NCBI GenBank assembly: GCA_030704615.1
Contig: CM060732.1
Location: 3,968,001 to 4,032,000, forward strand
Direction: 5' to 3'
Source of the DNA: Takakia lepidozioides
Lineage: Eukaryota > Plantae > Bryophyta
DNA length: 64,000 nucleotides
Under the pieces are notes generated by a model. The model saw only the letters and a list, made by a program, of their open reading frames with translations, did not search any database and had not been told where the DNA came from. The number at the start of each line of letters is the position of its first letter. Position 1 is the first letter of the stretch. This document shows positions 1-64,000 of this stretch, in pieces. The translations under genes and the position numbers were made by a program.

Positions 1-2
1 GT

Positions 3-178
3 GAAGTGGGAGCGGCAGCAGTAGCAACACACCTAACACACATGTACTGTGGTTGGGGGCCTCTACATACTCCAAGACTGGCAGGTAACCGAAGTGGGAG
101 CGGCAGCAGCAACAACACACCTAACACACATGTACTGTGGCTGGGGGCCTCTACATACTCCAAGACTGGCAGGTAACC
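3..178. repeat. Tandem duplication, 2 x 88 bp
   Basis: GAAGTGGGAGCGGCAGCAG...GGCAGGTAACC occurs at 3-90 and 91-178 with few mismatches; it may continue beyond the window edge. Confidence 0.9.
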
Positions 179-1320
179 TTTCTCCCTCTTGCTTCTTTAT
201 CTTGTTGGCGGATTTATGAGTCCCTGTGGATCAATAGCTACAAGAGACCAGCAGGGGTGGATGGTGCATGGGCACTCATAAAGGCACCTTCTTCTCACAT
301 CGATTGGTAGCAAGAGCAAGGAGCTGTCACGGCAAGGCAGCCTGAATGACACAAAGTGCTGTTGACTACTCATCTCAAGAGGTTTTCATGTTTGACAAGC
401 ACTATGAGTCCTTTGTGAAATCGGGCGAGGCTCCTTTAGCACCGTGAGTTGCTATGCTGCAGCAGTATGAACCAGCGCCTGCATCTGTTTCTGGCGACGG
501 ATGATCAGAGGGAGCCGGCAATGCTAAGCCTCTGCATTGGCTGACGGGTCATGACACAAAGTCAAGGACAATGTGGTGAGGGCACCTCTTCTTCAATCTA
601 TTTCAGCCTGGTTTGCCCTCTCATCAGACTCGTCCCTGATTTTGCATGTTGTATTGTGTAAGTTAGCTCGTTGGGTGGATCTATGGTGGTTTAGAGTGAT
701 TAGGGCCTGGTTGCCATCAACAATCAAGTGAGGAAGACCGTCAGTTCCACGCAACATTCGTGTCGAGGCATTTTTCTGCTCCCAAGTCCCCTGTACATCT
801 CCAAGTTGACGTTGCATTACGAAGGTGTCGGGGATATCTGCCAATCCACTGCTCTATGTAGAATGAGCTCCACATAAACCATGGCTGCTAAGGAATAGTT
901 GATTTGATGTTTGAATAAGTCATCACCCCACAATGACAAGCTCACCTCACGTGCCCTATGGCGGAAATGTTCGTCAATGCAGGAATGGTATTCCCCATAA
1001 AATTGCCCGCTCTATTGGCCACAGACGATTGATGTGATGCATTTTGACATATTGTTTGTATCGTGTCAAGGACCACTTGTCACCCACAAGAAAATGTGCC
1101 CACCTTTCCTCTGCCAAAATTACCCGGCTATGATATGCTTCCCAATTCACTTGGTGCCTTGCCCCTTTACGGTACCGCTTCTCGGATGGTCCGGCAAGCC
1201 CAGGATCTTCTGGTGGTTGACGCCGCCGGTCTTGACCTCCTCCAGACATTTTCTAGCACAAAAAATTCTACGCCACTACCAACCTTGCCTACAATGTATT
1301 TTTCGCAAACTTGTTAACTG

Positions 1321-1422
1321 TGTCAAGTTAAATAAACACAGTGTGAAACTAACTAGAATAAAACTAGTTATTTGTATTTAACACTTGGATTTAGTTCAAG
1401 TGTTAAGTCAGGTGTCAAGTTT
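1321..1422 (+). repeat. Terminal repeat A1 of copy 1
   Basis: Near-identical to 13207-13303 (5-bp indel, about one substitution). Contains short inverted repeats. Confidence 0.9.
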
Positions 1423-1987
1423 GAGCTTGACACCTGTACCATCTTATCTTCACGAGCGTCAGTCGCGCAGCGCATCTCTCTCGTTGAGCCTGCGCGACCG
1501 AGCTCCTTCAGTCGTTTAGAACTGAGTGTGCTTATGATGGGAGGATAGGTTTGTTGTGGGGTGGAGTCCCCCATAGCTTGGGGTGCCCCTGGCTCGACTA
1601 TTATCTGAAAGAGTGATGACGAGATGGATTTCATGTTTCTTGTGTTAAGAGTGTGTCCTTTAGCTTTTATCTCACTCGAGAGAGATGAGCTTGTTTCTAT
1701 GAGTGCCAGAGGTGAGTTTAGTTTTAGCACTTGTGGTTTTTGTTTTGAAAGTGAGAGAAGTGATTATCTGTGTTCAGGTAATTTTTAGTTAAAAAGATGT
1801 AACTTTGGCCACTGGAGCGATGGTTGAAAAGCGCGGTGAAGCCTTCTACTGTCTATCAGCGTTGTCATCATGGTTGCCATCATAAGGCTGACGGTGTGAC
1901 AATGGCGGCGCCTTCCAGTGCCTAGGTTGAACGTATATGCCCGGAGCATACTGGTCACCGCCAACCTGTGCATTACGTGCCACCGCC

Positions 1988-2215
1988 GGTGCGGAAGCCG
2001 ATGACGAAAGAATATCCTTCTTGGTGAAGGAGTTGGATGGTAAAGATATTACGGAGGTGATTGCTTCCGGCAGGGAAAAGTTTGCATCTGTGCCATCGGG
2101 CGGAGGCAGCGGCGGCGGTGTTGTGGTGGCTTCCGCTGGTGGAGGTGGAGGTGTTGTTGCTGCACCTGCCGGAGAAAAGGAGGAAGCCAAGGAGGAGTCT
2201 GATGATGCCATGGGT
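1988..2215 (+). pseudogene. Captured fragment of 60S acidic ribosomal protein P2 (intronless, N-terminus and FSLFD tail missing)
   Basis: [40 protein letters not shown]...[14 protein letters not shown] matches the plant P2 pattern ([31 protein letters not shown]). Lies inside the retroelement leader. Confidence 0.85.
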
Positions 2216-5200
2216 ACGGCCTGGACGTGGTCATTGAAACGCGGGCTCCATTGCACACAGTCTGCATTTTCTGGCCCTGGAGAGCCGACATCCTCAACTG
2301 CCCATTCTTTTCCCTGATGCTGGATGATGTGACCGCCGGAGCTGCCACTGCTACAGCCGCTGCTGAAGTCGCTGCTAGAGCCGCCATTGTGGCTTGACAG
2401 GATGCAAAGGTGGCGGATGTGAGTTCATCATCTAGTGGAGACGTGGTAGCAAAGAAGACAAAGAAAAGAAACGGAGAGATGAAGCAGAACTTCAGATCTG
2501 CAGATGTTTAGATCTTCACCGAACCGCAACATAGATAGATGAACTTGCTGCGGTTCAACCATGTTGACTAAGATCACTCCTTGAGCGGCCACCACGGCCA
2601 GCAAAAATGGCAACATATGTCACGGACTGTTTTCAGTTGCACGTTTCGGTGGTGGTCAGCAGTGCACAAAAATAAAATATAGTCATTGCGGCTGGTGCTA
2701 TAAGGCAGACCAAGATGTATATGGTGCACAGAGGTTGATGAATGAGGCCTAAGACAACAATCCGGGCCTGAAGTTTAAAGACCCCGAAACCTGTGATTAC
2801 ACCTGCGGGGACTTACTACTATTCGTCCTAGCATTGAACGTTGTGGAACTGGTCAGCCAATCCACATCCGAGTCACTGGTGGTTACTAGCAATGGTGGGA
2901 AGCTGGTGTGCGACTATAGCCAGCCACTATGAAGGAGTAGTTTGTGGGCTGGTTGATGTGAGGTTGTCTAGCTGCACATTGCGAGGAAGCAAGCAAATGG
3001 ATGGACAGGGTCAGGCTAGATTTTCTAGCAAGTGCGTAAGCTGCTGTCCAACAAGGAAAGCTGATCAGCAGTAGAAGCATGAGATGCGACGTGTGTGACT
3101 TGAGATAGATGTGCACAGGGAAGGACCAGCCGCGTAGCTTGCTTTGCGATCAGGTCTTGCATCAGGTCTAGGCGACAGTGGCGGCATTAATGTTTGTGAG
3201 ACGGGTGATCTCTTATATTAACATTGCGGCCTAGTGAAGGAAGACCAGATGAGGCTCTACATACATGACCAGCGGTGCTTTGATCCGGAGTTGCAGTTAG
3301 AAATTGTGAGACAAAAAAAAAAAAAAACATTGTAGTACATTTGGCATTTCGGCCACCAGCAGGTGCAGGTCCAATTATATCACTTGGTCCTTGAAGTGGT
3401 ACACCAGGCCGAGCTTCTCCCTTTTTTTTTTGCGTTCAGTTGGAAGTCCGCTATCAGTTCTCAAGATGGGGCAGCTTCAATCCCACCTTGGTTCTGTGCA
3501 TGTCCCTGGTCATGGGGACGTAATAATCACCCTAAGCTAGTTTAGAGTGGTGTTTGAGGTCCTGGAGAGCTTGAGCGTTTACAGCACCAGCGTATACTGT
3601 AACCCTCTCGGCTATGGCGATCTTCAGGCTGCTCTTGGGGTATATGCCAATGGTCGATGAAGGTATTAGCACCACCTTGGAAATCACAAATTGAACGTGA
3701 TGGTCTTATTGTTGGGGTTGATATGTATTTGCCCAGTACATGAATGGTTGCGGAAAGCCATCCTGGTTGTGGTCACTCTGACAGGGCAGTAGACATGGGC
3801 TCTCATATAACAACAATGAGATGGCATTGATAGCAGCAGCTTCAACAAGGTGTTCTCGTTCTGAAAATCTGGCATACCAATGAGGACATTACCTTTATCA
3901 TGGTAATTCCACTGTGGAGAGATTGAGTTAAGAATCCAAGGAATTCTTAGGGAACCAGGGAACAGGGAACCAAGACAAGTATTGACAAAAAAAAGGGGGG
4001 GGAGTTTTCCTTGTATTTGTTTTGTCTTGTTAAAAAAAAAAAAAAAAAAAGGTGTTATGCTTAAAGAGCCTGGGTGGTCATATCTTTGTCAAATGAGCTC
4101 CGTTTGACTCAGTTTTTGAGGGGATAGCTGCAGAAAGGGGAAATCTACCTATCCAAACCTGGACTCTGCTAAAAATCTATAGAATTTTTAGAGTGTGAGT
4201 GTGCCATGAAAGATCCACAATTCTGTTTCTAGAACCTGTTCTGGTCTATATGAGAGAGAAATTTGTGGATGTCCTCCTTGTATGGTTGGGGGAAATGAGG
4301 ACGTAATTGAAGGGCAGGTCTCGTCTCTTAGCCTGTGCACACAAGGGGACAAGATTTATGTTTCCCAAGGAACTCAGACTGATTTGAGTGGAGAACAGTT
4401 GGACGAGTTGATTGCATACTGGGAGACAGGCATTAGCAGTAGACAACAAACTGCTGTAGTTGGCATTGAGGGCCTCAATATTGCTTTGGACAGTCAGAAC
4501 TCTGTTGGAGCCAGCAGTTCTGCAGCTGTAGGTGAAATACCAAAGTGGGTGAAAACTAGGCTTGGAACACAGCCAAAGATAGCCCCGGGGACCAAGGTGT
4601 TCAGCCACAAGGCCGTGGTGTACTGGAGTAGAGGAGCAGGAACTACACAAGTTTGTGCAATCAGATAGCGTTGCAGCCGGACACGCTCTGCACAAGGCAA
4701 CCACGAGCGGGGGTTCATTAGCAAGGACAAGTTTGTTCTGTTTGAAGGAGATGCAGTCATTCGCAATGAGGACACTCGCAACCGTCTCAAAGCTTTCGAG
4801 TTGAGAGACTATCAGACCCTACCTTTGTTTTCTTTAGTGTTTAGCGGGAGATAGCAAGTGTTGCTTGTCTCTACCTGGCAGAAAGAGGATGAGGGTTGGT
4901 TAGAGCGAGCTACTGTAGCTTGGGACAAGATTAGTGTGGCAGGTTTCTGGACATAGATATACCTCCTACACCTTACTATCATGCAGAGCGAGGTACTTTG
5001 AGAGAAGTCTGGCAGTTGATAGCATAGATCAGGATTAGATCTTGCTGGGTCGGGCTTCTACTCTTCCCCTCCATCTCTGTACTATTTTCATTACCTTATA
5101 CTTGTAGTTGTCAAAGCCTCTTTTGGTGGAGGCCAGTCAGTCCGGGGTTTTGGGCTGGGATATTCTGCAGGTCAGCACTGCAGATGGATTTTGGTGTGGG

Positions 5201-8200
5201 GGTGTTGATGTTTTGATTTCTTGTGTTTGGATCCCCCAACACCTGCATGCTTGACTGTGCGCCATGTTGTTTTGTGTGGGCGCTTGCTTTCATAGGGATT
5301 AGGCCGGATTTGATCACCGGTCAATCCTAGAGTATGCTGTCGTGGTGAGGCTGGAGTGATGACCAGCAAACCACCAGTGTTTCTTCTATGGTGAGGCTGG
5401 GTTGATGACCAGCCAACCATAGGAGTTCTTGCGGTGGATGCAGGTGCAGGTGCCCTGAGCCACTGGGATATGACCTTAAACTGCAACAGGTGCCCACCCG
5501 TGTCACACTATAGAATTAGTACTAGAGCATTATAGTGTCACGTGGGGGAGGTGCACATTGTGAGTGTCATCACGGAGTTACCCAGGGTTCTGAGGGAGTA
5601 CGGCTACAGGCAGTAGCGGTGAGAGTGGTTCACTAGACGAGGTGTTCGTTCAGACCACCTTCACTCCACCCTCAACTAGTGCAGAGTCAGACAGACACTC
5701 GGAGGCTTCATCAACAGGTGTGCAGTTTCATTCGCCATTGTTGTGGGACGACATGGAGGAGATGTATGGAGCTACCAAGGGGCCTCGTAGGTACTCTAGA
5801 GCTGTGGGCACAATCGAGTTGGATGACTTTATCTAGGAGTTCGACAGCTGGTGTGATTTGCAGCAGATGCGCAATCCACATATATTCACCCCATTCATGG
5901 CGTTGAAAGGACTGTTCCAGCATTTGGAAGGCCCGTCTATGGACGATTACCACGAGTTCAGGCGAGGACATGAAGTAGAGATTGAGGAGTAGAGGATGTA
6001 TTGGTCACCTGACTATGTCTCCATTACTCGAACACGCGACCAGTAGCTGCATCAGTACCAATATCTCCACTGTCCCACTAGTAGTGGAACAAGTAGTGCG
6101 GTACTTCTACAGGTGGGGTAAAAAGGTGCTACTACTCCTCCTGCCACGACTACAACACATGTGCCTAGATTCAACCCGGTGGTGGAGTTCTTTCAGGAGT
6201 TGCGGAGGAACTACCAAGGTGTACGGACAGAGAAGCTGCGAAGTTTGCAAGACTTCCAACGCAAACCCAATGAGAGCTTGCGAGAGGCCTACACTCGTAT
6301 GAGGCGCTTGATAAGTGTGACCCAAGGGGTTACTGAAGCTCAGGCAATCCAGTTCTGGTATGGAATTTTGGACACGGAGCTCAGGAGAAGGGTGCGGGAT
6401 GCAACCCTGTTACAAGCAGCCCAACCCACATTAGCAGATGTGTTTCTGCTGGCTGAGCGGATTGAGCTCAACATGGTGGAGGAGCGAGTTGTTACCATTG
6501 ATTTGGCAAAGACCCTGCAAGGCGCAGCTGCCAGCCCCACAGGCACAGGGACTGCCCACCAACATGGTCAGGGGGGCAAGGTTTCCCAACCCAAGTTCCA
6601 TGGAGCTTACAGGGGACCTCACGTGCAGAGGCCCGTGGCATCTTTTGCAGGCCAACAACAACCAGGGGTGATATGTTGGACATGTGGAGGACCCCATGTC
6701 AAGAGAGATTGCCCAGAGAGTGGTAGAAGGCCGGCACAAGCACAGCCTGCACAGTTGCAGTGTGGGCATTGTGGCATGGGCATGGAGATGCCCAGTGTTA
6801 TGACTTGCATCCTGAGTTGCGCCTAGGCCAGTTCCAAGGGAACAATGGTGGCCGGGGGCGAGGTGGACTAGCCCAGAGAGGACGAGGTGGTCGAGCACGA
6901 GGTGCAGGCCGAGGGCAAGCTCAACATGGCCAAGGACGCGGAGATCAGGGTGTTGACCAAGGCATGGTCAACCGGCTTCAGCAGCTAGAGCAGAGGCTCG
7001 CTGCCATGGCTACAGCTCAGGTGGTACCGGCTCCCAGGAAGGATGGTCCACCTCCTGCTCCTGAGGGAGGAGATATGGGAGACATGGGATTCATGTGTGG
7101 AGCAGCACTATCACTAGAGCAGGTGGAGTCTGCTGCAGCCGTGACTCGAGGAGCAGCATGAGTTCCTGAGCCACGAGGTGCAGAGGTGGAATTGGATCCA
7201 CAGCGTGGGGAGGCAAGCCATCAGGCGAGGCTTCCTCAGTCATTCACATTGGCGGAGACTGTGTCGATGCCATCCATGGCACCTAGTTCTCGCTCGACTG
7301 TTACCGAGGCGGAGGTTACTATGCCATTGGGGAGAGCTACACGTGCAGCACTGACACCTGCTACCAAGGCTAGTGCAGCCGGTGTGTTATTGGGGCAGCC
7401 ACCTCTGTGTGTCAAGCCCCACTGTTCTCGGCAACCATGATTGCGACGCCGGGGGTAAGACCAGCTGCAGTGTTAGACTAGCAGCAACACTCTGTGAGAG
7501 TGGGGAGGTCACTTCATCTTCTGCGGAGTTAGTGGAAGGTGTAGTGGCAGAGGGATCCTTGGAGTTGAGGGTCAAGACTGCCACGGCTACGCCATGGCAA
7601 GCTGCAGCGGCCAGGTTGACGGAGCTGCCCGCTAGGCCAGCCTTTGAGCGCGCCATGGTGACACCTGGAGTTGTCTTGTTAGACAACCATGAGGGCATTT
7701 TCTCATTGAGTGGACCGGCAGGCAAGAAGTACCGGGCCACTTCGGGTCTTGTTGGACTCAGGAGCTCAGCCACTGATGTTGGGCAGAGCTGCTATTGCAG
7801 GTTTGGGCCTCATGGAGGCGGATATGGAGCCTTGTCCTTTCCAGATACGACATCTCTGGGAGGATCAGAGCAGGCTCGGGGCATGACACGGCGTGAGTTG
7901 GCCATTGGACTACAGCCGGATCACCCTACAGATGGCTCAGTGATGCGAGCCAAGGCCATTGTGACAGACGCGGTCTCGTACGATGTCCTGGTTGGTGGGG
8001 CAGTGTTGTACCCCATGGGCTTCACCCTGGATTTTTGGGAGGAGTCAGCTTCCTATAGGCCTGGATGGCAGTCAGGGGAGGGTCGTCGTGTACAGCTCCC
8101 TGTGACATTCATTGGAGGTATTGCGGCTGCCAACGGGCAGGATGCCAACACTAGCCGCCTTTACAGCTGCAGTTAGTTGGCGTGGAGAGTTGCTGGAAGG

Positions 8201-8464
8201 CAATGCCCATGCAGAGGATGTGCCACCTTCAGCAGAGTAGGATGACATGCATGGTACGGCGGAGTTGCCTGCCATGGTTGCTCACACTCCATTATGGGGT
8301 ACGAGCAAGGATTTGCAGCAGGTTGCTGATGGACGGGTGCAACAAGCCTGGGTAGAGCCTTCGTACCGTTAGGAGAAGAGGAGAGTGCGGTGATTGCACA
8401 GGACCACCTCAGTTGTCGCCATTGGATACCACACCTCTTGTGTGGCAGTGCCCCGGATGAAGAC

Positions 8465-9420
8465 ATATGCCTTCTGGACTTGTTTGGCGGGATCAGCACT
8501 GGATTGGCTGCAGTACTGTAGGCAGGTGTACGAGTTCAACGTTACCTGTATGTGGAGAGGGATGAGACTGCACGACGCATCTCACTGTGCCATGTTGCTC
8601 AGTTGGTACAGCAGTACTACCCTGATTTTGTTGCCAGTGTCTGCTGCAGTTCGTGGATACAACAAGCCTTGTCAGCAGACATTTCGTTGCTGGGGGCGCA
8701 GGATTTGGAGCAGGTTGGCTCCATTGATCTGGTAGTGGCAGGTTGGCCCTGCCAAGGGCATTCATCAGCCGGGCATGACAATGGATTGCGAGACTCGAGG
8801 ACGGGTCTATTTTGGAGATGGTGCGGGTTTTGCGCCACTTGCAGCTTCATCAAGCTGTATCTCCAGCATACATCTTGGAGAATGTGCCACTGATGGGTGA
8901 TTCTCGGGCCAGGGTGATGGCCAGTGTGCATCAAGTCCGGTCGTGGCTTGTGTCAGCAGTGTTGCTGGATGCAGCTGCAATGGGATCACGGGCTCATCGT
9001 CCACGGCTATGTGGAACTGATGCCACCACACTGCTCAAGCGTGCATTTGATGGGGTGCAGCGGCCAACACACCTCATATTGGACAGCATTTTGGACACAG
9101 GGAGGCAATCTCAACGTGTGAGACACGATGACCGTTCGCCTTTGGTAGTGGTCAACAGGGTGGGTCAACCACGAGCAGCATTACCTACACTGCTCAGCTT
9201 CCCAGGATCCCATGCTTTTCGGGATGGTGGACCTGGCCTCCTGTGGGATGCTTAGTTGCAGCAGTTAGTGGAGCCTAATGCCGATGAGCAAGAGCGGGCT
9301 ATGGGGTTTTCCACTGGGATCACGGCGGTGCCTCCTCTTTCTGAGGCATCACGTTGTCAGGTGTTGGGGCAAGCAATGGATCTCAATTGCTTGACCTGGA
9401 TTATCAGCTTGGCTATGACT
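8465..9420 (+). pseudogene. DNMT3-like C5-cytosine methyltransferase domain within pol, copy 1
   Basis: Motif I LDLFGGISTG (8474); motif II YLYVERD; motif IV DLVVAGWPCQ (PC at ~8747); motif VI ILENVP (~8872); motif VIII AHRPRL; C-terminal EQERAMGF and RCQVLGQAMD, comparable to DNMT3 ERVFGF and RQRLLGRSW. Confidence 0.9.
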
Positions 9421-12400
9421 GAGCAACGTAGTGGTGCGGAGTGCACTTCCCTTGACGGTCTCTCTGCCTACCAAGACGGTACAGGCAGCGAGTGGGGGCG
9501 AGCCGGTGATGACCACAGGGTGTAGACATCCATGGCACACGTGGGAGGTGCTCGAGGTTCAGAGGGAGTTGGCAGCCAAAGCAGTTGTGATGGATGAGGT
9601 TGGGGATTCTTCTCGGGTTGATGAGGTCCTCAAGGATGAGATGATGGGGCAGGATGAGACCTTGTCATTGACTGAGCAGGCAGGGAGTACTGCTCAAGAG
9701 GTTGCGGCATAGCAACCACGGGACGTGTCCTCTACCTCTAAGCCCATTGGACTTAAGGTTGCAGGTACGGAGGACAATTGGGAGCCTGACATTAGACCCA
9801 TTGTCACCGGAGGAGAGAGACGACGTATATGGTGGTTCCTGAGGGCTTACAGGAATTGCTTTGCCTTCAGTTTGAAGGACTTAGGAGCACTGAAGGGTCA
9901 AGAGATTCGCATTGAATTGGCTACTGACACGCCAATCTTTCGGAGACCCTATAGATATAGTGACATGGAGAGGTCCTTGATTCAGATGAGAACTCAGGAC
10001 CTTTGGGAGGCTGGTTTGGTGGAGCTATCTGGGGGAGAGTATGCTTCAGCCACAGTGATGCCAGCTAAGAAGGATGTCTATGGCAATTGGACGGAGAGAC
10101 GTATGTGCGGTGATTACCGGCCTGTAAATCGTTAAAGAACCAAGTCCGATAGGTATGCTTATGCCGACACAGAGGAGATCTTTGTGCCATTTTGGGCACC
10201 AGGTCTACTTAGCGCCATTTAGCACGTTGGATTTACGATCCGGCATATCACCAATTTGCCGATCAAGGAGGCGGTAAGCAAAGACGGCATTCTGGGGGAT
10301 CATGAGCACGGGAAGGATTTCTGTACCATGGCTGTTCTTACCATTGTGCTTAAGAACGCTCCGACAGAATTTCAGAAAGTCTGGACAGGATTCTAGCAGG
10401 GGTGGAGTTTGCTCGGTGCTACATAGATACATCATCATTTTTTAGTGCTACGGTGGAAGAGCATGAGAGACACCTTCAGGGGTATTTTAGCGCTTGAGGG
10501 CGCACGGATTAAGTTTCACATCCGGAAAGTGCAAAAGTTTTTCCACAACCAGATTGAGTATCTGGGTCACATGACATATCCTGGAGGATTGGGGGTACAT
10601 CAGACTAAGTAGAGTCCATTCACAGGTTCCACGCCCCACGGATGTGAGCCGAGTTTCGAGCTTTCATGGGGTTAGCAAACTATTATAGACGATTTGTTAA
10701 GGGATTTAGTGCCATTGCAAATGCTCTAACCAAGCTGACCAAGGTGGACGGAGTGGCAGTGGGAAGATGAGCAAGAACAAGCTTTTCAAGAGCTCAAGGC
10801 GAGGTTGATCTCGGCGCCCATCTTGAACACCTATCAGGGGGCGTCCTTTTCAGCTTCATACATATTGGAGCATGCTATATCTTTGAGCGGTGCTCACACA
10901 GTGTATGATGAGGGAAGAGTTTCTTGTGGCTATGCTAGCCGCTCGAACAACGTTGCCAGAGTCTAAGTATACCTCATATGAGGGAGAATGCTTAGCTGCA
11001 GTGTGGGCCCGTGGCACACTTCAGGTGCTATCTATACGGAAATCTCTTCACTCTTGTCACGGATCCCCAAACCACTCAAGTGGTTGATGGAGTCAGACAA
11101 GCTTACGGGGAAGCTTGCACGGTAGGACTCATCCTTCAAGAGTATGACTTTCAGGTGGTGCATCGACCGGGTTTGTCAATCGCAATGCATATGGGTTGAG
11201 TCGCAATCCATACACGAGCCCAAGCATATGACACTGGAGCTCGGTGGGCATGGTGAGACGGACGAGGAGATGGTGCCCGGATGGCATGCATCTGCATTTC
11301 TGTGTATCTTGGCAGTGGAAGCCAGGTTGGACCTGCAACAGGGATGACTGTAGATAGAGTTGTCTGAGGACCCTGAGGCCAGCAATGAGCAAGGTGGCGC
11401 CAAAGATATACATGAGGATTCAGTTGTGTTGGACTACCCTCCTCACTGGAGACACTGTAGCCACTGTGACTGCCAAGGAGAGGGAATCGGATCCTACAAC
11501 AAGCCAAGAGTTTCAAGTGTGAGGGACACACCTACTCCGAGTGTGGGAGGATGGTCGAGTGAGGATTGTGCCTCACCCAACACAGCGGGCACGGTTTAGT
11601 GCGGCATGCCCATGAGGAGTTGGGGCATTTTTGGGTGCGACGCACTCATAGTCTACTGCAGCAGGGCAGTATTGGTGGCGTGGTATGCACACAGAGGTGC
11701 AACAATTTTTGGCTAGGTGCATGTGTGTGACAGGGTGCGTACTTCATTCAACGCCCCTACTCCACAATTGCACCCTCTTCCGATCATGGGATTGGGCTAC
11801 AGGTGGAGTCTTGACTTTGCAGGGCCGTTGCCACTGACCATGCGCCACAACAAAAATACGTGGGTGTTGGTGATGGAGCACTCTTCTCCAAGTGGATTGA
11901 GTTGGTTCCATTGCTTGATAAGGCTAGTGAGGGAACTGCCTATGCATTCTTGGATTGTGTGCTTAGCCGATTTCGGTGCTCCAGCTTGAGGTACTCACGG
12001 ACCAAGGGAGAGAGTTCTTGGGGGAGTTTCAGGCTTTGTGTGAGGCCTTGATAGACCACCGCACCACTTTCTCAGGATCATCCTGAGGGCCGATGGCTTG
12101 GCAGAGAGAGTTGTTCAGACAGTAAAGAGGGGTTTGCGCAAGTATGGCTTGCAGAAAAGACACCTAGGAGATTGGGACCTTCAGTTACCCTGGTTAGCCA
12201 TGGGCTACAGATTCAGCAAGCAATCATCACTTGCCTCCTTCTCACCATACTTTCTTCTCTTTGGCCGAGAGCCGGATTTGCCTACATCCATTCGCAGGGA
12301 AGCTGCTACAGTTCTTAACCTTGACGATCCGGACGTGTGGGTACGTGCATGTGAGCAGCGTGCAGAGTTGTTCAAGAAAGTCATGCCCATGGCTCTTGAG

Positions 12401-12715
12401 AACCTTGCCATTGCACAACACCGTGATACGTTGAGGTATGCTACCATACGTGGTGGGGGCTATCGTCCTGGGGTTCGGAGATTCAACCCTGGTGACTATG
12501 TCTATCTGCAGCAGACTGCTCCTACGACCTTGGATGTGACTGCTGGACGTGTTATTTTGAGGGTTCGAGAGGTCTTGCCCTCAGGCGTCTTGGTCTTGGA
12601 GGGTCGGGATGGCATAACTTGGAAGGACCATGTGCGTAATTGTGCGCCATGTCACCTTCCGAATGTCGATGGTAGGATTGACCCAAACCTGGCAATGGTA
12701 TCTGCAAGTTTGAGG

Positions 12716-12850
12716 TGCATGTTGTGTGGGTCTGCTAAAGGGGCAGCCACCATGCTGGTGTGTGATCGATGCTCTAGAGGTTGGCATATGGGATGCTTGA
12801 CTCCACCTCTTGAGATGGTTCCGGATGGGGATTGGTTATGTCCACAATGC
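12716..12850 (+). other. PHD finger at integrase C-terminus, copy 1
   Basis: CMLCGSAKGAATMLVCDRCSRGWHMGCLTPPLEMVPDGDWLCPQC is a C4-H-C3 PHD finger. Confidence 0.93.
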
Positions 12851-13108
12851 ATTGGATAGTGGGAGTGGATACAACCATGGGAGGCTAACAAGAAATGCAA
12901 GGCCAAGCTACTAGGAGACCTTGAACACACGAGATCCTAACTCAAGTTCACAGATTGCAAGACGGCGACTAACGATGGGGCTACTCTTGTACCCGACCTC
13001 TTGGTCTACAGAGTTTGAGTACAACAGGGCCAGTGATAGAGGACTTAGTACGGCTATGGCTACTACATCTTGTAGCTATCTGGAGTTAGAGGGACCTATC
13101 CACCTGTT

Positions 13109-13390
13109 AGGGGGGCGATTGTGGCAGACTACTTTATTGTGCATCTATGTGTGGTGTGGTTTGGACAGCGATGTAGTTGTGTAGCGATATGTATGTGCAC
13201 GACAGCTGTCAAGTTAAATAAACACAGTGTGAAACTAAATAAAACTAGTTATTTGTATTTAACACTTGGATTTAGTTCAAGTGTTAAGTCAGGTGTTAAG
13301 TTTATTGTGGCAGACTACTTTATTGTGCATCTATGTGTGGTATGGTTTGGACAGCGATGTAGTTGTGTAGCGATATGTATGCGCACGACA
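13109..13390 (+). repeat. 3' terminal module of copy 1: PPT-like tract, B1, GC, A2, AT, B2
   Basis: AGGGGGGCGA at 13109-13118; B1 13120-13204 (TG...CA); junction GACAGCTGTC 13201-13210; A2 13207-13303; B2 13306-13390. Confidence 0.88.
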
Positions 13391-13928
13391 ACTGAATTGT
13401 TAACAAGGGTTCCCAAGAGGGTGGAATGGAGAACTGTTGTCCCTAAAGTAGAGTAACACAAATTCTTCGGGAGGCCAATTTAAAGACCGATACTAGGTGG
13501 CCCGATTCAGCATCGACTACAAATGAACTTTTGGCCAAAATGGAGGAAATGGCCGAAATGGCCAAACTGCCCCTCTCCACCACCTCTGTAGCAGGGAATG
13601 CGTCGCATCCCAGGCCTACAAAGGTAATGGGCAGTGCAAAATGAGTATAATAAGGACTCCCCCCCCTCTTATATAGGGGTTCGGTAGGGCCAATCCTATC
13701 CCCATTTTCTGATATAACCCGACTAGTCCCCCCCTGCGCCATTGGCCCATGCCCTTTCATTTCTATTTGCTTATGTGCCAAAAAACATTATGATGAGGCA
13801 CGATTGGCTGGCGACCCGCCATATAATAGAACAAGCCTAAAACGACGATGGGCTCTCTTGTCGTGCGCATACATATCGCTACACAACTACATCGCTGTCC
13901 AAACCACACAACATATGTGCACACCAAA

Positions 13929-14196
13929 CACTAGTCTATCACTAGTGCACCACTAGGCTGCCACTAGACAACCACTAGTCACCACTAGTGCAGCCACTAG
14001 TCAACCACTAGGCTGCCACTAGCCACCACTAGTGCAGCCACTAGTGCAGCCACTAGTCCAACCACTAGGCTGCCACTAGCCACCACTAGTGCAGCCACTA
14101 GTCCACCACTAGGCTGCCACTAGCCACCACTAGTGCAGCCACTAGTCCATCACTAGGCTGCCACTAGCCACCACTAGTGCAGCCACTAGTCCATCA
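13929..14196. repeat. CCACTAG-based minisatellite inside terminal B segment of copy 2
   Basis: Alternating 10-12 bp units (CCACTAGTGCAG, CCACTAGGCTG, CCACTAGCCA, CCACTAGTCCA) form a ~44-bp higher-order repeat. Confidence 0.9.
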
Positions 14197-14440
14197 CAAT
14201 CGCCCCCCTAGTTGGCGCTTAGGTCCCTCTAAGTCCAGGTAGCCACAAGATGTGATAGTGGCCATAGCCTCACTAGGTCCTCCACCACTGTCCCTACTAC
14301 AAGAGGTCGGGTACAAGAGTTGCTCCATCGTTAGTCGCCGTCTTGCAACCTGTGAACTTGAGTCTGAGATCTTGGGTATTGACTCCTATGAGCTTGGCCT
14401 CCCAAGTCTTGTGAGCTGCCACTAGTCATATCCATTGCCA

Positions 14441-17400
14441 CTATCCCAAGCAGGGTGGACATAACCAATCTCCATCAGGAACCCTCTCAAGAGGTGGTGT
14501 CAAGCATCCCATGTGCCAACCTCTTGAGCATCGATCACATACCAGCATAGTGGCGGCACCACGAGCATGCCCACATAGCATGCAATGCAATCCTACAGGT
14601 ACCACTGCAAGGTTGGGATCTCCTCCCATCCACATATGGAAGGTGACATGGCGCACAATTGCGCACATGATCCTTCCATACCATGCCATCTTGACCCTCC
14701 AGAATCAACACTCCTGAAGGTAACACCTCCCTGACCCTTAGAATCATATGTCCTGCTGTGACATCCAAGGTCGTAGGCGCTGTCTGCTGCAGATACACAT
14801 AGTCCCCAGGGTGGAAACGCCGAACACCTGACCGATATCCCCCTCCACGTATAGTGACATACCTCAATGTGTCTCGGTGTTGGGCAATAGCAAGATTCTC
14901 AAAAGCCATAGGCATGACTCTCTTGAACAACTCTGCCCGCTGGGCACATGCTTGTGTCCACACATCCGGATCATCAAGGTTGAGGACTATTGCAGCCTCC
15001 CTACGAATAGATGTAAGCAAATCCGGCTCTCAGCCAAAGAGAAGGAAATATGGTGAGAAGGAGGCAAGTGATGCTTGCTTGCTGAACCTGTAGCACATGG
15101 CTAACCAAGGTACCTGAAGATCCCAATCTCCTAGGTGTCCCTTTTGCAAGCCATATTTGCGCAAACCCCTCTTCACCGTCTGCACCACTCTCTCTGCCAA
15201 GCCATCGGCCTCAGGATGATCCCGAGAAGTGGTACGGTGGTCTATCAAGGCTTTATCACACAAAGCCTGAAACTCCCCCAAGAACTCTCTCCCTTGGTCC
15301 GTGAGTACCTCAGCTGGAGCACCGAATCGGCTAAGCACACGATCCAGGAATGCATATGCAGCCCCCTCACTAGGCTTGTCAGGCAATGGAACCAACTCAA
15401 TCCACTTGGAGAAGTGCTCCACCATCACCAACACATATCTGTGGTGGCGTATCGTCAATGACAACGGCCCTACAAAGTCAAGACTCCATCTGTAGCCCAA
15501 TCCCATGATGGGTAATGGATGCAACTATGGTGTAGGGGCGTTGAATGAAGCACGCACCCTGTCACACACTATGCACCTAGCCACGAATTGTTGCACCTCT
15601 GTGTGCATACCATGCCACCAATACTGCCCCTGCAGTAAACTATGCACGCTTAAGCAGTGCGGGTGGCATCAAGTTAGTCCACCATAACCGTGGACGATGA
15701 GCCCGTGATCCCACTGCAGCTGCATCCAGCAACACTGCTGACCCAAGCCACGACTAGACTTGATGCACACTGGTCATCACCCTGGCCCGAGAATTGCCCA
15801 TCAGTGGCACATTCTCCAAGATGTATGCTGGAGATACAGCTTGATGAAGCTGTAAGTGGCGCAAAACCCGCACCATCTCCCAAAACAGACCCGACCTCGA
15901 GTCTTGCAATCCATTGTCATGCCCGGCTGATGAATGCCTTGGCAGGGCCAACCTGCCACTACCAGATCAATGGAGCCAACCTGCTCCAAATCCTGCGCCC
16001 CCAGCAAAGAAATGTCTGCTGGCAAGGCCTGCTGATATCCACGAACCGCAGACACCGGCAACAACTCAGGGTACTGTTGCATCAACTGAGCAACATGGCG
16101 TAGGGAGATGCGTTGTGCAGTCTTATCCCTCTCCACATATAAGTACCGCCGTACTCGTACACCTGCCTGTAGAACAACAGCCAATCCGGTGCTGATCCCG
16201 CCAAACAAGTCCAAAGGGCAAATGCCTTCATCCGGACACTGCCACACGATCGGTGTGGTGTCCAATGGAGACAACTGAGGTGGTCCTGGTGCAATCCCCG
16301 CACCGTCCTCCTCTCCTGACGATACAAAAGCCTCTACCCAGGCTTGTTGCACCCGTCGATCAGCAACCCGCTGGAAATCCTTGCTCGAGCCCCACGATGG
16401 AGTGTGAGCAACCATGGCAGGCAACTCCGCCATACCATACATGTTATCCTACTCTCTCGGAGGTGATACATCTTCTGAATGAGTGTTGCCATCCAACAAC
16501 TCTCTAGGCCAAGTCACTGCAGCTGTGAATGCTGCCAGTGTCGGCATCTTGCCTCGCTGGGCAACCGCAACTCCTCCTATGAACGTCACAGGGAGCTGCA
16601 CATGCCGGCCCTCCCCTGACTGCTATCCAGGCCTATAGGAAGCTGACTCCTCCCAAAAATCCAAGGTGAAGCCCATGGGGTACAACACTGCTCCACCAAC
16701 AAGGACATCATACGAGACCGCGTCTGTCACAATGCCCTTGGCTCTCATCACTGAGCCATCTGTAGGATGATCCGGCTGTAGTCTGATAGCCAACTCACGC
16801 CGTGTCATGCCCCAAGCCTGCTCTGACCCTCCCAGAGATGTATGTATCTGGAAAGGGCACAGTTTCATATCCGCCTCCGTGAGGCCCAAGCCTACAATAG
16901 CAGCTCTGCCCAGCATCAATGGCTGAGTTCCCGAGTCCAACAAGACCCGCAGTGGCCGGTACCTCTTGCCTGCCGGTCCACTCAAACAGAAAATGTCATC
17001 CTGGTTGTCTAACATGACAACTCCAGGTGTCACCATGGCGCGCTCAATGGCTGACCTAGCTGACAGCTCCATCAACCTGGCAGCTGCAGCTTGCCATGGC
17101 GCCGCCGTGGCAGTCTTGACCCTCACATCCGAAGATCCCTCCGGCACTACACCTCCCACTATCTCCGCAGAAGATGAAGTAACCTCCCCACTCTCACAGA
17201 GTGTCGCTACCAGCCTGAACACCTCAGTTGGTCTTACCCCCGGCGTCGAAATCATGGTAGCCGAGAACAATGGAGCCTGGCACACAGCTGTGGCCGCCCC
17301 TAGCAGCACACTAGCTGCCGTAGCCTTGGCAACACTACGTAGTGGTGTTGCCCGTGTAGCTCTCCCCAATGGCATAGTAACCTCCGCCTCGGTAACAGTC

Positions 17401-19009
17401 GGGCAGGAACTAGGTGCCATGGACGGCGTCGACACTGTCTCCGCCAATGTCAATGACTGAGGAAGCCTGGCCTGACGACTTGCCTCCCCACGCTGTGGAT
17501 CTAACTCCACCTCCGCACCCCGTGGCTCAGGAACTCGTGCTGCTCCTTGAGTCACTGCCGCAGCTGACTCCACTTGCACTAGTGGTAGTCCTGCCCCGCA
17601 CATAGTGGTAGTGGTAGTACTGCCCGACACTAGTGGTAGTGGTGCCCCACCCATAGTGGTAGTGGTAATGGCACCCCTCACTAGTGGTAGTGGTGCCCCA
17701 CCCATAGTGGTAGTGGTAGTGGCACCCCTCACTAGTGGTAGTGCTGCCCCGCACATGAATCCCATGCCTCCTAAGTCTCCTCCCTCAGGAGCAGGAGGTG
17801 GACCATCCAGCCTTGGAGCCGGTACCACCTGAGCTGTGGCCATGGCAACAAGCCTCTACTCTAGCTGCTGAAGCCGGTTAGCCATGCCTTGGTCACCACC
17901 CTGACCTCCGCGTCCTTGGCCATGTTGAGCCTGCCCTTGGCCTGCACCTTGTGCCTGGCCACCTCGTCCTCTCTGGGCTGCTCCACCTCGCCCCCGGCCA
18001 CCATTGTTCCATTGGAACTGGCTTGGGCGCAACTCAGGGTGCAAACCATAGCACTGGGCCTCTCCATGCCCGTACCTGCCACAATGCCCACACTGCACCT
18101 GTGCAGGCTATGCCGGTGCCAAACCATTGCCTCCCTCTGGGCAATCCTTCTTGACATGGGGTCCTCCACATGTCCTTACCTGAGCCCCCTTGCTGCCTTG
18201 AGCACGTTGAGGTAGTGGCTAGCTAGGAGCACCACTACCCCATGGTGCCTCCTTAGCAAATCCCACCATGACCACTCGTTCCTCCACCATGTTGAGCTCT
18301 ATCCGCTCTGCCAGCAAAAACACATTTGCTAAGGTGGGTTGGGCCGCTTGTATGAGAGTTGTATCCCGCACCCTTCTCCTCAACTCCTTGTTCAATATCC
18401 CATACCAGATTTGGACTACCTGAGCCTCTTGGGTTACATTAATCAAGCGCTTCATGCGAGTGAAAGCCTCCCTCAAGCTCTCAGTAGGCTTCCGTTGGAA
18501 CTCTTGCAAGCTCCTCAACTTCTCTGTCATCACCCCTTGGTAGTTCCTTCTCAACTCTTCGAAGAACTCCACAACAGGGTTGAAGGCAGGCACCGCCACT
18601 GGTGCTGGTGCAACAATAGCTTGGGTGGAAGTCGTAGATGTTGTACCACTAGTCTCACTACTGCTCGTGGAAGCTGTTGTTGTAGCTGCTGCTGCTGGTG
18701 CAGCTGCCGGTGTGGCTGCTGCCCTTGTGCCTCTAGTGATGGAAACATAGTCGGGTGACCAGTACATCCTCCACTCCTCGATCTCAACATCGTGCCCCCG
18801 CCTTAACTCATGGTAATCGTCCATGGGCGGCCCCTCAAGGTGTTGAAACAGCCCCTTCCATGCCATGAAAGGCGTAAACAGTTGTGGATTGCGCATTTGC
18901 TGCAGTCACACCAACTATCAAACTCTTGGATAAAATCATCCAACTCAATGGTGCCCACCGCCCCAGAGTACCTTCGTGGCCCCTTGGTGGCTCCATACAT
19001 CTCCTCCAT
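14441..19009 (-). pseudogene. gag-protease-DNMT(N-terminal part)-integrase-PHD remnant of copy 2
   Basis: Gag FQRKPTESLREAF; CGHCGRYGHGEAQC; VLLDSGTQ; LDLFGGISTG, GWPCQ, ENVP, AHRPRLWWTN (15645-16230). Then a direct jump to the integrase Zn-binding region at ~15643, followed by rve core and PHD. Confidence 0.88.
17563..17752 (-). repeat. In-frame 57-bp tandem repeat (GAxLPLVxGxTTTTTMx) in copy 2 polyprotein
   Basis: About three units in ORF 16623..17843; copy 1 has only one partial unit. Confidence 0.8.
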
Positions 19010-20202
19010 CGTGTTCCACAACAATGGCAAGGAAACAACTTGCACCGCCAATGTGAGTCTTCCTGATTCACAATCCGAATCAGAACCTTCCGTAGAAGAC
19101 ACAGGAGGTGAAGGTGGCCTAAACCGCACACCTCATCTCGTATACCCGCTAGTATCGCTAGTGCTCGTACCGGCACTTTCCCCAGCAACTAGTGGCACCT
19201 CCGTGTTGACAAATTGACACTCAACCGGTCATGAACATGTCTCTAACCCCCTCTCCACAAGGTAACCGGGTAGAGAACCTGATGCGGCTTATGGTTTGGA
19301 ATACTAGGTTCCTAACATAGCCTGCACCTGCACTTGCATCCACCGCAGGCATTCCTATGGTTGGCTAGTTATCACCTCCAACCTCACCACAGGAGAAACA
19401 AAGATGGTCTGACTAGTCATCAACCCAGCCTCACCATCGACAGCATGCTCTAGGGTGGGATCGGCGATAAAGCCCGAGTCCACCACCTATAAAATCAAGC
19501 GCCCACACAAAACTAGCATGGCGCACAATCAAGCATGCAGGTGTGGAGGGGATCCAAACACAAGAATGAAAACAACAACTCCCCCACACCAAAAATCTCT
19601 CCACAGTGTCGATCCTGCAACCCAGCCCAAACCCGGACTGACTCTTGCCTCCACCTACGGAAAGGTCTCGGCCTACAGAGAAGGTGGAAAGCTACGAGGA
19701 AGGGAAACTAGAGCAATGCCTATCCCAAGCACGCTCTCATCCCAACACCTTCTTTTTTCCTCTCTTCTCTCACTTGCATGACCATGAGAGCATCCTGTAG
19801 ACACTCCTCAAACCGCCCTCCACGAGCTCATGAAACTTGGCCTCCAAGGCCCCATGCAAGCCTCCACAGGGTCCGCCAGTGCCTCCTTACGTCCACCAGC
19901 CATTCCTCCGAATGGAGCCACCTCAGGAAACCACACCATTCGTTGAAGGTTAAAAAATGGAGCAAATAGAGGTACATATAGGCCCCAACAACATTCTGTC
20001 CAAAGGAATTACCTGCAGGCTGGTCTTCCCCATAGTTAAGAATTGGGCTGAAAACCCGAAAAGATTACCTGCAGGGAAGTAATCCCCTTTGTTAAAACGC
20101 AACAGGGAGGCAATTCCGACTTTTCTGCCGGATCAGCTAGCTCAAAACCGTTGTTCTTCAGAGCCCAGCCTCCCCATCAAGGTCCCACGAATCGAGTGAA
20201 AA

Positions 20203-20246
<44 letters not shown>

Positions 20247-21977
20247 AAAACTGTTCGCGGCCTTCCGTGGCTCCAACCGCCACGACTCCTCACGGCCCGC
20301 CCTAGGCACTCGTTGGCCACAGGCTGCCCAGTGATACCCCATGGTACCACTCCCACGAGCCTTCACGGCCCGCCATCCCCACGATCTGGTCACCGTGCCC
20401 ACCCGTTGTATCCGCACCACGACTTCCAACGGTCACGGTCAACGGTCACGGTCAACCATCACGACCTGGGCTCGTGGTATCTCGTGATGCCGCCCCAACG
20501 GCCCATCACGACCACTATTCCCTGCAATCCCTGGAACTCCCAACGAGTTCTCATGCATTCCCGAGGCGTTCCCGGCGTTCCCACGCGTTCCCGAGCTGGG
20601 GTTTGCTCCTGCACCTGCTGCCGCTGAGCTATGGCTTCTGCGGAGCCATCAGCCCCGTCGCCCTGCACTCCTGAGCTCTCACGGCCCACTAGAAGTGCCC
20701 CCAACTCAACAAGCAAGCTATATGCTGCCCAACAAGCTCCCTTTTCTTCATGAAGCTCACAAAAACAAATCTGAATATACACACCTTTACAAACTTGGTG
20801 CACCTGCACTTCTCATGCATCTCCCTTGGCTCTAGGGCGCCTCGTTGCTGCCCTTCCAGCCCCGCTCTTGCCACTCCAAGAGCCCTTACACTGCAGAGTT
20901 TCAGATTGAAACTCCAACTCAGCATATGTTTCACAAGTGCACTGATTTGCACACAAGGGGGACCAGCCCCCTCTCTTCACTCATACCTCTTCATGAGCTT
21001 GGAGCTGAAGCTCCCAACGGGCTGCGATGCATCTCCTCGCAGCTCAACCATTCGGTTGTTCTTCATCTACCCGCAACAACTGATTTCGGGCAGAAATACT
21101 TGGAGCTGATCATGTCATCTCCAACTTGCAACATGTTAGCTTCCATGCGCAGCCCACATTTCTGCAGCTCCTTAACTCGGCCTGCAGCTGAAGAAGACGA
21201 CCACCAGTTCACCCACTCGTGGCCAACATTTCCTCCGCTTCACACTAGAAGCCAAAACTTGGTTGCCATAGCGTTGAGCTATGCAACGCCGCTCTTCAAC
21301 ATAGGCTATCCGCCTCTATATCCATGGCAAACCTGCAACCTGTTCGTCTTTGCACTCTATCCGCTTTGGATAGGCTCATGCACGGCTCCCTGCAATCTAG
21401 GCTGAACCGCTTCTCATGATCTGAAAACACAAGTGCTACAACTAACTCGAACCTGACACTCATAGACTCGAGCTGATCTTTCTCGAGTGATAAGGAAATG
21501 AATGATACAAGCATACAAGCTCTCTCAAACTCACACACTCGCACATGAAAACATCACTCATATATTAAGTCGAGCCAAGTGCACCCAACGCCATGGAGAA
21601 TCCACACTACGGCGCCATAGCTAGACGCGGTGAGGCTCAACTCAAGAAAGATGAGCCCACCGCGATTTGCCGTGAAGATAACAACGCCAGGTGCCCAAAC
21701 ATGTATTGGCCCCTGGATTGACACTTGGGTCAATCCCAAATGTCAATATATAAAAGCTAGCTATTTCCTAGCTAACTTCACACTAGTGGTAAAATAACTT
21801 GACACTCTTGCTTTGGCAAAACATACAAGAAGGTGAGAGTAGGGGGCATGACTCAGCACAATCGGACCAATTGGTGCCTTGACACGGTGTAAGGTCCTTT
21901 GACCAAATTTTCTCCATTGACTTGAACATGCTGCAAAGTCTCTCTCTGCCAGAGAGCCAACAAATATAATGCGTTTT

Positions 21978-23230
21978 CGGGACCGCCAGAATGACCGGTC
22001 CCCACATGAAACATGGGGACCACCGACGACCGCCACTGGTTTCACTTTATTAAAAGATTATTGCACGGAAAAAATTAAAACCCTTATACGCCGGGAGGCT
22101 TAATTAATAATTTTATTAAATAGATTTCAACCAAAAAATTTGGGCCGCGAAATCGGGACCGCCAGATCTGGCGGTCCCGTTTTTTTTTTTTTGGGAGGAA
22201 TCTTTAATTTATTATATTGATTTTAAAAAAACAATGTCGGTGGAAAATTGGGGACCGCCGGCTCTGGCGGTCCCAACTTCTGCTGGCTGACAACTGTTTT
22301 TTTGGGGCGAGCCAACGTTCAACACTATTAAACAATCAGGAGGGTGTGAGGCTAGATTCCGGGGCCGGGGATATATTCCCCCTTTCAGTCCGGTATTACC
22401 GATATGAGGGTCGTAGCACAGTAGGGCAGTGACATGCTTGATAGGATGGAACCTAGCACAAAGATTAACCTTACTCATACACATTCATCCAAACACTTCA
22501 AAGGTACACCGTACATGATCTGTGACCAAAATCCACCACCCCGAGTCCTTGAGTGCTTTGATTTATATAGTACTTAAGCATGTAATCTTATCTTGGCCAA
22601 ACGGCCGTCATTCATTGGCTGGCCAGATGCCATCCTAGCTAGGCCACACAATCAGGCCACCTCACCTAATCTAATCCTAATCTAACTGTTAACTAAAGAC
22701 AACATCAACTTAATGTAGCCAGCTGTTTCGACACCTAATACGTAACGGCTACTCCGTCATCATCCATCTAGGACTAACTGAGAGCATCATCCTGCACGCC
22801 ATTCGTTACCCTGAATGAGCATCTCCATCCTGCTCCATCCGCGATCTCATTCATCCATGCCCAAAAGCAAGCAGGTTGGAATCAAGCCGTTACAAGGGGG
22901 AAAACAAATAAAACCCAAATTCACCCAAATTAAACCCCCCAAAAAAATATAAACGTTTGAAGGGAAGAGAATCAAATCCATATACCGTCGTCGGGAGCCT
23001 CTGTTTTATTATACGTATTTGTCTTTTTGGTTTTTAAAAAAAGTGTAGGTCACGATATGGGGACCGCCATCGCTGGCGGTCCCCAATTTTCGCTGGTTTT
23101 GTCCTTTTTGGTTGGGATTTTATTTTTGGGTTGGCCGGGGTTGGCCGGGGTTTTTGGGTTGACCGGGGTTGGCAGTCCCGTTTTTTTACGAATGATGTGA
23201 ACACGGGACTGCCATCTTTGACGGTCCCTA
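21978..23230. repeat. Dispersed palindromic GGGACCGCC-N6/7-GGCGGTCCC motifs, probably subterminal repeats of a DNA transposon
   Basis: Copies at ~21979, 22155 (perfect GGGACCGCCAGATCTGGCGGTCCC), 22251, 23060 and 23205. Confidence 0.6.
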
Positions 23231-24540
23231 ATTCCGATTTGCCAATATTTTAATTTTAATTTCGTGATTTCAGTTTTGTTTTTTCCCGTGCGAGTGCGCA
23301 GGGGCTGAAGCACTTCACCAGGCGACCGCTGCCAAAGTGGTCGCCCATATTTTCTCTTTTTTCCCATTTTTCTTAAAATTCCAGCTATAGGTTTTTTTGT
23401 TTTTTTTTAAAAAAAATTCCCCGTCCGAGTGCGCGGCGGCAAGCGAACTTTTCCCAGCGGTCGCCCGGATTTCATGGGTTTTCCGATTTCAGTTTAATTA
23501 TTTGTTTTTTAGTGATATCCATATTGCGCAGGTCACCGAGATTGAACCCTGAACCACCGGGGTCGCCATGAAGATTCTTTGGAACCTTCCAGGCCCTCCC
23601 CAAACCCATATAAACGAGGCAAGGCCATTGCAGCCTCACTTTCACTTTCCACATTAGCTTGGTGGGTCATCAGATGCTCAGCATTCGACGTCGCTGAGCT
23701 GGTGGAGAGGGAAGCCAGGTGGTTGGGTGAGAGGGTTTTGCGCTCGGTTTCTACGAAACTGTTCCTGATTTCCTCCCCTTAAGCCCTCTCCTGGCTTCAA
23801 ACTACATTTCAAAATCAATATTTATAGGAAATAATAAGCTTTTACGGGACATTTTACTTATCCGAGGGGTTGGCCGGCTCCAAGTGTCCGCCTACATTGT
23901 AGGTTGGTGTGTATGTGTCTTTTTTTGTTTTTTTTTTGTTTTTTTTTTAATTCCACTTGTTATAGACAGCATGCACATTTTGCTAGCCTAGTTGCTGCCC
24001 GTTTCAGTCACATCTTATGACGGCTGCAATTTAGTTGCATTTTTTTTTTTGACCAAACAATGCATTTTTTTTAATAAAATTAATAAAATTATTTATTTAT
24101 TTGTATTTGTGCATTTGTGCATTTGGCATTTGGCATTTGACATTTGGTGGATGTAGTGATGATCGTTGACGATCATCACTTCTGCTCTGATTATTATTTT
24201 TAATTATTATTTTATTATTTTTTGGCATTTGGTATTTGGCATTTGGGTGGATGTAGTGATGATCATCGACGATCATCACTTCTACTATGATTTCTAAGCA
24301 TTTTTATTTTTTTCTTTTATTTTTTTAACAAGATATGGATTAGAAGTGGACAAAATGTATGAAAGCAGGGTTATGAGGAATTTAGCAGAAAATCATCGGC
24401 CATATGAATGGTTCAAAATCAGGACTCAAACATTACGACTATATGGATTAGATGCATTTCTTTTGACAACGTCATTGACTTGTAAAACTTCTGAATACAT
24501 TGCATGCATTTCTTTCCACAATTTCATTGATTTCGGTTGC

Positions 24541-24574
24541 GGTTTAGGGTCTGCGGTTTAGGGTTTAGGGTTTG
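24541..24574 (+). repeat. Short interstitial telomere-like TTTAGGG repeats
   Basis: GGTTTAGGG...GGTTTAGGGTTTAGGGTTTGGG; plant-type telomere motif. Confidence 0.5.
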
Positions 24575-25159
24575 GGAAGAAGGAAGTGGGACCCCTGCAA
24601 CATCTATACTACATATATCTTGTGAGGATGTACTGCGACCTTAAGATAGACCGATTCATTCACCAGACGACACTAGGTTACAATGAAGTTGATACTCTTC
24701 TGCAGCGGGACACCTCACGTGACATTGTTGCGGCTTGTCTTTGAACTCTTTGGGATCATGTCCACTTGCCTTGGTGGTCTTCTTGGTTTTCACGGAGATT
24801 CGGTACAAGTAGGACACACTGATACATTTGAGTAAGCGCCTCACCGGGCATTTGTGCCTCTGATTGATTGCAAGCATTTTTCTATGAATTCAAGTGAAGG
24901 CTGTCTACATTTCAAATTTGTTATGTTTGTTTTGTTTTTTTTTTGGTTTTCTTTCTATAACCATGTTACATGGTAACCATGTTTTTCCACGGCAATATGC
25001 TCTCTATTTGCCATCCTCGCCTATAGGGCCTACTTTTCCACAAGTTTTCGTTGTGCTTATGCTTGATAAAACGTGAGCTCAGCTCCCATGCTCACGCCGT
25101 AGCTACACTGATTTCGGAAACGGATCCTAATAGGAAAGACCACTGTACCTGGTCAAAAT

Positions 25160-25780
25160 ATTTTGTTGAAGTCTAAAAGTAGCATTGCAATGGCTTGTTT
25201 GGATGTAAGGGCGAATCGGGGGATCTCCTGTGCAAGGAGAAGGTTGTCCAGGATGTAGCGCCATTTGATGAATCCAGTTTGGCTTGGTCTAATCAGGGTC
25301 GGGAGAAGAGGTTGCAGGCGCAGGGCTAAGGCTTTAGCTATGATCTTGTAAGCCGCGTTAAGAAGCGTGATAGGTCTATAGTTTGAGATATTGGTTGTGT
25401 CTCTTTTTCATATAACAAGGTAATAGCCCCTTGGGCCATTGATTGAGGCATGCGCTGTTGAGTGTAGATGTGGTTTGCCATGGCACAAAAGTCATCAGAG
25501 ATCTCCATCCAAATTGCCTTATAGAACTCCACATGTATGCCATCCAGACCCAGGGACTTGCCGTTGTGCATCTTAACTAGAGCGTCCCCCAATTCAATAA
25601 TTGTGAGGTCACCCTTGAGGCATAAGGCGGAATCCGGAGAGAGAATAGTTGGAGTTTTCTGTAGACATGCTAGCTAATGGGGAGTGGGAGCGGAATTGTC
25701 CAGGTCTGTTTTGAAAAGGGAGTGGAAATGTTGGGATGCCAGCCCAACAAGTTGTTTAGGGGTAGAGGCGATAGCACTCG
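25160..25780 (-). pseudogene. LINE (L1/Tx1-like) reverse transcriptase fragment
   Basis: KSLGLDGIHVEFYKAIW...GAITLLYEK; in the shifted frame, RPITLLNAAYKIIAKALALRLQPLLPTLIRPSQTGFI..YILDN. Confidence 0.85.
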
Positions 25781-26499
25781 AGGTTGAGTGCAAGCGAAGG
25801 TGGCTCAGTTTGGAGGTCATACTGCAGTTTTTCAGTGAGTGCTCTTCATATTATCCGTATTATTGTGCAAATAAGTTTATCTTCATCCCAAATGAGATTG
25901 AATATTGCTAGCCATCTACCATATGTACATGTTGGTATGATTATTTTGCAAGTTAGATGATATTTCATGGAGCTGTGGATTTTTGAGAACAACTTACATT
26001 CTAGGCTGTCACAATCCCAGTTTGTCCCCAATTGGACTCTCAAACACTAACTTGCACTTAGTCATTTTACATTTGGACTCCAATTATAGATTGTCGGTAA
26101 GGAATAAGAGACAAGGATGAAGTTGTAGACAATTTCATTCATTTGTTAGTTTGCTACGAACTTTTATATACCTCCAAACATACCCAAAAATTCAAAAGTC
26201 CATGGTGTTTAAAATTTTTCATATTTGGGTAGAACTTTTTAATGAAAATATACAGATTGTCATTATCTGCAGGTTCTTATAATTAGATGGACAAATGTCC
26301 TACACAATTGGGGACCTATAAATTAATTTTTTTTTCAATTATAGATTAATATGGCTAATAAAAGACATCTGTGATGGAACCCTTTACTAAAAATGTTAGG
26401 CATATCATTATCTATCAATGTAAAAATATAATTGAACAAGAAGCATAAATTATAAAAAAAAAATCCATGGACTTTCGTGGAGGTCACATCTGCTGTTTT

Positions 26500-29492
26500 T
26501 TAGCCATCTTAGTCTGCACTCACCCCTGAGAGTGGATCTCTGAGCTTGATAATGATCTGGGAGGCACGCTAGAGCTTGGTCTTATCAAAGTAATACTTGG
26601 TCATCTTCTCCCCTTTGTAGACCAATTAATTCCAGCCTATAATTTGAGTTTTTGTTCCTACAGTTTGTGGAATTCCTCTAAGTTATCTGTGGCTTCCAAA
26701 TAAGTTGTGAAAGTAGCCTCATCACAACGAGGGGATTCCAATCGGATTTTGGTAAACCTTGAGACATTTGGAAAGAGCCCTAATCTTCTTCCCCCTAGAC
26801 TGTGCCAGAGCCTTACTCATACTCTGACTGGCTTTGCATACAGCGCAAAGCTTGGCCTCAAAGCTTTCGGTTGGGTTGAGCCCTGCAGAGCTAGTGGCTA
26901 AAGGCTACAAGAATGCAAGGTGATCTCTGCCCATGCTTTCTTTGTCTTAAGCATTGGTGGTACGCCTAGAATCTCTGGTTTTTCTTCTTCTTCTTCTTCT
27001 TCGTCCGAGGACTCCAGTGCAAGGATTTTTGTATCTTTCTGCAGATTCCTGATAGAATTTGTCACTTCCTTGTGTAACTATTTCTCTTTCCTCCGAGCCT
27101 CGATAATCTCGGGGAGTTTTGATCATTGTCTTTTTTCTGAAACTTCTTTCGTAGGCTGCACCTTAGCCTTACTTCTAGTCTCCACTAGAGCACCCACCTC
27201 TGGTATGCAACATGCCATCACCATGTGAGTTGCCACCACTGCAACCTCAATCATGGGATTCCCCATTTCATTGTGGTGTTTTATAGAGGGAACATGCTAA
27301 CTTGCGATGCCCTACTTGGTTGCAATAGAAACATAGAAGTTCTTCTCCATTGCGTCCTTGCCCTTGTTCTCTTCTAGGATTATTTCTATGATCCTCGTTT
27401 CCATTGGGGGGTCCACTTCCAAAAATTACCACCTAAAGTGCAAAAAAATATAGGGTGTCATTTATTCTCCACAAGTAAAAATTAGAACATTTTTCAAAGT
27501 AATATAGGGTATGAGAAATATAGGCGGGAGCATTTAAATGAATATAGGGTAGAGGTTAAAGGCTCCAATTATATTTTATTTAGAATTACTCATAGGGTGA
27601 AGGTATTTTTGAATGACATGTGTCAAGCAGTGTATGGATGTGTACTGTGAAAAGAAAGGGGCAAAAACCCCTTTATAGTTACTTAGCCGATTGTTCATTG
27701 ACCAGAGAATGAACCCTGCCTACACTGTAAAGTGTGGGCAGAGCTAGGGTTAAGCTGTTTGATTACTTAGATCCATGATGAATATGTGTAATTGCATATG
27801 CCACGATGTTCTCCCCTTTAAGCTGTTTGATTACTTAGATCCATGATGAACATGTGTAATTGCATATGCCACGATGTTCTCCCCTTCCATTCTGTTTTTT
27901 TTTCTCTCTGACGACTGGCCTTCCTATGCAACTGCCGGATCATGGTACCTGGTGGATAGGTAGGATACAAAAGATGAGGAGGAAGGTGGGCACTAGATGG
28001 GGGTCCCGTCAGCCAGTAGATCTCTTCAACAAACCATCAACCAATATCATGGTACTATAAAATTACTTCTCTAAGTCTAGAGGGCATATGAAGTTCAAGT
28101 ACGATGTCACTGATAGTAAATGGATAGATATTGATCTATTATTAGCTCAGTAACTATGACTTACGATAGAGGTCAGGATGTATACACCCTTGCTGATGTT
28201 GATAGTGATACTTTAGATGAGTTTGTTTCTAGCAAGTAATGAAATGTAAAATGCAAGTTTGCATAGGAATGTAAAACACAAGTTTTTGCTTTGTAAAATT
28301 TCATTTTATTTATTTTTATATTAATATAGCATATCAAATATTCATGGTTGCTGCTGAATATTTAAAAAAAAATAGCCTACTCAAAAATGTTGTATATTAC
28401 AAAATTATATAATTATAGGGTGTAGAAAAAACCAAAAAAATAAATTAATACCCCCTAGGAAAATACCCTTTTATCGCACGTGTCTACCAAACTGATAAGG
28501 AGTGGCCCCCCTGAGTGGTTTCCTTGTTGGAATTCCCGCTTGGATTACCTTAGTAGTTCCCTCTTCGATTACCTCTTATTGCAATCTCATAGATGTTATT
28601 ATATCCGCTAGGTCTTCCATAGTTGCCATGGTCAGTATTTTCTTGGTTGAGATTGCACCTGATGCACATCTATAGCTTTGTTCTCTCTGCCGTCTTTCTG
28701 TGTTTATAGTAACAATTCTCAATGGAATGGTTACTCATTCGACATATAGCACATTGTTTCTCCTTCATTTGACACTCTGCCATAATATAGCATTTATTTT
28801 GGCATTTTTGACACTAGGTATTCTTCCTCCAGTGTGTTGCTGCTTCTCTAGCTATTTCTTCATCATCACTTCAATTCTTTTATCATAATTGTCCTTCTTT
28901 GCCTTCTCTTTCTTCTTTGATTTTTTCTTGTCCTCTTCATCATCCTCATCTGATTCTTCTTCGGAATCATCCTCACTTTTCTTCTTCGCCTTTAATCTCA
29001 GCATTTTCCAAGTTCTACCTTCTTGGAGATGGCGCATATGCTTTGGCAAGGGTATCATTGGGTAGTATGTCTACCTTTCTCTAAATCTCTGATCTCAGGC
29101 CATTTACATACCGTTGTAAATCTTTATGTGGCATAGTAGTCAATTCTCGTATCATTAACCCCATCTTCTCCATATATTCTTCAACAGTTTCATGCTTCAG
29201 CTGTTGGTCCATTGTACACTCCACCAGTAGTTTTACTTGTTCTGAATCTTTCCTAGAATGATGTGAGGACATCATTCTAGGTTGCCAAGTGGTTATCTAG
29301 GAATGGAGCATACCACTCAATTGCTTTCTTAGTCAGTGAACAATGGAATAATCTTAGCGTTGCTGCATCTGCATTTTTGTTGTTCACTATGCATATGTGC
29401 TCATCTTGGTTAATGTGTACATCAGGATCCCCTTTCCCAGAGCATATGGGGAAAGGTGGTCCCATGCGGGTTGGTGTTGCTGGTTGAGCCAT
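26500..29492 (-). pseudogene. Decayed gag region of an unrelated LTR retrotransposon, interrupted by an insertion
   Basis: FPICSGKGDPDVHI...LRLFHCSLTKKAIEWY; QQLKHETVEEY; YVNGLRSEI; CCHC knuckle CAICRMSNHSIENC near 28710-28755. Left boundary is approximate. Confidence 0.6.
27406..28511. mobile_element. Probable non-autonomous DNA transposon
   Basis: Imperfect TIRs GGGGGGTCCACTTCC / GGAGTGGCCCCCC; repeated ATAGGGT subterminal motifs; internal 68-bp duplication (~27750-27887); short coding remnant ~27920-28240. TSD not resolved. Confidence 0.45.
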
Positions 29493-31377
29493 TTATTGTA
29501 TTAATATTTATCCTTGTATTGGCACTTACCCAATTCCTATTGTCTGTTTGTAGTAACCGAAGTTTCTGTTAAACTACTTTCCATTCTCATTGTCCCTCCA
29601 AGAAGCGATCCAAGCAAAAAAAATTCGAAGTCCTTGAGTTATGTGAGGTGGTGAGCCCCACTGCCCGACCAGCCTCATTACGACGACGAGGCCACACAAA
29701 ATTCAGAGCCTATATAGTCCTATTCAGCCCACTTGCCATCACCACTGTCATATTTGGTGACCTTTATCACCAAATTGCAACTTTTTTTTGACAATTTTTT
29801 TTAATTTAATGACATATATAATTGCATGTTATTTATATATGAAATATACAAATAATCATTTGGTGATGAAAGAGGTGATTGTTTGGGTCATTACATTCTA
29901 CCCTCCATCTCTATTAATCCTTTTTTCCCGTTATCTTATTTTTACTCCAGAAGATTTTACAAAGTAAATGTCAAGTCTTGTGTGTTATGATATAGTTTTA
30001 CTCCCTCCTTTAGTAAAAGACCCTTCATAACTGTTAGTTTTCTTCAAACGCATATATGTATAGATGTATAACAAGACAACTTGGTCTAAGGTCATGACGT
30101 CATGACCTATATCAATTAAACCTGTCAGTACTTCATTTTACTTTAACACAAGATCATTCAAACTCTTTTAAGTGTTAGATTCAGGTTTTCAAGCTCTGTG
30201 TAAGTGTTCCTTCTCTAAGTGTGATTTTTGAAAGGATTCTTATTCCACATGTGTTGTGATGTTAAGTATCTATATGTGTTACATTTTCTCTATTCCCGAG
30301 GTGTAACACATATACCTATACAGTGGTGACTCTATTTGGTGATTACAGACGGTAACGGATGACGCAGGATCACCTAGCAATGGCCTCCCCATCTCCTCAA
30401 GATGTTTCGCCCTCTCACTCAAATAGATCATGGTTGGTGGCTCATGCCCCACGGGAGCATCCTCATCGGCTTGGAATTCAATATGGAGTGTTTGGCTGGC
30501 TATCCGCTCTCACTTCTCGTTGCGTTCTATGGCCATCTACGTGGTGGCCTTTAGGCAGCCCCTTTTGGTAATCTAAACCTTGACTCTGAACCACTGGCTC
30601 GTCTCTCTTGTAAATGGGCAAGATGGGAAAGTGCAAGGCTCTCTCACATTGCAAACGTATGGGAGAATAATGGTTTCCTGAGTGTTCACCGCGTTACACA
30701 AACGCTCTCTACCAAGAGGGTGGCAGCTTTTTGGCCAATGACCCTCAATGCTGCAGAGGGTGCGATCGCTCCCTTGCTTCGACAAGGTCCGCATGTCATT
30801 TCCACGCCTATTTTGATGGGTTACTCTACCCTCCCCCCTCTGGTATTCTTGTTCTTCGGATTTAGATGGCTGCGCTTCGGGCATTGCTTTCTCTGATGGT
30901 AGACTCACGTTTCGCACCATCTCTCCAAATCCGTGGCAAACCTGTTTGAAATCCGTGTTTTTGAATCTCTAGTAATGTCAACCCTAGACCACCCTTGTGT
31001 CTTGGAAGATGATTGGTGTGGTTCTGTTCACCTTTAATGGTTCCTTGGCCTCCCCCAAGGGTTTGCAATTCGATCCAGGAGAATGGTTCTGAACGAATTC
31101 GAATCACTCTCCCTTCTTTGGTTGCTGATCGGCGCTCCACGAATGATCAGTTCACATCACCTTGTCCCTTACAACTTCGGTAGCACAGAAACAAGCACAA
31201 CTGTACGCACAGAGCTGCTACAAGCAACCACGGTTGTTTGGCTGATCACGTACCCCCACCAGACACCATCCTGTACCAAGCTGTGGGAATGCCCATTCCC
31301 TTTCCGAATCACTCGCTGCCCACACCATCCACAAAGGAGTCTGGAAACCGACAGGTGGCCACTGCCAACAGAGAGGT

Positions 31378-34300
31378 ATGCAACGATAATCATTCCCGAC
31401 CTGGACCGTCATGACCCTCCATAGCTTCTCGTGTGGAGGTATTCGACATTTCCGACGAGGAAGATGAGTGCATTGAGGTCCCCATGTCCTCCACACGGTC
31501 GTTCAAATCCGACATGGACGTCTCTGCAGGTGCTACGCATGTACCCTCGAGCATAACTCCAACCCGGTCCATTGTGCAGCTCCTACGGCAACATCACCTC
31601 GATGGTTCTCGCTCCGAGCTGGCTGCTCTCGACTATGCCAAATTTCCAGTCAGGAAGGTAACGTATCTGCCTCCCGAAGTCGATGGCAATGTCAACTTCG
31701 ACTAGTAGCATGAAAATTGCTGATGGTGTTCGTGTACGATACATCCTCTGTGCGGGGAAGCTGAGGTGCCTCAATCCCGCCTGCTTCCACTTTCTCTCCA
31801 AAAGAGGGCAGAGAAACGAGACGGATTGGACTGGCACAACGCCTCATCCATTCATTGTCTCCAGCCAAGCTCCTGCGGGTACTTTCAAGTGCGCACATTG
31901 CAAAGAACCACCGACGTGCATGTCCATGTGCAGAGCCAAGCAATATTACGTTATCCATTTACTCCCGGACTTGACTAGAGCTTGCATACACGTTGGGGTC
32001 CACTGCCACCCCTTGGCGAGAGGCAACATGCGTGAGGCTGTGCAGGAAGCACACGACATCATAAAAGAGGAGGTGAAATTGAGCCCCGGAGCCAGACCAA
32101 AGCAGATTCAGCTGAAGGCAGCCCACAAGATTGCTCTTGGCAAAATCATGTCTGAAGATAGTTCAGACCGGGTGCCCTTGAACGAAGAGGAGATGCTTGA
32201 CCTGTTGGAGTCCGTCTCGCACGTTTGTAGTCCGAATGTGCGGAATCACATCGTATCTTGCAAGCAGGAGTTCGGCCGGGGGTCGGACATGCACTCAATC
32301 CTGGAGGTGAAACGAATGACTGGATATGACTACATCCAAGGTAGCAGGTTTCCAGGGCAAGGCAGCGAATCCGATCGTTGTTACATTTTTAAAATGTCGA
32401 CGTGTGGGCCTGGGAGTGGAGTCGACTTGGTCACTCGCATGACAACTAGAAACTTGTCGAATGCTTGGGTGATGTTTGATCACATCAAGCGAACTACAAA
32501 CCATCAGTGGGTGACTATGGGTGCGCATGTTTATGACTATCACTCCAAGAGGCTCATGACGATTGCAATCTGCGAGATGAAAGGGGAGGACATACAGTCG
32601 GAGATGCATCTGTGGGAGGGCATAAACGAGCAGATGGCAAGGGCGGGATTGCCAGAGCCCAATTGCAGGGGATTCATGCAGACAACGCTCAGGCCAACTG
32701 GGCAGCGGTGCGGCGTGTGTACGGTGAGGACCCCAATGTTCCAATGGAGGGGAAAGAGAGATCCCGTGGATTCCATTGGATGCAGAGTCTATCTCACTAC
32801 ACTACCAAATTTGTTGCTAGCTCATTCCAAGCTGAACACCGTGTCCTTTGTACGGCGTGGAAGGATGCACCCACATTTGATGACGCGGAGGTTAAGTTTG
32901 CTATCATCGAGGCTTGGTGGAACACGTCAGGTGCAGTGGAGACAACCAATCTGGGAGCCTTGCACAGCTGGTTGGGGTGGTGGCATTTCCGGTATCGACA
33001 GTTCGGACAGTACATGCGGGAGGTATGATGCTGTCATTTTCGTGCAATTGTCTTTCTATTACGGACCTTTCCATTGGTTCCTCACCATTGTTTGTGTCCT
33101 TGTAGGAGCGGTGCTTGGATTCCGACACGGACATGCCGAACACGAATATGGCATAATCAGTGCACTCCTCTTGGCGAGCATCTTCTGCCGCACAACTGGT
33201 GGACATAGTGACGGCCACAACGGAGGACATTGACAGAGCAATCATGCAGCAAGCCACGTACTACAAGTTCCTGAGCGGGAAACAATGGGGCTTTGGGCCG
33301 GACAGGGAGGAATTGTTGGTACGAACAGCTTCGAGGTCGAAGAATCCACTGAAATGGGCGACAGCATTGCGAGAGAAGATCAAAGGGACGCCTCTGCACC
33401 GCAGAGGTGAGCACCTAGAGGGGGACGTCCGTACTTGCCCTGTGAGGCGGAGGATTGAAGAGGAACCCGGGTGCGAAGAGAATTCCTGGAGATCCGACAG
33501 GAACATTCGGACAGCACCTCGAGGGCCCGTCATGTTGCCACACAATGTGTCTTCCAGCAGTGGAAGCCCAAGAAATTCCAGATCGCCATCGCCTTCAAGC
33601 GGGGATTCCGTGCGAGAAATTCCCACCGCTCGCTTGCCCCAGATTCCGCCCGTTGTTATGCAGTATGGCCAAGCCATTGTGGAGACGACTGTGTCGGCGT
33701 CACAGTGGAGAATTGCTCGCACAAAGCCGTCGTTTCGAGGCAGGTGTTCCACAATTCGAGTGGATACACGGCAACGTTGTTTAGAGATAATAAGGAGGAA
33801 TCTAGATGGTGCTGTCCCTGCTCCTACTTTTACAGGAAGATTTGTCCATGCAAAGTTAGGCGACAACCACCCAGTTCTGGTTCTGCAGGCACGACATTAT
33901 GACTTGCGTGTATGGAAAGCCCAAGTACGGCATACAAACAATGCCAGAGGCTCCCCCGGTGTGGCCGGTAGAACCAGGCTGCGATCTGAGTCAGGTTGAG
34001 GCCGACGCCCTTACCGCCGCAGGATTTTGGATGGTGCAGCGCACTGACGTCCCCAGACAACCATTTCCGCTTCCAAAGCCTCCACCACCGACCCCTATGA
34101 GAGCAAGAACAATGGGACCCGACAGCTCTAAGCATCCTACACACCGTTGGGGGAAACCGAAGAGGCGGCGACCTCCCTCAAAAGTGAACGAGACAAGGAT
34201 GGGGAATGCACTTCGGATGAACTGTACAATCCAGAGCTCAACATAAGTGCCCCCACTAGGCTTCGGGCGTGTGTATCAGATGGCCACGGCAGGCTCAGCT

Positions 34301-34531
34301 GTTCGCAATGAGGTGTACACCATCACCATTTCAGAATTACCCACCTGCAATTGCACCGACTTCCAGATCATGGCGAACAAGGGGGCATCATACTGCCCTT
34401 GCAAGCATCTGTACTACGTGTACCTAAAGAGACTCCGGTGTAATTCCACAACTCATTACTTCATACATGCACCACGGTTGAGCCCCCAAGAGGTGCACAC
34501 TCTTCTGAATATGGATCCAGGGGACCAGTGA
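31378..34531 (+). pseudogene. Decayed MULE-like DDE transposase with Cys/His-rich (GCM-like) N-terminal domain and C-terminal SWIM zinc finger
   Basis: CAGKLRCLNPAC...CAHC...CMSMC...HVGVHCHP; FDHIKR (D1); ADNAQAN (D2); ERSRGFHW (degenerate CxxH); TNMA*SVH at the catalytic E position; GT-AG intron 33023-33105; SWIM CNCTDF..CKHLYYV. Confidence 0.7.
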
Positions 34532-35356
34532 CCTTGGCTTGCGGTCCCAACACTATGGTACGCCCATCCTTTTCGGATAGTAGAATTGTACTGCTGCAAG
34601 TAGTTCTGACTCTGGCCACAGAAAGGTCCGACTTATGTCTTGCCTACCAGTAACCTGTTTTGCTTGAACTAAGATAATACTATGTCATTCACTCGTGTTT
34701 CCACGTGCATGTATTTTTGTGTGTTGGAGGGTTCCTATTTTTTCTGCTCTCCCAAACTTGGCTTTCCTCATTTGACCCCCGGCAAGGAAATGCGGCGCCG
34801 CATTTCCAAGTAACGTCGTAGGTACTGGTAGATGCGGCATTCACCAACACCAAACTGCCTAGAAATTTCGCACGTGCGAACCCTAATGCGGCACCGCATT
34901 TCCCAGTTGAGTCGCAAACCTTTCCCGCCGAATACTCGAAGATGACAGAATTGTGCAGACTCTATTTGTTCAATCGCGGCAAAAGGGTCAGCTTCATTCC
35001 AATGTTAAGGCATGTAAAACCGCGGAATACTCTATACAGGCTAGTATGCGACGTCCTTTTGCCGTGGTATACTGGATTTCTCGTTGCACGGTCACTCATT
35101 TCCATGAGCGGATCTAAAAAACCATGAGCGGAGTTGTTATTGACGACATATCTTCGCCGCATTACAGGATCTGGAACTTCCAAAAACGGCAAGGTCAAAT
35201 TAAAAAACTATTATTTTAATACTTATTTAATCTGTCGCATTTCCAAATTTGGAGGAGTCCGCTCATGGAATCCGCGTGTCTTAGACTTCGGCTCACCGCT
35301 CATGCGGCTCATGCGGCTCCTGGCTCATGGCTCATGGTTTCTGCTCATGAAATAGT

Positions 35357-38300
35357 AAACCTCCTCTCAAAGCATGAAGCAATCACACTAACAAGCCCTA
35401 GTCCTTCCAAGTGAAATCCACTCTATCACATAAACTAAGTCAAGCCAAGGGCACCCTTGCTAAGGGAATATACCCTACAAAGCCCTCAACACACTCCCTC
35501 TCAATACCTAGAGCTATGGAGGTGAGAGAGGCTCATGGAGGCTCAACTACAAGAAGATGAGCCCTCCTCAACACTCACAAAAAACCCCTTTCCCATGTCC
35601 CAAGTGAGGCTTGATACCTCACTTGGCATATGAGACCAAATGAAGTCCCAACACACAAAATACAAATATAAATATCCAAAATGTCATAGTTAACTAGAAG
35701 TAGGTAATTCTAGTTAACCATGACTAAAACCATGACAGCTGTCGTGCACCTAAGCATCGTGCCACAACATACATCAGTGTCCACCACATATTCTAAGCAT
35801 ACAGTCCTAGAAAGCTATGCCACAATCGCCCCCCTAGCTGGTGATTAGGTCCCTCTAACACCGGATAGCCGACAAGTATCCATCTCAATAAGATCATCGT
35901 TTGGTCTTCAATCACACAAGTCCCAACATCTAAAATCGATAGATCAAGAGGCCGGGTGCAAAAGTAGCCCCATCATTAGTCGCCTTCCTGCAATCCATGA
36001 TCTTCAGTTGAGTATCCATGGCATTGAAGCCCCACTAGCTAGACCTTGGATCACTTGTCAGTCTCACCATTGCCATGCCCACTACCTCTGTCCAAGGCAT
36101 CGTGGACACAACCACTCTCCGCTAGGAACCTCCTCAAGTGGCGGTGTTAAACATCCCATGTGCCACCCCCTTGAGCATTTGTCACACACCAACATGGTTG
36201 CGGCACCACCAGCATGCCCACATAGCATACAACGCAACCCTACAGGTACCACTGCAAGGTTGGGATCTATCCTCCCATCCACATGTGGGAGATGACATGG
36301 CGCACAATTGCGCACATGATCCTTCCATACCATGCCATCTCGACCTTCCAGAAGACAACACTCCTGAAGACAACACCTTCCTGACCCTTAGAATCACACG
36401 TCCTGCTGTGACATCCAAGGTCGTAGGTGCTGTCTGCTGCAGATACACAGAGTCCCCAAGGTTGAATCTCCAAACACCCGGTCGATATCTGCCTCCACGT
36501 ATGGTGACATACCTCAATGTGTCTCGGTGTTGGGCAATAGCAAGGTTCTCAAAAGCCATAGACATGACTCTCTTGAACAACTCTGCCCGTTGGGCACATG
36601 CTTGTGTCCACACATCCGGATCATCAAGGTTGAGGACTACTGCAGCCTCCTTGCGAATAGATGCAGGCAAATCTGGCTCTCGGCCGAAGAGAAGAAAGTA
36701 AGGTGAGACCGAGGCAAGTGATGCTTGCTTGCTTGCTAAACCTATAGCCCATGGCCAACCAAGGTAGCTGAAGGTCCCAATCCCCTAAGTGTCCCTTCTG
36801 CAAGTTATACTTGCGCAAGCCTCTCTTGACTGTCTAAACAACTCTCTCCGCCAAGCTATCAGCCTCGGGATGATCCCGAGAAGTAGTGCGGTGGTCTATC
36901 AAGGCTTGCTCATACAAAGCCTGAAACTCCCCCAAGAACTCTCTCCCCTAGTCCGTGAGTACCTCAGCTGGAGCACCAAATTGGCTAAGCACTCAATCTA
37001 AGAATGCATACGCAGCCCCATCACTTGCCTTGTCAGGCAATGCCACCAGTTCAATCCATTTGGAGAAATGTTCCACCATCACCAGCACATACTTGTTATG
37101 GCAAATCGTTAGTGGCACTGGCCTGCAAAGTCAAGGCTCCAACGATAGCCCAAACCCATAATGGGTAAAGGATGCAATTGTGGAGTAGGGCGTTGAAAGA
37201 AGCCCGCACTCTATCACACACCATGCATCTTGCCACTAACTGCTGCACATCTGTGTGCATGCCCCGCCACTAGTACTGCCCTTGCAGCAAACTATGAGTG
37301 CGCCGCACCCCAAAATGTCCCAACTCCTCATGGGCATGGCGTACCAATCGCGCTCGTTGTGTTGGATGAGGCACAATCCTCACTCCTCCATCCTCCCATA
37401 CACGGAGTAGGTGAGTCCCCTCCCACTTGAACCTCTTGGCTCGTTGTAGGATCCGATCTCTCTCCTTCGCAGTCACACTAGCTGTTGTCTCTCCGGCACG
37501 AAGATAGGCCAACACTGCTGCATCTTCATACACATCCTTAGTACCACCAAGCTCCTCATTGATCTATGGATCGTCATGCACACTATCTCCACGGCCAATC
37601 CCATGGGGTGGACCAGCTTGAGCTCCCATTGCTAGAATGCACAAAAAGGCAGATGCGTGCCATCCTAGCACCATCTCCTCGTCCATCTCACCATGCCAAC
37701 GAGCTCCTGTATCATCAAGCTCACTTGTGCATGGATTACGACTCAATCCATCCGCATCCCGGTTGACTATACCGGCTCGATGCACCACTTGAAAGTCGTA
37801 CTCTTGAAGCATAAGTGCCCACCGTGCAAGCTTCCCTGTAAGCTTGTCTGACTCCATCTACCACTTCAATGGTTGGTGATCCATGACAAGTGTGAAGAGA
37901 TTGCCATAGAGGTAGCATCTGAAATGTGCCACTGCCCATACTGCAGTTAAACACTCTCCTTCATATGAGCTCTACTTTGCCTCAACATCATTGTTCGAAC
38001 GGCTAGCATATGCCACTACAAACTCTCTTCCTTCGTCATCCACTTGTGTGAGCATTGCTCCAATCCCCAACATACTCCAATCTGTATGTAGCTGGAAAGG
38101 CCGCCCCCGAATAGGCCGCCTCCGAATAGGTCGCCTCAGAATAGGTGCAGAAGTCAATCGAGCCTTGAGTTCCTCAAAGGCTTCCTCCTGCTCCTCCTCC
38201 CACTGCCACTCCTGACCCACCTTGGTCAATTTGGTAAGAGCCTTCACAATGCTGCTAAATCCCTTGACAAACCGACGATAGTTGTTTGCCAATTCCATGA

Positions 38301-39883
38301 AAGCACGAACTTTGCTTATATCTAAGGGGCATGGAATGCGTGCAATGGCCTCCACCTTTGTCTGTTGAACACCCAATCCTCTAGGGTATATCATGTGGCC
38401 CAGATACTCAATCTGATCGTGGAAGAACTTGCACTTTCCAGGGTGCAGTTTCAATCCATGCGCCCTCAAGCGCTCAAACACCACCTGAAGGTGTCTCTCA
38501 TGCTCCTCAACCGTGGCACTAAAGATGATGTCATCAATGTAGCACCGGGCAAAGTCTAGCCCTGCAAGAATCTTATCCATGACCCTCTGAAACTCTGCAG
38601 GAGCATTCTTCAACCCAATTGGTAGGAAGCGCCATTGGTACAAACAATCCTTCCCATGCTGGTCAATCCCCCAGAATGTCGTCTTTTGCTTGTCAGCCTC
38701 TTTGATTGGCAACTGGTGATAACCCAATCGTAAGTCCAATGTACTAAACACCTTCGCATGCCCAATGGCATCAAAGATTTCTTCTGGAGTTGGCATGGCA
38801 TATCTATCAGACTTAGTCTGACGGTTCGCAGGACGATAGTCCCCACACATCCTTCTTTCTGTCCAATTGCCATAGATATCCTTCTTAGCTGGCATCACCG
38901 TTGCCGAGGCATACTCCCCGCCTGACAACTCCACCAATCCAGCTTCAAACAACTCCATAGTCCGTGACTGGATCAATGACCTCTGTATGTCACTATACCT
39001 GTAGGGCCTTCGAAAAATTGGCATGTCACTTGTCAAATCAATACGAATCTCCTGGCTCTTCAAACTCCCTAAATCCTTCAAATTGAAGGCAAAGCAATTT
39101 CTATAAGCCCTTAGAAATCGCCGGATCCTCCGTCTCTCTCCTCCGGTGACTGTAGGTCCAACATCTGGTTCCCAATTGTTCTCAGTGATTGCAACCTTGG
39201 GTACACCAGGCTTGGAGGTAGGAGACGCATCCGTTGATTGCTAGATAGCAACCTCTTGGGCCTTGTCCGCCCACCCTGACTGTGGCTTAGCCTCCACTTG
39301 CTCCGCGAGAGCCACCTTGAGAACATCCTCCGCAAAAGAAACATCCTCAACCTCTTCAAGAGTCTTGGCCACCTTGGCCTCCAACTGATCCTCCGTGTAT
39401 GGCTCTCCCCACTCCTCATATTTCTCCTTGAGAGATCCAATGACTCTCTCTTTCCGCATCTCATCCCACATCTGCCATGGGTGTTTAATCCATGATCTTG
39501 TGCTCGCCCCCACTCACTGCCTCCACCGTCCCGGTTGGCAGAGATGGTACAATATCCAATGGAAGTGCAGAAGTAGCCACCAATGCTTGCAATCTCCGTT
39601 GGTCAGCCATGCACAAGCCAATGACCCATGTCAAGCAATTGAGATCCATTGCCTGACCCAACACCTAGTGTCGTGCCGCCTCTGACAGAGCTAACACAGC
39701 TGTAGTGCCCGTGGCAAACCCCATTGCCCGCTCTCGCTCATCCGCACTAGGCTCCACCAATTGCTCACTTGGCATATGAGACCAAATGAAGTCCCAACAC
39801 ACAAAATACAAATATAAATATCGAAAATGTCTTAGTTAATTAGAAGTAGGTAATTCTAGTTAACCATGACTAAAACCATGACA
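35357..39883 (-). mobile_element. DNMT-PHD Gypsy-type retrotransposon, copy 3 (gag, protease and most of DNMT deleted; distal end not found)
   Basis: A1 TGTCATGG (39883-39764) is repeated at 35737-35618. PPT-like tract ~35826-35834; B1 35824-35740; junction GACAGCTGTC. Left boundary is approximate. Confidence 0.82.
36082..39763 (-). pseudogene. DNMT C-terminus-RT-RNase H-integrase-PHD remnant of copy 3
   Basis: QLVEPSADERERAMGF..VLGQAMDLNCL; RT ORF 37972..39081 with FARCYIDD; RNase H LHTDWS; AHEELGHFG; rve core; PHD CMLC..CDKC..HMGC..CPRC. Confidence 0.88.
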
Positions 39884-40189
39884 TGGCGGTTTGCTGCAGG
39901 TTTCGCTTGAGAAGACTGGCGGAGAATTGCGGCCCTACTTTGCAAGAGAACAACGTCTGCAGGTTTGTTAACACTTGCAGGACCTGTCTTGGCAGCCTCA
40001 CGGATTGCATGCGTATAACTCGTGCATCCGGGGGTGTATTCATCAGCAGTCCTTTTTTGGTTGTGGACTCCTGGGCTGCCTCCTCCATTGTCTCGTCGTT
40101 GGGGCCAGTCTGCTGCGCCCCAGCAGAGTCCGAGTATTCCTGGACAGGAGGAGACGGGGCAGACTCCTCCGCATGTGGAGTCGAGACTG

Positions 40190-40470
40190 GTACTGCAGGA
40201 GACTGGGCAGTCTGCTCCGCATGGGGAGTCTCCAAGTTTGATACCTGAGCTGCAGCAGACTGGACAGTCTGCTCCGCATGGGGAGTCTCCAAATCCGATA
40301 CTATAGTTACAGCAGACTGGATAGTCTACTCCGCATGGGGAGTCTCCAAGTCCGATACTGGTGCTGCAGCAGACTGGACAGTCTGCTCCACATGTGGAGT
40401 CTCCAAGTCCGGTACTGGTTTTGGAGGAGACTGGCCAATCTGCTCCTCATGGTCAGTCTCCATGTCCGTT
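40190..40470 (-). repeat. 57-bp coding-like tandem repeat (ETPHAEQTVQSAAAPVSDL)
   Basis: About five units of GCAGACTGGACAGTCTGCTCCGCATGGGGAGTCTCCAAG-like sequence. Confidence 0.75.
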
Positions 40471-41649
40471 GCTGGGGTTCTTGCAGCCAGAGTAGACTTC
40501 GGTTCAATTCTCTGTTCATTGTGGTCAGTTTGATGTACAGTGTGCATAGTTGTATGTCATGTTCCAGGAAAACAAAGGACGGACTTCGAGACGACATGGA
40601 AAAAAGGATACTACCTTCGAGCAGATTTCCAATTAGGCCGATATCTTGAATTTGGCAGCTCAGGCATGCTGCATCTAGGTCGGCAATTCCGCGGTCTTCA
40701 ATAGGACTTCCGCACCACAATACTTTGAAGACATGTGGTTTTTGCAAAACAATGTCAAAGACTGCTCGCTCCATGACCAATGCAAACCATTGCAATGCGT
40801 CATCCACCACACTCGGTTGTGATACTGTTGACGAATGCAGTAAGTCCATTCTCAAAGTCTGAAGTTCCTTGACCAATGTAGTATAAGAACGAAAGTTTCC
40901 AAATTGCATCCATCGATAATGAAGAAAAGATGCTGCCATTATCTCAAAGTCCTCCTGAGCTATTCCGAACAAGTGTTTTCTGCGCACCCCAAATGTTGGG
41001 TGTGCCATCATATGTCTGAGTTCCTGAGGACGTGGGTCATCCATGAGAATGAGCTGCATAAGCAGCGGCGGCTCATTGCGCACAATGGTGGCTTCATCTG
41101 CAATAGACTGCGCGGCTTGCAAAACATTCTGGGCTTCCTAAACTGAAAACTCCATTGCATAATGGAATGGAATGAAGGTCCAGCGGCAGTCCGTGACAAT
41201 ACAGTGGAGCTCATTATACTTGTCTACATGGCCATTCGTTTCTCCCACCCTAACTCGAGGAAGAGTCTGGGATGGGAGACAGATTGTTGCCCGTCTGTTG
41301 GTCCGCTGGGGCAGTCCGCTGGACTCCATGCCCGGCAATGGCAATCTGCTGGTTCGCAGTCTGCTGGATGACGGCCAGGATTGGCCGAGAGTCCTCCAAT
41401 CCTGCGGTGACTTGGGTGTGAAGAGGACTGCCTGACACTGTGCCCTCTCCACTATGGAATGTTGTATTGGCAGCGGCTGAGTTAGGGTATTTTAACAATA
41501 CATATTCCCGCACCTCGTCGACTTTAGTGCGCACCACATTCACTTGTAATGGAGGTGCTTGGCCGACCGAGCGCCAAGCAGAAATGGCCCTCCAAATACA
41601 TTCTCATTTATCCTGGATTAGGGCATAAAACAAAAGAATGTGAGGCAGC

Positions 41650-44300
41650 GGACAGGTGAACCCAGTCAGCAGACTGACAAACAAAGAGAAGCTAGAATGT
41701 ATTACTGGAGTACAGTGGACTCACCAGCGGACTATGTCAGCGGACTTACGAAAGACAGCGGACTGGCAAGTACACTCATCAGCGGTCTCATCAGCGGACT
41801 AACGGACTGAGAACCAAATACAAAGGTGGCGGACTGACGAGCGGGCAGATGAAATCAGTCAGCAGACTGACAAACTAAGAGAAGCTAGAGTGTACTATAG
41901 TGGAGTACAGTGGACTCACCAGGGGACTAGGTCAGCGGACTAGTAAGTAGACTCATCAACGGTCTAACGGACTGACAAGCAAACGGAGAAGACAGCGGAC
42001 TGAGTAGTAGCCACTACCTTGTCGTCGTCGTCGTCACTGTCGTCATCTTCAGACGCACTTTCTGTATCAGTACTGATTGTGTGGGTCTGCTGCGTAGGTG
42101 AGGCTGAGTCTGCTATGTGGAATTTGCCCTTGCCTCACGAGTAGACCTTGCAGCCTTCAGTCTTCCCTTTTTTAGGGCCCCATCACTGAGTTTCCATTTT
42201 CTGGGACCCTCCCGCGTTCCCTGCACATCTTCCATTGGCTGCGAATGCAAACTCCCTCCATACCGTTCGCGCACTTCCGCTATAGAGCGGGGTTTTGCAT
42301 CTGCTCCGCGCAGTCGCCTTGTTAACTGAGTCAAAGTCTTCATTGTTTTTTCTATGGGCCAAGGCTTGAAATTCGCTGGAATCCTGTCCTTCCGCTTGCA
42401 ACCCGTATCAACACAATGTCGGTTTAGCTGCACTTTTTCCTTTAGAACCACCTTGCAGAATGGACACTGCAGCCTATCCTTCTGCCAATTCGAGTCTTCG
42501 GGCTTCGCATCACGGAGGTCTATGAATGCTTCCACTATTTTGGCGTCATACTCCCTTGGTGAGTACCAGTACCTATGGTGGGTCTTTAACCGGGTTTCGT
42601 GTAAAAAAAGCACCCAATCCGCTCTACCCTTCACACAAGCATCCTCCACGGCTGCAGAATCAGACGAGGGATGTAAGGAGTTTGCGCAATACAAAGAGAA
42701 GAGCAGATGACCATAAGGAAGAACTCTACATCAGAATACAGCATGCAAAGAAGAGGAAGTGCAAACAACGAATCTGACCAACGCGAGGAAGAAGGTGGTC
42801 TGTGTGCGACGCTTCACGAAGCATTGCGACTCCCGGAATCGTGACGACTGCCTGCAGCGGAGACAAAACCAGAACGATCAAAGTAGTGGAAGAGAAAGAC
42901 AGAAGACGGAAGAGTGCCCACACCACCCAACATGGTGAGGCAAAGTCAAAATGACGAAAGAAGAGGACTGCGGACGTTGGGGCGGGCGGCGGAACGTGAA
43001 GTGGACGGATTTCACTGGCGCCGCATTCCTGCCGTCAACATTAAATACGTCCATCATAGTTGCACGTGCAGACATCGAACAGAGTGGAGGCACACCGGGC
43101 AGTCTGGTCGTCGCATTTATTGGATCCAGCAGACTGGTCGTGGCATTTATTACGTACAAGAGGCAGAGCGGGCCCAACAGACTGGCGGCAGCCGACTGGC
43201 GACAATAGACTGACGGGAGAACGAGCCAAAACATTATGACATGCGGCACGACAGACTGACGAGCAGACTGGCGGCACAACAGACTCATATCCAAGATGCG
43301 GTCTCCTGTAGACGGGCAAAAGAACGGACTGACGGGAGAACGAGCCAAAACAGATATACTGACGGGACAAGAGACTGGCAAGCAGACTGGCGGCCAAACA
43401 GACTCACAGATTGGCGGAAAAACACAATGGTATCCAACAGAAGGTGTCTTGTAGATAGGCAATACAACAGACTGACAAGAGAATGAGCAAAAAACACGTG
43501 GACTGACGGGACAACAGATTAGCGAGCAGACTGGCGGCACAATAGACTGATATCCAAGATGAGGTCTCTTGTAGGCTGACAATACAACAGACTGACGAGA
43601 GAACGAACCAAAACAGATAGACTGACGGGACGACAGACTAGCGAGCAGACTAGCGGCACAACAGACTGATATCCAATAGAAGGTGTCATGTGGATGGGCA
43701 GACTGACGGGAGAACGAGCCAAAACTCGTAGATGGACAGGAGTGCAACAGACTGATATCCCAACAATGAGTTACAACAGAGAAGAGACTGGCAGTAGAGA
43801 ACATTGAGAAAGTGAGCCGAACAGACTCATATCCATGGACAGTCCAGCAGACAGACTCAATATACAAGAAAAAGACTGAGGGGATAGATTGAACAGATTG
43901 ATAAAGTGATACTGATATCCATGGAGACGGAAGTTCAACAGACGGGTGGTTGAGTAGACTAACTCGAGAAGAACCCAAAAGAAAGGCGGGATATGAGACT
44001 GAGTGGCGCACATTGAAATTGAAGAGACAGACTACAAACTGACTGGCGGAACAACAGACTCATAAAGTGACAGCCTAACTTAGTGATATCGATGGACAAC
44101 AAAAGTCCAGAAGACGCGCGGTTGAACAAACTAACTGGAGAAGACGGCAATACACTGACTCATGCACCATCAGTCAAATTTGAACAGACCCGGAGCGAAA
44201 AGACTGGCGGCATGACAAAGCGATACAGTGACTGTCGAACAAACTCATAATATCCATACAGAACGAGTGTGAAGCAGACGGGCTCAAAGACGGTCCAACA
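41650..44300. repeat. Degenerate CAGACTG/CGGACTGAC-rich repeat region of an unclassified element
   Basis: Dense AGACTGAC/GGACTGAC/AGACTGGCGG motifs with longer degenerate units at 43200-43760. The same motifs resume at 53260-53400, after the LTR insertion. Confidence 0.55.
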
Positions 44301-44840
44301 GGCAAAAATTGCAAACAGGCTTGCAGCACGCCAGATTCACAAAGTGACAAGTGTAGTAGATGAATATGGAGGGCACTGATGGCCCGGGGGCACAACAACC
44401 TGATGAAGTGAGAGTCGAACAGACTCACTTGCATATAGAATTGGTGTCCACCAAGGAAGAGGAACCAGTCGTAAGGACCTCAAATATCCCCATATGCATT
44501 TGTGGCATGCACTTGTCTCAGTTTGGTCGTGTCCTTGCAAATTGGACAATGGACCACTTCTGCTGCTGCTCCCACAAGGAGACTGCAAACTGAGACATGT
44601 GCAAGTGCATGTGGATGTTTCAGGGCCGTACGACTGCATCCTGTTCCGCTAACATGATGAGCAGTAATGCTGGATAACCCCCGAAAGAGACCTCTGTCAC
44701 ATGATCTGGATCCTTCAAAAAACATTATTTCTTGGGGATGTCCGCCCTTCTACACAACCTTCTACACGGTCGGATGCAAAATGCTTGTATTTTATGAAAT
44801 ACGAGAAGAAATGTGCAATGTATACACGCCCCATGTGCAT

Positions 44841-45565
44841 TGTCACGGCCCTTTGCCTTGAGGGTAGGGGGTCGGGACACAAGAGGGGCTGCCCCTGTGG
44901 TGGGGGCAGTGGCAACAATAGGTATGGGGGTTGAATCACCCTTGAGTGCCCAAGGCACTCAAGGAGGCGGAGGCTCTCACTAGGTGGAGCCCCGCACACC
45001 GGGTTGCGGTGGGGGTGGTTCCACGAGGGGTGGTGGTAGCTTAGTGGGTCTTAGTGGGGGTGACATAGGATTCACCATGGGGCTGAGACCTTGTGGTGGG
45101 AGTCGTGGGGAGTCTTGGGACTCATCACGGTCCATTGGGGCCGTGGTGGGTGGGCCAAGACTTACCACGACTCATCACCGGGAATCAAGGGTCTTCGTGG
45201 TGGTTCGCCATAAAAGGACTGTGTTGTTTGTGAAACCCCCACGGACAATCACAGAAGTATATATATACGGAGTAGTAACCCCGAGAACGGTGCAAGCCTG
45301 TTGGTGACCAAAAACTAGAGTAAGCGTGCGAGCCGGAATGCAACCAAGGCGTGGGGAGCTGTTCCGGACTACCAACAACCAAAGGAAATTTCCACTAGGC
45401 CCAAAGTGTGCGAGGGTCTCGTGGAGGAGCAAAGGGGGACTGTTATGCCTCGGTGAGCAGCCGAAGCTCCGAGTTGGCCCGGCGGCCAGTTTGGGAGTTA
45501 AGCGCGCGCATCAAAGCGAGTAACTATGACTTGAAGGGGAGCTTACCGAAGTGAGGTGCGCGACA
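44841..45565 (+). repeat. 5' LTR
   Basis: TGTCACGG...GCGCGACA; similar to 52190-52904. Confidence 0.95.
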
Positions 45566-45567
45566 CT

Positions 45568-45579
45568 TGGTATCAGAGC
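45568..45579 (+). promoter_or_regulatory. Primer binding site (initiator tRNA-Met)
   Basis: TGGTATCAGAGC lies 2 nt after the 5' LTR. Confidence 0.92.
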
Positions 45580-45620
45580 TTAGAGTTCAGTATGTGATCG
45601 TCCTTGACATCGGCCTCACC

Positions 45621-48600
45621 ATGGGGTCGGGCAAGACAAAGCAAAAGCGGAACGGCCCGAAAGAAAATGATCTTGGTGAGCCCGGTAGGGGCGACGTGTC
45701 ACCGGAGCGGCAACTAGAAGAGGCGATTTATGCTTCTGAAAGTGAGGCCGCTCAAGAATGGGAGGAATTTGGGGAGTCGGAGCCCGAGGACTTCCCAAAG
45801 GCTCCACCAAACCAACAGATGTCTCCCATGCCAGCAACCTTTTGGGAAGGGCTTCTGGCACAGTTTGGTGGGACACTAAAGAACGTAATGAAAGCTGCCA
45901 ACGCCACTTCCACTAAGGCAAAGTTTAAGGTGAAGCCTAAGGAACCCGACACCTTTGAGGGCGTCCAAAATTGGAAGGCACTCAACACCTGGCTGCTGGA
46001 GCTAGAGCAGTACTTCCGGGCGGCCAAGTTGAGTGACGAGGATCAGGTGGAAGTGGCACCCACCTATTTGAGGGGTTATGCTCAACAATGGTGGCAGAAA
46101 CGTCTTCAGGACCAAGGGCCAGACCGAGAGACATAGTTCGTGCCCCTCAACGCGTCCTGCCTCGCCCGAGACGATGAGAAACTTGAAGCAAACGGATGAC
46201 ATTCGGGGATACATTCAGGCTTTCAATGTGTTGTTGCTCGAAATCGCAGATATGGCGGAACGAGAAATGGTCTTCAACTTTGTGATGGGACTGGCCCCGT
46301 GGGCCAGGCGGAAGTTGGAGGAGAAGCCACCTAAGACTTTGAACGAGGCAATTGAAAGGGCTGAATGCTTATCGGATGTCCCTAGGGGCGAAAGACAAGG
46401 CCGTACAGAGCTGAACCACAAGAAGGTCCGGCGGGAGGGTGACTCCTTCCGACCGGAAAAGAAGTGGGATAGGCCACGCGGCGACAATGGCACATGGAAA
46501 TCAAAGGGAGGGCCTTCACACGTCAAGGCGGCACCCGGTGCTCCAAAAGAAAAATCAGGTGCGCGCGGCTTATGGCGGACAGAAGGCGACCTTTGATGGA
46601 GTGTGCTTTAATTGCAAGGAGCCCAGGCACAAGGCCAAGAAGTGCGTGAAACCCCAACAATTGAACATGACTCGGGCGATCACGGAGTTGTCTGAAGATT
46701 CCATCAGCCGCTTGGTGGAGGCGGTGGTCGCCAAGACTTGCAAAGTAGGCAACTACTCTTGTGAGTTGTATAATGAGACTGGAGCCTTGCGTAAAGGGAG
46801 TCAGTTAATGTTCGTGAGCGGAATAATTTCCGGAACTAACGTGTCGTTGTTGGTGGACACAGGAGCGTCGCACTCCTTCATGACACCAGCAACGGCACGG
46901 AAGTTGGGGCTCCCGGCAAGTGATGTGAGGGCATCTATTGAAGTGCGTTCTGCCAAAAGAGATTCACAACTGGTGACGAGGTTGGCGTTCCATGTTCCTC
47001 TTCAGTTGGGGAGTTGGGAGGGACGTGAGAACTTCACCATTTGTGAGATCGATGGAGTGGATCTCATTTTGGGGATGACCTTTTTGAGCGAATCCGAAGC
47101 GGTTATAGATGGCCGCAAGAGAGTAGTCACGCTACCGTGTGGGAATGGTGGCAAAGTTTTATGGGTGTTGGAAACGCCCAACCGAGTGGGAGATCGAATA
47201 AACCTGCTGATAGCAAAAGAGTGGGCCGTGGAGGAGCCACACGAGCCCCAATTTTTGCTTTACGTGAGACAAGTGGAAGGAGAAGTCGATAGGGAGCTGA
47301 GCCTAGATTGGATCAAGGGGATCCTGGAGAAATACCAGGATGTGATGCCGGAGGATTTACCAAGCGGCTTGCCACCGCGAAGAGGAGTTGACCACAAGAT
47401 AGAGGTGATACCGGGATCGGAGCCGCCTGCCAAGGCGCCCTACTAGTTGAGCCACAAAGAGTTGGTCGAGCTGAAGACCTAGCTCAAGGATCTAATGGCA
47501 AAGGGGTACATCTGGCCGAGTAAGTCACCTTACGGAGCCCCGGCACTATTCGTAGATAAGAAGGATGGGACGCTGTCGATGTGTGTCAGCTCTGAATAAG
47601 GTGACTATAAAAAACCGGTACCCTTTGCCAAGGATCGACGACCTCTTCGATCGGTTGGCAGGAGCAAAGTATTTCAGCCGGATCGATTTACGTTCGGGTT
47701 ACCACCAGATCCGGATAGCGGAAAGAGATGAGGACAAGGTATGATTTATACGAATTTTTGGTGATGCCTTTTGGGCTCATCAACGCGCCAGCAACCTTTA
47801 GCACCTTGATGAACTGCCTCTTTCAGGAGTGGTTGGATAACTTTGTGATCGTGTACATCGATGACATCTTGGTATACTCAAAAACGAAGGAAAAACACTT
47901 GGAGCACCTAGAAAAGGTGTTCCAGAAATTGCGGGAAGGGAAGCTGTATGCCAAAGCTTCAAAGTGCGAATTAGGGGTCACAAAAGTGGAGTTCCTAGGG
48001 CATGTGATTACACAGGATGGGATCAAAATGGATGACAGAAAAGTGAGGGCGATCTTGGACTGGGAACCTCCGACTTCGGTCCCGAGAGTGCGATCTTTCC
48101 TAGGACTCGCATCCTATTACTGAAAGTATGTGAGAAATTTCACCAAGATCGCGGGGCCGCTGTCAGACCTTCTATGTAAGTCCAAGGTATGGGTATGGAA
48201 CACCTTTTGTGGCAAGCTTTTGCCGAGTTGAAGCAGCGGATGGCGGAAGCTCAAGTCTTGAAAATCCCGGAGTTCGACCGTCCATTTGAGATTCATACAG
48301 ATGTGTCGGACTTCGCAATCGGGGGTGTGCTCATGCAGGATGGACGTCCAGCGGCTTACGAAAAATAAGAAACTGAATGAAGTGGAGCGACGGTGGCCTA
48401 TGCACGAAAAAGAAATGAAGGCGGTGGTACATTGCCTTGAGCTTTGGCCCCACTATGTTGGTTCCAACCCGGTGAAGGTGTTCACAGACAATGTCACGGT
48501 GAAGTATTTTGCCACACAGCCTAAGTTGTCCCCAAAACAACTTAGGTGGCAAGACACTTTGGCAGTGTTCAACGTGGATATCTAGTACAAACCGAGACGA

Positions 48601-51275
48601 GACAATGTGGTGGCCGATGCTTTAAGTAGAAAGCAGCAGCTTATGTTGGTGTACAGAGGCGAGACGGCACTCCAAAGGAAGAACCGGGAGGCTTACCGGA
48701 AGGATGAAATGACGAAGTCCGTGATGTGCGGGACTTGAGGTTGGGGGTTAAATCGCAGTTCCACTTGCATAATGGACTGCTCCGGTACAAGCAAAAGCAT
48801 CTCTATGTGCCGAAGGGAGCACTACAACAAATTGGGGGGGGGGGGGTTTGCGACGCCCCCACGCCCCGCGCGGCACTAAGCCCGCGACGCCAAGTCCGCG
48901 GCAGTTTTTGGCGACGTTCCGGCGTCGCAATCCCCCGCTGCGACATCATTACGACGCCCAGCCGTCGTAAAGTGGCATGAAGGGGGAAAGAGGGCCCTCG
49001 CTGCGACGGATTTTTTTCCTTGCGACGCCCCGACGTCGAAAATCCAAAAATAAAAAAATAAAAAAATAAAAAATATTTAGACGTTGCGACGCCGAGGCGT
49101 CGCAAAAGCGTCACTAAGGGCGCCCCAGCGCCTCTGCGACGCCAGGGCGTCGCAACAACATCACCACAGTGAGAGTTTTTTTTTTTTTTTTTTTTTGGGC
49201 TTTGCGGCCCTCAACTTCACGAAAGCGTCGCTGGGGGCGCCCCACGCTGGGACGCCCAACGTTGCGATGTCAGGGGGTCGCAACGGCGTCGCCACATGAG
49301 GTCGCAATGGTGTTGTGGTCAGCTTAGGTCCACACAAGGACGTCGTTTGGGGCGCCTGGCGGTGGCGGGGTACAACAACGGCGACGATGCTGGAGTTGGG
49401 GCTGGGGCTGGGGCTGGGCACTAAGGGTGTGGAGGTTGCAACTCCCCGGCGTCACAAGAGAGACCCCCTTAGAAAAGGAACTTGAAATAACTCTTTATAT
49501 GTATATATATATTGCTTTTGTGATACATAGATGTAGCGTAGGTATATTGGTTAGTTTGTAGTGTCTTAGAAATGTTATAACGTGGAGGTCTTAGGTTCAA
49601 GTATACGTTGCATAATATATGTAGAACAATGAACATATCGCCATTAGACAGAACCGGAGTCAATGGTCAACGCCGAAGTCAATGGTCAACAAGTTTTTGA
49701 AATTCAAATTTTCTCGCCTAAATTCAAATGTATCTCCTTAAATTGTGACGTCCGGGCGTCGCACTTTGCGACCCCCGGACGGTGCTAATTCTGCATTGCA
49801 GAATATGGTTTTTTTTTTTTTTTTTTTTTTTTTCGACGCCCGTGCGCCGCAAATTTGCGACGTTTTTTTGACGACGTCCGGACTTCGCAAATTTGGTTTT
49901 TTTCCCTACCCGAAAAGGGCTGTTTTACGACGCCGCAACGTCGAAACCCCCCCCCCTTTTTCCTGTAGTGGAGGGATCAGAAATAGTCTCTTGAGATAAT
50001 GCCACGATGGCCCGCTTGTGGGCCACGGCGGAGCCAAGCGCACCGCGGCACTCTTGAAGAAAGAGTATTTATGGCCCGAACTGAGGGAAGAGGCCGAGGA
50101 GTATGTCAAGACATGCACCACATGCCAACAAAACCGGAGCGAGTACAAAAAACAAGCAGGGCTGTTACAACCCTTGCCGATTCCAGAGGGGTATTGGAAA
50201 AATGTCTCGATGGATTTCATGACTGCTTTGCCGCTGTCAAAAGGATTTGATGCAATCATGGTGGTGGTGGATAGGTTCAGTAAAATGGGTCATTTCATCC
50301 CCACCAAGGAGACGATAACGGCGCAAGAGACGGGACGACTTTACTTCGCCCACGTCTTCAAGCATCATGGACTCCCGAAGGATATTGTCTCGGACCGCGA
50401 TCCAAAGTTTACAAGCAAATTTGAGAGGACACTTTGGAAAAAAATGGGGACGAGGCTCAAGATGAGCACGGCCTTCCGACCTACAACGGAAGGCCAAACG
50501 GAAAGAGTGAACTCCGTGGTGAAACAGATCTTGCGGAATTATGTGTCGGCAGACCAGTCGGACTGGGTGAAGCACTTGGATGCGGCAGAGTTCTGTTATA
50601 ATAACACAGAACACTCCACAACGAGAGTTTCCCCTTTCGTATTGGTCTATGGAAAAGCACCTCTGGTGCCGACAAGTTGGGCCGCCCAGGACGGTGAGGA
50701 ACCGGCAGCAGCAGCGGTGCTGGAAGAACACGAGCGTTTGTTGGAGCTCGCAAAGTACAACATTGCCAAAACTAGAAAACGGTATGAACGGTAGGCGAAT
50801 CGGAAGCGAATGGAGGTTAAGTTTGAGGCAGGCACGGAGGTCTGGTTGAACATCAAGAATTTTCAACTACCTCTGGAAGTGTCCAAAGTTCGTACCTCCG
50901 TATGCGGGGCCCTTTCGCATCCGGAAGGTTATGAATGAAGATGTTTATGAATTGGAGCTGCCAGCAAACAGCAGGGTGCATCCAGTATTCCACGTTTCTC
51001 TTCTGAAGCCTTACTTCAAAGATGAAGCGCGTCCGAATTGGCATCAAGTGTTGCGTCCGCCACTTGTGCTGTTGGATCATGAAAATGAACCTGAGTATGA
51101 GATGGAGGCAATGCTAAAGTCGAGGAGGTTCAAGAATCGAGAAACGGAGTATTTCGTGAAATGAAAGGGCTATCATCAAGTGGAGGCAACTTGGGTGCGT
51201 GCCTCAAAAATGGAAAACGCATCCGAGGCGGTGACAGCTTTCGAAGGGCGACCTCAAAAGCGGAAGAAGCGTTGA
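45621..51275 (+). pseudogene. gag-pol remnant with C-terminal chromodomain
   Basis: PKEPDTFEG..YLRGYAQQWW; CFNCKEPRHKAKKC; LVDTGAS; VYIDDIL; SMDFMT, SDRDPKF, EGQTERVN; GPF motif; VHPVFHVSLLKP; chromodomain EYEMEAML..EYFVK*KGY..ATW. Contains stops and frameshifts. Confidence 0.9.
48820..49970. mobile_element. Non-autonomous CACTA (EnSpm) element nested in the integrase region
   Basis: CACTACA...TGTAGTG termini; 3-bp TSD GAG (48817-48819, 49971-49973); many TGCGACGCC/GGCGTCGCA subterminal repeats. Confidence 0.92.
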
Positions 51276-52189
51276 TGGGGACATCAACCTTTGGACTTGG
51301 GGGAGAAAATGCATACTTAGTCCGGCTTAGCTAGCTCAAGAATCCGATTGCAAAAACTTGTGTTGTAAAGATTTTTGTTTATAAATGAAATGGTTTCCAA
51401 ATGTTGTGCTGCCTATTTCGTTTGGAATGGTGATGCATGGTATGGTTGGCTAGTGTGTAGAATGCATGCTAGCTTACAAAAGTGAGAGAGGTAAATTGGA
51501 TTAATCGTGTGTTTGCGCAGTGCCGAAATCGGGTGACTCTCGTCCAAGGGGCAAGGAAACTTGCACCTTCTTTGAGAGTTCATGTGCTAGTGCGCACCTG
51601 GCGTGTGCGCGTACTATAACTGCACTACCGAGGGGGTTGTCTTGTAGTGTGGGCTAACACGGAAGCTACGTGCTTCCGTTCACGTACTATAATCGTGTAG
51701 CCTCGGGACGAAGTCGTAGTGCGGCTTTGGCATGTTCCCGTACCTCAGGCCATAATTCCAAGGCGGACCCAATTGTAGTGATTGGGGCGTCCGGTTGGTT
51801 CAAGGTTATCTTCCTAGTCAAAAAAAGGTTCAAAGTGAACCCTTGCTCAAGGTGATGCCAAAAAAAAAAAAAAACATCATAAACGGTCGCAAGCAATGTT
51901 GTTGCAGTAAGGCGATTCGATCCTCGGGGAGGATCGTTCCATGGCCTCGAAATGGGCCAAGAAGAGTGCACTGGGTGGAGCTTGAGAGGCTCCACCCTTG
52001 GCCGGGACTTGGAGGAAGTCGGCCGAACTAGCTAGTGGAGAGTAGAGTCAAGTGGGGGTTTGGTTCTTTGCCATGGGACACCATGGTACGGAAACAAACT
52101 CATTGATGTGGGACGCCACAACTTGGATGTTAGTTTTTACAAAACGGACAAGTTGATGAGGACATCGACTCCCTGTTGGTAGGGGTGTG

Positions 52190-52904
52190 TGTCGCGGCCC
52201 TTTCCCTTGAGGGCAGGGGGTCGGGACACAAGAGGGGCTGCCCCTGTGGTGGGGGCAGTGGCAACAATAGGTATGGGGGTTGAAGTGCCCAAGACACTCA
52301 AGGAGGCGGAAGCGCTCACTAGGTGGAGCCCCGCACACTGGGTTGCGGTGGGGGTGGTTCCACGAGGGGTGGTGGTAGCTTAATAGGTCTTAGTGGGGGT
52401 GACATAGGACTCACCATGGGGCTGAGACCTTGTGGTGGGAGTCGTGGGGAGTCTTGGGACTCATCACGGTCCATTGGGGCCGTGGTGGGTGGGCCAAGAC
52501 TCACCATGACTCATCACCGGGAATCAAGGATCTTCGTGGTGGTTTGCCATAAAAGGACTGTGTTTGTTGTGAAACCCCCGCGGACAGTCACAGAAGTATA
52601 TATACGAAGTAGTAAACCCGAGAACGGTGCAAGCCCGTTGGTGACCAAAAACTAATGAGTAAGCGTGCGAGCCGGAAAGCGACCAAGGCGTGGGGAGCTG
52701 TTCCGGACTGCCGATAACCAAAGGGAATTTCCACTAGGCCCAAAGTGTGCAAGGGTCTCGTGGAGGAGCAAAGGGAGACCGTTATGCCCCGGTGAACAGC
52801 TGAAACTCCGAGTTGGCCCGGCGGTCAGTTTGGGAATTAGGCGCGCGCATCAAAGCGAGTAACTATGACTTGAAGGGGAGCTTACTGAAGTGAGGTGCGC
52901 GACA
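52190..52904 (+). repeat. 3' LTR
   Basis: TGTCGCGG...GCGCGACA, preceded by purine-rich GGTAGGGGTG. Confidence 0.95.
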
Positions 52905-54691
52905 TGCATATCCTTCCGTGATTTTCGCCCTTATATTAGCCATGGGTTCAGTTGCAATACGAAGGGGTGAAGCCTCTGGGTGAAGCCTCTGTAAAGCACA
53001 ATAACAAGGCGAAAATAGTGGAAGCATATGCACGATGGTGGCTGTAGAGCCCGCCCAGTCTTATCAAGTTGACGCACACTTTCCTTCATCATAACCATCG
53101 CACTAAACAAAAAAAACACAAGCGTGCTTGGAAACGCCAACCGCAACATCAAACAACAAAACGTTGCAACATTTGACAAGAAAAGCGAGCCCGATAAAGG
53201 ATCATGGGACTTTACATGACCTAACAATGGAGGGCTCGGATGCGTAGAGGATTGGACGGTCCAGATCCTACGGACTGGCGGACAGGTCTGGCGGACTGTA
53301 CGGGCAGAAGCGGACTGGCACGGCAGCGGACTGCCTGGCAGACTGGTGGACTGGCGGGCAGCGGACGGGCTGAGGGGACTCGCCGCGGCAGACGAGGACG
53401 CGGGCCGGGGTGCCACGGGTGCGTCTGGAGGGCCATGGGGGTGCCTGAGCAGCTGGTCGACCGCGCGCAGCGGCAGGGTGGGGGGCGCCCGGCGTCCGTG
53501 CGCCTGCCCCAGAAAATCCCAATTGTTGTAAAATGATAGGCTTTTTGAATAGCATATTGATTACATATTGACACCTAGGGTGCAACGGACGGCGGAAGAC
53601 AGAGTACTGGTATCGACAAAGCTGCGTTCTTTGCGATACCAGGCTGGTCTGGTAGGAGCCCAGGTATTAGCGTTTTGCTATATTCATTTTGTTCTGCCCA
53701 GGGTACTGCCAGTTGCTTATACCCGCCTGGTCTGGTACCCTGCGATACCCTAACACGTGCTGATACCCCGGCTCGCCCCCATATACCGGTCCAACACTGG
53801 TACATACGTTGACACAATCTGGAGCTCTGAGCTTCTTCTGCATAGTTGACCAAATGGTGAAGAAATCTTCAGAACTGAAGTGGATGCGGGGCTCTCTCAC
53901 CCACTTGTGCTAAGCTTTGAGCTCAGGACCTCACTAACCAGTGAAGGGCACCCACTCCCGTAGCAATGACATCAGGTACCTCAGACTCTACGGTTCCTCT
54001 CTTCAATATTCTGCTAGTCCTGTCCTCCTACCCCAGACCAGCTTCTCCTCACTTCAATCTACATCTCCTTCCACAATGCCACAAATCCATATCAGTAGTT
54101 GTATCCAACAGACCTTCAAGGTCCTTTCTAGATTGAAAGGAACACCAGCACTTGACTACGCATGGCCACACACAATGTGGCAGACAAAAGCTGTGAAAGG
54201 AGATAAGGCTGTAAGCATATATGCTTGTACACTACCAATGGCCAACCCACAGAGGGGTCCCACATTTTGTTCAGACCAGAGCTACTGTTCACCACTCTAT
54301 AGAAGACTCTTATTAGCAAAAGGTGAATGTAGCATCTTAGCAACCAACAACTAAATAGAGATTGATAAATAAAAGGTGTCTTATTAACAATTTCATGTCC
54401 AGGTGCTTGAGTGTACTGCACTCAAGAATTAGATCCCACATCGTATATCAACAATCAGGTATTGCTGGAAGAAGTAGAAATCTAGCAATGAATACCACGT
54501 ATGCTTTCAGCTCTACCTAGTTTCACAGTAGAACTTGCTGTGTTATGCTAGTGTGCCAGTTCCGGTGGGAGAGGGAGAGGTGCTCAGACTGCCATCGGCT
54601 GATCTTAATGACTTCGGGGAAGTATATTGACCTCTACAGGAAGAAAATCTGAGAACAATCATGTCAACATAACCAAATCAAGTGAAGTTGA

Positions 54692-59801
<5,110 letters not shown>

Positions 59802-60734
59802 CTAATATGGCTTACTCTTCAAAAGACTAACAAGCAAATGCCGTCGCAAACAGAAGGAAAATTGAAACTCTTCCACAAGCGAAGAATGCAACTCAAGCTA
59901 CAAATGGAACGGAAGCCATTGATGCAAAGCAGCAAAGGCTGGATCCCACACTGAACGCAAGCACTAGGAAGCCGCTCATATGGAACTTGCTCTTCAAAGA
60001 TTGAAACTTAGGGACAATGGCGGCTCAAACTGAAAGAGAACCGAAAATATTCCATTGCATTTAAAGCAATGCACCCCAGCTACCACATTGGACAGCAGTA
60101 ACTATATCCAAAACAGCATGGGCTACCAATGAGCACACACCAGGTCTGTTACTGAACGAAACCACTGGAAAGCCGGCAATGCGAAATCTCCTCTTGAAAG
60201 ATTAACAAGACCGAAACGCTTCAAACGCTCGCACAGACGAAGAATGCATCCGATACTCTTTCAATACTTGCACAAGCAAGCAAGCAACGTGCGGAAAGCA
60301 CCGTACCCTTCCTGATCTGGCGCTGAGATCTGCGAGAAGATAAACACGCTTGGCTGCCTGCACTCGCTGCGACGTGGCCTTCCCACGCTAAGCTTGTGCA
60401 TCCAGCGTGGAGCAGTCTTCATGATCCTCCGCACCTCCATCGCCATTCTACACCCACCCGCTCCACCTCATCATCTCCGCACCTCCTTCATTGCAGATCT
60501 TTGCAAGTTTTGGTTTGTTTATCACTAGAGATGCTCAGCTGCCGATGCCTGATCCTCACTCTCCGGCCCCTCCGACTGTGACTTGTCCACAACAACCATT
60601 ACTACTTGAACAGGTAGCCCAGTGGTTGCCATCTTTAGCTTTACAATCCTGTAAACAACTGCCCATATTTTTCCTTCGTATTTAGATGAATCCGTGGGGG
60701 TATATTTCGCCTGCCGGAAGCTAATCAGCTCCAT

Positions 60735-62280
60735 CGCGGTACCGCATTTCCGTTTTGTATCTGACGCATGGAGCTGAGGGATAGAAATGTTGCACCGCAT
60801 TTCCGTCCGGGTGAGACCTTCATACTCTCAAAATCGTGAACCATCGGAACTGAAATGTCGCACCGCATTTCCGTCCGAGTCGCACCTTCCGACATTCCAG
60901 AACGGAAATGCGGCGCCGCATTTCCGTTTTGTATTTGAGGCATGGAGCCGAGTGACGGAAATGTTGCAGCGCATTTCCAACCGGTTAAGACATTCATACT
61001 CTCCAGAACGGAAGTGCGGTACCGCATTTCCGTTCTGGAGAGTATGATCGTGAACCATCGGAACTGAAATGCGGCACCGCATTTCCGTCCGAGTCGCACC
61101 TTCCGACATTCCAGAACGGAAATGCGGCGCCGCATTTCCGTTTTGTATTTGAGGCATGGAGCCGAGTGACGGAAATGCTGCAGCGCATTTCCGACCGGTT
61201 AAGGCATTCATACTCTCCAGAACGGAAATGCGGTACCGCATTTCCGTTCTGATGGAGAATTATGAACAACAGGAACTGAACTGCGGCACCGCATTTTCGT
61301 CCGAGTCGCACCTTCCGACATTCTAGAACGGAAATGCGGCGCCGCATTTCCGTTTTGTATCTGAGGCATGGAGCCGAGTGACGGAAATGCTGCAGCGCAT
61401 TTCCGACCGGTTAAGACATTCATACTCTCCAGAACGGAAATGCGGTACCGCATTTCCGTTCTGATTGAGAATTATGAACAACGGGAACTGAAATGCGGCA
61501 CCGCATTTCCGTCCGAGTCGCACCTTCCGACATACCAGATCGGAAATGCGGCGCCGCATTTCCGTTTTCTCTCTCGGGCATGGAGCGGAGGGTCGAAATT
61601 TTTGCACCGCATTTCCGTCCGTTTGAGACCTTCATACTCTCCAAAACGGAAATGCGGTACCGCATTTCAGTTCTGACTAAAAATCGTGAACCATCGGAAC
61701 TGAAATGCGGCACCGCATTTCCGTCCGAGTCGCACCTTCCGACATTCCAGAACGGAAATGCGGCGCCGCATTTTCGTTTTGTATATGAGGCGTGGAGCTG
61801 TGGGACGGAAATGCGGCACCGCATTTCCGTTCACATTTTACTTTCCGAACGGAAATGTGGCACGGCATTTCCGTTCATCAACTAAGGTATGTGAAGGTGG
61901 AACGGAAATGCGGTACCGCATTTCCATTCAGATTGAAAATCATGAACCACGGGAACTGAAATGTTGTGCCGCATTTCCGTCCGAATCGCACCTTTCGACA
62001 TTCCAGAACGGAAATGCGGCGCCGCATTTCCCTTTTGTATCTCAGGCATGGAGCTGTGGGACGGAAATGCGGCACCGTATTTCTGTTCAACAACTAAGGT
62101 ATGTGAAGGTGGAACGGAAATGCGGTGCCGCATTTTCTTCCAACAAGTACGGATGTGTAGCTTCGTGATGGTACTTAACGGAAATGCGGCGCCGCATTTG
62201 CATTTTCACTCCAACTCATCAGACGCTGGACGGAAATGCCTTGAAATGTGAAACGTGGAGCAACGGAATTGCGGCACATG
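60735..62280. repeat. Tandem array of ~213-bp units, each with four GGAAATGCGGNNCCGCATTTCC-like palindromes
   Basis: CATACTCTC anchors at 60821, 60995, 61208, 61421 and 61633. The 22-bp palindrome recurs roughly every 40-60 bp and decays toward 62280. Confidence 0.92.
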
Positions 62281-62778
62281 TCTGCACTCTATCTGACTGA
62301 AGTGGCATGAGGCGGCGCGGCCTGACCGTTGGATAATGATGTTTGTTTTTCGGACGGCAGGCGTACCCTGAACGATTCGAATTTCGTAATGACGCAAAGT
62401 CCACGAGGAGACACTTTCGTCCAACCCTTTCGAACCCAAGTGGTGCATCACCGCCGTTTCATCTTCTTTTGTCGTGTCTCCTCAAGCGCCCTTTCCATCT
62501 GCACTCTTCGCCCCTTTTCCCTGTCTCTGTTCTTCTTATGCTCGAACCCGAGAGGGAGGGAGTGCGTGCACCAGAGAAGAGACATCGTCGCAAGCTCCGA
62601 AAATTGTACTTCGGACGTAGGCCAATGCCGAAGGGGAGGAAGCAGATGCGTCTACAGGAGGAGATTGCCATCTCGCAGCATCAGGCCACGCAGGCGTGAG
62701 AGCTCCGTGCTATCGGGATTCGCCAGCTGATCGAGCACCGAAACCCGCCTCATTTTTCTTCTGCAATTCTTAGACTGT

Positions 62779-64000
62779 ATGCTAGGAGACTTGAATGCAG
62801 AAGATGTTTGCATGCCTAACCGGAAAGGTGGACGTGCTGGAGGGATCGCAGGAATCCGAAGAGCCGCAGGCAGAGTCGTGGAGCTAGCTGCAGCACGCAC
62901 ACCCAGCCGATCCACGAGCACGGGTCTTCCTGCCGGGCCTAGCCCTGTGCGTTTCAAGGACGCGGCTTCCAAGGGCAAGTCTTTGCAGTTCAAAGCCCCA
63001 GAGAGCGACTCGCCTTTGAAGGTCATGGAGAATCGCCAGCAGGGGTCTAGCCCTTCTCCAGCAAAGACGAAGAAGAAGCAGCCCGTCCTTCAACTTGTTT
63101 CTGAACCGGACCAGGCCGTTTCCCCCCACCAGGCGAATGAAGCAGATTCAATTGCAGCAGACACCTTCACCTGCAAGAATGAGGAAGCACAAGGCAATCA
63201 GGGGGAGGGCGGAGCAGTCTCCCGCAAAACCGATTCCACGAGCTGAAGCCCAGTTCCTGCTTGATTTCCAGCCTGGTGATGTTGGGGGCGTCTCTGCCAG
63301 CGAAGGCAATGGGATCGACCGATTTCGGATGTGGTACCGGAGGAGGGTGCCTCTCAACGTTTGCAGCAAGACCTGACCACCATTGAGGAAGATCTTCATA
63401 ATACTGAAGGCCCGGAGGAGGCCTCTGCAATTGCAAAATTGCCCGCAAAGATTCCCCAGAGTGCAGCTCCAGTTGGGGATGCTCCAGCTGCTCAGCCCCT
63501 ACCGCCACCAGCAGAAATGTCTCCGGAGGAATTCCAAAGTGCAGCGGATACAATGTTGGAGGAGACACATAGTAGCATTGGCAGAGTTCTGGGCAGCAGG
63601 GTATTCCAGCGGACTCTTCGAATCCCACTCTGTCGCATGTCTCCCTTCCCATCGTCAGGCAGGCACTTCCCGGAGATGTGGATAAGCTCAAGTTCGCATT
63701 TCGAGAAGGGTACCGTCTAGGTTCGCCAGCCTTCTACGTTTCCCTTGAGAATGAGGACGGCGAATCTCGTGGACCCACTGCGGATGAATTGTCAACATGG
63801 GATACCCACTGGCACTCGCAACGACGAATTCGAGGCAACACTGAAGGGTGATCCAGACCATATGTCGGGTAAAATGTTCTTTGTGTGGGACGGGAATCAC
63901 CGACTTCTCGCCTGGTGGGAGTACATCAAGCAGAACCATGCCAAGCACATTGGCTGGCATTACATGGTGGAGTGTGTCATCCTCAAGGTGAAGGCGGCAG
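62779..64000 (+). pseudogene. Frameshifted ORF with ParB/Srx-like N-terminal-type domain, running off the window
   Basis: A low-complexity N-terminus is followed by LRIPLCRM...GSPAFYVS...GKMFFVWDGNHRLLAW (DGNHR at ~63889-63903). Confidence 0.55.

Follow-up and report, generated by a model that had tools for sequence, protein, structure and literature searches.

A moss Gypsy retrotransposon family with its own DNMT3-type cytosine methyltransferase and a conserved stop codon before the reverse transcriptase

Anatomy of the element and its split repeats

The window, by which we mean the whole stretch of 64,000 nucleotides of Takakia lepidozioides DNA that was analysed, contains three copies of one retrotransposon family, all of them broken. 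Copy 1 is a dead Gypsy retrotransposon, and its family carries its own DNMT3-type C5 methyltransferase (DNMT). The coding layout comprises a first open reading frame (ORF1) for Gag, protease and DNMT, a stop, and then reverse transcriptase (RT), RNase H (RH), integrase (IN) and a PHD finger. The family is abundant in the host (52,180 contigs of run X1 over 6.2 kb, a summed contig depth and not a copy number), and its repeats differ at 6 of 303 positions. The features of the three copies are as follows.

1317..1320, + strand: left 4-bp target-site duplication of copy 1; the same four bases recur at 13391-13394
1321..1674, + strand: repeat A1, running from TG to CA; probably the promoter-R-U5 portion of a split long terminal repeat (LTR)
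1473..1483, + strand: putative self-primer; complementary to 11 nt at 1677-1687, with pairing that covaries in copy 2 and relatives
1675..1687, + strand: primer-binding-site position, immediately downstream of A1; pairs with the element's own repeat A and is not the usual tRNA-Met site
5753..7100, + strand: Gag (Retrotrans_gag PF03732, E 3.5e-4, weak and below the curated cut-off); broken, end approximate
7735..8080, + strand: aspartic protease region; DSG motif at ~7755, bounds approximate
8465..9426, + strand: DNMT3-type C5 methyltransferase domain; unrearranged motif order, pseudogenised in copy 1
9710..9718, + strand: conserved in-frame stop, TAG CAA CCA, matching CAR-YYA; end of ORF1 and likely readthrough site
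9713..12859, + strand: ORF2, with RT, RNase H, integrase (zinc finger, DDE core) and C-terminal PHD finger; many frameshifts in copy 1
12716..12850, + strand: PHD finger (E 3e-11)
13109..13117, + strand: polypurine tract (PPT)
13118..13204, + strand: repeat B1; starts right after the PPT, ends CA
13201..13210, no strand: 10-bp palindrome at the B/A junction; right end and left end of the element joined by two bases
13207..13303, + strand: repeat A2, shortened to about 100 nt in copy 1
13304..13390, + strand: repeat B2, the right end of copy 1
13859..21804, - strand: copy 2, in the A-internal-B form; 4-bp duplication at 13855-13858 and 21805-21808; deletion from mid-DNMT to integrase
35348..39883, - strand: copy 3; a shortened A joined to the C-terminal part of the DNMT, then RT-RH-IN-PHD, PPT, B, palindrome and A2

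The Gag region has zinc-knuckle-like Cys/His motifs and an RGG tract. No Asp_protease Pfam match was found in the window fragments, and such matches appeared in the relatives P0126, P0348 and P0272. The many indels in the RT region of copy 1 could reflect decay or assembly error. Among solved structures, the closest to the PHD finger are CHD4, PHF12, KDM5B/5A and ATXR5, and the finger may steer integration. As the integrase C-terminus has a PHD finger and not a chromodomain, assignment to the chromoviruses was rejected.

Copy 1 has the form A-internal-PPT-B-A-B and copy 2 the form A-internal-PPT-B, each with TG..CA ends and exact 4-bp duplications; no B2 of copy 3 was found within the window. 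Among the loci there were 11 distinct insertions with both ends, eight of them with exact 4-bp duplications, two with one mismatch and one ambiguous. Six of these show A-int-B-A-B (L039 with a partial A2) and five show A-int-B, a form that could arise by B1 x B2 recombination. The original prediction had tied the DNMT to permuted LTRs, a link borne out by the A-coding-B-A-B order of copy 1 and of the six distinct insertions.

Since B follows the PPT without a gap and A terminates in CA, B plus A corresponds to an ordinary LTR, and the ends of the element sit at the palindrome inside that LTR. The B2 copy joins the LTR right end to the left end, as in a circle junction. This arrangement suggests that the integrase quite probably cuts at the internal B/A palindrome instead of at the cDNA ends. 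A B repeat preceded the 5' A repeat in 0 of 26 loci, so the element lacks the two complete terminal direct LTRs of a conventional LTR retrotransposon. For the same reason we rejected a symmetric two-LTR circle cut at either palindrome, which predicts A-B-A-internal-B; the pattern points to some asymmetry.

The sequence following A1 is complementary to a segment of A. In 12 of 26 decayed loci this pairing extends over 9-14 exact bases and lies where expected; it covers 8 bases in one more and is short or elsewhere in the rest of the 26. Copies 1 and 2 keep this pairing with different sequences, and in relatives the self-primer segment is found some 30 bases downstream of a TATA-like box. These pairings argue for reverse transcription that is probably self-primed. 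A hairpin at 1409-1436 was dropped as a candidate primer site, since it lies inside repeat A. The A2 of copy 1 (13207-13303) ends at the loop of this hairpin in A1, and the hairpin is kept in copies 2 and 3 with different sequences. As described in the accessible text of PMC6317226, the sequence after the 5' repeat also pairs inside the repeat in Tf1/sushi elements and the plant Tcn1 chromoviruses, but these have ordinary full LTRs, a chromodomain and no DNMT, whereas the present element has split repeats, a PHD finger and a DNMT.

Other element classes fitted less well. Troyka requires CG..CG ends and 3-bp duplications (accessible text of PMC12440569), and the element has TG..CA and 4 bp. DIRS, Ngaro and PAT were rejected on the presence of Integrase_H2C2 and the D-D-E residues (rve in relatives) and on the 4-bp duplications; a six-frame search of the 5' regions in copies 1 and 2 turned up no tyrosine recombinase. 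The literature search found no paper on 'Lusen', another possible split-repeat Gypsy group.

Copies 1 and 2 have peculiarities of their own. Copy 2 seems mosaic: measured against copy 1, dS is 0.23-0.25 for protease-DNMT, 0.7 for integrase and 1.2 for gag. The integrase of copy 2 is nearer copy 3 (dS 0.38), and this pattern suggests recombination between subfamilies. Repeat B of copy 2 contains a tandem expansion (22/44-bp array, 13930-14200, - strand), and an in-frame 51-bp array lies upstream of its protease (17577-17756, - strand). The 4-kb 5' region of copy 1 includes a captured-looking fragment of a 60S acidic ribosomal protein (1979-2215, + strand; PF00428, E 1.3e-11) and a poly(A) run at about 4034-4051. 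The 5' insert of copy 2 is unrelated to that of copy 1 and has its own poly(A) run near 20205-20245 (- strand). Both inserts look like captured host mRNA.

The methyltransferase domain and its conservation

The original prediction had reported seven ordered C5 methyltransferase motifs between protease and RT, and all seven were recovered in that order at 8474-9378. Six-frame translation of copy 1 (+ strand) places LDLFGG at 8474-8491, VERD at 8552-8563 and GWPCQ at 8741-8755, with the catalytic Cys codon at 8750-8752; ENV follows at 8878-8886, AHRPR at 8992-9006, ERAMGF at 9292-9309 and VLGQAM at 9361-9378. Motifs I, IV (PC), VI (ENV), VIII (RxR), IX and X are thus present in unrearranged order, between the protease motif (DSG, ~7755) and the RT (from ~9770). 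The Pfam search that had been proposed as a check gave matches to PF00145 above the curated cut-off of 22 bits in two of the five scanned DNMT fragments, 8378-8848 (E 4.2e-8, 33.4 bits) and 15640-15933 of copy 2 (E 1.3e-6, 28.5 bits), and no match in fragments 8779-9432, 15915-16478 and 39599-39790.

In copy 1 the domain is interrupted by two stop codons (8519 and 9253) and further damaged by a net change of frame near 8815 as well as by short shifts that are compensated. Its predicted recurrence in the other two copies was found only as pieces: copy 2 (~15644-16235) retains the N-terminal two thirds, followed by the deletion into the integrase region, and copy 3 (39594-39763) the last two motifs, fused to that copy's 5' repeat. 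Copies 1 and 2 differ at just 45 of 586 aligned bases in the domain and therefore lend each other weak independent support; the strong support comes from outside relatives. A 105-aa piece of copy 2 matched 51 database proteins, the best at 77% identity (E 1.8e-44) and many at 65-77%, and the similarity is therefore not due to chance. Named matches to this piece came from Calypogeia fissa, Marchantia polymorpha and Sphagnum.

For fold and affinity we turned to P0001, an intact relative. A model built from 102 sequences reached a mean pLDDT of 94.6 (an earlier one, from a 14-sequence alignment, gave 39.5 and was left unused). Its best structural matches were DNMT3A/3B (Z 29.2, rmsd 2.5, 273 residues aligned), and a bacterial CpG methylase (Z 25.7) and M.HhaI (Z 24.2) ranked lower. 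A sequence search of solved structures with P0001 returned DNMT3A first (E 6e-12), then DRM-type enzymes, then HhaI and DNMT2. A profile search gave 5e-25 for DNMT3A, 2e-15 to 4e-12 for DRM-type enzymes and 1e-9 for HhaI, with DNMT2-type RNA methylases scoring far under DNMT3. By sequence and fold, tested on P0001 and its alignment, the domain is nearer DNMT3 than DRM, DNMT2 or bacterial enzymes. It shares the catalytic fold with the host DNMT3 and DRM enzymes known from plants, but lacks introns and accessory domains, and its motif order, unlike that of DRM, is not permuted.

The catalytic Cys was found in 141 of the 146 near-complete domains (the other five have a gap there). The ENV Glu was retained in 145 and the two Arg of motif VIII in 141 and 142; 65 domains have Glu in place of the Pro of the PC motif. 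The comparison of substitution rates across copies that had been suggested gave a dN/dS of 0.30 for copy 1 against copy 2 (173 codons) and 0.12 for copy 1 against copy 3 (51 codons), and the catalytic Cys was kept in those 141 relatives. Against outside relatives, pN was 0.18-0.23 at a pS of about 0.75, where synonymous sites are saturated, and the RT behaved alike. Close pairs of dead copies gave a DNMT dN/dS of 0.41-0.76, as decay predicts, and are not supportive of selection. Codon comparisons at these wider distances nevertheless show the hallmarks of purifying selection acting upon the DNMT domain, and the family enzyme is very probably catalytically active. With outside relatives, 146 conserved domains and purifying selection, the proposal that the DNMT is a stable module of the family was upheld.

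A conserved stop and the wider family

The DNMT had been placed inside a polyprotein with the RT. The two do share a frame, but a conserved stop separates them, so the DNMT ends ORF1 and does not lie within one open pol. We therefore read ORF1 as Gag-protease-DNMT. The counterpart in copy 3 is TAG CAA TCA at 39235-39243. The survey set comprised 80 metagenome loci and window copies 1 and 3 (82 sequences), 52 of them with an RT N-terminal match. A stop followed by CAA, in frame and 11-14 codons before the RT start, was present in 47 of these 52 (TAG-CAA in 31, TAA-CAA in 16); the loci are mostly of one subfamily and several are one insertion assembled twice, and those that count as independent are copies 1 and 3 of the window, L015 and the main subfamily. 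In 27 of the 82 it was the first in-frame stop encountered beyond the DNMT, and the RT continued in that frame; the remainder were truncated or broken. Among 1,397 host contigs of run X1, no difference at 3% or more was listed for positions 9708-9719, and positions 9706, 9707 and 9720 vary. Since no such difference falls on these bases while their neighbours vary, the stop is a state of the family and not decay.

Relatives outside the window behave similarly in part. Named liverwort proteins (Marchantia, Calypogeia) terminate 78-82 aa beyond the DNMT. In K. nitens, KFL_013780020 (Gag-knuckle-protease-DNMT) terminates 12 aa beyond it, and KFL_013780010, the adjacent gene number on a contig of equal length, encodes RT-RH-IN. 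The stop is not universal: DNMT and RT share one open frame in the algal P0068, P0272 and P0249 and in Closterium models.

Stop-codon readthrough is used for gag-pol in MuLV and env in SIRE1. In the present element the stop falls after protease and DNMT, which differs from a stop between gag and protease. The CAR-YYA context is the readthrough signal of TMV, and UAA too is read through in plants (accessible text of PMC2754532). As with the TMV-type UAG-CAR-YYA (PMC2754532), the ratio of two products would be governed by the in-frame stop and the CAA behind it. The likeliest reading of this arrangement is that RT-RNase H-integrase-PHD is expressed by readthrough, which we consider probable.

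A search with P0001 at E <= 1e-30 gave 269 clusters (50% identity), in two architectures. Type A, with the DNMT before the RT, includes the window element, liverworts, Closterium and K. nitens; type B, a chlorophyte sister group with the DNMT between RNase H and integrase, includes Scenedesmus and Volvox. Trees were built with FastTree and rooted at the midpoint, and we therefore claim no order of events; the DNMT tree holds element domains only. In it, all 74 type-B domains form one clade (support 0.83). In the RT-RH tree, type A and Klebsormidium group with support 0.94 and type B with 1.0, and the DNMT-bearing elements stand apart from 47 other sampled Gypsy elements (1.0), a sample without named Tcn1 or Tf1 sequences. 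Both trees split the same two architectures. The Gypsy domain order PR-RT-RH-IN is present in the window element, whose RT groups with the K. nitens elements (0.94). The suspected kinship with Klebsormidium elements is thus confirmed, by this RT-RH grouping and by the 37% identity of KFL_013780020 to P0001.

The element belongs with the KnitGypsy-Dnmt3 clade of Klebsormidium and has relatives in Marchantia, Calypogeia, Sphagnum and Closterium. Of the relatives that have a name, elements of liverworts are the closest. Ferns, lycophytes, hornworts and seed plants were not represented among the named relatives, which is weak evidence of absence. Related DNMT domains (P0105, P0290, P0377 and P0378) occur in models whose names point to Scenedesmus, Volvox and Haematococcus, and in one with the label Mesvir1, which is likely Mesostigma.

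The concept of such elements has been known since 2018. The accessible text of de Mendoza et al. 2018 (PMC5890265) describes KnitGypsy-Dnmt3 of K. nitens with the same repeat plan and the DNMT in a Pol ORF with RT and RNase H, and treats the DNMT as an acquisition in the K. nitens lineage. KnitGypsy-Dnmt3 and the window element share the Gypsy domains, an unrearranged DNMT3-type domain, the A-coding-B-A-B arrangement and purifying selection (PMC5890265). The window element differs in its land-plant host, its abundance and the stop between DNMT and RT, whereas KnitGypsy-Dnmt3 has both in one Pol ORF (PMC5890265); since one K. nitens locus corresponds to two gene models, the published one-ORF description may not cover all K. 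nitens copies. We found no mention of 4-bp duplications, a palindromic junction, self-priming or a PHD finger for KnitGypsy-Dnmt3 in the main text of PMC5890265, as far as it was accessible. SymbioDIRS-Dnmt3, described there, is likewise a retroelement with a DNMT3 and split direct repeats, but integrates by tyrosine recombinase (PMC5890265), whereas the present element is marked by a DDE integrase, by TG..CA ends and by target duplications.

'Gypsy-DNMT3 of streptophytes' are named in bioRxiv 10.64898/2026.05.21.726589, and PMC12344493 mentions such elements in 'streptophytes', in both cases without land-plant detail in the accessible text; the supplementary trees of the two may include bryophyte sequences. 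The accessible text of PMC11982613 held nothing relevant. Our literature search, with most subscription papers and Repbase outside its scope, returned nothing that dealt with members in land plants, with the stop, with the anatomy of the ends or with type B. The range in land plants, the probably leaky stop, split ends of the integrase type and the second architecture therefore appear undescribed. The suggestion that the element's presence in this host and its permuted LTRs might be new seems to hold for the land-plant range and the end anatomy, but not for the repeat plan, already present in KnitGypsy-Dnmt3 (PMC5890265). Acquisition of the DNMT seems to go much further back, and to extend much more widely, than a single charophyte lineage. 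Split ends would hide an abundant family from standard LTR finders, and where element DNMTs are annotated in bryophytes they can raise the apparent number of host DNMT3 genes.

Proposed role of the enzyme

The family bears on why retrotransposons keep a silencing enzyme; the 2018 study could not show activity of a Gypsy-borne DNMT3. The Klebsormidium domain gave no methylation in yeast, in an assay that its authors called inconclusive, and DNMT3 domains of Symbiodinium elements methylate CG de novo in yeast (PMC5890265, accessible text). Because intact-looking ORF1 copies exist in transformable Marchantia polymorpha, the role of the enzyme can be tested in its own host.

Since ORF1 stops right after the DNMT, the enzyme is likely made at Gag level, and the position of the stop predicts a high enzyme dose per particle. 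In the mechanism we propose, a transcript starting in A1 would encode Gag-protease-DNMT, and occasional readthrough would add RT-RH-IN-PHD. The DNMT would be packed at high dose where cDNA is made, would be freed by the protease (a putative step) and would methylate the cDNA at CG inside the particle. New copies would then arrive pre-methylated, and so might resemble host heterochromatin or limit their own expression. That the cDNA is the main substrate has a slightly better than even chance. We lean modestly towards the joint reading of a dead Gypsy copy whose Gag-protease-DNMT3 ORF1 ends at a conserved stop, with DNMT likely at Gag level, RT-RNase H-integrase-PHD likely from occasional readthrough, and an enzyme that likely methylates CG in its own cDNA inside the particle.

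Evidence from CG depletion for self-methylation is mixed. At synonymous sites in the window, C was kept before G in 28 of 281 codons of the element family against 38 of 84 in a neighbouring ordinary Gypsy (P 9e-12), with similar CHG retention (0.39 and 0.48); this control is one element (44841-52904), with LTRs diverged at 38 of 713 positions and older than the family repeats (6/303). The CG contrast was not repeated in the metagenome loci (0.11 for the family against 0.14 for a small control of 351 codons), and host methylation alone can therefore give such CG loss.

An active DNMT might instead work mainly on host chromatin, methylating the insertion site or host loci either in complex with integrase-PHD or after release from Gag. 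The fingers most like the integrase PHD are those of CHD4, KDM5 PHD1, BHC80 and UHRF1, which, like the ADD of animal DNMT3, read unmodified H3 tails, and a readthrough product would join DNMT, integrase and PHD in one chain. Most DNMT, however, would come from ORF1, without the PHD; the CG loss is in the element itself; and the K. nitens methylome is ordinary and plant-like in the accessible text of PMC5890265. We consider host chromatin an unlikely main target. A separate doubt concerns the expression of ORF2, which with the same DNMT could depend on reinitiation, an internal start or splicing. The full CAR-YYA occurs in only 4 of 47 stops, and 42 are CAA-CCC, most with ATG next, so that reinitiation would be allowed: the main subfamily has an in-frame ATG two codons past the stop. 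Annotated Marchantia models (P0017) bypass the stop by predicted splicing. Yet window copies 1 and 3, L015, L033 and L070 have no ATG there and keep stop, frame and CAA, and one contig of a possibly-RNA run (its RNA status guessed) spans the stop uninterrupted. For the DNMT stretch no RNA data set was listed, and run X14, possibly RNA, had no coverage of 8542-9162; neither observation bears on expression. Such routes remain a minority prospect, somewhat stronger than that of host chromatin, beside readthrough.

That the domain is kept for particle nucleic-acid binding or RNA methylation seems improbable to us. Gag-level expression would suit a structural part, the PC-motif Pro is Glu in the 65 relatives noted above, and the Klebsormidium domain was negative in the yeast DNA assay (PMC5890265, accessible text); the catalytic Cys, the Glu and both Arg are nevertheless nearly invariant, and DNMT2-type RNA methylases score far below DNMT3. 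A neutral passenger, namely a host DNMT3 fragment captured once and now decaying, would accord with the ribosomal protein piece also captured by copy 1 and with breakage in three of three window copies. It is refuted by the conservation data, and we give it almost no credence: there are 269 clusters at E <= 1e-30, the two architectures come out apart in the DNMT tree and in the RT tree alike, and dN/dS is low at saturated dS.

The palindrome contains CG and CHG, and only the 5'-adjacent palindrome was ever seen as an element start. A much bolder picture, which we offer as a long shot, is of an ancient Gypsy lineage spread across green plants (chlorophytes, Klebsormidium, Closterium, liverworts and mosses) and built around its own DNMT3 at two polyprotein positions. 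Its land-plant members would combine a Gag-level enzyme made via a leaky stop, self-priming and integration through an internal palindrome, and the DNMT might mark the other palindrome copy, shielding it from integrase like a self-made restriction-modification switch.

Several neighbouring features were noted in the window. The ordinary Gypsy at 44841-52904 (+ strand) has 725-bp LTRs (38 differences in 713), no DNMT match and a primer site that we take to be of tRNA-Met type. Two long ORFs at 31662-33999 (+ strand; 523 and 280 aa) have no Pfam match, and the first resembles MULE-type transposases, a lead only; on these grounds they were rejected as an extra antisense ORF of the DNMT element, and the element that contains them may interrupt copy 3 just past A2. 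Arrays of tandem repeats occupy 40100-40500 (period about 57 bases), 43200-43750 (about 120) and 60736-62204 (about 106), the last being also self-complementary.
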